A DNA stretch of 64,000 nucleotides from an uncultured virus (IMG/VR IMGVR_UViG_3300042866_001374) (IMGVR_UViG_3300042866_001374), one strand, 5' to 3'. Counted from the stretch's first letter, positions 1 to 64,000 are shown. The notes: generated by a model not told the origin, from the sequence alone. Made by a program: numbers and translations.

Positions 1-163
1 ACGCATCAGTTGTCCTGCTCTCTGGGGTATCGATACCAGCAAGACGAATTCGCTTAGTAAGGGAGATATCAAAACCCAAATCAATGTCAGCGTCAATAGT
101 GTCGCCATCTACTACCTTGTGAACTGAACGTATTCTATAGACGTAAGGATCTTTGTCAGCCAT
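1..163 (-). CDS. Thermonuclease (SNase-like) family protein, 5' part; runs off the window
   Basis: Manual translation MADKDPYVYRIRSVHKVVDGDTIDADIDLGFDISLTKRIRLAGIDTPESRT contains the VVDGDT and RLAGIDTPE SNase motifs. Confidence 0.8.
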   Translation of the reverse strand, partial: MADKDPYVYRIRSVHKVVDGDTIDADIDLGFDISLTKRIRLAGIDTPESRTTDA

Positions 164-375
164 TAGAATGGTAATTTAAACTTCTCAGTATTTAGTTTGG
201 GAATAGGTAGTTTTTCAAATGCCTTATTAACCTGCTTCTCTACAACGGCACCAACAAACTCTTCTGGGTTGTTAAGAATCTTCTGTGCTTTCTGATAAGT
301 TACATAAGCACCATAACAAAGTGCTCCACTAATCGCTAGACTTGTCGCTGACAGAATGATCGCTAGGTTCTTCAT
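163..375 (-). CDS. Hypothetical membrane-anchored protein
   Basis: 70 aa ORF, N-terminal hydrophobic helix, stop overlaps next start (TAATG). Confidence 0.7.
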   Translation of the reverse strand: MKNLAIILSATSLAISGALCYGAYVTYQKAQKILNNPEEFVGAVVEKQVNKAFEKLPIPKLNTEKFKLPF

Positions 376-481
376 CTTTCATTTCCTCAAATGCTAACCT
401 TAATATGTAGTAAATGATATATGCAGTAAAGGCAAGTCCGCAGGATAATAATATTACAACACCCCAAGGAAACTCACTCAT
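329..481 (-). CDS. Small membrane protein
   Basis: Manual translation MSEFPWGVVILLSCGLAFTAYIIYYILRLAFEEMKDEEP... (50 aa), one TM segment, fills the gap between genes. Confidence 0.5.
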   Translation of the reverse strand: MSEFPWGVVILLSCGLAFTAYIIYYILRLAFEEMKDEEPSDHSVSDKSSD

Positions 482-486
482 AATAA

Positions 487-2088
487 TTACCTACTAATCT
501 CTTCCCAGTCCATAGACCCGTGAATATCTGCACCATTAGAATTGGAAGAAGCAACGAGAGAAAGTTCATAAGGTGTTCCTGTTAATGCATCCCTTTCCAA
601 CTGAAACTTAAATAATGCCTCTTTAAGAATATCAACTGGTGTTGAACCTTGATTAGACCCGTACAAATATCCAGATGCTAATATTCTTCCACCAGTATAA
701 GTTCCACCATCAATTTTATATTCCACAGAACTATCAATACCAGCATCGACCCAAGTTCCACCAACAGATGTTCCTGTTGCTCTTACTTGCCAGTTATAAA
801 CTGCATTGTTTGTAATACCAAGAATTGAAAGTGCAGTCATAATTACAATTGCATCCAATCTATTTGGCGTTGCTTTAAGACGAATTGATAAAACAGTATA
901 ATAAGTTCCTGCAGTTGTTAAATCAACTGGTGTTTGAACAGGTGTTCCTGCTGCTTGCTGCAATCCACGAAGTTCATAACCACCCTCTGAAATTACAGTA
1001 GAACAAACTTGTTTTAATGTGCTCGCACTCGTTGTAATTCCAGTATTTGCAATCTCATATCTCAAAGGTAATGATGCTGTTGTGATATAAGTTGTATTGA
1101 TAAGATTTGCGTGATGGAATGAGTGGCAGTGAATAAACTTACCATCAACTACAAATCCTAGTCTTACCGTTCCAAGTCCCAACCATTCAATATCCATCCA
1201 CATAATTTGTGCTTTGCTGATATCTAATGTGACACCAGATGGATTGAGATGCCCAGGACCAAGCATCGTATCAACATTCCAACTTGCTTGTGATACTCTT
1301 GTTTCTGTTGTAATTCCTGGAACATATGTTCTTTCTACAAAATATAAATTACTTCCATCAAGTTCTAAATACATCCCATTATCTGCACCAAAGTATCCTA
1401 CTCTTTGACGAAGATTTGATTTTGTTGGATTCATTACAAACGTATTCAATACCTGTAATGATTTTCCTGGTTGATAAGAGAATACTTTTGTAGTTTCTCT
1501 GATGATTGATGCGGTGCTTCCAACACCAACAGTCATATTAATCAAACCTTGTGCTGTCGAAAATCCAACTGTTGAACCAGTACCAACAACTAAACCACTC
1601 CAAAGATTATTGTCTCTATATCTGTGAGATGAATCAAAGAGAGTGAGTGGAGTAGACATCCTCTGCCTACCAAATGCATCTGTTGCTATTGGTGGTAATT
1701 CGATATCAACAGTTCCTGTAACTGGAAATGGATTTGTGGTGCTGACTGGTGAATTATTGAGGTTAATTGATACTTGTCCAGTGGTTCCAATACCTACAGT
1801 ATTCAGTAATGTAGAAATACCGACTGGAAGATATGGTGTTGTTAATGCACCACTGGTTCCAACTTCAACTATATGGGAATGAATTGGATTTTCTGGTGTA
1901 CTTGTAACAGTTACTATTCCAGGAATACTAATATCACCATTAATTGTAATACTAGAACTTCCAAGAGATACTGGAAATGGATTGTCAACACTAACTGGTT
2001 GACCATCTTTAGTTGCAATATTATTAACTTCAAATAAAGATCTTTCTTGATTTAAATAATCTTGATTTTGTATATTCCACTGTGCCAT
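487..2088 (-). CDS. Putative virion structural protein (beta-rich)
   Basis: 533 aa, Thr/Gly/Val-rich, repeated NPFPV motifs, DAFGRQR motif of the kind seen in phage structural proteins. Confidence 0.55.
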   Translation of the reverse strand: MAQWNIQNQDYLNQERSLFEVNNIATKDGQPVSVDNPFPVSLGSSSITINGDISIPGIVTVTSTPENPIHSHIVEVGTSGALTTPYLPVGISTLLNTVGIGTTGQVSINLNNSPVSTTNPFPVTGTVDIELPPIATDAFGRQRMSTPLTLFDSSHRYRDNNLWSGLVVGTGSTVGFSTAQGLINMTVGVGSTASIIRETTKVFSYQPGKSLQVLNTFVMNPTKSNLRQRVGYFGADNGMYLELDGSNLYFVERTYVPGITTETRVSQASWNVDTMLGPGHLNPSGVTLDISKAQIMWMDIEWLGLGTVRLGFVVDGKFIHCHSFHHANLINTTYITTASLPLRYEIANTGITTSASTLKQVCSTVISEGGYELRGLQQAAGTPVQTPVDLTTAGTYYTVLSIRLKATPNRLDAIVIMTALSILGITNNAVYNWQVRATGTSVGGTWVDAGIDSSVEYKIDGGTYTGGRILASGYLYGSNQGSTPVDILKEALFKFQLERDALTGTPYELSLVASSNSNGADIHGSMDWEEISR

Positions 2089-2091
2089 AAA

Positions 2092-2412
2092 TCAATCAAT
2101 CCATTCTAATTTTGAGGGGTGGTATCTTTTTGTATTTTTAATATTGAAGTTTTTTTCTTCTGCTGGATAAATTTGATGAACTACAGCACCTGGATATTCA
2201 CCTTGAAGTTGTTCTCCCAAATCCCTCTTTGAAGGAATTCCATTTTTGGAGACTAAATCAAGTCTATAAAGATTACCCTTCCACATAATATCCGCAGAGT
2301 ATTCTTCCCCAACTTGTTGTGTTTGTGGTTCTGAATTATTAATATAAAGATTGCCGTTAAAATCTCCAGCAATCGTTACACTTTCTGACAAAAATTGTTT
2401 GAAAGATTTCAT
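2092..2412 (-). CDS. Hypothetical protein with capsid-targeting-like N-terminus
   Basis: ATG start MKSFKQFLSE. Confidence 0.7.
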   Translation of the reverse strand: MKSFKQFLSESVTIAGDFNGNLYINNSEPQTQQVGEEYSADIMWKGNLYRLDLVSKNGIPSKRDLGEQLQGEYPGAVVHQIYPAEEKNFNIKNTKRYHPSKLEWID

Positions 2413-2436
2413 CTGAAACAATCCATTATATTATAT

Positions 2437-3183
2437 TTAGTATTTACCCTCCACACAGTAATCTGACTTTTTATTTGGTGTATATTCCTTATAACCTTCT
2501 TGTGGATTCATCCATCCACAACCAATCAACCACTCCATCGTCATTGGAGTAGGTCTTACCTGTTCCCACAGTGGTCCTTTAGCACACATCTCCAAGTATT
2601 TGGCAGTTTGATTTAATTGTTCTTCTGCCCAGTTGGCATCTGCTTCCCAAGGAACAGCACGACTTTGACCCATAGATTCATAAGCAAGTTTAGTCGTCTT
2701 CATCACCCAAGCAGGAATCTCAGAATCTTGATGAACTTGTGCCATAAAAGATGTTTTCAATCCACCACCCATACAATCCTGAACAGTGTGCCATCCTTCA
2801 TGTCTTAGAGTTCCCAGAAACTCTCTAGGGTCTTGAATAAGACTTTCGTTAATGAAGAAACGATTATATTCTGGTTTATATAAACCTATCGTTCTTGGTG
2901 TAAAGTATCTACTAGGACCAACATAAACTGGGACATCCAATTTGTTGAGTGCTACTAGAATAGATTTGATTTCGGATCGAAAGGTATCAAACTCTTTACC
3001 AGATAAAAATGCAGATTCTGGTGTAAGTTGTTCGACTCCTTCTGTACATTCTCTGAGTATCATACAACCCATCGCTGCAAGGCTGTATGCTGGAACTGTT
3101 GGTTGTTTCTTTTCTAATGAACTAGCAAATGCGGGAAATGCCAGAGTTAATGATAAACCAAATGCTGCAAAGAGTTTCTTCAT
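2437..3183 (-). CDS. Secreted putative zinc metallopeptidase-like protein
   Basis: Signal peptide (…PAFA) and HEGWH (HExxH) motif. Confidence 0.55.
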   Translation of the reverse strand: MKKLFAAFGLSLTLAFPAFASSLEKKQPTVPAYSLAAMGCMILRECTEGVEQLTPESAFLSGKEFDTFRSEIKSILVALNKLDVPVYVGPSRYFTPRTIGLYKPEYNRFFINESLIQDPREFLGTLRHEGWHTVQDCMGGGLKTSFMAQVHQDSEIPAWVMKTTKLAYESMGQSRAVPWEADANWAEEQLNQTAKYLEMCAKGPLWEQVRPTPMTMEWLIGCGWMNPQEGYKEYTPNKKSDYCVEGKY

Positions 3184-3374
3184 TCTCTTCCCTCTTGTTT
3201 ATGTATCCAGACCTTCAAATCTTTTACATATTTTCTTAATATTTCTGCTTGTGATAAGTGCCAGTCATCTCCCGATTTAATATATGCCTTGATGTGTTCA
3301 TCGACAGCATCAAGGCACTTTTTAATTACAGGATTCCAGGGTTCCCGAATTGGAGTATTCCATTCGCGTGGCAT
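3180..3374 (-). CDS. Hypothetical protein
   Basis: 64 aa ORF with 4-bp overlap to the next gene. Confidence 0.7.
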   Translation of the reverse strand: MPREWNTPIREPWNPVIKKCLDAVDEHIKAYIKSGDDWHLSQAEILRKYVKDLKVWIHKQEGRE

Positions 3375-3387
3375 AATACCTCATAAA

Positions 3388-3501
3388 TCATTTTTTCTTA
3401 CCACCATTCTTTGCCTTTTTAGCAGTAGCATTACCCTGGTTCTGCTTGGATTGTTTTCCTCCAGCAGAACCTTTCTTACCTTTATTAGCAGACTTGGACA
3501 T
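3388..3501 (-). CDS. Small Lys/Gly-rich basic peptide
   Basis: Manual translation MSKSANKGKKGSAGGKQSKQNQGNATAKKAKNGGKKK; start overlaps upstream stop (TAATG). Confidence 0.55.
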   Translation of the reverse strand: MSKSANKGKKGSAGGKQSKQNQGNATAKKAKNGGKKK

Positions 3502-3842
3502 TATGCTCCTGTGCGGGGTTGAACGTAACCTTCACCATCTTCCACCTTAGTTTCAAGTGCTTCAACTCTTGCTTCAAGAGTTTCTGGTGCTTCTGGTTCT
3601 GGTGGAGCAGCAGCAACTACTTCTTCCCTACGTGGTTCCTCTTTTTGGTCATCATCATCTCCACCTTTCTTCATGGTGTTAATTCCAAAGGTTGCAGCGG
3701 AGGCAGTAAAAACGGTTGCGATAAAAGTTGGATCCATTTTAGCAAGAAGCCCAGCATACGATGCTGTCAGAAGTGCGGCAGACCAACTCAAAATCGAAAT
3801 ACGAATCAATTGTCCCATAGCGTTTTCCTTTTTCTTTTCCAT
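3501..3842 (-). CDS. Hypothetical two-TM membrane protein
   Basis: Two hydrophobic segments then an acidic tail; TAAATA motif just upstream. Confidence 0.7.
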   Translation of the reverse strand: MEKKKENAMGQLIRISILSWSAALLTASYAGLLAKMDPTFIATVFTASAATFGINTMKKGGDDDDQKEEPRREEVVAAAPPEPEAPETLEARVEALETKVEDGEGYVQPRTGA

Positions 3843-3878
3843 CAGTCCTGATGATTGATGTACTTCTTATTTAGGTTT

Positions 3879-6209
3879 TTAGAACTTAAACTTGACTTTT
3901 GCAGCAACAGAATTGTTAGTAACTCCATTGTTTACACCATGAGAACCTTCAACAAATAATATTTCTTTATAATCCAGAGAAGCACTTACACCATAAGAAC
4001 TATCAGTTCCATAAGCACCTTCTACACTGACACCAAATAAATCTTTCTTCTTGCCACCAAAACGAGTTTCTAATTTAAGTCCTGCTTCACCAACATGTGT
4101 TGTTTGATTGTGACCATCAACACTTCTAGCAGACTGAATGGAACCAGTTTCATTATATGCATTTCTCTTTACATTTTGAACAGTATAACCAATAAATGGT
4201 TTTACTGCTTTATTAAGATGCCAATATAATCGATTAGAAACCCACCACTCAGTTCCAGTTGTTTCACCAGCATTATTAAAGACACCTTCTACATTTCTAT
4301 TGTACTTATAATTGCTGTTCGCAATCGCAGCATTGGTATTCAGAGTCAGTGTATTACCTCTGAGTTCACTGAATATACCGAAATGGTCTTTGTTCTGTTG
4401 TGTGCTTGAGTCAACGCCATTGAGGTTTGTGTTAACTCTATTATACTGAGCACCAAGAGTCCAACCTTTGGTTACATCAAACTCAAACCCACCACCGAAG
4501 ATTTTAGAATCAGCATTATAACCATCAGCATTATAAGACTGAACAAATCTGTTATTCTCAAATACTCTTAATCTTTGATTACCTGCGGTTGGTTCATGAT
4601 TCAAAAGTCCATTAATACCATCATTAATTCCATCAAGAACTTCTAACTGATCCACTCTACCAAAGTAAAAATCATAAGAATCTGATACTGCAACATCATT
4701 AGAATAAGCATAAGAATATGATGGAGTTCCGTCAATTACGGTTGTTGTTCCATCAGCATAAACAGTTGTGGTAACTGGAGTTGTAGTTGTGGTAGTAACC
4801 ATTGGAGTGGTTACAGTTGTCACCGTTTGTTTTTTGATTTGTTGTTTTCCACTAGATTCACTTGCTTCAAAATTATATACTTTGGTTGTAACTGCTGGAA
4901 GTGTTTGAGAAGCGGCAATCGCAGAAGAAACGGAAGGAGCAATCGTTGATGTATAGTTTAGAACTGTTGCCGTTACTTGCGATGTAGAAGGTCCATTAGA
5001 CGTTGAACTAGTTACAACTGGCGTTCCATTTGATGTGGTTGTAGAACCATCAGAATATGTGGTGGTTGTAACTGGAGTTGTAGTTGTGGTAGTTGTAGTA
5101 ACTGGAGTTGTAGTTTCTACAGTATCAGTATAGTTCTGAACTACTCCATATCCATTACCGTCAAGATTGCTTACATTATAAGTAACCTGAGCTGTTACTA
5201 CAACATTTGAAGTTGATGAAGATGTTGATACCTGATCTGTTGTAGATGTTCCAGTTACTGTTGGAGCAGGTGGTGGTGTTGGAGTTGGAGTTGGAGGTGT
5301 GGGTGGGGTTGGATTTACTGTGGGAGCATTTGGATTGTTGGGAGCAACAGCACCAAATGGTTGTCCATTTGCTAATGTAGTTCCTGGTTGACTATCAACT
5401 AAAAGAACTGGTGAAAGTGAAGTATCTCCAAGATTAAATACTGCAAATCCTAATAGGTAAGCACCAGTTACATCAACTTGATATGTTGAATTTTGCCATC
5501 CAGTAGAACCATAGGTTCCTGTTGAGTAATCTCCTGTTCCTGGATTGGTAAATCCAAGTAGAGCATAGTTCTGAACATAGTTATTGACAGTTACGACTGG
5601 AGTAGAACCAGTTCCCTGATAAACAAGAGATGTGATAGAACCATCGTTAAATGGAACATAATCAGTTCCAATGTAGTTCCAAGACATCGTGTAAGTAGTT
5701 CCAGCATCAAGATTTACATTTTGAGTTATCCAAGCAGCATTAGTTGGATTGGGATTTCCTAGTCCCGATGCTTGTTGGTCTTGCTGAAGTTTTGTTTTGA
5801 TTGCTTGATTTTCTGCAGATGTAAGACCTAATGCAGAAGTTGCTGCATCAAATGTTGTTGAACCTGTTGGTTGTAATGCAGCACCAGCAGTTCCATATGG
5901 AGAGAATGTCCAAGTTGTTGGTGTTGTTGCTGGGGCATGATATGGATTTGGCGATCCATCTTGAAGAGTAGGACTTCCTACCGCGCCATGAGAAGGAGCA
6001 TTAAATGTTACTGAACCATTGATTGCGGTGACACCAGTTCCGTTACCAGTGATTGTTCCATTTGTTAGATTTCCTGGTTGAGATCCAACATTCCATCCAG
6101 ATAGTGTTCCCCCCTCAAAATCTGTACCAGAAATCGTATCCGCAAATGCGGTTGGTGCTCCCATTAAAAGAGCAGACGCTACAGCAAGCGCCTTCTTAGC
6201 GTAAGACAT
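3879..6209 (-). CDS. Autotransporter-like outer-membrane protein with Pro/Thr-rich stalk
   Basis: Signal peptide (…PTAFA/D), Pro/Thr-rich linker, amphipathic beta-strand C-terminal region ending in KVKFKF (terminal Phe). Confidence 0.7.
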   Translation of the reverse strand: MSYAKKALAVASALLMGAPTAFADTISGTDFEGGTLSGWNVGSQPGNLTNGTITGNGTGVTAINGSVTFNAPSHGAVGSPTLQDGSPNPYHAPATTPTTWTFSPYGTAGAALQPTGSTTFDAATSALGLTSAENQAIKTKLQQDQQASGLGNPNPTNAAWITQNVNLDAGTTYTMSWNYIGTDYVPFNDGSITSLVYQGTGSTPVVTVNNYVQNYALLGFTNPGTGDYSTGTYGSTGWQNSTYQVDVTGAYLLGFAVFNLGDTSLSPVLLVDSQPGTTLANGQPFGAVAPNNPNAPTVNPTPPTPPTPTPTPPPAPTVTGTSTTDQVSTSSSTSNVVVTAQVTYNVSNLDGNGYGVVQNYTDTVETTTPVTTTTTTTTPVTTTTYSDGSTTTSNGTPVVTSSTSNGPSTSQVTATVLNYTSTIAPSVSSAIAASQTLPAVTTKVYNFEASESSGKQQIKKQTVTTVTTPMVTTTTTTPVTTTVYADGTTTVIDGTPSYSYAYSNDVAVSDSYDFYFGRVDQLEVLDGINDGINGLLNHEPTAGNQRLRVFENNRFVQSYNADGYNADSKIFGGGFEFDVTKGWTLGAQYNRVNTNLNGVDSSTQQNKDHFGIFSELRGNTLTLNTNAAIANSNYKYNRNVEGVFNNAGETTGTEWWVSNRLYWHLNKAVKPFIGYTVQNVKRNAYNETGSIQSARSVDGHNQTTHVGEAGLKLETRFGGKKKDLFGVSVEGAYGTDSSYGVSASLDYKEILFVEGSHGVNNGVTNNSVAAKVKFKF
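4738..5115 (-). repeat. Two internal Thr-rich repeats in the outer-membrane protein gene
   Basis: TTPVTTTTTTTTPVTTTTYSDGSTTTSNGTP vs TTPMVTTTTTTPVTTTVYADGTTTVIDGTP; DNA gtaactggagttgtagt repeated. Confidence 0.75.
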
Positions 6210-6213
6210 AAAA

Positions 6214-6295
6214 AGTCCTCTATGACTCAGTGTGTACTAAACGAAACAAACTAAAGTTGTTTAAAAGTAAAGTATTCACCAAGTCTCAGAGGACT
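6214..6295 (-). promoter_or_regulatory. Long imperfect 5'-UTR hairpin sequestering the ribosome binding site
   Basis: AGTCCTCT (6214-6221) pairs with AGAGGACT (6288-6295); further pairs GACT/AGTC, GTG/CAC, TACT/AGTA, AAACAA/TTGTTT. Confidence 0.6.
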
Positions 6296-6351
6296 CGGGG
6301 TATGTAGATTCAGACCAGTTAAGATCAAGAATCAGTTATGATTGTAACTAT

Positions 6352-7020
6352 TTATCCTTTTTTCCAAGCTTCACCTTCTGCCTTTCTTCTACGTGCTAAA
6401 CCTGCTTCCACATTAGAACCAGGATTGCGGTAGAGATAAAGAGCATCGGGAACTAAGTCCCACTCCTTATTCTTCAGGCGTTTAGTAATAGTATTAAAGT
6501 TATCACCACCGTAGAAACCAGCGCCGAGATTATAAGCAAAGCTGAGAAGAGCGCCTCTTTTTCCATCTGACATTTCCCCCCAATGTGGAATTTTACGAAG
6601 TGCAGGAAGAAACTGGTTCTTGCACTGACTAATCAATAGTTCATCAGCTTCCTGTTGTGTGATTGCATCACCCATCTTAAATGGGGAACCATCTTTCTTA
6701 CGAGTTGAACCCCATCCGATTGTGATTGGAAGTCCACCAGATAAGGGGTCTGGATATGCCTTTAGATGGCATCCTTCAAACTCTTTAATCAACTTGATGC
6801 CCATTTGTGGGACATCATCACCACCAGTTACAGGAGCTGCAGCAGCGGCAGGGTCTGGTGCAGCACTAGTCTTTTTTCCACGATAAATCTCTGCCCAATC
6901 TACATTGTCCTCAAGGAACTTAACTGGGAGATTATCTTCTAACCACTGAACTGCTTTAACATGGTTAGGATTCTTCTCGTCATAAAACTTGAAGAAGTTG
7001 TGTAAATCAATCCTTGCCAT
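6352..7020 (-). CDS. Phage lysozyme (GH24) endolysin with N-terminal extra domain
   Basis: IKEFEGCHLKAYPDP..TIGWG (E-D-T triad), LLSFAYNLG, GLARRRKAE. Confidence 0.9.
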   Translation of the reverse strand: MARIDLHNFFKFYDEKNPNHVKAVQWLEDNLPVKFLEDNVDWAEIYRGKKTSAAPDPAAAAAPVTGGDDVPQMGIKLIKEFEGCHLKAYPDPLSGGLPITIGWGSTRKKDGSPFKMGDAITQQEADELLISQCKNQFLPALRKIPHWGEMSDGKRGALLSFAYNLGAGFYGGDNFNTITKRLKNKEWDLVPDALYLYRNPGSNVEAGLARRRKAEGEAWKKG

Positions 7021-7127
7021 TTGGTCCTCCTACATTTGGAAAATAAATTTGAAACAATTCGTCTGCTTCTTTATGTCGTCCTTGGTTTGTGAGTTTTTTC
7101 ACTTCTTCCAGAATTTTTTTCTTAAAC

Positions 7128-7799
7128 TCAGTCGAAGATCCTTCCCCACCCATCATTACCTCCTGGGCACCAACGATGCTTGAGAACTGCTTTAGTGTAA
7201 ATGGTCTTCTTACCATTTGTCACAGGACCAGTATAGTTATCGTTGAGGGAACCATATGGGTCATTAACAAAATATCCTTTACCATCTGGAGTCTTACCGA
7301 TGACTACACACATGTGTCCACCAGTAGGATTAGATAAAGAACCGCGATGCAGGATACCAATAACAACAGGTTTTCCAGCATCAAGACTCTTATCAATGTC
7401 AGCAAAGGAAAGATTGTAACTAAAGTGGGACTTAATACCATAACCTGCGAGGACTTTTGTCTGTACCGCATGGTCAGTCGTGTCGCCAATCGCAAATACC
7501 TTTTTAACGTACTCATCGTCGCCTTTGATACTTCCTGGCTTGAGGAAGGCAAGGCACATAGCGCACGATGAACTGTTACAAGTTCTATGTGCATCTCTGT
7601 AGTTATCTACTTGATTAAAATATGGAACATCAAGTACTGCTGGAGTTGGTGGTTTAGTTCTGAAGATGCCAATCCAATCAGTCTCTGAATCATCTAGGAA
7701 TTGAGCAGGTAGGTTATCCTCTAACCACTGCACTGCTGCTACATGATTCGCATTACCATCATCATAAAACTTAAAAAAGTTATGAAGATCTAGAGTCAT
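7128..7799 (-). CDS. C39-like cysteine peptidase with the same N-terminal domain as the lysozyme
   Basis: VPYFNQ..TCNSSSCAM, GGHMCVVIG, VNDPYG (Cys-His-Asp). Confidence 0.8.
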   Translation of the reverse strand: MTLDLHNFFKFYDDGNANHVAAVQWLEDNLPAQFLDDSETDWIGIFRTKPPTPAVLDVPYFNQVDNYRDAHRTCNSSSCAMCLAFLKPGSIKGDDEYVKKVFAIGDTTDHAVQTKVLAGYGIKSHFSYNLSFADIDKSLDAGKPVVIGILHRGSLSNPTGGHMCVVIGKTPDGKGYFVNDPYGSLNDNYTGPVTNGKKTIYTKAVLKHRWCPGGNDGWGRIFD

Positions 7800-7823
7800 G
7801 GATTATCTCTATAAACACTAACG

Positions 7824-7831
7824 TATTTATA
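7824..7831 (-). promoter_or_regulatory. T4-type late promoter TATAAATA
   Basis: Exact consensus about 25 nt upstream of the peptidase start. Confidence 0.75.
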
Positions 7832-7849
7832 TTTTAGTGTTTGTAAAGA

Positions 7850-8050
7850 TTAATACCGTTCAATTGACATAATTTCAATATCTTCTATTCCTAACGTTTC
7901 CGAATCAATCCATTCTTCAAATTCACCAGCAATTGCCATAGCATCTTTAAATTGATTCTCTGTGGGTTTGGTTTTTGTCATTGATTCGATTCGGTCCATT
8001 GCCCAATGATAAACATGACCAACAATTTCTTCAGTCGTCGCTTCTACCAT
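7850..8050 (-). CDS. Hypothetical protein
   Basis: Probable start MVEATTEE at 8050, overlapping the end of the endonuclease gene. Confidence 0.6.
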   Translation of the reverse strand: MVEATTEEIVGHVYHWAMDRIESMTKTKPTENQFKDAMAIAGEFEEWIDSETLGIEDIEIMSIERY

Positions 8051-8468
8051 AATAATCTTTTCTGTAGTATCTGCTGAGGATGTTGCTATTGTAGTAGGCA
8101 GGGGTTCCGTCGTCAAGTCCTTCTGTGAGGACATTATTAAAGAAGAGTTGTCTTGTTTCTTCAAAGTTAGTTTTGCCCTTTGTTTTATGTAATGAGATAA
8201 TAGTGCGCGTAAAATTCTCCCTACCATACTTTTTCACATCCTCCTTGAGTTCTGGGCACGATCCATAATAGCACTTCCAGTCAGATTCTGCCTTAACTTT
8301 TCTAGATTTTCCTCTTGGTGTGCGGAAACTCCAGAAATACTTTCTACCAATATACTTGCGACCAGTCTGACTGCAATCAATACGATATACAAAACCAAAA
8401 TAATCTTGAATATCACTTGAATCAAATTCCTTTCCATTGTAGATCCAAGGATTCTCATAGTCAACCAT
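8031..8468 (-). CDS. denA: GIY-YIG endonuclease, T4 endonuclease II-like
   Basis: GFVYRI…KYIGRK, YYGS and YYNSNI motifs. Confidence 0.8.
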   Translation of the reverse strand: MVDYENPWIYNGKEFDSSDIQDYFGFVYRIDCSQTGRKYIGRKYFWSFRTPRGKSRKVKAESDWKCYYGSCPELKEDVKKYGRENFTRTIISLHKTKGKTNFEETRQLFFNNVLTEGLDDGTPAYYNSNILSRYYRKDYYGRSDD

Positions 8469-8497
8469 TGAGACATTACCTTTTTTGGTATTTAGAT

Positions 8498-8527
8498 AAA
8501 AAAAAGACCCCTCATGAGAGGGGTCTT
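8498..8527 (-). terminator. Rho-independent terminator
   Basis: AAGACCCCTC-loop-GAGGGGTCTT followed by a T run on the minus strand. Confidence 0.8.
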
Positions 8528-8531
8528 AAAC

Positions 8532-9758
8532 TCATACTCCAGGTTTTTTAACAGGTCTTGAAGGATTATTTAATGGATTTTTTGAAAATCCTGCACGATG
8601 ATCAACTGGTTTTTTCTGAGCACCACCATAAGTATCTGCTCTTGGGTCTTCACCACGTTCGATTGCACCACGAATACCATGCATCTTCATTGATCTATTT
8701 CTAGAATCGCTTCTATACTTTCCATCATCATTAGTTCCCTTTTTAAAAGCATCACTGGCATGTTGTGCTTCCTTTGCCTTCATTTTATCAAGATTAGCAC
8801 TTTTAAAAGCTTCAATGATTTCATCAATAGTATCAAAGTCAAGTTCGTTTGCCATAATCCATTCTGCATCTTCTAAGGTATCTGCATAACCTTCTACACA
8901 AAGATACTCAAGAACGATATCATAAGTATCAAACTCTTCACCCAATTTGGAAGCAACCTTACCAGCACCAGTGGAGACTGCTCTTGCTGCCTTACCTACA
9001 GCACTCTTAGCACCTGCTTTTGCTGCACCTGCTGCACCCTTTACATTACGCTTTGCAACTGCTGCCTTATTCTTAACAGATTGTACTGCTCTGTTTTTGA
9101 CATCAGATGCTGCTTGCTTAGCAGAACGTGCTGCTGCATATCCTGAGACTGCTGCAGATGCTGCCTTTTGCTTTACTTTACCAATTGCAGATTTAATTTT
9201 TGATTTAACTCTAGAACCTACATGCTTGACAACTGCAGAGCGAAGTTCACCTCTACCTTTGCTTGACTGAGTTTTAAGACCTGCACCCTTAACTAAATTA
9301 TGCTTACTTGCATATTTTGCAAGACCAACATGAGACTGCTGCTTAAGTCCCTTTGTAGTCTTCTCAGCAGATCCTTTAGCAGAAATAGCTTTTGTTTTAA
9401 CTTTCTTAACTGTACTCTTAACTGCACCCTTTACCTTTTCCTTTGCTGCAGAGACTGCTGCTGCTCTCTCAGCACCACGCTTAGATGATGAAGTTGACTT
9501 TTGATATGCTCTAGCATCTTTTGATCCAGCAGGAGCATATGGATTAAGTTCCATAATTACTGCTTCAAAAATATCATCTAACTCATCAAGTTCAAGACCT
9601 TCTTCTAAAACTTCATAGACAGTTTCTTCAACAATGTCACTGAAATTCTCTTCAGTCAGATCTTCGATACCGTCGTATTCCTCTGAAAGGAATTCTTCAA
9701 CCAATTCAATTGGTTCATAAATTGCTTGGTATGCTTCAGAAATATTAGTAAAGTTCAT
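8532..9758 (-). CDS. Ala/Lys-rich late protein, probable internal head protein
   Basis: Acidic N-terminal part, Ala/Lys helical repeat, YDIVLEYL..EGYA motif; TATAAATA upstream. Confidence 0.65.
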   Translation of the reverse strand: MNFTNISEAYQAIYEPIELVEEFLSEEYDGIEDLTEENFSDIVEETVYEVLEEGLELDELDDIFEAVIMELNPYAPAGSKDARAYQKSTSSSKRGAERAAAVSAAKEKVKGAVKSTVKKVKTKAISAKGSAEKTTKGLKQQSHVGLAKYASKHNLVKGAGLKTQSSKGRGELRSAVVKHVGSRVKSKIKSAIGKVKQKAASAAVSGYAAARSAKQAASDVKNRAVQSVKNKAAVAKRNVKGAAGAAKAGAKSAVGKAARAVSTGAGKVASKLGEEFDTYDIVLEYLCVEGYADTLEDAEWIMANELDFDTIDEIIEAFKSANLDKMKAKEAQHASDAFKKGTNDDGKYRSDSRNRSMKMHGIRGAIERGEDPRADTYGGAQKKPVDHRAGFSKNPLNNPSRPVKKPGV

Positions 9759-9783
9759 ATCCCTAGAATTAGATGTTTATTTG

Positions 9784-9791
9784 TATTTATA
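9784..9791 (-). promoter_or_regulatory. T4-type late promoter TATAAATA
   Basis: Exact consensus upstream of the 9758 start. Confidence 0.75.
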
Positions 9792-9815
9792 AAAAAAGGG
9801 AGGTTAACCCTCCCT
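9791..9815 (-). terminator. Rho-independent terminator after nrdB
   Basis: AGGGAGG/CCTCCCT stem with T run. Confidence 0.75.
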
Positions 9816-9819
9816 AGTA

Positions 9820-10998
9820 TCAAAGTTTAAATCCAGTAAAAGTATCTTTATTAACATCCTGTTTAATTCCACCAACAACATAAGATTCAACTTCTGTTTC
9901 TTGTGGAGCAACTTGCAATCCTTTTGAAGAAATCCAATGCTGTGTCCAAGGAAGTGGATTGTTCTTTGCAGAAATATCATAAAGAGGTTTAAGACCAATC
10001 GATTTCATTCTACGATTAGCAATCCATTCAACATACTGACAAAGAAGTTTATCATTTAATCCAATCATAGAACCATCTTTAAACAAATATTCTGCCCATC
10101 TCTTTTCTTCATTTACCGCACGTTCAAACATTTTATAGACCCACTCTTCCTCTTCTTTTGCAATTTGCTTCATCTCAGGGTCATCACCATCTCGCCACTT
10201 ATTCAAAATATTTTGGGTAATTGCTAAATGTTGGTTTTCGTCTCTTGCGATAAGACTAATAATTTTAGCTGATCCTTCCATAAGCTTAAGCTCACCAAAT
10301 GCGAAAGAACAAGCAAAGCTAACGTAGAACCTAATACCTTCAAGAATATTGACGTTGGCAACTGCTCTGTAGAGTTTTCGTTTAGCATCTTTGAGTGACT
10401 CCTTTGCTGAGTATACACCCTCTAATCGATGTAACCAATCATGTGAAGAACCGTATTGTTGTGCCGCTTGGATAAAGTCATCATATGACTCAGTAACACT
10501 CCTAGCACGTTCTAGAATACGTTCGTCTGTGATGATAGCGTCGAATACTTCACTAGGGTCGGAATAAACATTTTTAATAATATATGTGTATGAGCGACTA
10601 TGAATCATCTCCATGAATCCCCACACTTCCATACATGCTTCCAATTCAGGAAGTGAGCAGTATGGAATAAATGCCATTCCAGGTCCACGACCCTGAACAG
10701 AGTCCAACATAATCTGATACTTCAAGTTAGAAGTGTAGATATGCTTTTGTTCAGGGCGTAATGTTTGATAGTCACCACGGTCCTTCTGGAGAGATACCTC
10801 TTCAGGTCTCCAGAAGTATCCAAGTTGTTGGGTGGTTAGTTTATCGAAGACTGGATATTTGTATGAATCATATCTCTGGATTCCTAACGGTTGACCAAAA
10901 AACATTGGTTGTTTTTTTAATTCTACTTGTTCGGTGTTAAAAACCGTCATTCCTCTGATATTTTGTTTTTTGTCGGTTTCCAGAAAATTAAATTGCAT
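9820..10998 (-). CDS. nrdB: Ribonucleotide reductase class Ia beta subunit
   Basis: FWRPEEVSL, EMIHSRSY, EGIRFYVSFA, DENQH di-iron ligands, APQETE. Confidence 0.97.
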   Translation of the reverse strand: MQFNFLETDKKQNIRGMTVFNTEQVELKKQPMFFGQPLGIQRYDSYKYPVFDKLTTQQLGYFWRPEEVSLQKDRGDYQTLRPEQKHIYTSNLKYQIMLDSVQGRGPGMAFIPYCSLPELEACMEVWGFMEMIHSRSYTYIIKNVYSDPSEVFDAIITDERILERARSVTESYDDFIQAAQQYGSSHDWLHRLEGVYSAKESLKDAKRKLYRAVANVNILEGIRFYVSFACSFAFGELKLMEGSAKIISLIARDENQHLAITQNILNKWRDGDDPEMKQIAKEEEEWVYKMFERAVNEEKRWAEYLFKDGSMIGLNDKLLCQYVEWIANRRMKSIGLKPLYDISAKNNPLPWTQHWISSKGLQVAPQETEVESYVVGGIKQDVNKDTFTGFKL

Positions 10999-11046
10999 AC
11001 CTCTATGTCTCCCTAAATTATTTAAACTTAAAAAATGTTATCAAAC

Positions 11047-13347
11047 TCAAATTTTACAACTTTCACAATCTTCCTCTTCAGAAGTTTCTAGAATATCATC
11101 AAGAAGATTCTTGACTTTATTATCTATCTTATCTTCAATTTCATCACTCTTCATATCATGAGTGTTCTGATAATAAGAAGTCTTCCAACCATACTTGTAA
11201 GTTCTTAAAAAGTCATTTGCCATTACTGAAGTAGGAACTTCATTATCGGGATAATTTTCTGGATTATACGACCAGTTTCCAGAAATCGCTTGATCGAAGA
11301 ACTTTTGCATAACAGCAACAATATTGATATAACCAGTATTGTCAGGCATATCCCAAAGAAGCGTATAAGCATTCTTAAGTGTTTGATACTGCGGGACAAT
11401 CTGCTTGAGAGGTCCCTTCTTCGACTTTTTAACGGACAAGTATCCGCGAGGAGGTTCGATTCCATTGGTTGCGTTTGACACAACGGAACTGCTCTCCGAT
11501 GGCATCTGTGCGGACAGTGTTGAGTGCCTGAGACCGTGAGCCAGGATTGATGCTCTAAGTTCTTCCCAATCATGTTGAAGGTTAATAGATGAAATTTCGT
11601 CTACGTCTTTTTTGTATGTATCGATTGGGAGAATACCATCAGCATACTTTGTTCTATTGAAATATGTACAAGAACCTTTTTCTTTTGCTATTTGATTAGA
11701 TGATTTCAACAAATAGTATTGAAAAGATTCTGACAATCCATGAACTGCATCCCATGCTTCTTGTGAAGAATAATTATATCCAAGTTTTGCCAAATAGTGT
11801 GCTAGACCAATATACCCTACACCAAGAGAACGACGCGCCTTCGTGGCGATTTCTGCCGCCTTTACTGGGTATTTCTGATAGTCAATTAACTCCTCAAGTC
11901 CTCGAACAGACAAGTCACAAAGTTCTTCAAGTTCTTCATCAGACTTAACTTTTCCAACATTAATGGCAGAAAGAATGCAGAGTGCAATTTCACCTTCACC
12001 ATCAATGTGTTCAAGAGGGTCTGTTGGAAGAGTAATTTCTTGACACAAGTTACTCATATTCACCTTATCTTTAAAAGATGAATGAGAATTACAATGGTCA
12101 ATATTCATAATGTAAATACGACCAGTCTCTGCCCTCTCTTTCAAGAGGTCCAGAATGAGTTCTTGAGCTCCAATAGTTTTTCTTGGAACAGACTGATCTC
12201 GTTCATAATCCACATACATATCGTCAAATCGATCAGTCCCAAAAGCATCATACAGACCAGGAACGTCGTGCGGGGAGAAGAGGGTAATTTCTCCGTCTTG
12301 AATGAATCGTTCATAGAAGAGTTTAGAAATTTGGATACTGTAGTCTAACTTACGAACACGATTATCTTCGGTTCCTTTATTATTTTTTAATACAAGAATG
12401 TCCTCTATTTCTTGGTGCCAGATTGGGAAGTGGACAGTTGCTGATCCACCTCGGATGCCATTTTGAGTGCAGCATCGGACAGTTGCCTCAAACTTTTTGA
12501 GGAATGGGATAACACCTGTATGAGCAACTTCTCCCCCTCGGATTTTGCTGTTGATGCCACGGATGCGACCTGCGTTGATACCGATTCCCGCCCTTTGTGC
12601 AACATACCTGCCGATAGCCATATCAGAAGTAAAGATGCTATCGAGGGTGTCATCAACATCAACAAGAACACAGCTAGCAAATTGTCGAAGTGGAGTTCGC
12701 ACTCCTGCCATGATAGGTGTGGGAATGTTGATTTTGTGCTTTGAGATTGCGTCATAGTACCTCCTGACATATGACATTCTGGTTTCTTTGGGATACTCTG
12801 CAAAGATAGTCAGAGCAATCATCATATACATGAACTGAGGAGTTTCATATACACCTCCACCACTTCTATCCTGCACAAGGTACTTATCAACTACCTGGCG
12901 AAGTCCAGCATAAGTGAATAAGAAATCACGAGTATGGTCAATAAAACTATTAACCTTTGCAAATTCCTCTTTAGTATATCTAGAAAGAATATCTTCATCA
13001 TAGACACCTTTGTTAACGCATTTATCAATATGCTCACTTAAAGTGGGGATATCATGCAGTTTTCCATAAATTGATTTACGAATAGAAAACAAAAGAAGTC
13101 TTGCTGCCACATACTGATAATTTGGGTGTTCAAGATCAATCAAGTCAGAAGCAGACCGAATTAAAATTTCTTGAATTTGAGATGTTGTTACACCATCATA
13201 AAATTGTATTCCAGATTGAATCTCTACTTGAGATGCAGACACTCCCGCAAGGTCTTTACATGCAAGATCAACCATTACATGCATCTTATCAAGGTTGATT
13301 GGTTCAACCTTACCGCTTCTCTTAATTACTTTAATTCCGTTGCTCAT
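11047..13347 (-). CDS. nrdA: Ribonucleotide reductase class Ia alpha subunit
   Basis: ATP cone, QFASC, SNLCQEI, NATNGIEPP, C-terminal CESC. Confidence 0.97.
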   Translation of the reverse strand: MSNGIKVIKRSGKVEPINLDKMHVMVDLACKDLAGVSASQVEIQSGIQFYDGVTTSQIQEILIRSASDLIDLEHPNYQYVAARLLLFSIRKSIYGKLHDIPTLSEHIDKCVNKGVYDEDILSRYTKEEFAKVNSFIDHTRDFLFTYAGLRQVVDKYLVQDRSGGGVYETPQFMYMMIALTIFAEYPKETRMSYVRRYYDAISKHKINIPTPIMAGVRTPLRQFASCVLVDVDDTLDSIFTSDMAIGRYVAQRAGIGINAGRIRGINSKIRGGEVAHTGVIPFLKKFEATVRCCTQNGIRGGSATVHFPIWHQEIEDILVLKNNKGTEDNRVRKLDYSIQISKLFYERFIQDGEITLFSPHDVPGLYDAFGTDRFDDMYVDYERDQSVPRKTIGAQELILDLLKERAETGRIYIMNIDHCNSHSSFKDKVNMSNLCQEITLPTDPLEHIDGEGEIALCILSAINVGKVKSDEELEELCDLSVRGLEELIDYQKYPVKAAEIATKARRSLGVGYIGLAHYLAKLGYNYSSQEAWDAVHGLSESFQYYLLKSSNQIAKEKGSCTYFNRTKYADGILPIDTYKKDVDEISSINLQHDWEELRASILAHGLRHSTLSAQMPSESSSVVSNATNGIEPPRGYLSVKKSKKGPLKQIVPQYQTLKNAYTLLWDMPDNTGYINIVAVMQKFFDQAISGNWSYNPENYPDNEVPTSVMANDFLRTYKYGWKTSYYQNTHDMKSDEIEDKIDNKVKNLLDDILETSEEEDCESCKI

Positions 13348-14315
13348 ATTTTCTTCCAAGTGGTAAATTTAAGTTTTGCTTCTAATCCAGAATAAGTATT
13401 TAATTCTATCACGGACTTAACATCAAGTCCAGATAAAACCATATCATTAATATCTTTTTCTTTTATACTAGAGGGCCAGATGACAATTCTTTCTCCTCGT
13501 TCAATGGCACGAGCAATGCGGGAGACGATTTCGGCATTACGTGGTTCGTTATCATAGATCCAAACAGGATTGCTAATACCCCACTTACCAAGATCACCAT
13601 CAGCTCCACAAAGAGCAATCGAGTTTGGAATGAAAGTGGAATCGAACGGACCTTCGGTGACGTAGATAGTTTTGTCTTTTTGTATTTGATTGAGTCCATA
13701 AATTTTTGGGGCATCTTCACTAAGCATCACAGTAATATATTTAACAGAGTTTGAACCTAAGGATCTTCCCTGGAATCCAATCAAGTTATTATCAGTATCA
13801 TACATTGGTATAATAATGCGACTTTCATCTCTACCAATGGTGTCGAACGTAACTTTTTGAGTGTTAGTCCACTCTTTAAATTTGTCAGTGAAATAAAACT
13901 TTTCTGGATTAAGTTTTCTATTTTCTAGATACTCTCTGGCAATTGGAACTTCTGATGCTTTGGGCAAATCCAGTTTCTTTTTAAATACTGGTTTTGCAAA
14001 TTCAAATTTAGGTTCTTCTGTTGTAAAATTTTTTCCAGTATGACCTTCTTTAAATTTTTCTAAAGTATATTTTTTATAAAGTTCGGAGTCAACCTTTTTT
14101 AAGAAGTTATTAAAAGATAAACTAACTCCACAGTTATGGCATTTATAATTTGCATTATTCTTTACATTGTAAATATATCCACGCGCCTTAGTTTTGTTCT
14201 TTTGAGAATCTCCACAAATTGGACACCTAAAATTATACAGGTCTTTCTTTACAAACTTAAACTTTTGAAGACGAGGAGCTATTAGGTTAATAAACCTAAC
14301 GTCAACATAATCCAT
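13344..14315 (-). CDS. gp61: DNA primase (T4 gp61)
   Basis: Zn ribbon CPICGDS…CHNC, TOPRIM EGPFDS, DNEPRN. Confidence 0.95.
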   Translation of the reverse strand: MDYVDVRFINLIAPRLQKFKFVKKDLYNFRCPICGDSQKNKTKARGYIYNVKNNANYKCHNCGVSLSFNNFLKKVDSELYKKYTLEKFKEGHTGKNFTTEEPKFEFAKPVFKKKLDLPKASEVPIAREYLENRKLNPEKFYFTDKFKEWTNTQKVTFDTIGRDESRIIIPMYDTDNNLIGFQGRSLGSNSVKYITVMLSEDAPKIYGLNQIQKDKTIYVTEGPFDSTFIPNSIALCGADGDLGKWGISNPVWIYDNEPRNAEIVSRIARAIERGERIVIWPSSIKEKDINDMVLSGLDVKSVIELNTYSGLEAKLKFTTWKKI

Positions 14316-14340
14316 AACAATTAATTTGAGTTGACCAATA

Positions 14341-14478
14341 CTACCATCCCCAGAACCTGCTGTCAACCTCCAAATCCATTAAACAGACACTAATAACGCT
14401 AGTCCATTTAATGACTGTGTTTGTTAATTCTTGTAGACAGTAAACTGAGTCAATATTCTTATGTTGTTTCTTAATCAT
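14341..14478 (-). CDS. Small hypothetical protein
   Basis: MIKKQHKNIDSVYCLQ… fills the intergenic gap. Confidence 0.45.
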   Translation of the reverse strand: MIKKQHKNIDSVYCLQELTNTVIKWTSVISVCLMDLEVDSRFWGW

Positions 14479-14501
14479 GGTTCTAACTAAACCATGATTA
14501 T

Positions 14502-14912
14502 TTATTTTGTGCGCTCTATTATAACCTGTTGTGGAGCGGTTGGTTTTGGTATAAATCCGTTGAATAATGTAAGTCCCAAAACAAAAACAGCAAGGACTCC
14601 TCCTGCCTGCCATCTAAACTTTGATAACTCATCCAATTTTGTTTGAATTATTTGAAATCTTTGTTCTATTTCCTGATGCTCTTTATTATTATCTTCCTTC
14701 ATCTCATCAATCATTTTGATGAGAAGGTCATCATTCTTCATGCTTTGCTCAATCCTTTCGTCGTGCTTTGCAAGGATTGTTGCAATGCGAGAATTACCTT
14801 CTGAAATTTTATCAACCGCTGCTTCTAACTTTGCTAGCATTTCGCGGGATAAATCTTCGTAAATACCGAGTTTAGATTCAAGAACCGCTAATTTTGATTC
14901 TTGGGAAAACAT
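14502..14912 (-). CDS. Coiled-coil protein with C-terminal TM helix
   Basis: 136 aa ORF, heptad pattern then a hydrophobic segment. Confidence 0.75.
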   Translation of the reverse strand: MFSQESKLAVLESKLGIYEDLSREMLAKLEAAVDKISEGNSRIATILAKHDERIEQSMKNDDLLIKMIDEMKEDNNKEHQEIEQRFQIIQTKLDELSKFRWQAGGVLAVFVLGLTLFNGFIPKPTAPQQVIIERTK

Positions 14913-14913
14913 A

Positions 14914-15114
14914 TTACCTCTTTTTGTTTTTCCTTAAAAATTTACTGTATTCTTTTGGAAGTCTTCTCATAACTTTAGTTCTTCCATCCATCACAGGGTC
15001 AAATCCAGCAACTGTTGTAGGTTCACCTTTTGACGTATATCCACCACTTGTTCCTGGGGCATTAGCAACCATATTTTCTCGAATAATTTGAATGATTTTA
15101 TCAAGTGGGTTCAT
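14914..15114 (-). CDS. Hypothetical protein
   Basis: 66 aa ORF in operon; AGFDP motif. Confidence 0.65.
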   Translation of the reverse strand: MNPLDKIIQIIRENMVANAPGTSGGYTSKGEPTTVAGFDPVMDGRTKVMRRLPKEYSKFLRKNKKR

Positions 15115-15490
15115 CTTTATAAACCTTCCGTAGTTCTGCTAAACAGTGAATGTCAACAGGAATATCGTGGATATAAGTTTTAGGATATTCTGGGAGTCTA
15201 TTCAAAAATATAATAAATGTTTTCATTACATCCCATAAATCCCTTTCTATCTTATAAAAGAGCATTGGTGTAGCTGCTTCTCCAAAAATATTATAAAGAA
15301 TTATAAAATGATTAATCAAAAGATGAGTTTTCAATTGACCACTGTTTCTATACCTTTTAAGTAATCTTTTGATATACTTAAAATGATTTAGGTCTTTATC
15401 AAAATCATCTTTTGTAACCGCTTGAGGGTTCTCATAATTTTTTATAGCAAATAATAAAAAATTATCTTCATTCAATTCAGTAAAATTCAT
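15101..15490 (-). CDS. Conserved T4-like phage hypothetical protein
   Basis: FAIKNYENP…KYIKRLL…LINHFIILYNIFG. Confidence 0.8.
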   Translation of the reverse strand: MNFTELNEDNFLLFAIKNYENPQAVTKDDFDKDLNHFKYIKRLLKRYRNSGQLKTHLLINHFIILYNIFGEAATPMLFYKIERDLWDVMKTFIIFLNRLPEYPKTYIHDIPVDIHCLAELRKVYKDEPT

Positions 15491-15505
15491 ATTTTCAACT
15501 ATCTA

Positions 15506-16276
15506 TCAAGCAAGTGGATTGCCGTCATAAATTGGAGTATTACCAGTTGTAATTCCAGACATTGCAACTAGAGTTTCCTTTTTAACTCTAAGATTGCCGT
15601 GTTGGTCAACATAGGTAGTAACACCAACCCATCCACCATGAGTTAATTCATAAGCAGTTGTTGCTGAACTTTCCAGTCCAGCAGCAGCAACACCGTAAAC
15701 ACTCTTACCATAAGTACCACTTGATCTAGTGATATTTACAGCAGCACCACTTGCAAGAGAACTTGCAATTGTTGAACCAAAGGATACTGTAGTAGAAGCA
15801 ATGGAAACAATTACTTTAGAGACACTACCACTTACAAAAGTATCTCCAGCAATAATTCCCGCAGTTGATGCGATTGCAACAGTTGCCACGCCAACAGCAG
15901 CAGTTGAAGCTACACTTGTTTGAACTACAACTGTGGTCTCCGCAGAGTTACTCTGCACATTATATTGAGTGTAATTGCTATCAATAACTGTATATTTTGG
16001 AAGTTCACTAATATCAAATGCCAATCCAGAAATTGCTGCTCCACTTAAACCAGCAGTTGATGCAATTGATAGTTGTTGTGTTCCAGCAATACTAACAATT
16101 ACAGCATCGCCAACATAGGTGCTATCAGTTCTACTACCAAATCTAATTACATTTCCAGTGGCAGCAGCACCAACTTGACCAAACGTAGTTCCAGAACCAG
16201 TAACAACAAGAGTAGCATAATTCAGAGAGACTGTACCCCCTGAAAACTTAGCATCATTATTTCCCCAGAGTGCCAT
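15506..16276 (-). CDS. Putative virion structural protein
   Basis: MALWG start, HGGWVGVTTYVDQHGNLRVKKETLVAMS C-terminal motif, late promoter upstream. Confidence 0.7.
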   Translation of the reverse strand: MALWGNNDAKFSGGTVSLNYATLVVTGSGTTFGQVGAAATGNVIRFGSRTDSTYVGDAVIVSIAGTQQLSIASTAGLSGAAISGLAFDISELPKYTVIDSNYTQYNVQSNSAETTVVVQTSVASTAAVGVATVAIASTAGIIAGDTFVSGSVSKVIVSIASTTVSFGSTIASSLASGAAVNITRSSGTYGKSVYGVAAAGLESSATTAYELTHGGWVGVTTYVDQHGNLRVKKETLVAMSGITTGNTPIYDGNPLA

Positions 16277-16307
16277 GTGATTGCCTAAGATAACTATTTT
16301 CTTTTTT

Positions 16308-16315
16308 TATTTATA
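16308..16315 (-). promoter_or_regulatory. T4-type late promoter TATAAATA
   Basis: Exact consensus. Confidence 0.75.
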
Positions 16316-16344
16316 AAAACACTGAGGTAGAAAAAAAGGACCTT

Positions 16345-16509
16345 TTATTTTTTAGGTCCCTTATGAAGAACTACTCTTAAAAAATTTGTAGTCAAATCCA
16401 GTAATCCATTTTCTTCAAATCTTTTTGTTTTTGATAACCACTCAGATGTAGTAAACAATAGACCAAGAATAATGGTTACTCCCCAGTTAGTTACAAAACA
16501 AGTAATCAT
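16345..16509 (-). CDS. Small membrane protein
   Basis: Manual translation MITCFVTNWGVTIILGLLFTTSEWLSKTKRFEENGLLD… (54 aa); ATGA overlap with upstream gene. Confidence 0.55.
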   Translation of the reverse strand: MITCFVTNWGVTIILGLLFTTSEWLSKTKRFEENGLLDLTTNFLRVVLHKGPKK

Positions 16510-16679
16510 GCTTGTGGTGTAAAGAGTTTATCTTTAACCAATTCATAAACTACGTTGTCAATACTATTATCTGTACTATCAACGTACTTCTTGAGCAAGT
16601 CTAGAACAAGATTCTTGACCGCTGGATGTGTTGCAATTTGAATTAGAAGTGGTTTTACCACTGCTACTACTGCGCCCAT
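16506..16679 (-). CDS. Hypothetical protein
   Basis: MGAVVAVVKPLL…TDNSIDN; GGAGG upstream. Confidence 0.7.
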   Translation of the reverse strand: MGAVVAVVKPLLIQIATHPAVKNLVLDLLKKYVDSTDNSIDNVVYELVKDKLFTPQA

Positions 16680-16717
16680 GATGACCTCCGTATGAGAGTA
16701 TCCTGGCCTATTTAGTA

Positions 16718-19003
16718 TCAATCAAATCTAGAAGACATATTATCTCTTGCTCTTTGAGCATCAGCACGACGTTTTGCAACTTTTTGTGCGGGAGATGCTG
16801 GAGCACCATATTGTCCTGCAGTAGGTGGTTTCTTACCAGGGACTTTCTTTTGTCCTCTTGGTTGAATAGCACCACCAGCACCCATCCTTCCAGCACCCAT
16901 GGTTTTGTGCATATGTCTCATTACTTTTGAATGAGTATCATCACCACCCATGGTTCCACCTTTAGTTACTGGTTTACCAGTTTTATAATCCTTACCCTTT
17001 TCTTTTTCATAACGATTTAATTCATCAAGTTCAGTCTCCTCTTGATATGCACTTTTACGTGTTGCTAAAATTCTTTCTAACTTTGCTTTAGCATTTAAAG
17101 TTTGCTGTTGTTCAGTGTCTTTTTGTTTTGGTGACAACGATGATTGTGGATCTACTGCTTCTTTTGCCTCAATTTTTTTAGCAATTTTATGTGCTTTTTT
17201 AATAGTCGATTTTTCTAGTGGTGGAGTGTCACCAGTTGACTTCATCGCTGCTGCCATACCGATTGCATAGGGTTCTCTTGCTGCTTCAGGAACACAATTA
17301 GGAACCTCTTTACCATTTTTAATTTTTGTTCCTCTAGCAACTTTACCAGGCCAACACTTACTAGCACCGACATTTTTACGTGCTTGTGCAAGATCTTCAT
17401 CAACTACATCACCTTCTGGTTCAAAAGATGATTTTTGAAGATGTGCTGCTGCTTTATATGCAGGGTTGCCTGACTTAAAGTTTTGCCATGCTTTAGTATT
17501 TCCAGTCTTATCTGCTTTGGTAACAACCATTCGGGTATCTTTTGGTTCCTTTTTTTGACCCCCATAAACGGCTTCATCCATCTCATAAGAATTTTTAAGG
17601 ACTTTGTGTGCTGCTTGTGCTGCTTTTGCAGTTGCCTTTACACCAGATGCTACTCCTTTACCAAATTCAGATGCACCCTTCGCTGCAACTTTTACTGCCT
17701 TACCAGCAGTTGCGGTTGCCGCTTTATGGCGCTCCATACCTTGCTGATATGCCTTAACAGCACCAAGAACACCTCTAGCAATCCTATCCTTTAAAGGTTT
17801 TTTAGCAGGTTGTTGCTTTTTGGCACTTGCAACAGCAGATTGTCTTTGCAGTGCTGCCTTCATTCCCGATGGTTTTGAAGAAGATGCCTTCGATTCAGAA
17901 TCTTTTCTTGCTTGCTTTTCTTTACGAAGTCTAGCAATAGCAGCAGTTTTTGCACCACCTTTAAGAGAACCTACAGATTTACCAGCTTTGGTTTTTGGTT
18001 CTACTCTTACCCCACCTGCTCTTGCTTCAGTAAGGATATATTCTTCAGACAATTCAAATACAAATTGGACAAAATCTTCGATACCAAGTTCTTCAATTAA
18101 AATATCTACTCCAGTAGAATTTAATCCTTCTTGATAAAAATACTCTGATGCAATATCAACAGATTCTAAAATACTTTCTTCTTTTAATTGTGGATTAATT
18201 ACAATTTTATTATTTACATTTTTCTCTGAAATTTTTTTAACATCACCATTTTTGGAATTTTGAATGACTTCATGAAGTTCATTTCTCCAATCTGAAAATT
18301 CTTCAAATGATTCTTTTCTTACTTTTTTATTTCTAGTGTCTTGCCCATTAGGAGTTCCACCAGTTGCTCTTTGAATAGCATTATGAACTGCTCCTGCATG
18401 TTCTTTACTTCCACTTTCAATCTTACCATCCCCATCATAATCCTTCTTTGCCTTTTTGCCACCTGGTTTATGTTGAAGAGCAGCAGCAGTTTGTTCACCC
18501 TTTTTCTTTTCACCCTCATATGGACTACCATATGAAGTTCCAGTTACAGATTGAATTTGAGGATTGGATCTCAGTTGATGAATTTTTGTTCTAGAAGCAT
18601 ATCTACGATATGGTTTTCCATATCCTTTTGCTGGAGTAACTAAAACTTTTTGCTTATCTTCTTCTTCAATTTGATCAACTTCTTCTTTAACTCCACCACT
18701 AAAAAGCATTGCCTTTGCAGCATCCTTAACTGGAGCTGATGCACTAGAATTTTGAAGTGCTTGAGTAAACGCTCTCTCTAAAGGAATACCTTCTCGTCTT
18801 GCCTTGTATCTTGTATCGTATGCAAGTTGTCTTGCTTGCTTTTTAATATTGTCTTCCCCGCCACCACCAGCAGCATCCTTTTTATCACCACCAGATCCGC
18901 TGGAAGATGCAGATGATTTGCCTAATTGAGGTTTAATTTTTGCTTCCATCTCAGTCAAGTAAACTTGATGGAGGTCTGTGATGATATGCTGTAGTTTTGC
19001 CAT
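16718..19003 (-). CDS. Large modular Lys/Ala-rich protein, probable internal head protein
   Basis: 761 aa; basic modules separated by acidic Glu-rich linkers; DYDGDGKIES and CWPGK…VPNCV modules. Confidence 0.7.
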   Translation of the reverse strand: MAKLQHIITDLHQVYLTEMEAKIKPQLGKSSASSSGSGGDKKDAAGGGGEDNIKKQARQLAYDTRYKARREGIPLERAFTQALQNSSASAPVKDAAKAMLFSGGVKEEVDQIEEEDKQKVLVTPAKGYGKPYRRYASRTKIHQLRSNPQIQSVTGTSYGSPYEGEKKKGEQTAAALQHKPGGKKAKKDYDGDGKIESGSKEHAGAVHNAIQRATGGTPNGQDTRNKKVRKESFEEFSDWRNELHEVIQNSKNGDVKKISEKNVNNKIVINPQLKEESILESVDIASEYFYQEGLNSTGVDILIEELGIEDFVQFVFELSEEYILTEARAGGVRVEPKTKAGKSVGSLKGGAKTAAIARLRKEKQARKDSESKASSSKPSGMKAALQRQSAVASAKKQQPAKKPLKDRIARGVLGAVKAYQQGMERHKAATATAGKAVKVAAKGASEFGKGVASGVKATAKAAQAAHKVLKNSYEMDEAVYGGQKKEPKDTRMVVTKADKTGNTKAWQNFKSGNPAYKAAAHLQKSSFEPEGDVVDEDLAQARKNVGASKCWPGKVARGTKIKNGKEVPNCVPEAAREPYAIGMAAAMKSTGDTPPLEKSTIKKAHKIAKKIEAKEAVDPQSSLSPKQKDTEQQQTLNAKAKLERILATRKSAYQEETELDELNRYEKEKGKDYKTGKPVTKGGTMGGDDTHSKVMRHMHKTMGAGRMGAGGAIQPRGQKKVPGKKPPTAGQYGAPASPAQKVAKRRADAQRARDNMSSRFD

Positions 19004-19015
19004 TACTCTAATTAG

Positions 19016-19627
19016 TTAATGCTTATTTTTTGCCTTGTATTTATTTATGAAATTTCTAATTTTCTTTGTATTAGTCATTCTCATAACATATTCCCTAAAA
19101 GCATCAGTCCCAACCTCCCTTTGAGTTGCAGGAACTCCAGATACTTCTGTCCACTCTTTTACATCCCTAATCCAAGACTTAAACATTTGTTCATCTTCAG
19201 TTACACAAATTAAATGATTGGTTCCTCTACGAACAATCTTACCAATCATTCCAGTTTTTATATTTTGAACAAAAGTATGTTCGTTAAAAATTTCTCCAGC
19301 AATATATCTTTCTCTAAGTTCACGTTCTTGATTCCTATCAATTGATTCTGCTGGATTAATTTTAACAGTATTCTTCTTTCTAAAACTTGGATTTTGTGTG
19401 GCGACTGGTCTTTGATTTGCTGCTGTTCTAACTTGTGCAGGGTCTTGTCCACCAACTACTTGATTTTGATTATAAAACTTTAATCGACCACCGACATTTT
19501 TTGCAATAAACTCTCCAGTATTTTTATCATGATATCCACCATGACCATCTGGCACAAGACCTAATCTCCTGCCATGAATAGTGGCAAGAGATTTAGACTC
19601 ATTTACAAACTGAGAGAATGTTTTCAT
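19016..19627 (-). CDS. Homolog of the cyanophage 'cytidyltransferase' lacking the central catalytic domain
   Basis: N-terminal DGHGGY…AKNVGGRLKFY and C-terminal LRERYIAGEIF…RRGTNHLICVTED…FKSWI present; no GRFNPPT.GH motif. Confidence 0.65.
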   Translation of the reverse strand: MKTFSQFVNESKSLATIHGRRLGLVPDGHGGYHDKNTGEFIAKNVGGRLKFYNQNQVVGGQDPAQVRTAANQRPVATQNPSFRKKNTVKINPAESIDRNQERELRERYIAGEIFNEHTFVQNIKTGMIGKIVRRGTNHLICVTEDEQMFKSWIRDVKEWTEVSGVPATQREVGTDAFREYVMRMTNTKKIRNFINKYKAKNKH

Positions 19628-19657
19628 AATTGTTTTAATATACAAATATTTATCAAA

Positions 19658-20740
19658 TCAAATTTCCTTGTCTCTACGTTTTGTGATGTACCCGCGAGTC
19701 CAAATACCCCCGCGCACACCATATATAGACCTCGACTTTATTTTAATTCTACGAGATCTTTCTCCACCACGAGCACCAAGAACTGGTTCATAATCCCCCT
19801 GCAGCGAAGTAAGATTTCCTTTTCTGACTGTCTTAGTAGTAAATCTCAAACTTATAATTTTACCATTAGATGTAAAGTTTGGTCTACCTTGAACAAAAAA
19901 GTCTACACTATCATGCCCAGAAGATCTAGAGTAATCTTTACCAAAAACAGATTGTTTTTTTAGATTATTATCTTGTATTTCTCGCCAAACAGATGCATAG
20001 TCCTTTTTATAAGTATCCCAGTTATCAACTACAACTTTTTTAAAGTCTTCAACCTCCGAATTGTTGACGATATCTGTTCCTGCTCTTTCTGTTATACCTC
20101 CATATTGTTGGAAATCAGTAGCAGTATCTCCTTTCTTATAAGACAAGAATCCTATCTCATTTCCATCATAATCTACAATAACAAAGTCTGCTTTTCTAGT
20201 TCCTATTCCACCAACAAATCCAGCAACATTAAAGTAGTACTTATTCCTAATTCTTAAAGTAACTGGCATGTTGTTACCAAGTTCTTGAATCTTTTGGTTG
20301 ATATTTTTTAAAACTTCTACCTCTGTTCTATCTCTAGGAGTTCTTTTTAAACCTGGATGTTTTTTAAAGACTTCTTGAAGTAAACTATTCCAAATAAAAT
20401 GATTTATAAAATCTCTACCATTAGAATACTTAAAAAATATTCTAATTCCCTTTTCCTTTTTACCAATTTTATAATAGTTATCAATATAAATTGCTTTAAA
20501 TGTAGACCCTCTTATTTTATCCTCACGAAAAGGGATATTAAGATCCTTTAAAACATCATCAACAAGTTCAAATGTTGATACTCTATCATCTGCTCTTACA
20601 ACAATTCTTGCATATTCTACAGAATTTTTTATTGTTGGAAATTGGTCCTTTACAAGTTTTATTTTACCATCGGAAATTTTGTCACTCAGGAGTCGATATA
20701 TGGTATCCGCAGTATAATTTCCTGGATTACTTTGTGCCAT
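19658..20740 (-). CDS. Hypothetical protein, possible PD-(D/E)xK-like nuclease
   Basis: 360 aa basic protein with RKADFVIV…GFLSYKKG. Confidence 0.6.
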   Translation of the reverse strand: MAQSNPGNYTADTIYRLLSDKISDGKIKLVKDQFPTIKNSVEYARIVVRADDRVSTFELVDDVLKDLNIPFREDKIRGSTFKAIYIDNYYKIGKKEKGIRIFFKYSNGRDFINHFIWNSLLQEVFKKHPGLKRTPRDRTEVEVLKNINQKIQELGNNMPVTLRIRNKYYFNVAGFVGGIGTRKADFVIVDYDGNEIGFLSYKKGDTATDFQQYGGITERAGTDIVNNSEVEDFKKVVVDNWDTYKKDYASVWREIQDNNLKKQSVFGKDYSRSSGHDSVDFFVQGRPNFTSNGKIISLRFTTKTVRKGNLTSLQGDYEPVLGARGGERSRRIKIKSRSIYGVRGGIWTRGYITKRRDKEI

Positions 20741-20768
20741 CTAAAAGAATGGATTTTTTTTATTTAGA

Positions 20769-20851
20769 TACCCAGTATAGGACTTGAACCTACACACCAT
20801 AAAGATAACAGGACCTAAACCTGTCGCGTCTACCAATTCCGCCAACTGGGC
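20769..20851 (-). tRNA. tRNA-Leu, anticodon UAG
   Basis: GCCCAGT/ACTGGGT acceptor stem, GGCGGAATTGGTAGACGC D-arm, ACAGG-TTTAGGT-CCTGT anticodon arm, long variable arm, GGTTCAAGTCC T-arm; CCA not encoded. Confidence 0.93.
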
Positions 20852-20852
20852 A

Positions 20853-21485
20853 TTATAAAAATCCAACAGAATAATCTTTATCTGTAATATAATCTATACA
20901 CAGAACAGTTCTGCAAGATTTCATTTTATTCTCAACTCTATGTTTTGACATAGGGTGAAATATATAGAATGATTGGTTGATAAAAGATTTAGTCTCAACC
21001 TCACCATTATCATCCATTATTTGTATTATAGCATCATCTGGGTCATTTGGGTCAATGTCCAACCCCCAAATAATTCTAAGTAATTTAACACCTGGAATAT
21101 AATCTTGATCAATATGCCAATTTAAAAACTGTCCAGGGTCTAATGCATTAATTGCACAAGCATCAGTCAATCCAACTTCTAACAAAACACTCGTCAAGAA
21201 GGGTAACGCTGAGGTATTAAAAACCACAGGTGTTCTTTCAGCAAAAAGAGGCGCAAGATGCCAACCAAATTTAGAAGAATTTCTTTTTTCTGCAGAAAAA
21301 TAAGAGGAATATCCAATAGGATATCCTCTATTTTGTTTTTTAATATATTCGTTTTGCTGTTCAGTAAAATCTCTAAATTCTAACCTATTGAAGTTATTCC
21401 TATACTCTTCTAAAATTTTATTATAATTATCATTTAAAAGAGATAACTTTGGGTGAATATCTTGATAGGATAAAAATTTAGACAT
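20853..21485 (-). CDS. Aspartyl/asparaginyl beta-hydroxylase-like 2OG-Fe(II) oxygenase
   Basis: LDPGQFLNWHID (HxD), LRIIWGL, HRVEN…RTVLCID. Confidence 0.75.
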   Translation of the reverse strand: MSKFLSYQDIHPKLSLLNDNYNKILEEYRNNFNRLEFRDFTEQQNEYIKKQNRGYPIGYSSYFSAEKRNSSKFGWHLAPLFAERTPVVFNTSALPFLTSVLLEVGLTDACAINALDPGQFLNWHIDQDYIPGVKLLRIIWGLDIDPNDPDDAIIQIMDDNGEVETKSFINQSFYIFHPMSKHRVENKMKSCRTVLCIDYITDKDYSVGFL

Positions 21486-21489
21486 ACAT

Positions 21490-21963
21490 TCAAAGATCGC
21501 CTTCTACACGATTCTCTGAGCGATACACATCAAAAGCACCTTCAGGATAACGAGCACTTAATTTTTCATAATTCATTTGAAGAATCTCATCAAAATTAGT
21601 GCCTAGTGCCATACACGCTTGGGCAATATACCAACAAATATCTCCAAGTTCTCGCTTCATATGAAAAATACTTTCATCATTATACGATTTACCCTGAAGG
21701 AAAATTTTCTTCACAACTTCGGTAAATTCACCTGCTTCTGCAGTCATACCAAGAGCGGCAGTTAGAAGCCTAGGAACATCTGCATCAGTTGATGCTTCAA
21801 GTTCAGTGAGGCGGGACAGAAGATTTGATAGTTCGCTACTTGCAGGACTAGTAGTTTGACGAACAAAATCAATATACTTATTACTATCAATAACTTTATT
21901 TTCTTTCATAGTAAACTCAAGAGAACCATCAGTGTTTTCTTTTTTTGAGATTGTGAGTGTCAT
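21490..21963 (-). CDS. mazG: MazG-family nucleoside triphosphate pyrophosphatase
   Basis: EAGEFTEVVKK, ELGDICWY, NYEKLSARYP. Confidence 0.92.
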   Translation of the reverse strand: MTLTISKKENTDGSLEFTMKENKVIDSNKYIDFVRQTTSPASSELSNLLSRLTELEASTDADVPRLLTAALGMTAEAGEFTEVVKKIFLQGKSYNDESIFHMKRELGDICWYIAQACMALGTNFDEILQMNYEKLSARYPEGAFDVYRSENRVEGDL

Positions 21964-21984
21964 GTTTAATTAAGATACGAATAC

Positions 21985-22013
21985 AGTTTATCAAAAATCA
22001 GGAATTTTGTCTA
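21985..22013 (-). promoter_or_regulatory. Sigma70-like promoter for mazG
   Basis: TAGACA-17 nt-TAAACT. Confidence 0.55.
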
Positions 22014-23221
22014 GTGTTGCCATAATGTATTACGGTAACCTCACTGGATTTAAACTTTCTCCAAGGGTCAACCACAATACTTCCTTTAGGTACGTCACAG
22101 TATAATTCATCACTTTCTGGAGCGTCCCAATATTTGTATGTAGTTGTTGCACTGTGCGCTAGTAGAAATACTGCAGGACTTTGTGGTTGATAATTGTCTC
22201 CAGTACAACTATCAACATATGTTGGAGATTTACCAAATTCTTCACAATAATGACCAACTAACAAACTATAACTTCCATCAAGATGCGATACTCTTGGTTT
22301 ATAAGATTTTCCATGAATGATAATTGGAAGATTATATTTGTTAGACAATTCAACAAGGTATTTTGCTAAGTTTTTAGCTTGACCTTCTCTAGAACCCATA
22401 ACAGATTCAAAAATATCATATCCAAGGTTTAATTTTTTAGACAGATATCTAAGAGCAATATTATCTCTTGGGTGACATGCACCACCATCACCCATCCCAG
22501 CAGTCATATAAGATGAGTTAATAATTCTTGTTCCTGCAGAACAGAGAGCATTTGTTACAATATCTACGTTAATATTTCCTTGGCGCATCGCAACATCTTG
22601 AATCATATTAACAAATCCAATTTTGGTGCTGATAAAAGTATTGTAAAAAACTTTAATACATTCACATTCATCCCAAGTTCCTACAAAATATTTTGGAGAA
22701 TTTTCCATGATTGTTTTGTAAAACTTGATAAGTTCTTTAGCATCTCCTGTTGTATTTCCATCTTCTGTACCAATCATAACCATTTCAGGATTTACCATAT
22801 CCCAACCAACTGTTCCCATGGCGATAAGATAGGGATTATAAACAAATCTTGCATTTGTCATTAATGGTTTGAACTGTTCTCTTGTTGTTCCAGGAAGAAC
22901 TGTAGAAATTAAAACCACCAACTGCCCATTTGCTACAGAATTTACTTGACTGAGGCATTGTTTGACAATTGAATAATCAAAGTCTTTTGGTTCCAAGTGC
23001 ATTGATGGTGTACTTCCATCATAATCTGGTTCATGTGGAGTTGGAACAGCAACAAAGATAATTTTACTTTTTTTAACTACTTCTTCTATAGAAGAACAGA
23101 TATTAATTAAATTACTTTTTTTAAATTCAATATCATATCCATAAACATTATGATTTTTAGCAGCAATCTCTGCTGCACATGGAAGACCCAATTTACCAAG
23201 CCCAATAAACCCAATGTTCAT
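21998..23221 (-). CDS. UDP-glucose/GDP-mannose dehydrogenase family protein
   Basis: GFIGLGKLG Rossmann motif, FVAVPTP, ISTVLPGTT, catalytic GDGGACHPRD. Confidence 0.9.
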   Translation of the reverse strand: MNIGFIGLGKLGLPCAAEIAAKNHNVYGYDIEFKKSNLINICSSIEEVVKKSKIIFVAVPTPHEPDYDGSTPSMHLEPKDFDYSIVKQCLSQVNSVANGQLVVLISTVLPGTTREQFKPLMTNARFVYNPYLIAMGTVGWDMVNPEMVMIGTEDGNTTGDAKELIKFYKTIMENSPKYFVGTWDECECIKVFYNTFISTKIGFVNMIQDVAMRQGNINVDIVTNALCSAGTRIINSSYMTAGMGDGGACHPRDNIALRYLSKKLNLGYDIFESVMGSREGQAKNLAKYLVELSNKYNLPIIIHGKSYKPRVSHLDGSYSLLVGHYCEEFGKSPTYVDSCTGDNYQPQSPAVFLLAHSATTTYKYWDAPESDELYCDVPKGSIVVDPWRKFKSSEVTVIHYGNTRQNS

Positions 23222-24183
23222 GCTTCTCTTTCCAAATCTAAAGTTACGCAGTGGAATCCTCCACTAAGAGTTCTTTGATGCCTCATTGGAAGCATTGCAC
23301 ATTCTATGCCATATGTTTCTAAAATTTTTCTAGTTGGATGTTGATGTTCTTCAAGAGCAACTAGATTTGGAGAAACACTAAACAAATTCATGTTACACCA
23401 CTCTGAGGCATTATTATAACCTGGATAGTATCCAATGTCTACTGGGTCTGGCGCATTGATAATTTCCCAAGTATTAAATGGATATGGAAGCATATCTCTA
23501 TGTTTTACTCTTGTTGGATTTACCATCATCAAACCCTCACGTAAAAAAGCTATAGTAGTATCAATATGAACAAAAGTGTAGATATCTTTTACAATCCTAA
23601 CTGTTGCAGAAGAACCCAGATTATTTTGTAGAATAGTTGCTCCAGCAACGTTACCGCTATTTGAGATTAAATACAAAACTTCTTCATTAGCACGAATTGC
23701 ATTTGCAGCATCAAATGCTGGGGTTAACTCAGTTAGTGCTAGTACTGAAGGATCACCAATACAAGATTCATCATATAAATCATCATGATATGAACAGGGA
23801 ATTTCTATTGTTCTTGGAATATGGTGAGAAAAAGACCTCCAATTACCTCTTCTTGCTCTCAAAGGTTGTGGAGTTGCCAAGGATAATTCACCATGAACAA
23901 ATACACAATCCCTTGGACAATAATTATAATATTTTGTAGGTTCTCTATTTGGTCTTAAAACTTCAACATTTTCACCAACTAAAAAATTACAAAAAGTTTC
24001 AAGATCTTCATTTGCCTCATCAATTACTTGTTGTGGATATAATCCCGTTTTAACATCAGATACATCTTGAATTCCAGCATAATTAATTGTCCTTAAACTT
24101 TTATCCATTGTTGGGATAGTTGCATGATCTGCAACACCAACAATAACTTTTTTTAGTTTATCCCATTCGTTTTTTGCGTACAT
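23218..24183 (-). CDS. Amidinotransferase (glycine / inosamine-phosphate amidinotransferase family)
   Basis: NEWDKLKKVIVG, CPRD, FDAAN, HIDTT, GGFHCVTLD (Asp-His-Cys triad). Confidence 0.9.
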   Translation of the reverse strand: MYAKNEWDKLKKVIVGVADHATIPTMDKSLRTINYAGIQDVSDVKTGLYPQQVIDEANEDLETFCNFLVGENVEVLRPNREPTKYYNYCPRDCVFVHGELSLATPQPLRARRGNWRSFSHHIPRTIEIPCSYHDDLYDESCIGDPSVLALTELTPAFDAANAIRANEEVLYLISNSGNVAGATILQNNLGSSATVRIVKDIYTFVHIDTTIAFLREGLMMVNPTRVKHRDMLPYPFNTWEIINAPDPVDIGYYPGYNNASEWCNMNLFSVSPNLVALEEHQHPTRKILETYGIECAMLPMRHQRTLSGGFHCVTLDLEREA

Positions 24184-24186
24184 AAT

Positions 24187-24987
24187 TCAACTCGTAGTTA
24201 AAACCATTTTGTGGTCATTTTCTTTTCCATATGTAAAGAAGTCATCTAATGTAAATTTTAGATGTTCCTTCATCCACCAATAATAATATGCACATCTAGA
24301 TTTTTTATGGTGAATTCTATTTATTTCTATACCAAACTCTGTGCTTGAAGATTTAATATTTGTGGTTATTAAAGGTATAGAATACGTTCTTCCAGTATGT
24401 CCGATGAGATAATCTACTGTTGTAGAACTCTTATTAAACTTATCAATTGATACAACTTTATCAAATCTATACTTATCTCCATAACAATGCAATTCTAAAA
24501 TTTTTTCAACGTATTCTCTAGTCAACATGACTGGTCCAAAATAACTATGTCTTAATTTTGGATGTAAAAAGAAAGGGATAAACTCTTCAGATTCAAATCC
24601 AAGTTGAATACAATCCCAATCATAGGGAAGTCTACTCATTAAGTAATTCCAATCAAAATTCCAATATTCAAATAAATTCAAATCATAGTCATCTTCCATT
24701 AACAACAAATAATCATCTTGTTTAGTATTAATCCACCGTTTAAGGAATTCTAAATGAGTAACCGCATTCCCTAAGGCATATGCAGGTATACCAGTTACTT
24801 TACCCACAACAAAGTCAGAACCCCATTCATTTAATTCAGAAGCTAGAAATTTAGATGCAGATACTCTTGTAAATTTTAACTTCCAGTAATCAAACTGGTC
24901 TTCCATATATTCTTTTCTGTCAATCCTATTGTCTAGATTAACATAATATATGTGAGGAAAATTATTAAATCTATTTTTTAAATCCAT
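24187..24987 (-). CDS. GT25-like glycosyltransferase, paralog 1
   Basis: YYVNLDNRIDRKEYM, RVSA, LLMEDD, LPYDWDCIQLG. Confidence 0.85.
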   Translation of the reverse strand: MDLKNRFNNFPHIYYVNLDNRIDRKEYMEDQFDYWKLKFTRVSASKFLASELNEWGSDFVVGKVTGIPAYALGNAVTHLEFLKRWINTKQDDYLLLMEDDYDLNLFEYWNFDWNYLMSRLPYDWDCIQLGFESEEFIPFFLHPKLRHSYFGPVMLTREYVEKILELHCYGDKYRFDKVVSIDKFNKSSTTVDYLIGHTGRTYSIPLITTNIKSSSTEFGIEINRIHHKKSRCAYYYWWMKEHLKFTLDDFFTYGKENDHKMVLTTS

Positions 24988-24992
24988 AACGA

Positions 24993-25793
24993 TTAAAAAT
25001 ACTTAGATACTTTCTTAATCATCCCAACGTCGTTTTGTTTTCCATATGTAAATATCTCATCAAAACTATGTCGTTTACTATCATTCCTCCACCAATCATA
25101 GTAAGCAAGTCTTGATGCTTTTGTAATAATATATCTTTTAGTTGTTTTATCAAAAAAATCTGTATGGTTTGGAAACATTGGCAAACAATATGTTTTTCCA
25201 CAATGTCCCAAAAAATAGTCTACTGTGCCAGACTTTAATCCATAATTTTTATTTGCAATATAGTTTGTAAGATTATATTTTTCTCCTACACAATGAAGTC
25301 TTATTAATTTTTTAACATATCTCCTATTAAGCATCGAGATGCCAAACGTATGAGCTGGCATGATTGGATGTAAGTAGAATGGAATATAATTTATATTCTC
25401 AAATCCAAGGAGTAAAGAATCCCAATCATAAGGAAGTCTACTCATTAAATATTCCCAATCAAATTGCCAATAAATTTCTAACCCAAAATCTAGAGTATCT
25501 TTAGAAATTATTAATCTATCTTCTTCAGTATTGTCATACCAATTTTTTAAAAACTCCAATACGCTAATAGCATAAGCTGCTGTAGGTATTGGTAATTTAT
25601 ATTCCTTTAAATTAATCAGTAGATTCTTCCATTCAGATACATTATCTTTTGTATATTTAATTGGTACTCTTTCATAATCTTGAACCCGCATATTACTTAG
25701 ATTACGATCCATATGCTCATCCAAATGAGCATGTTCATCATAGTTAAAATAATATACTTTTGGTATTCCTTTTAATTTATCTTTTAAATTCAT
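24993..25793 (-). CDS. GT25-like glycosyltransferase, paralog 2 (degenerate acidic motif)
   Basis: LPYDWDSLLLG and GTVDYF conserved; EDD position reads SKD. Confidence 0.75.
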   Translation of the reverse strand: MNLKDKLKGIPKVYYFNYDEHAHLDEHMDRNLSNMRVQDYERVPIKYTKDNVSEWKNLLINLKEYKLPIPTAAYAISVLEFLKNWYDNTEEDRLIISKDTLDFGLEIYWQFDWEYLMSRLPYDWDSLLLGFENINYIPFYLHPIMPAHTFGISMLNRRYVKKLIRLHCVGEKYNLTNYIANKNYGLKSGTVDYFLGHCGKTYCLPMFPNHTDFFDKTTKRYIITKASRLAYYDWWRNDSKRHSFDEIFTYGKQNDVGMIKKVSKYF

Positions 25794-25839
25794 AATAAGT
25801 TAGAAACTCTTCTCTACAATTCAGTACTTCTGTTCAAAG

Positions 25840-25847
25840 TATTTATC
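25840..25847 (-). promoter_or_regulatory. Late-promoter-like motif GATAAATA inside the GT25 array
   Basis: Located in the only sizeable intergenic gap of the island. Confidence 0.55.
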
Positions 25848-25863
25848 GTCCCATAGGGGGAAA

Positions 25864-26766
25864 TTATTTTCTAAAGTAGTCAAGATAAAGTTCCCCATAT
25901 AATTCTACACCTTTATTTGATATATCATATGTCCTAAACCTCTCAGGTTTTAAACTCATTCTCTCATGGTCATCTGATCCATATGTAAAAAATTGATCTA
26001 TAGAATACAAGTCTCGCTCATGTTGCCACCAAAAATAATAAGTATTTCTTGCCATAACATCACCCTCTTCTCTAAAAAATCTTTGGATGACACTATTATT
26101 TTCAAAACTTCCAAAATTTGGATTGATAGTAATTAAAGGTAAGCAATAAGTTCTTCCAGTATGCACCATAAAATAGTCAACTGTTCCAGATCCAGCAACA
26201 TCGTTTTGCCTATTCCATGCAGCATTACAAACAGTATTAACTAGTTTATATTGATCCCCAACGCAATGCAAATCTAATAGCTTCTCAACATAACCTCGAT
26301 TTAACAAAACTGGACCAAAGTCATGAGCTGGTTCAATTGGGTGCAAATGAAACTTCAATGCAGTTGGATTTTCAAATCCCATCAAAATGCAATCCCAATC
26401 ATAAGGCAATCTTTCTATAAGATCTCTCCAAGAAAAATGCCAACGTTCAATAAGTCCCAAATCATAATCATCTTCCATTAAAATAACATATTGGTCTTCA
26501 GTATTTCTATACCAATCCTTTAGAAAATCCAAATGTGTTATTGCATTTGCGGCAATTGGAACTAACAAGTTATATTCATCAATATCTTTTATTAAATGCT
26601 TCCACTTACCATTTTCAGATGCTAGATATTTTGTTCCAGAAACTCTAGAGTACTTTATACCATACTTATCAAATTGCTTAACCATCCAATTTTTTCTATC
26701 TAATCTATTATCCAGATTAAAATAGTTTACTAATGGCATCCCATCCAACTTACTTTTTATATCCAT
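25864..26766 (-). CDS. GT25-like glycosyltransferase, paralog 3
   Basis: YFNLDNRLDRKNWM, ILMEDD, LPYDWDCILMG. Confidence 0.85.
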   Translation of the reverse strand: MDIKSKLDGMPLVNYFNLDNRLDRKNWMVKQFDKYGIKYSRVSGTKYLASENGKWKHLIKDIDEYNLLVPIAANAITHLDFLKDWYRNTEDQYVILMEDDYDLGLIERWHFSWRDLIERLPYDWDCILMGFENPTALKFHLHPIEPAHDFGPVLLNRGYVEKLLDLHCVGDQYKLVNTVCNAAWNRQNDVAGSGTVDYFMVHTGRTYCLPLITINPNFGSFENNSVIQRFFREEGDVMARNTYYFWWQHERDLYSIDQFFTYGSDDHERMSLKPERFRTYDISNKGVELYGELYLDYFRK

Positions 26767-27641
26767 ATTAATAACCCTTCAGATTTATCCTTAAACACAT
26801 AAGGTTTTTTAGTGGATATATCAAACATTACCTCCATTCTCCATTCATCATTTTTATTATAATGAAAAAATTCAAATGCAGAATATGATTTACTTCTCAC
26901 ATTCCACCAGTATTCTGTAGCTTCTGAAGATAATTTATCAACCAAATCGTTAACAGTATCACTACCAATAAATTTTTCATTCAAAGAAAATATTGGCAAC
27001 GTATATGTTATTCCAATATCATAAAAGAAATTGTGCAACCCACCATACTCAAAATTGGGTATTGATTTATCTGGAGTAGTGTAATGAAGTAAAAATTTAC
27101 CATTTCTATAATGGTAATGCTTAATTCTTTTAGCAAAATAACGAGTAATCATGTAGCAATGACAAGACCCACTATCAGATTCCCATGGGTGCAAGTGCAT
27201 TTTTATTCTTCGTTCAGCAGAACTAAAAAGTTGAATACAATCCCAATTATATGGAAGATTTTTTGTTAATAAATCCCAATTAAAAAACCAGTTATTAACA
27301 ATATCAAACTTAATAATATCCTCCATAAAAATACAAGTCTCTGATTCATTTGAATCATACCAATCAATGATTGATTGTAAAGTATTTAAAGTTAATGCTA
27401 GTTCTGATGGAGACTGAACTAATTCTTTGTCCAAAACAAGATGCTTCCAATCATCATAGTTATCTTCACGGTATATCTTTCTATATCTACTAAAGTTAGA
27501 AATTCCCCAAGATTTAAATTGGTTCTGCATATATTCATTTTTTTCAACATCATCCTCATGATTTAAATAGATTATTTTAGGAATACCAACTAATCTATTG
27601 GTTATAGCATTACATGCTATTTCTAATTCTTCTTCAATCAT
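26757..27641 (-). CDS. GT25-like glycosyltransferase, paralog 4
   Basis: IFMEDI, LPYNWDCIQLF, HLHPW. Confidence 0.78.
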   Translation of the reverse strand: MIEEELEIACNAITNRLVGIPKIIYLNHEDDVEKNEYMQNQFKSWGISNFSRYRKIYREDNYDDWKHLVLDKELVQSPSELALTLNTLQSIIDWYDSNESETCIFMEDIIKFDIVNNWFFNWDLLTKNLPYNWDCIQLFSSAERRIKMHLHPWESDSGSCHCYMITRYFAKRIKHYHYRNGKFLLHYTTPDKSIPNFEYGGLHNFFYDIGITYTLPIFSLNEKFIGSDTVNDLVDKLSSEATEYWWNVRSKSYSAFEFFHYNKNDEWRMEVMFDISTKKPYVFKDKSEGLLIWI

Positions 27642-28516
27642 TTTGGCAACACCTTTTTATCATACTGTGGCAACTGTACTTGCATCATCTCATGAACAGA
27701 TCCACCATAACTCAGGATATCATCTGCAGTATATTTGTGACTATTATTTTCCCACCATTTTTTTATACATGATGTAGCCAAAATATCATAGATTTTATTG
27801 TGATATGCACTGATTATAGGATCATACTCTTCATCATTTTCTATATTTTCAATCTTATTATCTGGTGCAATAGCTAGTTTAGGATCTAAACAAAACAAAG
27901 GTAACGTGTAAGACTTTCCTATTTGATAGAGCAAAAAGTCATCACTACTATAGGATTCCCTAGGAACTTTCATATCCCTAAGACTATTATCAAGTTTAAA
28001 TGTGCCATCAGATTTTAAATGTACTTTGATTAGTTTTTCAACAAAAAATCTATTAACAATAAAACAAGCAGCAGAGGAACTATGCCACTCTCTTGGATGC
28101 AAATGCATCTTTAACACATGATCGTGACAATAATAAAATTGAACAATGTCCCAATTATACGGCAAACTCTTCATCACCATTTCCCAATCAAAAGGCCAAT
28201 ATTCAACTAAGTCAAAACAAAGGTCATCTTGAACTATCATGCAAACATCAGATATCCCAGACTCATACCATTCAATTAAGGTAGTAAATTCATTCATTAC
28301 AATTGATGCATCAGATGGTGCAAGAAGCATCAAATCTAATTTATGTGCCCATTCATCTATTTTTGCTGTTGAAAATCTAGAGGCAGAGACTCTAGTAAAA
28401 TCAGTTATTCCCCATTTTTTAAATTGACCCTCGATATGTTCTTTTCTATCCAATCTATGGTCTAGGTTCAAATAAAAAATAGGAGGCAAACCTTTTAATT
28501 TATTATCTAAATTCAT
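27638..28516 (-). CDS. GT25-like glycosyltransferase, paralog 5
   Basis: YLNLDHRLDRKEHI, RVSA, MIVQDD, LPYNWDIVQF. Confidence 0.82.
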   Translation of the reverse strand: MNLDNKLKGLPPIFYLNLDHRLDRKEHIEGQFKKWGITDFTRVSASRFSTAKIDEWAHKLDLMLLAPSDASIVMNEFTTLIEWYESGISDVCMIVQDDLCFDLVEYWPFDWEMVMKSLPYNWDIVQFYYCHDHVLKMHLHPREWHSSSAACFIVNRFFVEKLIKVHLKSDGTFKLDNSLRDMKVPRESYSSDDFLLYQIGKSYTLPLFCLDPKLAIAPDNKIENIENDEEYDPIISAYHNKIYDILATSCIKKWWENNSHKYTADDILSYGGSVHEMMQVQLPQYDKKVLPK

Positions 28517-29109
28517 TTTTTAAATACCTCCATATTAGGCAAGAAGGGATAATCCAAATATTGAAATCTTTTTGGTTTTTTAAATGCCACATCATTAAAT
28601 TTTTGAATGCCTAAAGATGCAGTTTCTGGCGTCATATAATAATGATAACCAATCATATCTATATTCTGTTCTCCCCATGGTTTATCGTTAGTTCTTCCAT
28701 CATAAACCATTTTTTTAAGCGTCGTATATGCCTCCTTATCATCCAATAATATAATTCCACCACGACCAAGATTTAAATGCTTCTTAAATTGAAAACTAAT
28801 GCACATATATGTACCAGGAATATATGTATTCTGCTCCCATAAAACCGCAGCATCAATTATATTAGTATTCCAAAGATAATAATAATCTGTCCAAATATAA
28901 TTTTTTTTCCATGTCCATTTTATACCCAATTTTTCAGCAGTAAATGGAATAGAAATATAAGTGTGCTCTGGTATTTGTATATCATTATACTTTTCATATC
29001 TAAGACATAACTCTATAGCATGAGTACAACAATCCGTTGCCACAGCATAAGGTGCATTAAAAAAATTAGATATTATTTTTTCAAACCTATTAACTACATC
29101 AAATTCCAT
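28513..29109 (-). CDS. Compact DegT/DnrJ/EryC1/StrS-family PLP aminotransferase
   Basis: YAVATDCCTHAIEL, IIDAA, SFQFKKHLNLGRGG (PLP lysine region), GYHYYMT. Confidence 0.82.
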   Translation of the reverse strand: MEFDVVNRFEKIISNFFNAPYAVATDCCTHAIELCLRYEKYNDIQIPEHTYISIPFTAEKLGIKWTWKKNYIWTDYYYLWNTNIIDAAVLWEQNTYIPGTYMCISFQFKKHLNLGRGGIILLDDKEAYTTLKKMVYDGRTNDKPWGEQNIDMIGYHYYMTPETASLGIQKFNDVAFKKPKRFQYLDYPFLPNMEVFKK

Positions 29110-29830
29110 TTTCATAAAGATTGTAATCCTCACTATACAAATTGTTAAATTCTTCTAAATCTGGTTCAACATAGTCTTGATATATTTTTTTACATATTGA
29201 ACTGTAATTGGGCATAAAATATTTTGAATTTCTTAAATGAGGAATTTCAAATGATTTATATTTTACTCTTTCAATATCATCTTGAATATTAGTTCTTATA
29301 AAATTATTAACTTTAAATGTCATATCTCCTTCCAATTTTATTAATTTAAGATTTCCTTTGTTCTCAAGACACAATCTTAGAAATAATTTTTGAGGAGCTG
29401 TATGTTCATCATAGATGTACTTTTTATTTTTAACTTGTTTAACAACCCATTCAATAGGTGGTTTATATCTACACATAAATTCATTCAATCCAGATATCCA
29501 TCTTTTAGTAGGATCCCTAGTAATTGCAAAGAATATATGTTCAGATTCTACAAAATATTGTGCTAAAAAATCTGGGTCTTTTGCTCTTGGTAATTTATCT
29601 AATGGGATGAAATTTGGACAATGAGCATTAAATGCTGTAGTAATAGAAGTACTACCACACTTATCAACATGCATAAAAACTAATTTATAATTTTTTGCCC
29701 AGTAGCAATTTACAAATCCTTCTTTATGAATAACTTGTCCATCTATACCTTTTTGTAACTTAAAAGTAAATGCAGAGCAATGTTTTGAACATTGTTCTAC
29801 AATATCATCTATGACTGCTCTTCTTTTCAT
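29099..29830 (-). CDS. Sulfotransferase (carbohydrate sulfotransferase-like)
   Basis: 5'-PSB HVDKCGSTSI, 3'-PB RDPTKRWISG, DEHTAPQ. Confidence 0.8.
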   Translation of the reverse strand: MKRRAVIDDIVEQCSKHCSAFTFKLQKGIDGQVIHKEGFVNCYWAKNYKLVFMHVDKCGSTSITTAFNAHCPNFIPLDKLPRAKDPDFLAQYFVESEHIFFAITRDPTKRWISGLNEFMCRYKPPIEWVVKQVKNKKYIYDEHTAPQKLFLRLCLENKGNLKLIKLEGDMTFKVNNFIRTNIQDDIERVKYKSFEIPHLRNSKYFMPNYSSICKKIYQDYVEPDLEEFNNLYSEDYNLYENGI

Positions 29831-30342
29831 ATCGTTGCTGTTATCTGCATTGTATATCTATTTTCATCTCCAAGGTTTGCTGCCATATGTGGTGCATCTC
29901 CTCTCCACATATAACAATCACCCTTCTTCCAATTAACAATTGGTGTTCGGTTCAATTCAAAATAATGCCCAGATTTCCAGTCATTTAAAAAGATTAAAAA
30001 TCTACACACATTATTTTGGTCTTCAATATTATATACCTTTCTATATCTAGGATACGTATCTTGGTGTTCTGGCATAATAGTTCCAGGTGGCATACAATAT
30101 ACGGACAAAGAAGTATTTTTTACTTGATGTTCCTTTTTAATTTCATTCACAATATCATGACACCATTGTGGAACTCCTCTATATTCTTCCCTTAAAAGAC
30201 CAGTATAGTTCACATACAAATGCCCCAATGATTTCCACCGATTAACGGTTTCATCATCAGGGAATTGTCTTCTATCTGGATATTCTATATTAGTATAATC
30301 TCCGATTATATCGGGATTTATGCTTTTTACTCTATAATTCAT
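29827..30342 (-). CDS. 2OG-Fe(II) oxygenase superfamily protein
   Basis: MPPGTIMPEHQD (HxD), PHMAANLG…RYTMQIT. Confidence 0.78.
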   Translation of the reverse strand: MNYRVKSINPDIIGDYTNIEYPDRRQFPDDETVNRWKSLGHLYVNYTGLLREEYRGVPQWCHDIVNEIKKEHQVKNTSLSVYCMPPGTIMPEHQDTYPRYRKVYNIEDQNNVCRFLIFLNDWKSGHYFELNRTPIVNWKKGDCYMWRGDAPHMAANLGDENRYTMQITATI

Positions 30343-30860
30343 TGTGGTAAATATATATTATTTTGATTTTTACTGTACCAACAAGGCAAAGTATACCTCT
30401 CACCACTTATTACTTTAGTGACTCCATGATAAGTACGAGAACTAAAAAATATTATTTTACCTTTTTTAGGGTTACATGTAAAGTTATCACTTGGGAAGTA
30501 TGTCTTTCCTCCAGTAAAATTATCGTTTAAATATAAAACAGAACTATAGTCTCGATGATTTTGGTCTTGATGAACTTCCATATCTATTCCAGGGAGCATT
30601 TGAACAATGCTCCAATATTCCAAATATAAATTTACATCTAAGTTATCCCTATAAAATAATTTAGATAAAGTTTGAATGGATTTAATTTGAAGTATAAGAA
30701 GATTGGATAATAGTATCTTATCTTCAACTAAGTAAGGACACAAAGTTTTATCTTCAAAATAACCTTCTAGATGTATATTCCTAAAATTAGTATTATTAAA
30801 GTATTTTACTAAGTCATCACATATAGACTCATCTAAAAAATTTTCTATTTCGTAAATCAC
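30339..30860 (-). CDS. Prolyl-4-hydroxylase-like 2OG-Fe(II) oxygenase
   Basis: HQD, LYLNDNFTGGKT, HGVTKVISGERYTLPCW. Confidence 0.88.
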   Translation of the reverse strand: MIYEIENFLDESICDDLVKYFNNTNFRNIHLEGYFEDKTLCPYLVEDKILLSNLLILQIKSIQTLSKLFYRDNLDVNLYLEYWSIVQMLPGIDMEVHQDQNHRDYSSVLYLNDNFTGGKTYFPSDNFTCNPKKGKIIFFSSRTYHGVTKVISGERYTLPCWYSKNQNNIYLPQ

Positions 30861-30862
30861 AT

Positions 30863-32245
30863 TTAAAATTTAAAATCGGAGAATAATTTTTTAGCAGAAG
30901 ATTTTTTTTCTTCATATTCATATTCTTCTTCCTGCCCACTATCGGTAATATTATTTTGGGCACTTTGTTCACAATCATACAATCTCATTTTTGCTCTATC
31001 AATACCCAGAACAAACCGTTTAAATACTGTAGGATCATTATATCTATTCTTAAGTTGCTTTACCATAATCTGTCCAAGTTGCTCCAACTCTTCTGTGCTA
31101 ATAAGAGCAAACATAAGGTCGGCAGTAGCAGGAAGACCAAAGGATTCAGAAGTATCAGTAAGTTCAACATCAGAGTTGCCATAACCTGAACGAGTAGTTT
31201 GAGTGGCAGACATGATTGGCACATTGAATTCGACTGCAAGACCCCTAAGTTCCTCAGCAATTGCCTTGATATACGAATAAGAATTAACAGACATGTTTCC
31301 CCGATACCTGCTGGAAGCACAAATATTAAGGTAATCGATAAAAATAATATCAGGTTTAAATGACTTCTTAAGTGTAAGTTCATTAAGCAATGCTTTAAAG
31401 TGTCCACTATGCGCTGATGCAGTTGGATACTCTTTAATTATAAGATGTCCTTTTGTTTTATTTACAAGAGTATTAATTTTATTTTCAAAAATTTGTTTTG
31501 GTAAATTAATTAATTCTTGGATTGGAACATTGAGAAGGTTTGCATCAATTCGCTCTGCAATTCGTTCCTCCGCCATTTCAAGTGTGATATAGAGAACGTT
31601 CCTGCCTTGCAATAAGACGGAACTAGCCACATGACACATGAATAGCGATTTCCCAACGCCTGTCCCAGCGAGAGCGATGTTGAGAGTCTTATTAGGGAGA
31701 CCACCTTTTGTAATTTTGTTGAAATACTCCAGGTCAAACTCAATCTTATCTTCCTTCCTGTGGTAAAAATCATAACGTTCTTCATAATTTTGTAAGTAAT
31801 CATGACCAATATTGTTATCAAAAGATACTGCTAGGGCATCTGAAAGAATATTTGGAATAGCATCTCTTGTTTTTTTCTCATCATTACCATCAGCAATGTG
31901 AATAGATTCCATAAGTGCAAGATAAATTGCACGATCTCGGCACCATTTTTCAGTTGTATCAAGTAACCACTGTTGGTCTACAGGAGAATCATCAAGAGAA
32001 TTACTAATTTCTCTAATTTCTTTAACTTCAGACTCAGTAAGATCTGTACGATTTTCTAACTCAATGCCAAGTGCTTCTAAAGTAATTGCTGAACCATATT
32101 TAACAATAAATTGAACAACTTCTTCAAAAATTACTTTTTCAGTTACTTTATCAAAATAAGTTGGTTGAATAAATGGAATAACTTTTCTAGAGTAATCTTC
32201 ATTAAATACTAAATTTCTGAGAATGGTTGTCTCAATTCGTTCCAT
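30863..32245 (-). CDS. gp41: Replicative DNA helicase (T4 gp41)
   Basis: Walker [29 protein letters not shown]. Confidence 0.97.
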
Positions 32246-33242
32246 AAGAGAATTCTTTTTTCGCGGCAGCATCAAGTTGCTGCATTACTTCTTCAGTGAA
32301 ATATTGATCAGGATTTTTTAGAATCTCCTTACCATATATTTTTTTACCATTGATTTCATAGCGTCCTGCTACATTCTTCCAGAGTCCACCAATCTCACCA
32401 AGTTCCAGAAGACCATAGTAACGATCAAGACCGCGCTCATCATAATACAAACGGACTTCAACATCTTTGTTCTCCTTACTCAAACGCGATTTAGCAGTCT
32501 TAGCCTTGATAATATTGCCGACCACTTCTGTTCCATCCTTTTCTTTCTTTTTGCTGAGATAAATGATCGTACTTGCTGCGTACTTGAGACCAGAACCTCC
32601 ACCCATTTCTTTCGTTGGTACATAAGCTCCGATGACATCGTATGTATGATTTGTGACAATGAGCGGGACATTTGCTTGACCTAGTTTGAGTGTGAGCATT
32701 CGGAATGCACCTTTAACCAATTGAGATTTGGTCATGTCACGAACTTGTTTGTCGTTCAGTGCATCAGTGATTTCTTTCTCTGTGGAAAGCATACCTAAAG
32801 AGTCTAGCACAAACATGCAAGGTTTGCGTTCCTCTACAGGTTTCTTAAGATACAAATCAACTGCCTTTAATGCCTTCCCGCGAAACTCTTCAATAGTAAC
32901 AACATTAACAACCACCAAACGAGAAGTATCAATTCCACGAGATTCAATCAAAGATTTAGTGATAGCAGCCTCAGTATCAAAGTAGAGGCAGTAACCATCG
33001 GGATTAGTATCAAGAAAGTTCTTAACAACGGCGAGAGAGAAAAAAGTCTTTCCAGTAGAAGACTCTCCAGCAATAGCAGTAATCTTATTCCCAGATACAC
33101 CACCAAATATGCTACCTGAAACCAGTGCATTAAAAATGTATGAACCCGTATCAACATAAGTCTCAGTCTCATCAATATCTGATGCTAACTTAGTAAAGTC
33201 ATCACCAATTTCTTTTACAATATCTTTAAGAAAATCCATCAC
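32232..33242 (-). CDS. uvsX: RecA-like recombinase UvsX
   Basis: [28 protein letters not shown]. Confidence 0.96.
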
Positions 33243-33367
33243 TTATCTCCAATAAAAACATAATCTGGATGTTGAGATTTAAACGTCTCTACTGCCTCTT
33301 CAGTTTTAAAAAATTTAAAGAGTGATGTGTTTGGAAACTCTTTAATGTAATAATTCAGTTTAATCAT
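33239..33367 (-). CDS. Small hypothetical protein
   Basis: Manual translation [42 protein letters not shown]; overlaps both neighbours. Confidence 0.55.
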
Positions 33368-33531
33368 CACGCTACCATCCCGTATTCTTTACGAAGTATT
33401 TCTTTATAAGGTAAACCTTGTTCTTTAAGTTCTTTAACTAATTTAAGTTTTTGATAAAGTGCTGAATCTCCTCCCAGAGACATGGCGCGAATAATAGTAT
33501 TCAGTTCGTTGTCATTAATAGGCAAATCCAT
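33367..33531 (-). CDS. Small hypothetical protein
   Basis: Manual translation MDLPINDNELNTIIRAMSLGGDSALYQKLKLVKE…; TAATG coupling to gp43 stop. Confidence 0.65.
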   Translation of the reverse strand: MDLPINDNELNTIIRAMSLGGDSALYQKLKLVKELKEQGLPYKEILRKEYGMVA

Positions 33532-36026
33532 TAAGCAAAAAATAATTCAAGGTTTACAGTTTTTTCCACATTCCATCCAATTGAATCAAGAATAGATTTT
33601 AGTGGATCTACAAAACTTTTTTCAAATTGTAAGTCATAATCAATGTATTTGTCAAGATCAAGTTCCTTGGGAAAATCTTGAATAAACGAGATAATATTTT
33701 CTTGTATTGTATTTGGTTTTTTTAAATATACAAATTTAATTTTTTCTCCGTTTGCAATAAGAGAATATTTTTTAGTCAATTTTTTTTGTTTAACATAATG
33801 GTTAAACAAAAGTGCTCCTCGAATATGAATTGGAGTTCCCTTTACATAAATGCTTGAAGGGGACTGGTATTTGCGAACATCGGAAGCAGTACGGGGGAAT
33901 GCAATCTGTTCTGGTGGAAGAGATTTGAATTCAGATCTACATTTATCAATGAAGTTAATTACATCCTCTTCAGTTCCACTCATCATAAGTTTTAAACCAT
34001 CTTTAATCATCTTGCGACAAGGTGCAGGAGTAGAAGACTTAACCGCCTCAATGCCCATCATCTTGAGTTTAGGTTCTTCATAACGAACACCCTCACTATC
34101 CCAGACATTCAGAATGTATCTCTTCTTCGCAGTCCAGATTCCACGCTCAGCAATGTTCTCACGCTTCATCTGCATCTTCTGGTCATAAGCATTCACATAC
34201 TGAGCCAGTTCTTCGTAGCAACCTTCAATATACTTTTCAAGTTCCACTTTACAGACCTTATCAAGGAACGTAACAACGCCTTCAGTAGTTTTCTCTCTTC
34301 CCTTGTATACAGTTTCAACCATAGGACCCATATTAAGATAAATGGAGTCAGTATCTGCAGCAATAACATAATCAACATCATCGGTTTTCAAAAGTTTATT
34401 AAGATATGCATTCATCTTATTCTCAATCCAACGGATAGATACCTGACCAGACAAGGTGATTGCCTCTGCATTTGCTAGTTTGTAATAACGGAAATACTGA
34501 TTGCCGATAGCACCATAAGCAGAGTTAAGTTGAATCTTCCTCGCCATTTGGATGTTGTTACATCTTGCAATTTCCTTTTCCAACTCTTTAGTCTTTTTCT
34601 TTTCATACTCCTGCTTTGCCTCAAGCATCTTCTTTTTATAGATGGTACGATCCTTATAAATCTTTTCCATCAACTCTGGCAAGAATCCACGAACATCCTT
34701 GCGAAACATTGCACCGTTAGCACAAACTGCTTTATCCTTATACAATTCAAATGTAATTTCTTGATTTAAAATCTTGTCAACAGTTACATTTGGATGCTTC
34801 TCTTCCAGAAGAGTTTCTGGTGAGATATTATATTGCATAATAAGATGAGGATAGAGTGAGTTAAGGTCAAAAGACACAACCCAATCATACTTACCAGGGA
34901 CTGGTTCTTTTACATAAGCGCCAGCATACTTTGAATCCTTATCTGAACGTTCTTTTGGAGGAATAACAATATTTCTCTCCTTCAAATAATTAAAGATAAT
35001 CGTATCCCACATCCTAACCTGATAGAATACATCCTCATAGTTTACTTTGGCGTCATATGCCATAGTAAGTGCAAGTTCAATCAATTTCATCTTGTCTTCC
35101 AAACGGTCAACAAGTTCTACGTCGATGATGTTGTATTCTACAAACTTCTGCCAACCTTTAGTATAAAAGTCCTTGAACGTATCAAACTCAGAGTGGTCCA
35201 GTTTTTTCTGACCAAGTTCAACATTTGCAATGTGGTCCAAACGATAGGATTCTTGATTGGTGTATGTGAATTTTTTATACAAATCAAGATAATCTAATTG
35301 AGAAATTCCACCAATGTCATAAGATATTTGCTTTCTTCCAGTAACAAAAATCTCTTGTTCTGTTACTAGTCCCCAAGGAGACAATCTCTTCATCAACTTT
35401 TCACCAAGAACTCTATCTAATCGGCGGACAATATATGGAATATCATACAATTTACTATTCCATCCAGTAATAACTTCTGGAGTATTTTCCATCCACCAAT
35501 TAATAAAATCATTTAAAAGGTCATACTCATTATTAAATCTTTTATAGTAAAGATTGCCTTTATTTAATTTAAATGGTCCTTGACCCCAAGTAATAATTTC
35601 TTTTGTTGTATAATCTTGAATTGTAATAAGTAAAACTTCTTCTGCTGCGTTTTCTACGTCTGGAAATCCATTTTCAGACGCAACCTCAATGTCAATTGTA
35701 AATAGTTTAATCTTACTAATATCAAATTTTATTTCAGATTGTGGGTATTTGTCCGATATGTATTGGTAAATATATCTTTCATTTCCGTAAACCTTAAATC
35801 CGTCTACACCTTCATATTTTTTTATAAATTCTCTACATTCTTTTACAAATCCAGGTTTAATAGATTCTACGTATTCCCCAGATAAAGTTTTATAATTCGT
35901 TTTTTTATTTGAAGTAACAAAAAGGGTCGGAGTAAATTTCTCACGAGTCATGAAGTGTTTTCCATCTTCATATCCTCTTACGAGAAATTGATCCCCGACC
36001 ATTTGGACGTTGGTATAAAACCTCAT
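33531..36026 (-). CDS. gp43: Family B DNA polymerase (T4 gp43)
   Basis: Exo DIEV, SFDLNSLYPH, KIQLNSAYG, AADTDS, KKRY. Confidence 0.98.
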   Translation of the reverse strand: MRFYTNVQMVGDQFLVRGYEDGKHFMTREKFTPTLFVTSNKKTNYKTLSGEYVESIKPGFVKECREFIKKYEGVDGFKVYGNERYIYQYISDKYPQSEIKFDISKIKLFTIDIEVASENGFPDVENAAEEVLLITIQDYTTKEIITWGQGPFKLNKGNLYYKRFNNEYDLLNDFINWWMENTPEVITGWNSKLYDIPYIVRRLDRVLGEKLMKRLSPWGLVTEQEIFVTGRKQISYDIGGISQLDYLDLYKKFTYTNQESYRLDHIANVELGQKKLDHSEFDTFKDFYTKGWQKFVEYNIIDVELVDRLEDKMKLIELALTMAYDAKVNYEDVFYQVRMWDTIIFNYLKERNIVIPPKERSDKDSKYAGAYVKEPVPGKYDWVVSFDLNSLYPHLIMQYNISPETLLEEKHPNVTVDKILNQEITFELYKDKAVCANGAMFRKDVRGFLPELMEKIYKDRTIYKKKMLEAKQEYEKKKTKELEKEIARCNNIQMARKIQLNSAYGAIGNQYFRYYKLANAEAITLSGQVSIRWIENKMNAYLNKLLKTDDVDYVIAADTDSIYLNMGPMVETVYKGREKTTEGVVTFLDKVCKVELEKYIEGCYEELAQYVNAYDQKMQMKRENIAERGIWTAKKRYILNVWDSEGVRYEEPKLKMMGIEAVKSSTPAPCRKMIKDGLKLMMSGTEEDVINFIDKCRSEFKSLPPEQIAFPRTASDVRKYQSPSSIYVKGTPIHIRGALLFNHYVKQKKLTKKYSLIANGEKIKFVYLKKPNTIQENIISFIQDFPKELDLDKYIDYDLQFEKSFVDPLKSILDSIGWNVEKTVNLELFFA

Positions 36027-36301
36027 TACTTAGTCAAGTCATCATACAGTTCCTTGATTCTAGCAGTGGGTTCGGCAATAGTCAAGATTTTATCAGAATG
36101 AATCATGAATTCATTCTGAATGGTCATTTCTCCTAACCATGGTTGCAGCGTACCATCAGAAATAATATTAAATGGTTGAACTAATTTACAATCAGGTTCT
36201 CCAATATCAGCAGATTCTGCTTCTTCAATTTGAGAAATCAGAGTTCCACCAGAAGTAAAAATAATTACCTTTGAATTTTTTGACATATCAGCAATCCTCA
36301 C
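36026..36301 (-). CDS. Small beta-barrel (Sm-like) hypothetical protein
   Basis: GEPDCKLVQPF…LQPW motif. Confidence 0.7.
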   Translation of the reverse strand: MRIADMSKNSKVIIFTSGGTLISQIEEAESADIGEPDCKLVQPFNIISDGTLQPWLGEMTIQNEFMIHSDKILTIAEPTARIKELYDDLTK

Positions 36302-36638
36302 ATGAATCGGTTAAAACAATAGATTGTTCTTGAGTTTCTTCAGTTTCTCTAAGAATATCTACAACATACATTTTGTGTAGTTCGTCTACTGGATCAATAA
36401 ACGTAACAATCCAGTCAAGAGGAACTGGAAATCTAATTCCTTTGCCCAATGGAATCCATGGACTCAATTTAATATCAAGTGATGCACTACCAGTTGATTT
36501 ATTAACTTTTGGATCTGTAGTTTTTACTAAACAAGGTTTAATGAAAAAGTATCCAACTACTTTATCTTCAAGAAGCATTTCCTCAACTTTGGTAACAATC
36601 TGTTCTCCTGTTTTTACAACAGCTAATTTAATTGCCAT
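36288..36638 (-). CDS. Small beta-barrel (Sm-like) hypothetical protein
   Basis: IKLAVVKTGEQIV…LSPWIPL. Confidence 0.75.
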   Translation of the reverse strand: MAIKLAVVKTGEQIVTKVEEMLLEDKVVGYFFIKPCLVKTTDPKVNKSTGSASLDIKLSPWIPLGKGIRFPVPLDWIVTFIDPVDELHKMYVVDILRETEETQEQSIVLTDSCEDC

Positions 36639-36669
36639 AATTTTGATAAAACTTTATTTAAATACTAGC

Positions 36670-36716
36670 ACAAAAAAGAAAATGGGGCAAGAGCTGATAT
36701 TTGCCAGCTCTCGCCC
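36670..36716 (-). terminator. Strong hairpin terminator overlapping a sigma70-like promoter
   Basis: GGGCGAGAGCTG/CAGCTCTTGCCC stem with T run; TTGCCC-17 nt-TAGTAT overlaps it. Confidence 0.65.
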
Positions 36717-36741
36717 TTGCGCCGACGATATTCAGTATTAT

Positions 36742-36921
36742 TTATTCATCTCCGCCGCCACCATCACCACCATCACCCCCAGCACTTGATGCAGATCTTT
36801 TTGGAACTGCTCTGCCAGCACCAATGTTTGTCACTCTATTTTTACTATAAACTTTATGGGGTTTTGCCATTTTAAAACCTATGGTTTTAATTTCAGTAAT
36901 AAATTGGCGGAATGTTTTCAT
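36742..36921 (-). CDS. Small protein with capsid-targeting-like N-terminus
   Basis: Manual translation MKTFRQFITEIKTIGFKMAKPHK…GGDGGDGGGGDE (59 aa); TAAATA upstream. Confidence 0.6.
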   Translation of the reverse strand: MKTFRQFITEIKTIGFKMAKPHKVYSKNRVTNIGAGRAVPKRSASSAGGDGGDGGGGDE

Positions 36922-36935
36922 TGTTTTTATTTTAT

Positions 36936-37376
36936 TTAGAGATAATCTCTACGAGCATGATGATCTGGAACTACTTTACCAAGAACAATAGTCAACAATC
37001 CATTATCAAAGGCAACCTCTCGTACTTCAGTGTCATCAGCGATTGTCCACGCTCTTTTGAAAGATCGTTGAGCCAATCCCTTATGGAGGTAATGGGTATC
37101 AGTCTCTCTGTCCTCCTTTTGCCCTTCGACAAAAAGTTTTCCATACTCCGTGTATACATGAACTTCCTCCTTTTTAAATCCAGCAAGTGCAAGTTCTAGG
37201 CGTGATTCCACATTGCTTACCTGAACAAGATTGTATGGTGGATAATTAGATGTAGTTTCATGAAGATTAAATAGACGATCAAAATATTCATCCATTCCAA
37301 TGCTATTGCGGGTAATCCTGTCCATCAAGGCAGGCAAATCCGCAGATGTAAACCGTGAGGTTACAAGGTTAGTCAT
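36936..37376 (-). CDS. hsp20: Small heat shock protein Hsp20
   Basis: NYPPYNL, LALAGF, GLAQRSFKR, NGLLTI. Confidence 0.93.
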   Translation of the reverse strand: MTNLVTSRFTSADLPALMDRITRNSIGMDEYFDRLFNLHETTSNYPPYNLVQVSNVESRLELALAGFKKEEVHVYTEYGKLFVEGQKEDRETDTHYLHKGLAQRSFKRAWTIADDTEVREVAFDNGLLTIVLGKVVPDHHARRDYL

Positions 37377-37451
37377 TATGGTAGCTCCTTTAAAAGCGAG
37401 TTTGTATTTTGTGGACCCTTTCGGCACCCATTACTAATTATACAAGATTAC

Positions 37452-37478
37452 AAAAAAAGAGGGGTAGTAAACCCCTCA
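37452..37478 (-). terminator. Rho-independent terminator after regA
   Basis: GAGGGG/CCCCTC stem with T run. Confidence 0.7.
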
Positions 37479-37497
37479 CTTTTTTATACGGTTTCTA

Positions 37498-37938
37498 TTA
37501 CTCATCGTCAGATGGTTTCTTCTTAGACCCAATATTATATTTTTGTTCTAGAATCCAGTCTCCTTTATCTTTATAAGAGAGAACTTTAATTTGATTAAGT
37601 GGTGCAATGTCACTAATAGAGTCTCCATTCACAACACTAATCAGACCCCAATCCGAAAGAAGTCTTGCAATTCTATTCCTTCTTTGAATATCATTGACAG
37701 TAAGATTTGCGTGTTTGCCATCTAAAGCAAACAATTCTTTAAAGTGGGTAATATAATATCTACCTTGCTTATGTAGAATATGGCAAGATTGATAGAGTTT
37801 TTTCTCCTTGCGCGATGCAACTCCGATGCGAGTTAAAGTTTCACGAACTTTAAGGAAGTCGTCAGGTTCATTAAGAATAACTTCCACCATCATATTGGGT
37901 GTCCAATTAACCTGAGGTTCAATAGTATTATTAGTCAT
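37498..37938 (-). CDS. regA: Translational repressor RegA
   Basis: DDFLKVRETLTRIG, LYQSCHILHKQGRYYITHFKELF. Confidence 0.96.
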   Translation of the reverse strand: MTNNTIEPQVNWTPNMMVEVILNEPDDFLKVRETLTRIGVASRKEKKLYQSCHILHKQGRYYITHFKELFALDGKHANLTVNDIQRRNRIARLLSDWGLISVVNGDSISDIAPLNQIKVLSYKDKGDWILEQKYNIGSKKKPSDDE

Positions 37939-38318
37939 TTGTTCTTTCCACCAGTATCAAGTCTTTGTTTAATAAAATCGAGTTGTTCTCTAGATAAAAT
38001 TTTCAGTGCTTGCATTGCTTTATCATTACTATAACTATAGTATTGTTTTACAATATCAAGGTCGTTAACTTTATCTTTTCGGAGCCAAGGAGAGAATCTC
38101 TTCTTTTTCCTCAAACTATTTAGATAAAAAGAATATTGCAGTTCCTTGTCTAGAAAATGACTTTTATTCATTTCATTTGCAAAAAAAATTGCGTCAATAT
38201 GAGATGATAGACACCTATTAATAATATAAGGTGGATAACTTTTAATTAAAGTTGGATCATCAGATACTAGATTATCTTTTGTGTGATTAATTGAATTTAA
38301 CCAATCTTTTAATTCCAT
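37935..38318 (-). CDS. gp62: Clamp loader small subunit (T4 gp62)
   Basis: YPPYIINRCLS, ANEMN, RFSPW; position next to regA. Confidence 0.92.
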   Translation of the reverse strand: MELKDWLNSINHTKDNLVSDDPTLIKSYPPYIINRCLSSHIDAIFFANEMNKSHFLDKELQYSFYLNSLRKKKRFSPWLRKDKVNDLDIVKQYYSYSNDKAMQALKILSREQLDFIKQRLDTGGKNK

Positions 38319-39043
38319 TAATTTACTTCATTATTGTTTTCAGCATTATAGAAATTTCCATACTTAAAATCATTAAAAGTATTTGTGGGTAATGGTTCTA
38401 AGTGTTGCATACTATCAATTGCAACATCTCCAGCTATACTAATTCGATATTCGTCACTAGTATGATATGGATAAACAATATGATTGAATTCTCCAGGGAA
38501 TAAAATCATAGTTCCTTCATAATTCTTACCCAATCTATAGGGTTTTTTTTGAATTCTTCCAACAGAATCAAGATAACAAATAGTCATATTTCCAGATTCT
38601 GGATATAATTCTGCAAGTTCTTCAGTTTGCTCATCCTGATATTCAAAAGGTATCTTCATCCAAATAATAAAGCTCCAAATAGATTGGTGATTATGTATTG
38701 GTTGATATTCTCCTGCTCTTGAAATTCTGGTCCAAAAGCGATTAAGGCAAGGAATTGGATAATGAGTTGTTTTACAACTCATTGGATATCCCCAACGACT
38801 AATATAAGAATTAACTGCTGGAATTAAAACTTCAGACTCAAAAAGTTTAGTTGTATCATACAAAGCCCATTGTTGATAAGGTCCCCTTTCAACAACGTTA
38901 TTATCTTTATCAAGTATCCACCCATCATTAACAGTAGACTTTTTGATATAAGACCAAAGTAAATCAATATGATATTTGTATAATTGAAACTCAAGTATAC
39001 CTGGATTAATATGTGGTGTGAATTTATATTCGTAGGTAAGCAA
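38318..39043 (-). CDS. Putative 2OG-Fe(II) oxygenase
   Basis: YQPIHNH, SFIIWMKIP, LFP…HIVYP…RISIAGD. Confidence 0.72.
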   Translation of the reverse strand: MLTYEYKFTPHINPGILEFQLYKYHIDLLWSYIKKSTVNDGWILDKDNNVVERGPYQQWALYDTTKLFESEVLIPAVNSYISRWGYPMSCKTTHYPIPCLNRFWTRISRAGEYQPIHNHQSIWSFIIWMKIPFEYQDEQTEELAELYPESGNMTICYLDSVGRIQKKPYRLGKNYEGTMILFPGEFNHIVYPYHTSDEYRISIAGDVAIDSMQHLEPLPTNTFNDFKYGNFYNAENNNEVN

Positions 39044-39056
39044 GATAATTCTCCTA

Positions 39057-39197
39057 TCAAAAAACAGCAGTTACTCCAACAACTTTTGCGCCAGGATTAC
39101 GAGCGAGAGCAACTTGTCGGGCATCTTGATAATCCTTTGCAATCACTTCTTCCTTAAATACAGTTCCTGCCTTATACAATGTTACTTGACATTTCAT
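39057..39197 (-). CDS. Small hypothetical protein
   Basis: MKCQVTLYKAGTVF…ALARNPGAKVV (46 aa). Confidence 0.65.
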   Translation of the reverse strand: MKCQVTLYKAGTVFKEEVIAKDYQDARQVALARNPGAKVVGVTAVF

Positions 39198-40017
39198 AAT
39201 TAAAAAGCAATAGTTCTTTACGTTGTTTTTGCTCACGCATATATTCACCAACAGAACGCATTGTATAAGTCAAATCAAACTCAGCAGCGTTCCAGTCCTT
39301 AAATCGGTCTTTTACAAGTTGATCGGAGTTATAACTGATTAACTGATCCATATCGTTAGTATCGCAATCAGCAGCAAACTTATCGTGATCAAATCCTTTG
39401 TGCATTGATCCCTTACGCCCATAGAGGTTGTCCTTAATATCGTAAGGAGGATCGAGATACATAAAAGCACTCTTGTTTCCATCCATCAGATAGTCGTAGG
39501 AATAATTAGTTATACGCCAATTTTTAATTAAAGCAGAATACGCAGGCAGTTTTTCGATCCCGCGCATAGAGAAGTTGGAGTTCGATGCTTGTTCTGAAAA
39601 TGATGAACTCTCTGTGAGACCACTGAAGCTACACTTATTAACAACATAAAAAGCCACAGCACGATCAAAACTGGGCATATTTTTGTCATTTACATGCTCC
39701 TTTGACTTTAGGAAAAGTTCTTTAGCAAGTTCAGGAGTATTATACGCTAATTTACAATCAACTAACTCATTTTTTAAATCATTACCAAACATCTGAAGTT
39801 GTTGCCAGAAGTTTACCAATGGTTCATATAAATCATTTACCCAAATATCTAGGTTAGGATATTTTTTTGTGATATAAATCGCAACACTTCCACCACCAAG
39901 GAATGGTTCTCGGAACTCATTATAGTTACGAAGATCTGGAAAGTATGGTCCCATCTTCTCACAAGCACGAGACTTACCACCAGGATAACGAAGGGGAGTT
40001 TTAAGAGATTTCATCAA
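39172..40017 (-). CDS. dam: DNA adenine methyltransferase (Dam-like)
   Basis: LRYPGGKS, EPFLGGGSV, YLDPPY. Confidence 0.93.
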   Translation of the reverse strand: MMKSLKTPLRYPGGKSRACEKMGPYFPDLRNYNEFREPFLGGGSVAIYITKKYPNLDIWVNDLYEPLVNFWQQLQMFGNDLKNELVDCKLAYNTPELAKELFLKSKEHVNDKNMPSFDRAVAFYVVNKCSFSGLTESSSFSEQASNSNFSMRGIEKLPAYSALIKNWRITNYSYDYLMDGNKSAFMYLDPPYDIKDNLYGRKGSMHKGFDHDKFAADCDTNDMDQLISYNSDQLVKDRFKDWNAAEFDLTYTMRSVGEYMREQKQRKELLLFNYEMSSNIV

Positions 40018-40535
40018 AGGATCTCCTGAAGATTTTCAAGAATCTGTGCAGAAGTAATTTTTTTTTCTGCTGGTTTTACATTTGAAGCAAGAATAGTAAA
40101 ATCACCAGGAAGAAGTTTAAATTTTGCAACTGGAGATTTGGGAGTGAAGTAAACGCGCTTATTAACAGTTTCCCAATCAGTAACTCCAAGTGTCATAGAA
40201 TCAGTATCTACAAGGAGCATATAATCAAAAGTTTTTTCTACTACTTTTGTTTCCCCACGAAAATTCTTAAGATCGACAACACCAGTAGATCCATTTTTAT
40301 TAAACATTTTAAGTTTACCTTTCATCTCATAGTTAACTTCATCAGCGGAGACAAAATCAACTCCATCTTTAAAATCACCAACATATTCAAGTTGACCATC
40401 ACTCCACTTTGCAAAAGACTTTTCTTGCAACCAAGTGCGGAGAGTTTTAAATGCATTAGATTTCATTTGAGTTGTGTTAGTTGCTTTAACGCAACCAAAA
40501 AACTCTTCAAGGTTAATACGTTCAATGTTAATCAT
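40014..40535 (-). CDS. Hypothetical protein, possible PD-(D/E)xK nuclease
   Basis: DGVDF…NYEMKG pattern; overlaps the dam start. Confidence 0.6.
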   Translation of the reverse strand: MINIERINLEEFFGCVKATNTTQMKSNAFKTLRTWLQEKSFAKWSDGQLEYVGDFKDGVDFVSADEVNYEMKGKLKMFNKNGSTGVVDLKNFRGETKVVEKTFDYMLLVDTDSMTLGVTDWETVNKRVYFTPKSPVAKFKLLPGDFTILASNVKPAEKKITSAQILENLQEIL

Positions 40536-40550
40536 AATAAAAAATAAAAA

Positions 40551-40847
40551 TCAAAGGGATAGTTGTTTGCTAGGTGTGATGATTGGACTAAAAATTTGAT
40601 TATATTGTTCTACAATTTGATCTTGAGTCTCAGATACATAAACAACATAGTGTTTATTAATTGTAATCTCTTTCACTTCTTTACTAAGAAGAGGAGACCA
40701 AGGTGCAAACCCAAGTTCACCTCTTCCAGAAGGAACCGCAACAATTGGATTTGATAAAACAAGAGAATTTTCAGTCTCACTGATTAGATCAGCAATAACG
40801 TCTTCTCCAGTATTCAGTCTAATAAGTTTTACATTCATTGTGAACAT
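40551..40847 (-). CDS. Small beta-barrel (Sm-like) hypothetical protein
   Basis: VKLIRLNTGEDVIA…GFAPWSP. Confidence 0.75.
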   Translation of the reverse strand: MFTMNVKLIRLNTGEDVIADLISETENSLVLSNPIVAVPSGRGELGFAPWSPLLSKEVKEITINKHYVVYVSETQDQIVEQYNQIFSPIITPSKQLSL

Positions 40848-41074
40848 CCTACATGAATTTGAATTGATTTAAAGGCATTTGCCATTTCTTTGTATCCTAA
40901 ACCAATATATACTTGTCCAGTAACAACAGCGATTGCCATAGAACCCCAAAAGATATAGTACCACTTGGATTTAACTTGATGTTGTTTTTTGAGTTCATCA
41001 AGTTCCTCATGAATATCTTGATGATGAAACCTTAAAGGTTTTTGAATAAGTTCTTTGAGTTTTTTGTTTTTCAT
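40835..41074 (-). CDS. Hypothetical membrane protein
   Basis: 79 aa, one TM segment, overlaps neighbours. Confidence 0.65.
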   Translation of the reverse strand: MKNKKLKELIQKPLRFHHQDIHEELDELKKQHQVKSKWYYIFWGSMAIAVVTGQVYIGLGYKEMANAFKSIQIHVGCSQ

Positions 41075-42018
41075 TTAAACTCACACTCCACCATAATTTC
41101 AGTAAGAGCAGCAAGAAGATTTATTTCTTGGTCAGCCACGAATGCACATTGGTATTGGTACTTAGCAACAATAAGAACGGCAGCAGGAATAGATTGGGGT
41201 GAAAGATCATCAAGAGAGGAGTCATAAATCCTACGAAGTAAACTTGAAGCATCGTTATCCAAGTTCCCGACCACCCACTTTCGGACTTCAGTAAAGTTTT
41301 TAGTTTTGAGATTTTTAATAAGTTCATTTACATTAGTATCAGAGAATGATGCCAGGATTCCTGTATCAATTTTTCCACCAACAGCATAACGTTGGCACTC
41401 ATTAAGTACTCGCCTCCAATCTGGAAAATGCTTATTAACCAATTCAATCAGTACTTTTTGGTCATATTGAATTGACTCTTTTTGAAGGATGTCTTGAAGG
41501 CGAGTAAAAAATGCTGCAGCAAGTTTTGGTTTTTCCTTTGACTTAATTCCAAATTCGACGACTGCACATCGAGAATGGAGTGGTTCAATGATTTTGTTCT
41601 TGTAATTACAGGTAAAGATGAATCTACAGTTGTTAGCAAACTCCTCAATAGAAGCACGTAGGAGGAGTTGTACGTCGTTTGTTGTGTTATCTGCCTCATC
41701 AATGATGATGACTTTGTGTTTAGCAGTTGACGAAAGTGAGACGGTCGAAGCGAAGTTCTTCGCATTGTTTCGGACAGTATCGAGGAATCTACCTTCGTCG
41801 GATCCGTTAATGACATAAACATCTACTCCCAATTCATTACAGAGTGCTTTTGCCACCGTTGTCTTGCCACATCCAGCAGGACCAGCAAGAAGCAAGTTTG
41901 GCACTTCGCCTTTATTTAGAAAGTCTGTAAATGTTTTCTTAATATTCTCAGGGAGAATACAATCTTCAATTGTTTTGGGGCGATATTTCTCAACCCACAA
42001 AAATTCATCACGACTCAT
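41071..42018 (-). CDS. gp44: Clamp loader large subunit (T4 gp44)
   Basis: WVEKYRP, GPAGCGKT, IIDEAD, SRC. Confidence 0.96.
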   Translation of the reverse strand: MSRDEFLWVEKYRPKTIEDCILPENIKKTFTDFLNKGEVPNLLLAGPAGCGKTTVAKALCNELGVDVYVINGSDEGRFLDTVRNNAKNFASTVSLSSTAKHKVIIIDEADNTTNDVQLLLRASIEEFANNCRFIFTCNYKNKIIEPLHSRCAVVEFGIKSKEKPKLAAAFFTRLQDILQKESIQYDQKVLIELVNKHFPDWRRVLNECQRYAVGGKIDTGILASFSDTNVNELIKNLKTKNFTEVRKWVVGNLDNDASSLLRRIYDSSLDDLSPQSIPAAVLIVAKYQYQCAFVADQEINLLAALTEIMVECEFK

Positions 42019-42024
42019 AATTTT

Positions 42025-42537
42025 TTATACCCAATCAGGTTTTCGTTCTGGCATACGAAGATAATTAGATGCAACCCAAGATTTGGATGCGATATACATC
42101 TTGTAAGCAGTAAAAGTGTCAATGCTTGTGTCAAGTTTATACTCATCAGGCATCGCTCTCGCAAACGGTGTTACTTCAGTAATCTTTCCTTTAGGAAAAA
42201 GATAATAAGCATCCACAAGTGTTTTATAACAAGAGTGAATCTTATTATAGCGAAGGGCGTACTCATCTGACAAGTTAAGTCCCCACTTAATTAACCAGTA
42301 GGCATTGTGGATTGATTCCATTGCCCACTTTGTACATGGATGATTACGGAATGCTCCCTTCTCTGTCTTGTATGGCGTTCCATCAGACTTTGGAAGAGTT
42401 CCGTATCCATGTCCCCATTTGTCAGATGCCACGATAGAGAGCATCTGACAGCACTCTAATGGCATTTTGACAACGTGTTTATCAGGGAGACAGACAGCAC
42501 TTTCAGCAGGCCAAGGAGAGGTTACAAAAATGTTCAT
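42025..42537 (-). CDS. Pyrimidine-dimer DNA glycosylase-like conserved protein
   Basis: MNIF, DKHVVKMPLE, NHPCTKW, EYALRYNKIH, AMPDEYK. Confidence 0.65.
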   Translation of the reverse strand: MNIFVTSPWPAESAVCLPDKHVVKMPLECCQMLSIVASDKWGHGYGTLPKSDGTPYKTEKGAFRNHPCTKWAMESIHNAYWLIKWGLNLSDEYALRYNKIHSCYKTLVDAYYLFPKGKITEVTPFARAMPDEYKLDTSIDTFTAYKMYIASKSWVASNYLRMPERKPDWV

Positions 42538-43226
42538 CCAAATGTTGAATCAGGTTCCAGAGCAATATAATACTTCAGGTCATAATCCTTACTGTCAAAA
42601 CGTGACAAAAGTTTACTTGAGATGCTGACCTGATATGTTCCAGGAATAATCTTAATATTTTCTACTTTAAAATTAAAGCAGAAGTTAAGTTCAGTCTCAC
42701 CCACAATAACTTGGAAGTCATTAGAGGTATCATTCTTTTTATCGCGGACCACAATCTTAACAACACCTGCTTCACCGATAACAGACAAATCAGGAAGTTG
42801 GAAGATATTAGCAGCTTTAATAAGACGAGTCAGTTGATCGGAAGTAATGCTAAACGATACGTCTTCAGAAGGAAGAATAAGTTCTTTTTCTGGAGGAGTA
42901 ATAATTACGTTTGGATCAGCAAAAAAGTAATTTGAACGAGTTTTACCCTCACGAATTACAACATAACTATCATGAGTAAAGTCAAGTGCAGGATCTTTAT
43001 GTAGATCCAATCCATTCAAAAATTGATTGAGATCGTAAATTCCAAAGTCTTTAGGGATCTCTTCGGTGATGTCTGCTTCTGCAAGAATGTTCTTCATAAC
43101 ACTAATGGTGCGAAGCTTACTACCTTGTTTAAAAAGAATAGATTGATTAATGTTAGAAAAGTTCTTTAGAAGATTCAGAGTTTTATCAGAAAGTTTCATA
43201 GTTTGGGAGTTCAAATTCATAATCAT
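42534..43226 (-). CDS. gp45: Sliding clamp (T4 gp45)
   Basis: LKNFSNINQSI, FGIYDLNQFL, YYIALE; true start may be 43199. Confidence 0.95.
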   Translation of the reverse strand: MIMNLNSQTMKLSDKTLNLLKNFSNINQSILFKQGSKLRTISVMKNILAEADITEEIPKDFGIYDLNQFLNGLDLHKDPALDFTHDSYVVIREGKTRSNYFFADPNVIITPPEKELILPSEDVSFSITSDQLTRLIKAANIFQLPDLSVIGEAGVVKIVVRDKKNDTSNDFQVIVGETELNFCFNFKVENIKIIPGTYQVSISSKLLSRFDSKDYDLKYYIALEPDSTFG

Positions 43227-43768
43227 CGAAATTCGGAAAGACCATTGTCTTTGCGAGAATAATGCCCATCAAAGTGAAGGAGTAGCATGGCATAGTGAAT
43301 GACTTTCATCAGGTCACGTTTGTTGCGACCATCTTTGTCACCATAACGACTGCCATATTTAAGAATATTTGCTTGACAAAAACCAGGAGCAAGATCCTTA
43401 GCTGCCATCAAATCAATAGTTTGAATGTCTTTGTGATCTTGATTGTGCCCACAGTAATGACTACCATAAGTGCTAGTCACATAATCCTCAATATCTTTGA
43501 GGATTTTATCTTCATTGTATTTCCAAAGATGATTTTTAGTTTCACTCATATTAAGATTAAAAGTGTAAGGTGAATTCAAAGTAAGGTGGTCATCACCCAT
43601 ACCACCAGGGAGTCTAGATCCAAGAACAATCATGTCTGGTGAAGGATTGGGATTACCTGTTAAACTAATTCCATCTTCAACCCAAAAATCTTGATTTGAT
43701 AAGTTAGACATTAAATTAAAATCGTTTTCTGAATAAGGATGTTCGTCCATAATAAAGGGGAGGGTCAT
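43223..43768 (-). CDS. Conserved phage protein (DUF3310-like)
   Basis: TYGSHY, QANILKYGSRYGDKDG, DLMKVIHYA. Confidence 0.75.
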   Translation of the reverse strand: MTLPFIMDEHPYSENDFNLMSNLSNQDFWVEDGISLTGNPNPSPDMIVLGSRLPGGMGDDHLTLNSPYTFNLNMSETKNHLWKYNEDKILKDIEDYVTSTYGSHYCGHNQDHKDIQTIDLMAAKDLAPGFCQANILKYGSRYGDKDGRNKRDLMKVIHYAMLLLHFDGHYSRKDNGLSEFR

Positions 43769-43783
43769 AATTTACCTCCCCCA

Positions 43784-43812
43784 ATTATATCAGAATGGGG
43801 TGGGTTGGTCAA
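43784..43812 (-). promoter_or_regulatory. Sigma70-like early promoter
   Basis: TTGACC-17 nt-TATAAT. Confidence 0.75.
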
Positions 43813-44923
43813 TGTATTCTGCAGTCAGTTCAGGACCAGTAGAAGGCATTTGGAAGTCAGCATCCACTTTATCATACAGTTCCAGGAAGGACTGTTTGGT
43901 TTCGTCATCAAAACGATTCACACACACTTGGATTGCCTTTGCCTTGTCTTGGAAGATGCTATAAGCACGAATGATATGGACAAGACGGCGGGTGCTAATG
44001 ATTTCATCAATACCACCATCGTAGAAGGTCTTGCGAATGATGTCTGCCCAGTCAACCAGGCGCTTACAGAAGTCGCGGTCTTCCACGCCAAGGTCCAGAG
44101 CAATGCCTTCCAGAATCTTCTGTTCAGTAGCAGGAGCAGGATAGGACTGCTCAAAGGTCACAGGGAAACGCTCAAGGAATGCTTCGTTGAGAACGTTAGT
44201 GCCGATGAAGCGACCATCATCACTACCCTTACCTTTGGTGTTAGCGGTAGCAACAACGTTGAAACCCGCAGCGGGTTTGACATACTTACCAATTTTCTTA
44301 AGGAAGACACCCTTGCCTTCCAGAACAGACTGAAGGCAGAGGATTTTATTGGAGGCAAGGTCAATCTCATCCAGAAGCAGAATTGCACCACGTTCCAGAG
44401 CTTCCACAACAGGACCATTGTGCCAAACGGTCTCACCATTCACCAGACGGAAACCACCAATCAAATCATCCTCATCAGTCTCAATCGTGATGTTGACACG
44501 AATCATCTCACGCTTTAGTTGAGCACAAGCTTGTTCCACACTGAACGTTTTACCATTACCCGAAAGACCCGTAATGAACGTTGGATAAAACAAACAGGAC
44601 TGAATAATACGTTTAACATCTTTAAAATTACCAAACTGGACGAAGGTATCATCTTTGTCAGGAATAAGATTTTGTTCGATGGAAGGAAGAGCAGAGGGAG
44701 ACTGGAATGTACGTTCAATTTCATTGACTCGCTCTTGGGTTACCTCAAGATTCCAACGCCCACGAGAAGTTTTAAATTGCTCAAGGCGACGAGTCACTGT
44801 CTGATAATTCAGACCATGAGAAGCACAGAAACCCCTAAGATCGCCAGAAGTAATTTCAGAACCATAAAGTTCTTTGATGCTATCAAAAAGGGCTTCGTCG
44901 TTCACAGAAGATTTGCGAGACAT
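43790..44923 (-). CDS. cobS: MoxR/CobS-like AAA+ ATPase
   Basis: GLSGNGKT, LLLDEID, ATANTKGKG, NEAFLERF, ISTRRL. Confidence 0.88.
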   Translation of the reverse strand: MSRKSSVNDEALFDSIKELYGSEITSGDLRGFCASHGLNYQTVTRRLEQFKTSRGRWNLEVTQERVNEIERTFQSPSALPSIEQNLIPDKDDTFVQFGNFKDVKRIIQSCLFYPTFITGLSGNGKTFSVEQACAQLKREMIRVNITIETDEDDLIGGFRLVNGETVWHNGPVVEALERGAILLLDEIDLASNKILCLQSVLEGKGVFLKKIGKYVKPAAGFNVVATANTKGKGSDDGRFIGTNVLNEAFLERFPVTFEQSYPAPATEQKILEGIALDLGVEDRDFCKRLVDWADIIRKTFYDGGIDEIISTRRLVHIIRAYSIFQDKAKAIQVCVNRFDDETKQSFLELYDKVDADFQMPSTGPELTAEYIDQPTPF

Positions 44924-44955
44924 GATGTAGTTGGGTGGTTTGTTTCAACATAGTA

Positions 44956-45012
44956 ATTGTACACTGACTTTGAGGAAGATGGAGTTACCAGTGGACGGTT
45001 CTAAGATTGTCC
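44956..45012 (-). promoter_or_regulatory. Putative early promoter with upstream GAACyGTCCAC box
   Basis: GGACAATCTTAGAACCGTCCAC, then 29 nt, then TACAAT. Confidence 0.55.
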
Positions 45013-45165
45013 CATCTGCTCAAAGAATTTTTTAGATATTATTTTAGCGGTATATCCTGGGTAATACTTTTTTACCCAGGACTCCACTCCCATTGCTGTG
45101 ATTACACTATCACATAAAATGAATACTTCTTTAGTTTCTTCTTTAACTATGTGTTGCAAATTCAT
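45001..45165 (-). CDS. Small hypothetical protein
   Basis: Manual translation MNLQHIVKEETKEVFILCDSVITAMG… (54 aa); ATGA overlap. Confidence 0.55.
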   Translation of the reverse strand: MNLQHIVKEETKEVFILCDSVITAMGVESWVKKYYPGYTAKIISKKFFEQMGQS

Positions 45166-47318
45166 TTTGCTACCAACTCAATAAATTCATTAAGGATTTT
45201 TTTATTCATTTTTTTACCCCTAAGACTTTTAACAAAAGCGGATTTAATTTGTGATTTAGTAGCACATTCCGCAATGTCAAACTCACTATCTTGGGCAAGA
45301 GCAGTTGCAGACAATCCAAAATAAGTATTGTAGGAAGATTTTTTAATAGAAATTGTTTTTTCTTTTTTCCAAACGCTCATCATTTTATCCAATTCTTCTC
45401 CATACCAACCATAATAGCGACGAATAAAATTACCAGCATCCCTAGGTTCAAGGACACGAATTCCAATAAAGTTGATGTTTGAGAATTTGTCCCTAAGATT
45501 TTGAAGAAGAATTTCAGTAATCGTATGATGATTACCATCGAACGCATATGTATTCCCAGTTTTACGATCTCTTAGGTAAGCATTTGCTCCAATATGGGAT
45601 GTTCCCAAATATGGTTCAGATTCCCAATGACGCTTAACTTCGCGGTGATAGGTAACATTACAAGCTTCACCATCAGTAAGAATAACACATTGAACTTTTT
45701 GGAGTTTATTATCTTTTTGAAATTTTGGAAGAATTTGATGCAAAGCGATTAGAGATTCATTTAATGGCGTTCCCGAAAGACTAAGACCAGAAGGAACACT
45801 ATATTGACAATAAAAATGGCGATCAAATGAATGAGCAATTCGGAAAATATTTTTCATTTGTTCTTCCAGAATTTTTGAATTTGTTTTACTAGTCAACATA
45901 TTCATCAAAGAAAACCATTCTACAACTTGAATGAGTCCATCTCTTTTTTTATAAGATAGCATACGAAGATCTGCCTTTCCATCTGAACTATATTTGACCA
46001 AAGGATAATCGGTAGTGAATGCGTATACTTCAAAAGGAATTGAGACTTTTTTACAGAACCAAATCAGATTAAACAACTGTTTAATAGTATCGACAATTAC
46101 ATCAGACATTGATCCAGACCAGTCTAAAATAAACACCAATCCATGATTTTTTCCTTCAGCAAGAGTAGTTACTTTTTTAAAAAGATCTTCATTATGCTTA
46201 TAGGTATGAAGTTTAGAACAGTCCAAAACACCAGTACGAGCAACTGTCGATCGAGAATAAGAGTCAGCTGCTTTACGACATTCAAACTCTTTAACAAGAT
46301 ATGTAACTTCTTTTTGTGCTGATTTTTTAAATTCTTGATATCGCTTGTCCACTTCACCAAAAATATGTTCTTTAGAGAAGTTGTGATTTTCAAGAAACTC
46401 ATTCCAACTCTCACTACATTTAGAATGAATTTCGGAATTTGGAACAATAATTTTACCAAGATCTAGTTCGGGCAATTCTAGATAAACGTTTTCAAAACAA
46501 GAGTTATCTACAAGATCCTTAAGAGCTTCCTCAAGAGAATCCATAGTCTTAACTTCTGGTTCTTCAATATTCTCCGCACCAATAGGGGATTTGATAGTTT
46601 GTTCTCTTTGTTGAGACTTTTCTTGAGAATTAGCACCTCCAGAACCATCAGACTCTGGTTGGTCATTCTCACCTTCCTGCTGGTCAGTAAAGTCGGAAGC
46701 AGGTTGATTGTTAGCACCACTCTGCTGGGACTCAAGATTATCCAAAGAAATCTTGGTTTCTTCCTGTTGCTTGTGTTTACAATACTTATAGAGTTCCTCT
46801 GCTGCCACGAGCACATCAGCAAAGGTTTCAGTGTCGGCAATCAGATTGATAATTTCAGTCTCTTCACCACGCTCAATGGGAATATCTGTGTAGTTACCAA
46901 TCTTGAAATAAAGATTTGCGCGATCGGCAAGATTATAAGTTTCCAGTTTATCATCACCAATCTGGAAGAAATCATCATCGGCAAGTTCCTTGTAACCGTT
47001 ATAGAAGGTCTTGGCGAGACCAGCATAACGACGCTTCATCAGTTTCTCAATACGAGCATCCTCTACTACATTCACAAACTGTGGGGGAATCTTATGCTCC
47101 TTCAACCAGTCTTCATCAGGTGTATAGAGAGCGTGACCAACTTCGTGACCCACCAGAAGGTCATACACGGTGTTGCTTGCCTTCTCCCACATCGGCAGAG
47201 TCAGGACACGAGTATGAACATTAAAGCAAGCAGTCTCCACCTTCTTGTGCTCAACCACAAGGTCTTCGGTAGCAAGCAGCTTGGCGAGTTGGGACTTGAT
47301 TTCGTGGCGAACAGACAT
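45162..47318 (-). CDS. Metallopeptidase-like plus vWA domain protein (CobT-like partner of the AAA ATPase)
   Basis: HEVGHALYT, NVVEDARIE, vWA MIDAS DWSGSM, SGTPLNE, ILTDGE. Confidence 0.85.
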   Translation of the reverse strand: MSVRHEIKSQLAKLLATEDLVVEHKKVETACFNVHTRVLTLPMWEKASNTVYDLLVGHEVGHALYTPDEDWLKEHKIPPQFVNVVEDARIEKLMKRRYAGLAKTFYNGYKELADDDFFQIGDDKLETYNLADRANLYFKIGNYTDIPIERGEETEIINLIADTETFADVLVAAEELYKYCKHKQQEETKISLDNLESQQSGANNQPASDFTDQQEGENDQPESDGSGGANSQEKSQQREQTIKSPIGAENIEEPEVKTMDSLEEALKDLVDNSCFENVYLELPELDLGKIIVPNSEIHSKCSESWNEFLENHNFSKEHIFGEVDKRYQEFKKSAQKEVTYLVKEFECRKAADSYSRSTVARTGVLDCSKLHTYKHNEDLFKKVTTLAEGKNHGLVFILDWSGSMSDVIVDTIKQLFNLIWFCKKVSIPFEVYAFTTDYPLVKYSSDGKADLRMLSYKKRDGLIQVVEWFSLMNMLTSKTNSKILEEQMKNIFRIAHSFDRHFYCQYSVPSGLSLSGTPLNESLIALHQILPKFQKDNKLQKVQCVILTDGEACNVTYHREVKRHWESEPYLGTSHIGANAYLRDRKTGNTYAFDGNHHTITEILLQNLRDKFSNINFIGIRVLEPRDAGNFIRRYYGWYGEELDKMMSVWKKEKTISIKKSSYNTYFGLSATALAQDSEFDIAECATKSQIKSAFVKSLRGKKMNKKILNEFIELVAK

Positions 47319-47340
47319 TAGATTCGTTTGAACTCAATCA

Positions 47341-47397
47341 AGTATACAAAAAAATCCCTCTGGCAAAAGAGGGTGGTGGACAGTTCAAAAATTGGTC
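47341..47397 (-). promoter_or_regulatory. Putative early promoter with upstream GAACyGTCCAC box and overlapping hairpin
   Basis: GACCAATTTTTGAACTGTCCAC, then 29 nt, then TATACT. Confidence 0.55.
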
Positions 47398-47620
47398 AAC
47401 TGTCTTGGAATTTTTTATTAACTTCTTCCATAAATTGTTCAAATGTTCTTTGGCGCGGATTATAATTTGGGGTTACATCAGATCTAATTGGTCTTCCCCC
47501 AACGTTTGGTCCTAAATTTTGCCTTCTCTTCTTTTCAAACTCATGTTGCTTTGCTGGAGATCTTTTCTTTTTAGGAATTGGTAATCCAGTAATACCAATT
47601 TCAGTTTCGTCTTTTGCCAT
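47396..47620 (-). CDS. Hypothetical basic protein
   Basis: 74 aa; ATAAATA upstream. Confidence 0.65.
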   Translation of the reverse strand: MAKDETEIGITGLPIPKKKRSPAKQHEFEKKRRQNLGPNVGGRPIRSDVTPNYNPRQRTFEQFMEEVNKKFQDS

Positions 47621-47628
47621 AATTTTTT

Positions 47629-47775
47629 TTAAATATTTATGAAAAAAGAAGAAGCGTCTCGATTGAGACGCTTTTTAAGTGCTTGACGACGTGCCTTTGC
47701 TTGTCGGAGTGCTTGCGGTTTTAGTTTCCGCTTCTGCTCCTTTTTAGAGTGGTGTTGCCAATTGGGGGTGTTCAT
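47629..47775 (-). CDS. Small basic hypothetical protein
   Basis: MNTPNWQHHSKKEQKRKLKPQALRQAKARR. Confidence 0.55.
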   Translation of the reverse strand: MNTPNWQHHSKKEQKRKLKPQALRQAKARRQALKKRLNRDASSFFINI

Positions 47776-48487
47776 TGATTGTATCCAGAACGTTAATGGT
47801 TGGGAACCATCCAATACTAGTTAGGATTGTAGTATCTGCCACGTTGTCTTGTCTTTCCCCTGGGGTCAGTTCTCTAACTGGTAGGTGACCCATTCCCATT
47901 TTTTCTGCCAAGTCTTTAACATAAACAGATTTACCAGACCCAACAGGAACTGGACCACAGATAGAACTACTGACAAGATAACGAATTGCTCGACAAACAT
48001 CTTTAACATGAATCCAATCTCGTTTATGATTGGTAACATAGGTTGCAGTTTTATCTTCAAGCATTCTATACATCATATCAGAACGACTATCTGGACCATA
48101 AACTGTAGTAAACCTCATCCCAACTGAATTTGGAGGTGCCATTTGTTCATTAATCCATTTTGTCATCGCATAAGGATTCTCCCAATAATCTTCTTCTACT
48201 GCACTTGAAGACGCATATAAAAGTCTAGTATTTGTTTCTCTACACCAGTCAAAAAGTTTTTTAGATTTTACTACATTATTCTCATAAAACTTTTGTGGAT
48301 TTTCTAGACTCTCTCTGATATTTGCAAACGCTGCAAGATGAATGACTAAATCATAATTATCTTCAACAAAATTCTCAATATCATATGGAAAATCCATTCC
48401 CACAACTAAATGATTATGAGTAGTTTGCCAATCAGCAAACACATTCCTTCCTATAAATCCCCTATGCCCAGTAATTAAAACTTTCAT
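47744..48487 (-). CDS. NAD-dependent nucleotide-sugar epimerase/dehydratase
   Basis: ITGHRGFIG, HLAA, YASSS, YAMTK (YxxxK), RDWIHVKD. Confidence 0.9.
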   Translation of the reverse strand: MKVLITGHRGFIGRNVFADWQTTHNHLVVGMDFPYDIENFVEDNYDLVIHLAAFANIRESLENPQKFYENNVVKSKKLFDWCRETNTRLLYASSSAVEEDYWENPYAMTKWINEQMAPPNSVGMRFTTVYGPDSRSDMMYRMLEDKTATYVTNHKRDWIHVKDVCRAIRYLVSSSICGPVPVGSGKSVYVKDLAEKMGMGHLPVRELTPGERQDNVADTTILTSIGWFPTINVLDTINEHPQLATPL

Positions 48488-50196
48488 AATGATACTTTAC
48501 TAAATCCTTTAATTTTTTCAAATTTTAAGACTTCAGAAAATTTATCCCTCATACCTTCTTTGTGAGAGATTACAAAAGTATTCGCATCTTTAATAACATA
48601 ACGAATAATTTTCATAAATTCATCTGTGCCAAATGTATCCAAAGAAGAATCAAAAGTCTCATCAAATATAATTAAATTGCAATTCAAAGAATTTTTAATT
48701 TTTGCAATTTCTATCCAAGTAAAAAGTAAAGCCAAATCAATTCTCATTCTTTCACCTTCACTAAAAGAAGTATATGAAAAGTCATCATGAATCGGAGATT
48801 CAATGGACTCATTAAATTCTTCGTCAAGTTTAAAGTTAATAAAAAACTCCATCATCTGTAAGTACTTATTTACCTGTGTATTAATTACTGGCAAGTACTT
48901 TTTAATAATTTGAGTTTTTACTCCACCATCCTTTAATAACTCTGATACAAAATTATAATTAATTAAAAGATCTTTTTTAGAATCGGTCTCTTTACACAAT
49001 TCTTCATATTGGTCTTCTAACTCTTTTAATTTTTCGTGTTCAGTATTTCTGTTTTTAAGTTGATTGGTAATAGTTTGAATTTCCTGTTCAAGGTCCCCGA
49101 TTTGTCTTTGGTATCCAGAGATCTTAGTATTGATTTGAGAAATTTCATGCGTTAGGTTAGTTACCTCTTTAGATAGTGAAGTAAAGTGACGCTCTCGATC
49201 TTCCTCCTCTTTAATTGCCTCCTCTAGTTCTTTGTAACCAGACTGCAACTCTTTTGCTCTATTTTGGGCGTCACTAATTTTATTTATCCTAAAATCCTCT
49301 TCAATAGATTGAGTACAAGTTGGGCAAACCGTATTACTAGTAAAGAACTTGTGGTCTTCTATTACAGTTGTGATTTTTTGAGATAACTTTCCCTTTAAAT
49401 TGCCAAGTTTACGCAACTTATCATTTGCACCAGAAAATTCAACTAATTGCTCTTGTTTTTTAACTAAAGAATCTTCTAAAGTAAGAGAGTCAGTCAGCAA
49501 TTTTTCATTTTCTTCTCTTATATTTTTAATTACATTATTTTTATTTTCAATATCTTTCTTTCCAATATTTTCAATCTGTTCGATAAAACTTTTTTGCATG
49601 TTAAGTTTATCTTGAATAGATTCTCTTTTATATTCCAAATTTTTAATTTCATCTCTACACGTTTTAACTCTATCCTTTAAGACAGAATTCATTGATGAAA
49701 AGATTTTAATATCCAAAAGGTCTTCAATGACTTCTCTTCTAGTTGCTGCTGCCAACTGCATAAAAGGAACAAAATTGCTACTACCCAAAATAACAATTTG
49801 AGTAAAAGACTTGTAGTTCATTTTTAGAACAATACTTTCCAACCAAGTTTGCTGGTCTTTACTAGCAGCTTCTTGATTTAAAAGTTCGCCATTTTTATAA
49901 ATTTCAAAAATCGTAGGTTTAAGACCCCTAACAATCTTCCAAGCATTAGTTCCTATTTTAAATTCAATTTCAACCAAACAATCTTTTTCATTTACAGAAT
50001 TAATTAATTGTGGTTTGTTAACGCCCCTAAAAGATTTTCCAAACAAAGAAAAAGTCAAGGCATCAAGGATCGTACTTTTTCCAGATCCATTGTTACCAAT
50101 AATTAAAGTGGTGGGTGACTTTGCTAGGTCAATTTCAGTAAATTGATTACCAGTGCTTAAAAAGTTTTTATAGCGAATTTTTTCAAATAATATCAT
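48484..50196 (-). CDS. gp46: Recombination endonuclease ATPase subunit (T4 gp46, SbcC-like)
   Basis: GNNGSGKS, CPTC zinc hook, FSEGE, IFDE. Confidence 0.96.
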   Translation of the reverse strand: MILFEKIRYKNFLSTGNQFTEIDLAKSPTTLIIGNNGSGKSTILDALTFSLFGKSFRGVNKPQLINSVNEKDCLVEIEFKIGTNAWKIVRGLKPTIFEIYKNGELLNQEAASKDQQTWLESIVLKMNYKSFTQIVILGSSNFVPFMQLAAATRREVIEDLLDIKIFSSMNSVLKDRVKTCRDEIKNLEYKRESIQDKLNMQKSFIEQIENIGKKDIENKNNVIKNIREENEKLLTDSLTLEDSLVKKQEQLVEFSGANDKLRKLGNLKGKLSQKITTVIEDHKFFTSNTVCPTCTQSIEEDFRINKISDAQNRAKELQSGYKELEEAIKEEEDRERHFTSLSKEVTNLTHEISQINTKISGYQRQIGDLEQEIQTITNQLKNRNTEHEKLKELEDQYEELCKETDSKKDLLINYNFVSELLKDGGVKTQIIKKYLPVINTQVNKYLQMMEFFINFKLDEEFNESIESPIHDDFSYTSFSEGERMRIDLALLFTWIEIAKIKNSLNCNLIIFDETFDSSLDTFGTDEFMKIIRYVIKDANTFVISHKEGMRDKFSEVLKFEKIKGFSKVSL

Positions 50197-50452
50197 TTTG
50201 TTCTGGAGGAATTACAATGTCATTTGCAGTAATAATTGCATATTCATAGCGATTAATTTCGCATGTTTTTATAATTAAATCATCATCTATTTCAATCACT
50301 ACTAGTGATGGATAATCATCTTCTTCTAACATCATTGCAAATCTTACAGCATCGTCTTCTTCTTCAAAGAGGTAAAGAATTTGTTGACCTTTTTGGTTGG
50401 TTACAGAATAAGCACCTTGCTCTTCTCTACCTTCTAAAGTAAGAATGTACAT
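50183..50452 (-). CDS. Conserved hypothetical protein
   Basis: LFEEEDDAVRFA; lies between gp47 and gp46. Confidence 0.75.
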   Translation of the reverse strand: MYILTLEGREEQGAYSVTNQKGQQILYLFEEEDDAVRFAMMLEEDDYPSLVVIEIDDDLIIKTCEINRYEYAIITANDIVIPPEQNDII

Positions 50453-50453
50453 G

Positions 50454-51500
50454 TTAGATTAACTCACAAGCTTGTTTATATACTTGTTGAATGATTCTTT
50501 TTACAGATGCTTTATTTATTGAGTCTTCAAAATCATCAACATACTTATTTAAAATAGATACTGTATCTTCCGATTCTAAATCATATTCTTCATTTAAAGT
50601 TGTCGAGTCTGCGAAAGATTCTACAATTTTTAATTCTGCAATATTTGTTAGATAAAGTTTGTCAATAAATTTTTCAAATTTTTTTTCATCTGTCTTTTTC
50701 TTGACTATCAATTTTACAATTTTATTTTCATAATTTCTTACATCAAATGTTTGATAATTATTATCATCATAATAAATTGTTTCATGCATCGTATAAGGAT
50801 TATTTACTGACTGTAAAGAACGAGTTTCTGTGTCAAAAATATGAAATCCACGAGTATCTCCAATATCATTAGAGTATATTTCGTATGGATTACCCAAGTA
50901 AAAAACCTTACCATTATCAGAGCGAGTGTGGTAATGTCCAGAAAAAACTAATTCAAATTTATCAAACAACTTAGAATCCATACCTTCTTGCATAGTAAAA
51001 CCACGGTATGGTGGAAATCCAGAAAGTTCAAGATGCCCCATAGCACATGTACAATTCGTAGATTTTACTGTTTTAAATGTTTCCTCAAAATTTCCTTCAT
51101 TAATCCAAGGAATAAAAAGAACTTTGAGTTTATCAAGTTGTACTTCTGTTGGTTTGGAATATACCTTTACGTTTTCATATTCTCTTAAAAGAAGATCTAC
51201 AGCATTAATCTCATTAGTATTCTTGTAATATGCTGTATGATTACCAACTATTGTATGAACAGTAACTCCAATTTTTTCTAAATTGTCGTAATAATTATCT
51301 TTTGCCCATGCAAGAGCAGCAAAATCAATTCCCTTTCTACTATCAAAAGTATCTCCCATATCTACAACGGTTTTAATACCATTTTTGATTAGGGTTGGGA
51401 AAAAGATATCATTATAAAATTTTAAAAAATAATCATGAAAAAGTTTAGAGTTTTTACGAGCACCAAAATGTTGGTCTGTAATAATTGCTACTTTCATCAA
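50454..51500 (-). CDS. gp47: Recombination endonuclease nuclease subunit (T4 gp47, SbcD-like)
   Basis: TDQHFG, GDTFD, GNH, SGHYH. Confidence 0.96.
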   Translation of the reverse strand: MMKVAIITDQHFGARKNSKLFHDYFLKFYNDIFFPTLIKNGIKTVVDMGDTFDSRKGIDFAALAWAKDNYYDNLEKIGVTVHTIVGNHTAYYKNTNEINAVDLLLREYENVKVYSKPTEVQLDKLKVLFIPWINEGNFEETFKTVKSTNCTCAMGHLELSGFPPYRGFTMQEGMDSKLFDKFELVFSGHYHTRSDNGKVFYLGNPYEIYSNDIGDTRGFHIFDTETRSLQSVNNPYTMHETIYYDDNNYQTFDVRNYENKIVKLIVKKKTDEKKFEKFIDKLYLTNIAELKIVESFADSTTLNEEYDLESEDTVSILNKYVDDFEDSINKASVKRIIQQVYKQACELI

Positions 51501-51991
51501 TATCTAGATTTGGAATGAATATTATCCTTAATGGAATTATAGTCAGAATAATTCATACCGTCAATGAGGTTATCATCAAAAAAGACTTCATCAAATCCAG
51601 TCCTTTCCAAAATTTTATTTTTAATTTCTAATTGCTTTTTCTCTTTTTGAATTCTACGCAAAAAAGCATAGTGTATAATCTGAGTAAAATAAGCAAAGGG
51701 ATTTTGAGATTTCTCTGGATCAAAATTATGAATGTACATCACACAATTTTCTATGCCATCAGAAATCATATCATCTTTAAAGATGTAATTGACAAAATTA
51801 GGTTTAAATGATAGATGAGTTGCTATTTTTAAAAAGCACTCTCCCAAATAATTTGTAATTTGTGGTTTAGGATCTCCACGCTCTTGAGCTGCACTCAACT
51901 GCTTTCTATACTCAATCAAAGCTAAAAGAAATTCCTTGTTATTAACGTAGTGAATTGATCTCTTTCTTTTAGGCACTGCCTGGATACCCAT
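51497..51991 (-). CDS. gp55: Late transcription sigma factor (T4 gp55)
   Basis: HYVNNKEF, NFDPEKSQNPFAYFTQI, FLRRIQKEKKQ. Confidence 0.95.
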   Translation of the reverse strand: MGIQAVPKRKRSIHYVNNKEFLLALIEYRKQLSAAQERGDPKPQITNYLGECFLKIATHLSFKPNFVNYIFKDDMISDGIENCVMYIHNFDPEKSQNPFAYFTQIIHYAFLRRIQKEKKQLEIKNKILERTGFDEVFFDDNLIDGMNYSDYNSIKDNIHSKSRY

Positions 51992-52015
51992 AAAATAACT
52001 TTATTAATTGTTCAA

Positions 52016-52078
52016 ATTATAACACTATTATACGAGAAGAATCAAGGCTTGACAGAGGTATCCAAAAATGGGTATAAT
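52016..52078. promoter_or_regulatory. Divergent sigma70-like promoters
   Basis: Minus strand TTGATT-18-TATAAT toward gp55; plus strand TTGACA(52049)-18-TATAAT(52073) pointing antisense to upstream genes. Confidence 0.6.
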
Positions 52079-52106
52079 AGCATTGTTGCGCTTTCAAGTT
52101 TATATA

Positions 52107-52514
52107 TTAACTATTTTTATAGAGTTTTTCTAATATCTCTTTAGCATCATTAACATTAGAGATATATCCCATCTTTCTATTAATTTTTTTTCTAATACCG
52201 TGAGGATTATCTTTAGGATCAAAATCAGTAGATTCTCTAATCCATGATTGATACATAATAATCATTTCAACGTCCTTTGATTCGCTTAGTGTAAGGACAT
52301 CATCCATATCAAGAATAAACATATCTTCCTTAGTTGTTTTTAACCAGGGTTCTAATTTATATCCAGTTACTCCTTTTCTAGTTGTAATTTCAGATACTGT
52401 AATTGGATGTGTTATGAGTAATAAGGTTTTGTCTTGTTCAAAGCAAGGCATTACTTTTGAAAATATCTCTTCTCCACTTTTTAACTTAACTGTTGCATAA
52501 AAATCGTCTTCCAT
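52107..52514 (-). CDS. Conserved hypothetical protein (Sm-like)
   Basis: ATVKLKSGEEIFS…LEPWLK, MGYISNVNDAKEILEKLY. Confidence 0.8.
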   Translation of the reverse strand: MEDDFYATVKLKSGEEIFSKVMPCFEQDKTLLLITHPITVSEITTRKGVTGYKLEPWLKTTKEDMFILDMDDVLTLSESKDVEMIIMYQSWIRESTDFDPKDNPHGIRKKINRKMGYISNVNDAKEILEKLYKNS

Positions 52515-52516
52515 AA

Positions 52517-53989
52517 TTATTCCTTTAAGTTAATTGTTATTATTTCATAATTAAACTTTTCTTCATTATAAATTTTAATTCTTTCTATTAAATGATTCAA
52601 AGTATAATTTTTTCTTGAATTATATGTGCAATCATCAGATATGTCATATAACATTGCTTTAGTTTTATTTTTACCCTTCCTAAGAACTCTTCCGATAGAT
52701 TGGAGATTACGAATTCTAGACTTACTCGGAGAGGCAAAAATTACATTGTGTAGGTTTCTTATATTTATTCCTGTAGAAAATACACCATATGAAGCAATAA
52801 TGATTGCATCTTCTTCTCGTTCCGTTATTTCTCTAACAAGTTCTCTCTCTTCAGTATCAACACCACCATGAATAAAAAATACTTTTCTATTTGCTTTTTT
52901 AGCATTATATATTAATTCATACAAAGGTTTTCCATGAGTCTCAACCCTTGAGAATAAAATAAGAGTATTGCCTTTTAGATCTAGGGATAAATTTTTAATA
53001 AAATTATTCCTTTTATCATGAGAAATTATAAATTGAACTTCATCTTCATATGTTGCAAATATTCTTGGTTTATGCTTTAATACTAAACATCTAATATCTA
53101 ATTTTGATACGTGCCCTTTCTCCATCAACTCTGAAGTTCTTATAATTTTATAAGATGGACCAAATAATCCTTCAAGGACCCATTTATGAGTTTGGGTTCC
53201 ATCTAAAGTTCCTGTAAATCCAAATCTATACTTTGCATGATGTAGCTTTGTCATGATTTGTATTAATGATTTAGATTTAAATAAATGAGCTTCATCGCCA
53301 ATTACAACATCAAAGTCTTCAAAGAAACCTCTTTCAAGTTTATAAATTGATTGCCAAGTAGTAATTGTTACTGGAGAGTTATTAGTTTTTTCCCTACCAG
53401 AATAAATTTTGTGACAGTACGATGAAGCATCCCAACTATAATCCTCAAAATCTTTGTACATCTGCTCTACAAGAGATGTCGTTGGAACAACTACAAGAAT
53501 TTTTTGCCCTCTCTCCACATAATATCTTACGAGAGAGTAAATCATCAAAGATTTGCCAGATGCAGTGGGACTTATCAATAATTTTCTATTATGTTTTAGA
53601 GCATCGTATACTCCCTCTATTTGATAATCTCTAGGAACATGAGAACAAATAGATTTCATATAATCTTTGACACCTTCATATGAAATGCCATCATTAACTT
53701 CAAATGGCATCCCATAGAATTTATTATCTTCAAATTTGTAATTGTAATTATAATTACCACAAAAAGAAATTAATTTATCTAATAAACCTACGTAGAGTTG
53801 TTTGGTTCTAATATCAAATAAATGTATTTCTCCATTCCAATTTCTACCTCTATATTGAGGCATAAATTTTGCATTAGGGACTTCAAATTTAAAATAGTCC
53901 CTTAATTCATATTCTATGTGGGGTTCACATGTAATTTTTAAATATACTTCGTTTGATTTTGAAATCAAAAGATCAAAGTTATCAACCAT
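52517..53989 (-). CDS. uvsW: DNA/RNA helicase UvsW
   Basis: SPTASGKS, DEAH, TGT, QSIGRVLR. Confidence 0.96.
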   Translation of the reverse strand: MVDNFDLLISKSNEVYLKITCEPHIEYELRDYFKFEVPNAKFMPQYRGRNWNGEIHLFDIRTKQLYVGLLDKLISFCGNYNYNYKFEDNKFYGMPFEVNDGISYEGVKDYMKSICSHVPRDYQIEGVYDALKHNRKLLISPTASGKSLMIYSLVRYYVERGQKILVVVPTTSLVEQMYKDFEDYSWDASSYCHKIYSGREKTNNSPVTITTWQSIYKLERGFFEDFDVVIGDEAHLFKSKSLIQIMTKLHHAKYRFGFTGTLDGTQTHKWVLEGLFGPSYKIIRTSELMEKGHVSKLDIRCLVLKHKPRIFATYEDEVQFIISHDKRNNFIKNLSLDLKGNTLILFSRVETHGKPLYELIYNAKKANRKVFFIHGGVDTEERELVREITEREEDAIIIASYGVFSTGINIRNLHNVIFASPSKSRIRNLQSIGRVLRKGKNKTKAMLYDISDDCTYNSRKNYTLNHLIERIKIYNEEKFNYEIITINLKE

Positions 53990-54419
53990 ATCCTGCTTGG
54001 AATTTTAAGAATTCAATAGCATTCTTTATTTGGTATGTTCTGTTTTGAATTACCTTTAGAATACTTTCTAAGTAGTTTAAAATTGTTTCGTAATACTCAA
54101 CTTTTAAACTAATTTGAGACAACTTTTCATCTGCATCCAAGTATTTTTGAAGAGTATCTTTATCTCTAATTTTTTTAGGGAAGGGATATTCTACGTAAAC
54201 TTCTGGGTCTGCTTTACCAGTAAAATATTCATAACGCTCGTGACGAATATTTTTTCTTTGTTGTTCTGCTTTCTTTTTAAGAAGAATTACATTGTTGTAA
54301 ATCTCAAAGTATTTAGCATGTAACAACGGAACATTAATTGATTCAGTATGTAAGTTATCCATATCAATGTGAGCATCCTTTTCCCACATTTGTTGGATTT
54401 GTTCAAGGTCAAGAATCAT
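53982..54419 (-). CDS. uvsY: Recombination mediator UvsY
   Basis: LHAKY, YLDADE, RTYQIKNAIEF; position next to uvsW. Confidence 0.88.
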   Translation of the reverse strand: MILDLEQIQQMWEKDAHIDMDNLHTESINVPLLHAKYFEIYNNVILLKKKAEQQRKNIRHERYEYFTGKADPEVYVEYPFPKKIRDKDTLQKYLDADEKLSQISLKVEYYETILNYLESILKVIQNRTYQIKNAIEFLKFQAGYG

Positions 54420-54979
54420 AATTTATTTCCTTTTGGGTCATATATATCGTAAATAGTATACTTGAAAGATACCTCTGCAGTAAAGTATTCTACATCTGGA
54501 TTGGTAGCATCAAATGTTAATTCTGACAAATCATATGGAAACATATCTTTAAATATAACATCAAACTGTGGTCTTTGATTGCTATTCAAAATTTGCAAAG
54601 TTCCATCAGAATAAATGTTCATGGATTTGCTATCAAATCCTAACTGAGTATTATCTTGTTTTTGTAAGTTATAAATTTCTTCTAATGACTCTGGAAATCC
54701 AAGACCACGCATCCATCTTTGAATCTCCATATAATTTTCTAAATTCTCATCTACAATAAATCTTAGAGTAAAATCTTGAAATACTATTTTATCTCCTGGA
54801 ATATCAATATTTTTTAGATAAGTTGGTTGCTCTGCAACACCTAAAGTCATTCCTGGTATATTTGCAGAGTTAGAAAAGAATGATACTTTACGTGCTCTAT
54901 TCAAAGTAAATTTGAATGCAATAGAAGATAGAAAATTTCTATTTTGGATTTGATTACTATAAAGATTACCTGTAGTCAT
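54416..54979 (-). CDS. gp3: Tail completion / sheath stabiliser (T4 gp3)
   Basis: NRNFLS, ANIPG, FIVDENLENY, FKDMFP; follows gp23. Confidence 0.85.
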   Translation of the reverse strand: MTTGNLYSNQIQNRNFLSSIAFKFTLNRARKVSFFSNSANIPGMTLGVAEQPTYLKNIDIPGDKIVFQDFTLRFIVDENLENYMEIQRWMRGLGFPESLEEIYNLQKQDNTQLGFDSKSMNIYSDGTLQILNSNQRPQFDVIFKDMFPYDLSELTFDATNPDVEYFTAEVSFKYTIYDIYDPKGNKL

Positions 54980-54998
54980 TGTTTTCTAACTATTTAGA

Positions 54999-55026
54999 TA
55001 AAAAAAGAGACCCTTTCGGGTCTCTT
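54999..55026 (-). terminator. Rho-independent terminator after the major capsid gene
   Basis: AAGAGACCC-GAAA-GGGTCTCTT followed by a T run. Confidence 0.88.
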
Positions 55027-55045
55027 GATTAAATTGTGACCAGAC

Positions 55046-56455
55046 TCACATGAGGTTCTTGATTTGAACTCTTCTGTAGTAACGGTTTGCGTTAACTTGA
55101 AGTCTGCCGAGACCCTGAGTGGTGCCTTCAGCGAATGGGTTAGCAACAAGACCGTATCTGGTCTTAAAGCCAATCTTAGGCTGGAAGGTGTTCTCACCAA
55201 CGGCACGAACCATTTGGAGAGGAACGTAAGGGCAATAGAACAGACCTGCATCATAAGGGGAAGAACCCTTATAACCAACAACGTAGTACTGGTTAGCAGA
55301 TACGTTTGCTGAATAAGGATCGATATATACGCGATACTTACCAAGCAGAACACCCGCAAAGGTGTTACCAGTGTCATCAACGTTGAGGTTTGCGTTCAGA
55401 GCAGGAGTGTAATCAAGTACACCAGCCATGCTCAGTGCAGAAGCAACGTCTGCGGAACACATAACAACGTTACCCTTTCCTCTACGAGTTCTTTGTGCGA
55501 TTGCGTTAGCATCACGCTCGATTTGGAACAGGAGACCCTTGAACTTTTCAACTGACCAACGACCATTGGAGTCGATGTCGAGGTCGAATACACCAGCGGT
55601 AGCAGTGTTAGCAGCAGCACCTTGCTCAGCAACCTTGTAGATGGTTCTGATGACTTCTCTGTTGATTTCTGCGAGGATTTCAGTAGAGAGAATGTTAGCA
55701 AGTTCTGCTTCTGCATTCAGACCGTGAATTGCCTTCAGGTCTTGTGCAAGCTCAAGACTGTATTCTGCCTTCAGTGCTCTTGACTTTGCTTCAACAAGGA
55801 CTTTCTCAATTGAGAATGCCATTTCGTTGAACTGGTTACCTGCACCGTTACCGAGATTCTCAGAATCTCCAGTGTACATACCCTGACCAACGTTGTAACC
55901 ATCAGAACCAGTTGAAGAACCAGTACCAACTGGGTTCAGAAGACCTGGGTTTGAACCATACTGAGTAGTAGTACCCATACCAGCAGCAACGTTAGTTGCA
56001 GCGGTGAGACCAATACCAGAGTTCTGACCAGAGAATACTGTATCTGCTTCGTTAAACAGAGCTTCAGTGCCGCTCTGGTTGGTGTAGCGTGAACGCATTG
56101 CGAAGATGAGTCCAGTAGGACCACTCATTGGTTGAACGCCTGCGAGGTCATATGCGACCAGGTTAGGCATTGCACGTCTGATGAGTGAAATCAGAACTGG
56201 ATCAAAACCTGCTACAGGACCTGCAGCAGTAGCGGAACCTGAGAAACCACCTGAAGCACCAGCAGCGTTTCCGCTATTGGTTGGGGATTCCATCAGCATT
56301 CCATTTGAGAAAGCTGATTGCTCTCTCAGGAATTTTTCTTGGTTTTCTAACAGGACAGCGGTTACTGCTCTTCTGTGTGAATCTTTGATTGGATCAAGAC
56401 CATCATAGTCGAGAAGTGGTGCCCACTTTTCCTGCAGATGCTCGGATTGGAACAT
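55046..56455 (-). CDS. gp23: Major capsid protein (T4 gp23)
   Basis: LISLIRRAMPNL, GVQPMSGPTGLIFAMR, YCPYVPL, FQPKIGFKTRYG. Confidence 0.98.
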   Translation of the reverse strand: MFQSEHLQEKWAPLLDYDGLDPIKDSHRRAVTAVLLENQEKFLREQSAFSNGMLMESPTNSGNAAGASGGFSGSATAAGPVAGFDPVLISLIRRAMPNLVAYDLAGVQPMSGPTGLIFAMRSRYTNQSGTEALFNEADTVFSGQNSGIGLTAATNVAAGMGTTTQYGSNPGLLNPVGTGSSTGSDGYNVGQGMYTGDSENLGNGAGNQFNEMAFSIEKVLVEAKSRALKAEYSLELAQDLKAIHGLNAEAELANILSTEILAEINREVIRTIYKVAEQGAAANTATAGVFDLDIDSNGRWSVEKFKGLLFQIERDANAIAQRTRRGKGNVVMCSADVASALSMAGVLDYTPALNANLNVDDTGNTFAGVLLGKYRVYIDPYSANVSANQYYVVGYKGSSPYDAGLFYCPYVPLQMVRAVGENTFQPKIGFKTRYGLVANPFAEGTTQGLGRLQVNANRYYRRVQIKNLM

Positions 56456-56504
56456 TTGCTTTTACCTTTGTAACGTGTTTGGTTTTGTTTGAATTATATT
56501 AAAT

Positions 56505-57764
56505 TCACTTTTTAGCAACTGCTGAAAGTGTTCTGAGATATGAATTCATATATTCTGAGGTATAACCAGCAGAATTTAGTTCAACCTCTTCAATTAAACT
56601 TTCGGTTTTTGCCTTTGGAGTTTTCTGTGATGAGAAGTATGATTCTCTCAACATCTCCAGTTTTTCACGATATTTTTCTCCACTTTCAAACTCAACACTT
56701 TCGGCAAGTGAAGCGAGCTTCTCTTTCTGAGAGAGTGCTAGACCCTCTGCTACATCATCAAAGATTCCTTCAGCAACCGACTCTGAGAGGCGCTTGTTTA
56801 AAGTAATATTCTTTTCAATCTGCTCGTTGAGTTTTGTCTCCATTTCATCAAGTTTTTCTACCATGCTCTCAAGAACATCATATTTATCTTCAGGGATTGA
56901 TACATAATGTGCTTCAAAAAGTTCCTTCATACCTGAGAGGAATGATTCAGTCATTTCTGACTTCAGACCGTTCTCAACTACAAGTTGATTTTCGGTCATC
57001 CATTCCTCAGCAACGTACTCAAGATATGAATCAACTCTTTCTTCAAGAGCTGATTTAATTTCTTGTACTTCTTCTACAAGTCTTGCTTCGTATGCTTCAT
57101 CATACTGAGTAATGAGTGCTTCTTTGATCTCAGTAACTTTTGATCTTAGAGCAGCTTCAAAGATGGTACGTGCCTTCTCTTGGAATTCCTCAGAGAGGTC
57201 TTCACCATCTAGAAGAGCATTAACATCTTCTTCAATGTCAAACTCTTCTTCTTCTTCTTCTTCCTCTTCGTCTTCGTCTTCGTCTTCTTCAACCTCTTCC
57301 TTCATCTTCTTCTTCTTTTTGTCCTCACCCTTCTCATCTTCATCTTCACCTTCTTCATCCTCTTCATCCTCTTCATCTTCTTCTGCAGCTTCTGCTACAA
57401 TCTCTTCATCTTCAAGAATCTCTTCTTCATCAAGGAGATCTTCAGAATCTACTTCTTCCTCTTCCTTAACAGCATCGCTCTTCTTAAGACCTTTCATTGG
57501 GTCTGCTGCCTTAGCGCCCTTGTTAACAACATTTCTTACTTGTTGAAGGGTTTTGCCTGGAGTTTTGAGTTCTGCAGAATTATCATCTGAACGATAATTT
57601 TCTGGAGTAGGACCACCAAGGTCTTCCCAAGAACCTGTTTGACCTGCTACTGCGCCAGGAGCGAGCTTTTGCATTGGATCGCCTGCCTTTGCACCTGCAT
57701 TGACAGCGGTCGAGGATTGCTTTGTGCCTGCTTCCATTTCGTGTAAATTGTTGCCACTAGACAT
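56505..57764 (-). CDS. gp22: Prohead core scaffold protein (T4 gp22)
   Basis: Acidic coiled coil, LSEEFQEKARTIFEAA, between gp21 and gp23. Confidence 0.92.
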   Translation of the reverse strand: MSSGNNLHEMEAGTKQSSTAVNAGAKAGDPMQKLAPGAVAGQTGSWEDLGGPTPENYRSDDNSAELKTPGKTLQQVRNVVNKGAKAADPMKGLKKSDAVKEEEEVDSEDLLDEEEILEDEEIVAEAAEEDEEDEEDEEGEDEDEKGEDKKKKKMKEEVEEDEDEDEEEEEEEEEFDIEEDVNALLDGEDLSEEFQEKARTIFEAALRSKVTEIKEALITQYDEAYEARLVEEVQEIKSALEERVDSYLEYVAEEWMTENQLVVENGLKSEMTESFLSGMKELFEAHYVSIPEDKYDVLESMVEKLDEMETKLNEQIEKNITLNKRLSESVAEGIFDDVAEGLALSQKEKLASLAESVEFESGEKYREKLEMLRESYFSSQKTPKAKTESLIEEVELNSAGYTSEYMNSYLRTLSAVAKK

Positions 57765-57838
57765 TTGGACTCTCCGATTAACCTTAATGAATTTAATCTA
57801 TATTTATTTATTAAATTAGAATTTTTACCTATATATGC

Positions 57839-58492
57839 TCAAAGGGAATTCAAAAAGTCATTGAATAAGTTTAACTTATGTTCTTCTAATTCTCTTCTTC
57901 TAGAAAGATTTTCAATTCTTTGTCTGGTTTGGTTTGCAATCTTTTCACGAAGAATTCCACCATCCCAAATCCACTCCTTACCTTCCATAATTCCCTGAAC
58001 AAAAGCATCAGGGGCAGAAGGATCGGCAACAATATCTGCTGCAGTTGCAAGCATGAAGTCTTCACCAACTTCTTTATAACCACCTTTAATATTTTCTCTT
58101 AAAGAACCAATACCACGAGAAGAAACACCGAGAGTTACTCCGTCTTTAAGAAGTGCTTCAGCAATCTTACCCATTGGGGTATGTAGGATTTGTGCTTTAC
58201 CAATAAAATTATTACCGTCTTGCTTAAGTTCAGTAATCTTATGAGAAACTCTATCGAGATTTACGGTGGGACCATCTGGGTGTCCTAGCTCCCCAAGTGC
58301 TCTACCTTTATTAACATAATCATTAGTATATCTCTTTACTTCTCTTTCCATGATAGAGAAAGGATACATTCTACCATTGCGATTTACCATTTCGCTTTGG
58401 AGGAATACTCCTGAAATATACATTTGTTTTTTACCACCAACACTCTCGGTGATAACTTCAACCTTTTCGATTTCTTCTCTGATAAGTTTCAT
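57839..58492 (-). CDS. gp21: Prohead protease (T4 gp21)
   Basis: NRNGRMYP, GELGHP, GVSSRGIGS, DIVADPSAPDAF. Confidence 0.97.
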   Translation of the reverse strand: MKLIREEIEKVEVITESVGGKKQMYISGVFLQSEMVNRNGRMYPFSIMEREVKRYTNDYVNKGRALGELGHPDGPTVNLDRVSHKITELKQDGNNFIGKAQILHTPMGKIAEALLKDGVTLGVSSRGIGSLRENIKGGYKEVGEDFMLATAADIVADPSAPDAFVQGIMEGKEWIWDGGILREKIANQTRQRIENLSRRRELEEHKLNLFNDFLNSL

Positions 58493-58496
58493 TGGT

Positions 58497-58766
58497 TTAA
58501 TTTGTAAATCCTACTTTTGTTACTTTTATTGATGATGCTGAAGCCCAAATAATATCAGTAGGTAATTTTTGTACAAATTCAACAGCACCAGTGGGCAAGG
58601 TAAATGAATAAGATGCACTTGCCCCAACAGATTCTGAAATTACAATTGTAGTTGCTGCACCAGCTCCATTGTATAATCGTACACATGTTGCAGAAAGTAT
58701 ACTTGTTCCAGCACCAGAAGAAGTTGCTAAATCAGTTTCTATAGAAAGTGGTTTTGTTACTTGCAT
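58497..58766 (-). CDS. Small hypothetical late protein
   Basis: 89 aa, beta-rich; ATAAATA upstream. Confidence 0.7.
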   Translation of the reverse strand: MQVTKPLSIETDLATSSGAGTSILSATCVRLYNGAGAATTIVISESVGASASYSFTLPTGAVEFVQKLPTDIIWASASSIKVTKVGFTN

Positions 58767-58808
58767 TATTATATAATAAAGACCTTGTTAGTTATTTATT
58801 GTTCTTTA

Positions 58809-58970
58809 TTATTCTGCATCTAGTGCAATGGAATCAAACATTGAATTTGAAACGGATGGTCTCAACACTTCGATTTTTTCTGCTGAGCGAGTGTAGAGCA
58901 AATCTTTAATCTTATCAGAAATTGTAGATGGTGCTTCATCACCAACAATCATATCTAGAAGTTCTTCCAT
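58809..58970 (-). CDS. Small acidic protein, possible prohead core component
   Basis: Manual translation MEELLDMIVGDEAPSTISDKIKDLLYTRSAEKIEVLRP… (53 aa), upstream of gp21. Confidence 0.65.
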   Translation of the reverse strand: MEELLDMIVGDEAPSTISDKIKDLLYTRSAEKIEVLRPSVSNSMFDSIALDAE

Positions 58971-58994
58971 TGATATTCTCATGAATTACTCTAG

Positions 58995-59009
58995 TATTTA
59001 GAATAAATA
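58995..59009. promoter_or_regulatory. Back-to-back late promoter motifs
   Basis: TATTTA-GA-ATAAATA gives TAAATA on both strands. Confidence 0.6.
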
Positions 59010-59034
59010 GATGACGGGTAAAATATATTTGATT

Positions 59035-59931
59035 ATGAGTTGTGATAAATTAAAAAATTTCCCTCATGTATTTTATTTTACTTTAGACAATGAAGTAAAA
59101 CGACAAAAATATATGGAGGAACAATTTAAATTATATGGCATTACATTTACAAAAATCTCAATGCCATTGGGGTTTCCAGAATACTTAAAGGAAAAAATAT
59201 TAGATGTTCATTCAGAATTAGCATCTAAACGATGTTTAGCATACAATTATTTTTTAATTGATACTTTAAGAAATTGGTATTTTGAAACAAATGAATCTTA
59301 TGTAATATTAATGGAAGATGATTATGATTTGAGTTTTATCAATCATTGGCATTTTAGTTGGGATGATCTATTAACATATCTTCCTTATGATTGGGATTCT
59401 ATACAATTGGGACATGAGTGCCCAGACATAGTTAGATTTTATTTGCATCCAGTTCAAAGTAATTATTCTCTTGGTCCAGTATTATTAAAACGAGAACATG
59501 TTGAAAAACTTTTGAATCTTTTTTATATCAATGGTAGATATAAATTTAATGGAGTTGTTGCCAACTCAATTTATATCAATAGAGAATCTGGAATAGGCGA
59601 TAATTATTTCTTTAACGATCTTGCAGGGACTCCAGATTATTTTTTATGTCAAACTGGGAATACGTATACTGTACCATTAATTCCATGTAATCCTTTTTTT
59701 AAAGGATCAACTCATGTTACTGAATGGTATCCAATGAAATCTTTTATTTGTTGTTATGAAGCATATAAAGAATGGTGGGAAAACGACAAAGATAATTTTA
59801 GTTTAAATGATTTTTTTAGTTTTGGTAAATCCAATGACAACTTAATGGAGAGAGATATTAGGCGATGGGACGATAAATATTTCCATCAAAGAGCAATCGA
59901 ACAACATAATAAGGTTATCTCTACGTTATGA
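59035..59931 (+). CDS. GT25-like glycosyltransferase, paralog 6
   Basis: YFTLDNEVKRQKYM, ILMEDD, LPYDWDSIQLG, YLHP, WW…FSLNDFFSFGK; alternative start 59011. Confidence 0.85.
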   Translation: MSCDKLKNFPHVFYFTLDNEVKRQKYMEEQFKLYGITFTKISMPLGFPEYLKEKILDVHSELASKRCLAYNYFLIDTLRNWYFETNESYVILMEDDYDLSFINHWHFSWDDLLTYLPYDWDSIQLGHECPDIVRFYLHPVQSNYSLGPVLLKREHVEKLLNLFYINGRYKFNGVVANSIYINRESGIGDNYFFNDLAGTPDYFLCQTGNTYTVPLIPCNPFFKGSTHVTEWYPMKSFICCYEAYKEWWENDKDNFSLNDFFSFGKSNDNLMERDIRRWDDKYFHQRAIEQHNKVISTL

Positions 59932-61733
59932 AAAATATATATTTTATCCAACCACAATATAGTGTTAATGTAAGAGACACTAAGAATTATTGGATGCCTT
60001 ATAGTGTTTCTTGCTTATGGAGTTATTGTAAACAATTTAAAGATATAGCAGAGTCATTTGAGTTAAAAGATATTATCTTTAAAAGAGAAAATCCAGAAGA
60101 ACTGCTAAAAAGATTAGATAATCCTACAATTTGTGCTTTTAGTTGTTACCTATGGAATGAACAATATAATCTACACCTTGCTAAACTAATAAAACAAAAA
60201 TATCCAAACTGCATTATTGAATTTGGTGGTCCCCAAGTAACCGCAAAAATGATGGAAGAAAATCCATTCATTGATTGTGTTATTCTTGGTGAAGGTGAAG
60301 AGGCATTTTTAGAATTATTGAGATGCATTAATACTGGAAATCCAATCAATAAAGTTCATGAAAGAACGAGGATAAATTCTTTAGACTTTAAAAGTCCCTA
60401 TCAATCTGGAGTCTTTGATTGGTTATATGATAAAAATCCAGATGTTATTTGGGCAGCAATTTTAGAAACAAATAGAGGTTGTCCTCACAGATGTACTTTT
60501 TGTGATTGGGGTGGAACAACTATGAGTAAAATTAATACATTTGGACTAGAGAGAGTCGCTGAAGATATTGAATGGATACGAACACATAGAGTTGCTTATG
60601 TCTTATGCGCTGATGCAAACTTTGGAATATTTAAAGAACGTGATATTGAAATAGCAAAAATGTTGCGTAAAGCAGCTGAAAATAGTTTAATTCTAGACAA
60701 TATAGATTTGCAGTATTCAAAAAATTCAAACGAATCTGCTTTTGAAATAGCAAAAATTATGGGAGAATACTCTAGAAGAGGAGTTACTTTGAGTGTTCAA
60801 AGTATGAATATGCCGACATTAAAAGCTATCAAGAGAAAGAATTTACACGTTAAAGATATTGCTGGACATGTAGAATTAGCAAAAAAACATAATGTAAAAT
60901 TATACACAGATTTAATTTTGGGGATGCCCGAAGAAACAGTAGATTCTTGGAAGGATGGAATTGATTTGTTGATGGAAAACGGGCAACATTTTTCTGTAGA
61001 CTCCTGGTTCTGCCAAGTATTTGAAAATGCTGAATTGGGTAGTGAATTTAGTAGAAAAACTTATGGTATAAAAACAATTAAAGCAGAAGATTATATATCA
61101 TTCTGTAATGATGAGTTTGATGCTACAAAAGAATATGTCGAATTAATTTGTGAGACTGATACAATGTCTAAACAAGACTTTTTTGATGCTCATATGTTTT
61201 CTTGGATAACAATTAAATTTCACTATGTTGGATACACACAAATTTTATCCAAGTATTGTCGCCATGTATTAGGAATAAGTTATAGAAAATTTTATGAATC
61301 ATTGTATGAATATACAATGAATGATTCTGGATTCTTAGGAACTGAGTTTAGGGAATATTTAAAGGCAATAAAGGAATACTTTAATACTGGAAAAGTTCCT
61401 TCTAACCACTCAAGTGGACATGGATTGGGAGTTGGTATGCCAAATGATACTTTATCTAGATTTGAAAATAAAGATAAGATACTAGATTTTGTTGAAAATT
61501 TTGCAAGGACAACTTTTAATATAGAAGAAAGTATCTTTGATATCCAGAGAAAGTTTGTTTATGACCCAGATGTAAATTATCCATATGTTGATAGTTTACC
61601 GTTTGACTTAGATACATGGGAAAAAAGAGATACAAAATATTCCATAGAAAATGAAAGAACCGAAGATGAAAGATATAATTTGTTCGTTATCAAAAGAAAG
61701 TATCTTACAAAAAATACAATGGTAAAACTATGA
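59928..61733 (+). CDS. Cobalamin-binding radical SAM enzyme A
   Basis: N-terminal B12-binding region (AFSCYLWN…IEFGGPQ), ETNRGCPHRCTFCDW (CxxxCxxC), DANFG, LILGMPEET. Confidence 0.9.
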   Translation: MKNIYFIQPQYSVNVRDTKNYWMPYSVSCLWSYCKQFKDIAESFELKDIIFKRENPEELLKRLDNPTICAFSCYLWNEQYNLHLAKLIKQKYPNCIIEFGGPQVTAKMMEENPFIDCVILGEGEEAFLELLRCINTGNPINKVHERTRINSLDFKSPYQSGVFDWLYDKNPDVIWAAILETNRGCPHRCTFCDWGGTTMSKINTFGLERVAEDIEWIRTHRVAYVLCADANFGIFKERDIEIAKMLRKAAENSLILDNIDLQYSKNSNESAFEIAKIMGEYSRRGVTLSVQSMNMPTLKAIKRKNLHVKDIAGHVELAKKHNVKLYTDLILGMPEETVDSWKDGIDLLMENGQHFSVDSWFCQVFENAELGSEFSRKTYGIKTIKAEDYISFCNDEFDATKEYVELICETDTMSKQDFFDAHMFSWITIKFHYVGYTQILSKYCRHVLGISYRKFYESLYEYTMNDSGFLGTEFREYLKAIKEYFNTGKVPSNHSSGHGLGVGMPNDTLSRFENKDKILDFVENFARTTFNIEESIFDIQRKFVYDPDVNYPYVDSLPFDLDTWEKRDTKYSIENERTEDERYNLFVIKRKYLTKNTMVKL

Positions 61734-63502
61734 AAAATCTTTACATGCTCCAACCACAATATGCGGTTGAAATTAGGAAAGAAGATACTTATTGGTTGCC
61801 ATATAGTGTCGGATGTTTATGGGCATATTGCTCACAGTTTGAAGATATAGTAAAAAACTACACATTAAAAGATCTCATATTCAGAAGAGAAGACCCAGAA
61901 GAATTAATTGATAGGTTAGATAACCCTGCAATATGTGCTTTTAGTTGTTATGTTTGGAATGAACAATACAATCTTCATGTAGCAAAATTAATCAAAGAAA
62001 GATTTCCAGAATGTATTATTGAATTTGGCGGACCACAAGCAACACATAGATTAAATGAATATGATTTTATCGACTGTATTATTGTATCAGAGGGTGAGGA
62101 AGCATTTTTAGATTTTTTAAGGAAAGTAAATAACAAAGAAAAAATTGACAAAATCTATGCAAAAAAAAGAATTGAGGATTTAAACTTTCCAAGTCCATAT
62201 CAAATTGGGGTATTCGATAAAATTATTGAAGACAACCCAGGTGTTTTATGGGCAATGACTATGGAAACTAACAGGGGTTGCCCTCATAGATGCACTTATT
62301 GTGACTGGGGTGGATTAACTTATACAAAAGTAAGGCACTTTGATATTCAAAGAGTTAAAGATGATATTGATTGGGCCAGGAAAAACAATGTTGGATTCAT
62401 TTTTAATGCTGATGCAAATTTTGGTATGTTTAAAGAACGAGATTTAGAAATTGCAAAGTTATTCAGAGAAGCAGCAGATGAAGGCAATCTTGAAGCAATA
62501 AACATACAATACTCTAAAAATTCTACTGAAGTAATTTTTGAGATAGCAAAAATACTTGGAGATATTAGTAGAGGTGTAACTTTAAGTGTACAAACCATGA
62601 ATGAACCAACACTTAAAGCAATCAAAAGAAAAAATATGAGTATTAATAAAATATCAGAACAAATTGAAAAAAGTAAAGAATATGGTGTAAAAACATATAC
62701 CGAATTGATTCTTGGTCTACCCGAAGAAACTTTAGATACTTGGAAAGATGGGTTTTCTAAAATTCTTGAATGTGGTCAGCACGAATCTATTGATGTTTGG
62801 TTTTGTCAAATGTTTGGTGATACTGAATTAAATAGTACTACTTCAAGGGAAGTTTATGGAATAAAAACAATTAAAGCGGAAGATTATGTATCTTTTGGAA
62901 ATGATAGAGATTATGATGGTGTTACTGAAACAATCGAATTAATCTCAGAAACTAATACAATGACAAATAATCAATTAATTGAAGCGTATATGTATGGATG
63001 GTTAATTGTTCAATTTCATATTGCTGGATATACTCAGATAGTTGCTAAACACTATTATGAAAATTTAAATATATCCTATCGGGTATTTTATGATACTTTA
63101 TTTGAATTTATTAAGTTGGATAATGGATTAATAGGTGAACATTATCGTGAGATTGAATCTGCGGTAAATCATTATATGAAAACTGGAAAAATATTGAAAA
63201 AAGGAAAGCATGGGCATACCTTACATGCGGGAAGTTTTGCTTTTATGTTTACGCATAAGGATGAAATTTTTAAACTCGTAGAGAATGCAACACAAAAAAT
63301 AACACCAATCAAAACAGATATTATATCTTTACAACGTGCGTTTATTTTTGACGAGGAGACTCAATATCCTTTTTATCTCACATGTGAAGATAAAAAGTAC
63401 AAAATAGATACTGAATTCAAATCATTTGATAAGAATGATCCTCATACTGTGTTTATTTTGCGGCGCAAAGGTCTATTGAAGAATCAATTATGTAAGGTTT
63501 GA
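61730..63502 (+). CDS. Cobalamin-binding radical SAM enzyme B (paralog of A)
   Basis: AFSCYVWN…IEFGGPQ, ETNRGCPHRCTYCDW, DANFG, LILGLPEET; ATGA overlap with A. Confidence 0.9.
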   Translation: MKNLYMLQPQYAVEIRKEDTYWLPYSVGCLWAYCSQFEDIVKNYTLKDLIFRREDPEELIDRLDNPAICAFSCYVWNEQYNLHVAKLIKERFPECIIEFGGPQATHRLNEYDFIDCIIVSEGEEAFLDFLRKVNNKEKIDKIYAKKRIEDLNFPSPYQIGVFDKIIEDNPGVLWAMTMETNRGCPHRCTYCDWGGLTYTKVRHFDIQRVKDDIDWARKNNVGFIFNADANFGMFKERDLEIAKLFREAADEGNLEAINIQYSKNSTEVIFEIAKILGDISRGVTLSVQTMNEPTLKAIKRKNMSINKISEQIEKSKEYGVKTYTELILGLPEETLDTWKDGFSKILECGQHESIDVWFCQMFGDTELNSTTSREVYGIKTIKAEDYVSFGNDRDYDGVTETIELISETNTMTNNQLIEAYMYGWLIVQFHIAGYTQIVAKHYYENLNISYRVFYDTLFEFIKLDNGLIGEHYREIESAVNHYMKTGKILKKGKHGHTLHAGSFAFMFTHKDEIFKLVENATQKITPIKTDIISLQRAFIFDEETQYPFYLTCEDKKYKIDTEFKSFDKNDPHTVFILRRKGLLKNQLCKV

Positions 63503-64000
63503 ATGCTTGCAATGCCTCATCCCACAAAATACGATGTTCATAATCTTTATCCTTGTCAATTAAAGCAATAGTTACTGTAAATCTTTTATCATCTGTTGGA
63601 TTATGTGAACTATGTAATGGACCAACATTCACTAATCCGCATGTGCCTATCTCTACCTCATATTCTTTTTTACAGTATTCTTCTCTACTGACTAAAACTT
63701 GTCCATGATAATGATCATCAGTTCTATCTCCAACACTATATTGATTACGTTCTGGTATAACTGTTGAATAAACTTGCTCAGCACTGGTACTTACTCTTAA
63801 AACCATATCCGATGTCCACCATCTCATGGTGCTTCCTTTTGCACCAAATTGAAATATTAGTTTTGCCCAATCAGCATAATAAACATTATCAGAATGTATA
63901 ACTCCATCATCATGTGGTGGAGTATAAAAAAATTCTATCCAGTGTGATGTAAATCCCAAACTATTCAACCAGGGTAAAATTTTATCATTACCCAGGTCTT
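63453..64000 (-). CDS. Cupin / 2OG-Fe(II) oxygenase-like protein, 3' part (frame open to window edge)
   Basis: FFYTPP…IHSD (HxD), LVNVGPLHSSHNP..KRFTVT. Confidence 0.6.
   Translation of the reverse strand, partial: DLGNDKILPWLNSLGFTSHWIEFFYTPPHDDGVIHSDNVYYADWAKLIFQFGAKGSTMRWWTSDMVLRVSTSAEQVYSTVIPERNQYSVGDRTDDHYHGQVLVSREEYCKKEYEVEIGTCGLVNVGPLHSSHNPTDDKRFTVTIALIDKDKDYEHRILWDEALQAFKPYIIDSSIDLCAAK

Follow-up and report, generated by a model that had tools for sequence, protein, structure and literature searches.

A conserved gene island of a T4-like cyanophage, lying between gp41 and mazG, may encode a pathway for a guanidino-sugar glycan

The window analysed here is a whole stretch of 64,000 nucleotides from an uncultured virus (IMGVR_UViG_3300042866_001374), and between gp41 and mazG it carries a block of genes for sugar and tailoring enzymes, which raises the question of what this block makes and to which molecule the product is attached. 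The genomes of large cyanophages contain sugar genes by the dozen, and claims about their target (host envelope, virion or DNA) are assertions that have not been put to the test. A guanidino sugar would provide a sharp handle on this question, being rare, labelable with 15N-arginine and visible by mass spectrometry, and the cultured Synechococcus phage S-SCSM2R has a sister array. Our preferred reading, which we hold tentatively and with slightly less than even confidence, is a single cytoplasmic pathway that would build a guanidino sugar and a uronic acid into a sulfated, C-methylated short glycan, likely on virion proteins. The proposed chemistry by itself appears likely and, if it is granted, the virion would be a fairly probable target.

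Layout and conservation of the island

The region 21998-30860 of this T4-like cyanophage, flanked by gp41 and mazG, is wholly occupied by 11 minus-strand open reading frames. At the ten junctions, neighbouring genes either overlap by 4-35 nt or stand 3-5 nt apart, with the sole exception of a 70-nt gap preceding the glycosyltransferase gene GTd, so that the original prediction of eleven tightly packed, often overlapping genes is borne out to the exact ends of the block. In S-SRM01, the closest cultured phage by DNA polymerase (85.5%), mazG directly adjoins gp41 with nothing between, in agreement with the statement that these two genes are usually near neighbours. The block had also been described as more AT-rich than the flanking replication genes, which is true against gp41-gp43 (GC 30.8% in the island, 35.0% in the flank) and fails against the core gp46-uvsW stretch (29.1%). 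Because this core is equally AT-rich, composition is no mark of a foreign block, and a foreign origin argued from AT-richness was rejected.

Ten of the island genes occur together, in kept order, in 35 of 41 loci of the same array type (21 clusters when grouped at 95% identity); contig ends interrupt the remaining six. Co-occurrence in related phages, on which the prediction had staked itself, is thus observed, and all ten genes show dN/dS values of 0.03-0.19, indicating purifying selection. The eleventh gene, next to gp41, encodes a 2OG-Fe(II) oxygenase of 173 aa (30339..30860, minus strand; PF13640, E 7.8e-12) that is confined to near-identical phages: at 34 loci spanning the junction between gp41 and the following oxygenase, called cupin here, it is found in 4, an unrelated oxygenase (28-37%) in 4, another gene in 4 and nothing in 22. 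This oxygenase is a passenger outside the conserved set. Hydroxylation of an acceptor by two oxygenases is therefore not the logic that relatives conserve, and the conserved oxygenase follows the amidinotransferase; a collagen-type hydroxylase/glycosyltransferase pair was likewise rejected, since the gp41-side oxygenase is not conserved. The predicted enzyme families were otherwise recovered by Pfam, PHROG and PDB comparisons, with the two reservations that the glycosyltransferases fall below the Pfam GT25 cut-off and that the DegT enzyme has half the usual length.

A predicted route to a guanidino sugar

The centre of the proposed chemistry is a StrB1-like L-arginine amidinotransferase of 321 aa (23218..24183, minus strand). 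It matches StrB1 (PDB 1bwd) with an E value of 1.6e-56 and 195 bits, against 2e-29 and 106 bits for glycine amidinotransferase. Residues D158, H206 and C312 are invariant in 23 of 23 sequences and align with both 1bwd and 1jdw; such Cys, His and Asp residues form the catalytic set of pentein amidinotransferases, which have a five-module fold. Around residues 140-155 the protein aligns with StrB1 free of gaps, whereas the human enzyme carries two insertions there, and both StrB1 and the island enzyme are without the active-site loop of glycine amidinotransferases. This proximity to StrB1, together with a context that favours an amino-sugar substrate, supports the streptidine-like guanidino logic proposed at the outset. 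The enzyme belongs to a viral clade whose closest bacterial relatives are 33-38% identical, and an origin as a bacterial module was rejected: among the best 80 of 212 bacterial loci none holds relatives of the mini-DegT, cupin or GT25 genes, and those scanned have NRPS-like or other neighbours.

The second enzyme of this route is a minimal DegT/StrS-type PLP sugar aminotransferase of 206 aa (28513..29133, minus strand; PF01041, E 1.7e-14), referred to as mini-DegT. It retains the fold-type I PLP site, with a Schiff-base lysine and a pyridine-binding aspartate, and Asp94 and Lys118 are invariant in 73 of 73 sequences. Its length is about half the usual, and the full two-domain chain of ~360-400 residues is absent; in the structure model (pLDDT 95; Z 19.2 and rmsd 2.7 over 185 aligned residues against WlaRG), 195 residues cover positions 27-313 of the 359-residue WlaRG, with ~100 residues deleted internally and ~45 at the end. 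As many as 7956 of 8000 scored sequences are mini-DegT relatives, measuring 194-207 aa among the 120 matches listed, and the enzyme belongs to a minimal family of ~200 residues. Its best profile matches include perosamine synthase, and in other viruses the same family sits beside GMD and N-acyl transferases, as in perosamine-type routes (GMD, DegT and an N-acetyl/formyl transferase), from which the island differs in a predicted amidino group as the amine cap and a 2OG oxygenase as the conserved oxidant neighbour.

This oxygenase, the AspH-like 2OG-Fe(II) enzyme cupin of 171 aa (29827..30342, minus strand; PF05118, E 1e-4), is a core gene with H93-x-D95, H152 and R162 invariant in 35 of 35 sequences. 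Its clusters in the Atlas contain viruses only, and a profile search of the PDB gave no significant match. At 80 amidinotransferase loci a mini-DegT is found in 74, a cupin in 73 and a GT25-like gene in 70, and at 50 mini-DegT loci (5 kb on each side) the cupin accompanies 22 of 24 with an amidinotransferase and 2 of 26 without. Where the amidinotransferase is absent, an N-acetyl or formyl transferase lies within 4 kb of mini-DegT at 12 of 41 loci, by profiles that were built from these amidinotransferase-free loci themselves, and a close GDP-mannose dehydratase occurs at 19 of 41; where it is present, both counts are 0 of 39; these co-occurrence counts are not phylogenetically independent, and most amidinotransferase-free loci form one clade. 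Given its likeness to StrB1, its association with the cupin and its absence from the 12 loci where an N-acyl transferase accompanies mini-DegT, the amidinotransferase probably converts the amine of an amino sugar into a guanidine cap. Counting against the pathway, loci L054 and L071 have an amidinotransferase with no mini-DegT or cupin nearby. The cupin is proposed as the source of the keto group, although the ketone need not derive from it, because a dehydratase/epimerase of distant similarity (20-25%) is present at some amidinotransferase loci, and the genome of G002, a complete relative, encodes a GDP-mannose dehydratase at another place.

Two further enzymes belong to the island. A UDP-glucose/GDP-mannose 6-dehydrogenase family enzyme of 407 aa (21998..23221, minus strand; Pfam E 2.5e-18) is predicted by family function to produce an NDP-uronate, and a Sulfotransfer_2-family sulfotransferase of 243 aa (29099..29830, minus strand; PF03567, E 2.5e-7; dN/dS 0.12-0.15; no significant PDB match) is restricted to the gp41-mazG array type. 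In the proposed sequence of events, the dehydrogenase would convert an NDP-hexose to the NDP-uronate, the cupin would oxidise a sugar carbinol to a ketone, mini-DegT would transaminate the keto sugar and the StrB1-like enzyme would move the amidino group of arginine onto the amine; tailoring could take place either at the nucleotide-sugar stage or after transfer. The streptidine branch (StrB1 1bwd and the DegT-type StsC) shares with the island the order keto, amine, guanidine, as well as the StrB1 catalytic residues and loop deletion, and differs in that the island has a half-size aminotransferase, six glycosyltransferases, a dehydrogenase and a sulfotransferase. In the streptidine pathway an inositol dehydrogenase, a kinase and a phosphatase stand beside the aminotransferase and amidinotransferase, and none of the three is among the 11 island genes or 64 neighbour representatives.

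Glycosyltransferase paralogs and a distant cassette

All five glycosyltransferases of the island belong to phrog_2835 (E 1e-26 to 1e-44), and none reaches the gathering score of Pfam GT25 (PF01755; best 18.1 of 24 bits). GTe, the only one folded singly (pLDDT 91), has a GT25-like fold: among 48161 chains its top four matches are mimivirus R655 (Z 15.3), COLGALT1 (two entries, Z 13.9) and a bacterial GT25 (8xc8, Z 12.9), followed by the next at Z 10.8. The EDD metal motif is kept in GTc (25864..26766, minus strand; motifs intact, with 100% conservation at the donor positions across 29 sequences), in GTe (24187..24987, minus strand; motifs intact, EDD in 29 of 29) and in the distant GT6 described below. 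It is replaced by QDD in 28 of 28 sequences of GTa (27638..28516, minus strand), the most conserved paralog (dN/dS 0.03-0.04), whose predicted activity is uncertain given this motif. GTb (26757..27641, minus strand; dN/dS 0.09-0.13), with decayed donor and metal motifs, is probably a pseudoenzyme, and GTd (24993..25793, minus strand; dN/dS 0.05-0.10), in which EDD has become K/R-D-T, is probably a non-catalytic partner subunit. The claim of five GT25 glycosyltransferases thus stands for the fold of GTe and gives way for two members that probably do not catalyse.

A modelled GTe-GTd pair scored 0.88, against 0.00 for the best of three controls, in a test whose mark is reached by 116 of 157 solved pairs and 2 of 215 mismatched pairs; contact agreement between runs was 96% and partner pLDDT at least 91. 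Conservation of GTd is higher at the interface (0.87) than over the whole protein (0.68) or at the donor site (0.61). The interface is near-symmetric and made of residues common to all paralogs, so it may be a homodimer surface; close cousins pass the pair test. COLGALT1 is described as requiring the first and third acids of EDD and as combining one GT domain that is catalytic with another that is structural. The fold and the EDD motif are shared by COLGALT1/GLT25D1, R655 and the island, with the differences that in the island separate paralogous genes encode the catalytic domains and the motif-less ones, that identity is 19% and that the island comes with no identified collagen acceptor. Three or four active GT25-fold enzymes would then add sugars successively as dimers, in which GTb and GTd would serve as partner subunits.

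The phrog_2835 family is present in 98 phage records, and island-bearing phages retain its single-copy member in a separate cluster in addition to six diverged paralogs. The 'LPS / cell wall modification' clusters of P-SSM2, S-SCSM1 and Bellamy share this single-copy gene, adjoined in Bellamy by the same dehydrogenase (57%), and differ in having no amidinotransferase, a gene for which 13 records matched, one of them a cyanophage.

The sixth array member, GT6 (59011..59931, plus strand; phrog_2835), lies 28 kb from the island, relocated to an inverted cassette between the portal gene (gp20) and gp21, and in a quick tree it groups inside the in-operon sixth glycosyltransferases (SH-aLRT 100). 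Behind it are two cobalamin-dependent radical SAM enzymes (PF02310 and PF04055), one of 601 aa (59928..61733, plus strand) and one of 590 aa (61730..63502, plus strand), both with a B12-binding domain and a CxxxCxxC radical SAM domain. The first, with TokK as best PDB match (E 2.8e-74) and no match in cultured cyanophages, is probably a C-methyltransferase; relatives of the second are members of amidinotransferase arrays elsewhere among viruses, for instance at L077 and L223. The pair also occurs in G002 and G003, both island carriers, and the pathway probably extends to GT6 and these two enzymes at 59011-63502. By family function, the two radical SAM enzymes and the sulfotransferase would decorate the chain.

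Expression, target and competing readings

A late-promoter-like ATAAATA (compare the consensus NATAAATA of PMC2984593) lies at 25840..25846 on the minus strand, within the 70-nt gap that is the sole sizeable one, and precedes GTd, GTe and the amidinotransferase and dehydrogenase genes. Of 20 phage clusters, 15 have the late motif before GTd, while every other gene has it in 0-4 of 14-21; a second copy (59003..59009, plus strand) directly precedes GT6, as in 1 of 5 in-operon GT6 copies. In a second array type the late motif and small fibre-like genes stand ahead in 22 of 22 cases, fibre-like being a reading from sequence for genes with no Pfam match; a 390-aa oxygenase ahead of this array type gave weak PDB matches via its C-terminal 2OG domain, a further ground for rejecting the collagen-type pair. 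The strict form TATAAATA is not enriched, and neither sigma-70 promoters nor terminators exceeded the numbers in shuffled sequence (87 vs 89 and 8 vs 6). One RNA run (word share 0.06), whose contigs are mostly 85-95% alike and reach 27 of 30 bins, shows neither transcription nor timing.

We favour the virion over LPS and DNA because of the late motif, the lack of membrane proteins (no membrane segment in 14 proteins examined) and the absence of a cytosine methylase or hydroxymethylase from G002. In mycobacteriophages, capsid and tail glycans are lost in glycosyltransferase mutants, as cited in PMC12619734. Against the virion, the late motif is missing from the first seven island genes, which continue directly from gp41, and neither an acceptor protein nor a sequon was found. 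A bolder version, which we consider unlikely, is a zwitterionic virion glycan (guanidino sugar, uronate, sulfate and C-methyl groups) that a widespread cyanophage lineage would make for itself by aminoglycoside-type chemistry, with a half-size aminotransferase, a 2OG oxygenase replacing a dehydrogenase and combinatorial GT25 enzyme/pseudoenzyme heterodimers that would set the order of the chain. The island would also offer a minimal ~200-residue sugar aminotransferase, possibly an oxygenase route to keto sugars, and glycosyltransferase pseudoenzymes naturally retained for their dimer surface.

With the same chemistry, the acceptor could instead be the host envelope (the LPS core or another surface glycan), modified from within the cytoplasm so as to mask receptors or alter surface charge. 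The combination of dehydrogenase and DegT resembles the Ara4N lipid A route, and bacterial GT25 enzymes are LPS/LOS galactosyltransferases by Pfam name, in line with the fold match to 8xc8. We nevertheless judge this target unlikely, as the block holds no membrane-bound transferase, flippase or signal-bearing protein and a late motif leaves little time before lysis; the cyanophage sugar-gene papers that propose such a role offer, in their available parts, no test of it.

StrB1, DegT, carbamoyltransferase and B12 radical-SAM enzymes are an aminoglycoside toolkit, and the product might be a diffusible small molecule of this kind, a guanidino, carbamoyl and C-methyl oligosaccharide directed at competitors, other phages or host defences. 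Six polymer-type GT25 paralogs and the occurrence of mini-DegT elsewhere in ordinary glycan clusters speak for a glycan, and neither the block nor a set of 64 neighbour proteins includes a cyclitol dehydrogenase, a kinase, a phosphatase, an exporter or a resistance gene, which makes the small molecule quite unlikely. Antibiotic synthesis has been suggested for S-SCSM2R (BMC Biol 2025, PMC12801897), where three 'antibiotic synthesis genes' are named and the glycosyltransferases are called cell-wall genes, with neither a pathway reading nor a test of the array in the available part of that paper. Its ORF302-310 (PQ898602) share with the island the mini-DegT (55%), the amidinotransferase (66%), a small oxygenase and four GT25-like genes, and differ in lying behind fibre-like genes, in having a radical SAM enzyme and a GT2, and in being without a sulfotransferase or adjacent dehydrogenase. 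This paper was the only relevant return of a literature search for a described pathway, so the belief that no characterised phage pathway has this combination survives insofar as none has been read as a pathway there, and must be qualified by a related array in print.

Comparably improbable is a stable accretion of at least two functions, in which the substrate of the amidinotransferase would be an amino acid or a protein amine, while the glycosyltransferases, sulfotransferase and oxygenases would serve separately. Oxygenases and sulfotransferases are scattered across these genomes, one island oxygenase is a passenger, 41 of 80 mini-DegT loci have no amidinotransferase, and neither do the GTe-type arrays L187, L192, L195 and L197. 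Such independence is difficult to reconcile with an order and overlap fixed across 21 phage clusters, a cupin/mini-DegT/amidinotransferase trio recurring in at least three unrelated layouts, the mutual exclusion of N-acyl transferases and amidinotransferase, and a fusion of cupin, transferase-like domain and dehydrogenase as one polypeptide at locus L218.

Hypermodification of phage DNA with a guanidino glycan against restriction, a weak candidate among the targets first put forward, is very unlikely: phage glycosyltransferases do attach diverse sugars to DNA in the literature available, the island sits among replication genes with read-through from gp41 and the passenger oxygenase has a faint Tet_JBP match (E 0.0013, far below cut-off), yet no C5 methyltransferase or ThyA-family hydroxymethylase was found in five relatives' records (one complete, G002, which encodes ThyX; controls were detected), four of the six glycosyltransferases are acidic (net -10 to -12), and GT25 terms are absent from two papers on DNA glycosylation. 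A search of the five records for TET/JBP dioxygenases gave 0 matches, as did its controls. The amidinotransferase clade matched 394 stretches of the viral collection, so this trait is common in aquatic viruses.

Organization and conservation of the island

The DNA under study comes from a T4-like cyanophage; its DNA polymerase shares 85.5% identity with the enzyme of the cultured phage S-SRM01. Among relatives that bear the island, the complete genome G002 has two photosystem reaction-centre genes. As the original prediction stated, eleven tightly packed ORFs lie between gp41 and mazG, filling 21998-30860 (-) with overlaps or 3-5 nt gaps at every junction except a single gap of 70 nt. Family matches give the order from gp41 as a 2OG oxygenase, a small AspH-like oxygenase (the cupin), a sulfotransferase, a DegT enzyme, five glycosyltransferases of family phrog_2835 (GTa to GTe), an amidinotransferase and a nucleotide-sugar dehydrogenase, followed by mazG. 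In S-SRM01 gp41 directly adjoins mazG with no island between them. The block was also described as more AT-rich than its flanking replication genes; this is true against gp41-gp43 (30.8 vs 35.0% GC) but not against gp46-uvsW (29.1%). A further AspH-like 2OG oxygenase lies just past mazG (20853-21485, -) in many, not all, island carriers, and an NAD-dependent epimerase/dehydratase, a possible alternative keto-sugar source, adjoins gp46 (47744-48487, -).

A query of a viral collection with the amidinotransferase gave 187 relatives, 80 of which were kept for locus comparison, and 41 of these 80 loci, representing 21 clusters at 95% identity, were assigned by hand from the locus map to the layout seen here. 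All ten genes from the cupin to the dehydrogenase are present in 35 of the 41, and the six incomplete loci all stop at contig edges. The gene order is the same in 32 of the 35 by a scripted test that gave no names for its three exceptions; a second dehydrogenase upstream (26% identical) disturbs this test in L035, L036 and L067. Against four relatives, dN/dS is 0.03-0.19 across all ten genes. The expected co-occurrence in related phages is found for ten genes, but the gp41-adjoining oxygenase, present in 4/34 loci only, is not conserved. The island is real, conserved and uncharacterised.

Two other layouts recur among these viruses. One begins with small fibre-like genes and continues with glycosyltransferases, the minimal DegT enzyme, cupin, amidinotransferase, a glycosyltransferase and a carbamoyltransferase, as in the cultured phage S-SCSM2R; in the other, radical SAM enzymes and further transferase-like genes accompany the dehydrogenase. 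For some neighbours the labels 'GT10-like', 'SGNH-like', 'WbuC-like' and 'fibre/collar-like' are presumed from motifs; Pfam assigned these proteins to no such family. At L218 the cupin and the dehydrogenase are fused into one 968-aa protein around a middle domain that, by our own reading of its sequence, may be transferase-like. At L207:1562-4681 and L218:8572-11478 the dehydrogenase is part of large fusions that also hold transferase-like domains together with methyltransferase-like or cupin ones. The sister array of S-SCSM2R is treated as separate gene classes in its published description (PMC12801897).

Amine formation, capping and glycosyl transfer

The DegT gene (mini-DegT, 206 aa) is not broken, because its relatives are of the same size (194-207 aa among the 120 matches listed), its PLP Lys and Asp are invariant in the family, and its model (pLDDT 95) matches sugar aminotransferases minus about 100 internal and 45 terminal residues. 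When 80 of the 594 mini-DegT loci found were compared, 35 had both cupin and amidinotransferase, 38 had neither and 4 and 3 had one alone; with 5 kb available on either side, the counts were 22, 24, and 2 and 2. N-acetyl, N-formyl or GNAT transferases occur in 12/41 loci without the amidinotransferase vs 0/39 with it, and close GDP-mannose dehydratases in 19/41 vs 0/39, counts that cover 83 of 98 neighbour ORFs in loci sharing ancestry, with profiles built from the same loci they separate. On this pattern the amidinotransferase would occupy the amine-cap slot and the cupin the ketone-maker slot. Four loci (L187, L192, L195 and L197) combine six GT25-like genes with mini-DegT but lack both the cupin and the amidinotransferase in the range covered.

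The amidinotransferase (23218-24183) retains the catalytic Asp, His and Cys, lacks the insertions of glycine amidinotransferases and is far nearer to StrB1 than to these enzymes. It forms a viral clade; its bacterial relatives number 212, and the best 80 are 33-38% identical, with no mini-DegT beside any of them. Although its predicted chemistry resembles part of the streptidine pathway, the island is not a member of it; it is a variant of viral glycan-building clusters that would borrow streptidine-like chemistry. The literature searched, which took in a minority of subscription papers, yielded no account of a guanidino-sugar pathway in viruses. Some viruses have two amidinotransferases (L247; L073:1913-3160; S-SCSM2R ORF266), and ORF266 was detected in the virion preparation (PMC12801897). 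Campylobacter phage CP220 (L086) has a distant one (24%) whose neighbours are radical SAM genes plus a pair of GT-A genes, a putatively analogous tailoring cluster, and in a Frankiaceae MAG (L099) a bacterial one has a carbamoyltransferase on one side and a Tc-toxin-like (TcA) gene on the other.

Each glycosyltransferase position forms its own clade. All five island proteins miss the Pfam GT25 cut-off, and the modelled fold of GTe resembles mimivirus R655, COLGALT1 and a bacterial GT25. Both EDD and the donor motif near the N-terminus are intact in GTc, GTe and a sixth glycosyltransferase encoded elsewhere (GT6), QDD replaces EDD in GTa, and both motifs are lost from GTb and GTd. COLGALT1 requires the first and third acids of its EDD motif (PMC12003778). 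A GTe-GTd complex model scored 0.88 (best control 0.00), on a scale whose mark is reached by 116/157 solved pairs and 2/215 mismatched pairs, with 96% contact agreement between runs and partner pLDDT of at least 91. The modelled interface is near-symmetric and made of residues common to all paralogs. Conservation at interface, whole chain and donor site is 0.87, 0.68 and 0.61 in GTd and 0.67, 0.57 and 0.50 in GTb. This supports a dimer surface preserved in the probably inactive paralogs and does not indicate which partner pairs with which.

A second locus with GT6

Portal and gp21 are separated by an inverted cassette (59011-63502) made up of GT6 (59011-59931) and two cobalamin radical-SAM genes (the B12 pair). 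In a quick tree of 84 representatives GT6 groups inside the sixth glycosyltransferases that other phages keep within the island (SH-aLRT 100). Island carriers G002 and G003 have the pair too, whereas cultured cyanophages and three partial records with other layouts do not; its relatives sit within amidinotransferase arrays of other viruses, and the closest solved match of the first radical-SAM protein is TokK, a C-methyltransferase. A protein without Pfam or PHROG match (63453-64000, -; 220 aa in relatives) separates portal and pair, and is found in most of 10 B12 loci. Island carriers also retain an ordinary single-copy glycosyltransferase in a separate sugar cluster; in G002 this second cluster has a GDP-mannose dehydratase, members of glycosyltransferase families GT11 and GT6, a nucleotidyltransferase and the single-copy GT25. 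G002 also encodes three carbamoyltransferases; these and the second cluster lie in L329, L332 and L339-L341.

Expression and target of the glycan

The cyanophage late consensus is NATAAATA (PMC2984593). ATAAATA lies in the 70-nt gap of the island, at 25846, and (A/C)TAAATA, in which the C variant is our addition to the published consensus, precedes GTd in 15/20 clusters vs 0-4 of 14-21 for other genes. The genes upstream of GTd, which have no late motif, are presumably read through from gp41. The same motif stands ahead of the fibre-like genes in 22/22 loci of the S-SCSM2R type.

We tentatively favour the virion as the target of the glycan. No membrane segments were predicted in any protein of the set, and modification of the host envelope seems unlikely. 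Two further readings, that the product is a small molecule and that the genes serve separate functions, are each improbable. DNA is a very improbable target, since G002 lacks C5 methyltransferase and ThyA-family genes, and among its 120 scanned ORFs of at least 140 aa no base-modifying genes besides adenine methylases were found. A TET search of five records recovered neither a candidate nor any of its controls. A 761-aa low-complexity Lys/Ala/Gly-rich protein (16718-19003, -), with tandem late motifs and variable in relatives, is a possible acceptor of the glycan, but relatives of it also occur in S-SRM01. An autotransporter beta-barrel domain occurs in a 776-aa protein (3879-6209, -) whose gene has a late-type motif upstream at 6355, and the neighbouring lysozyme and C39 peptidase (6352-7799, -) are two genes that correspond to two halves of PHROG family 3617.
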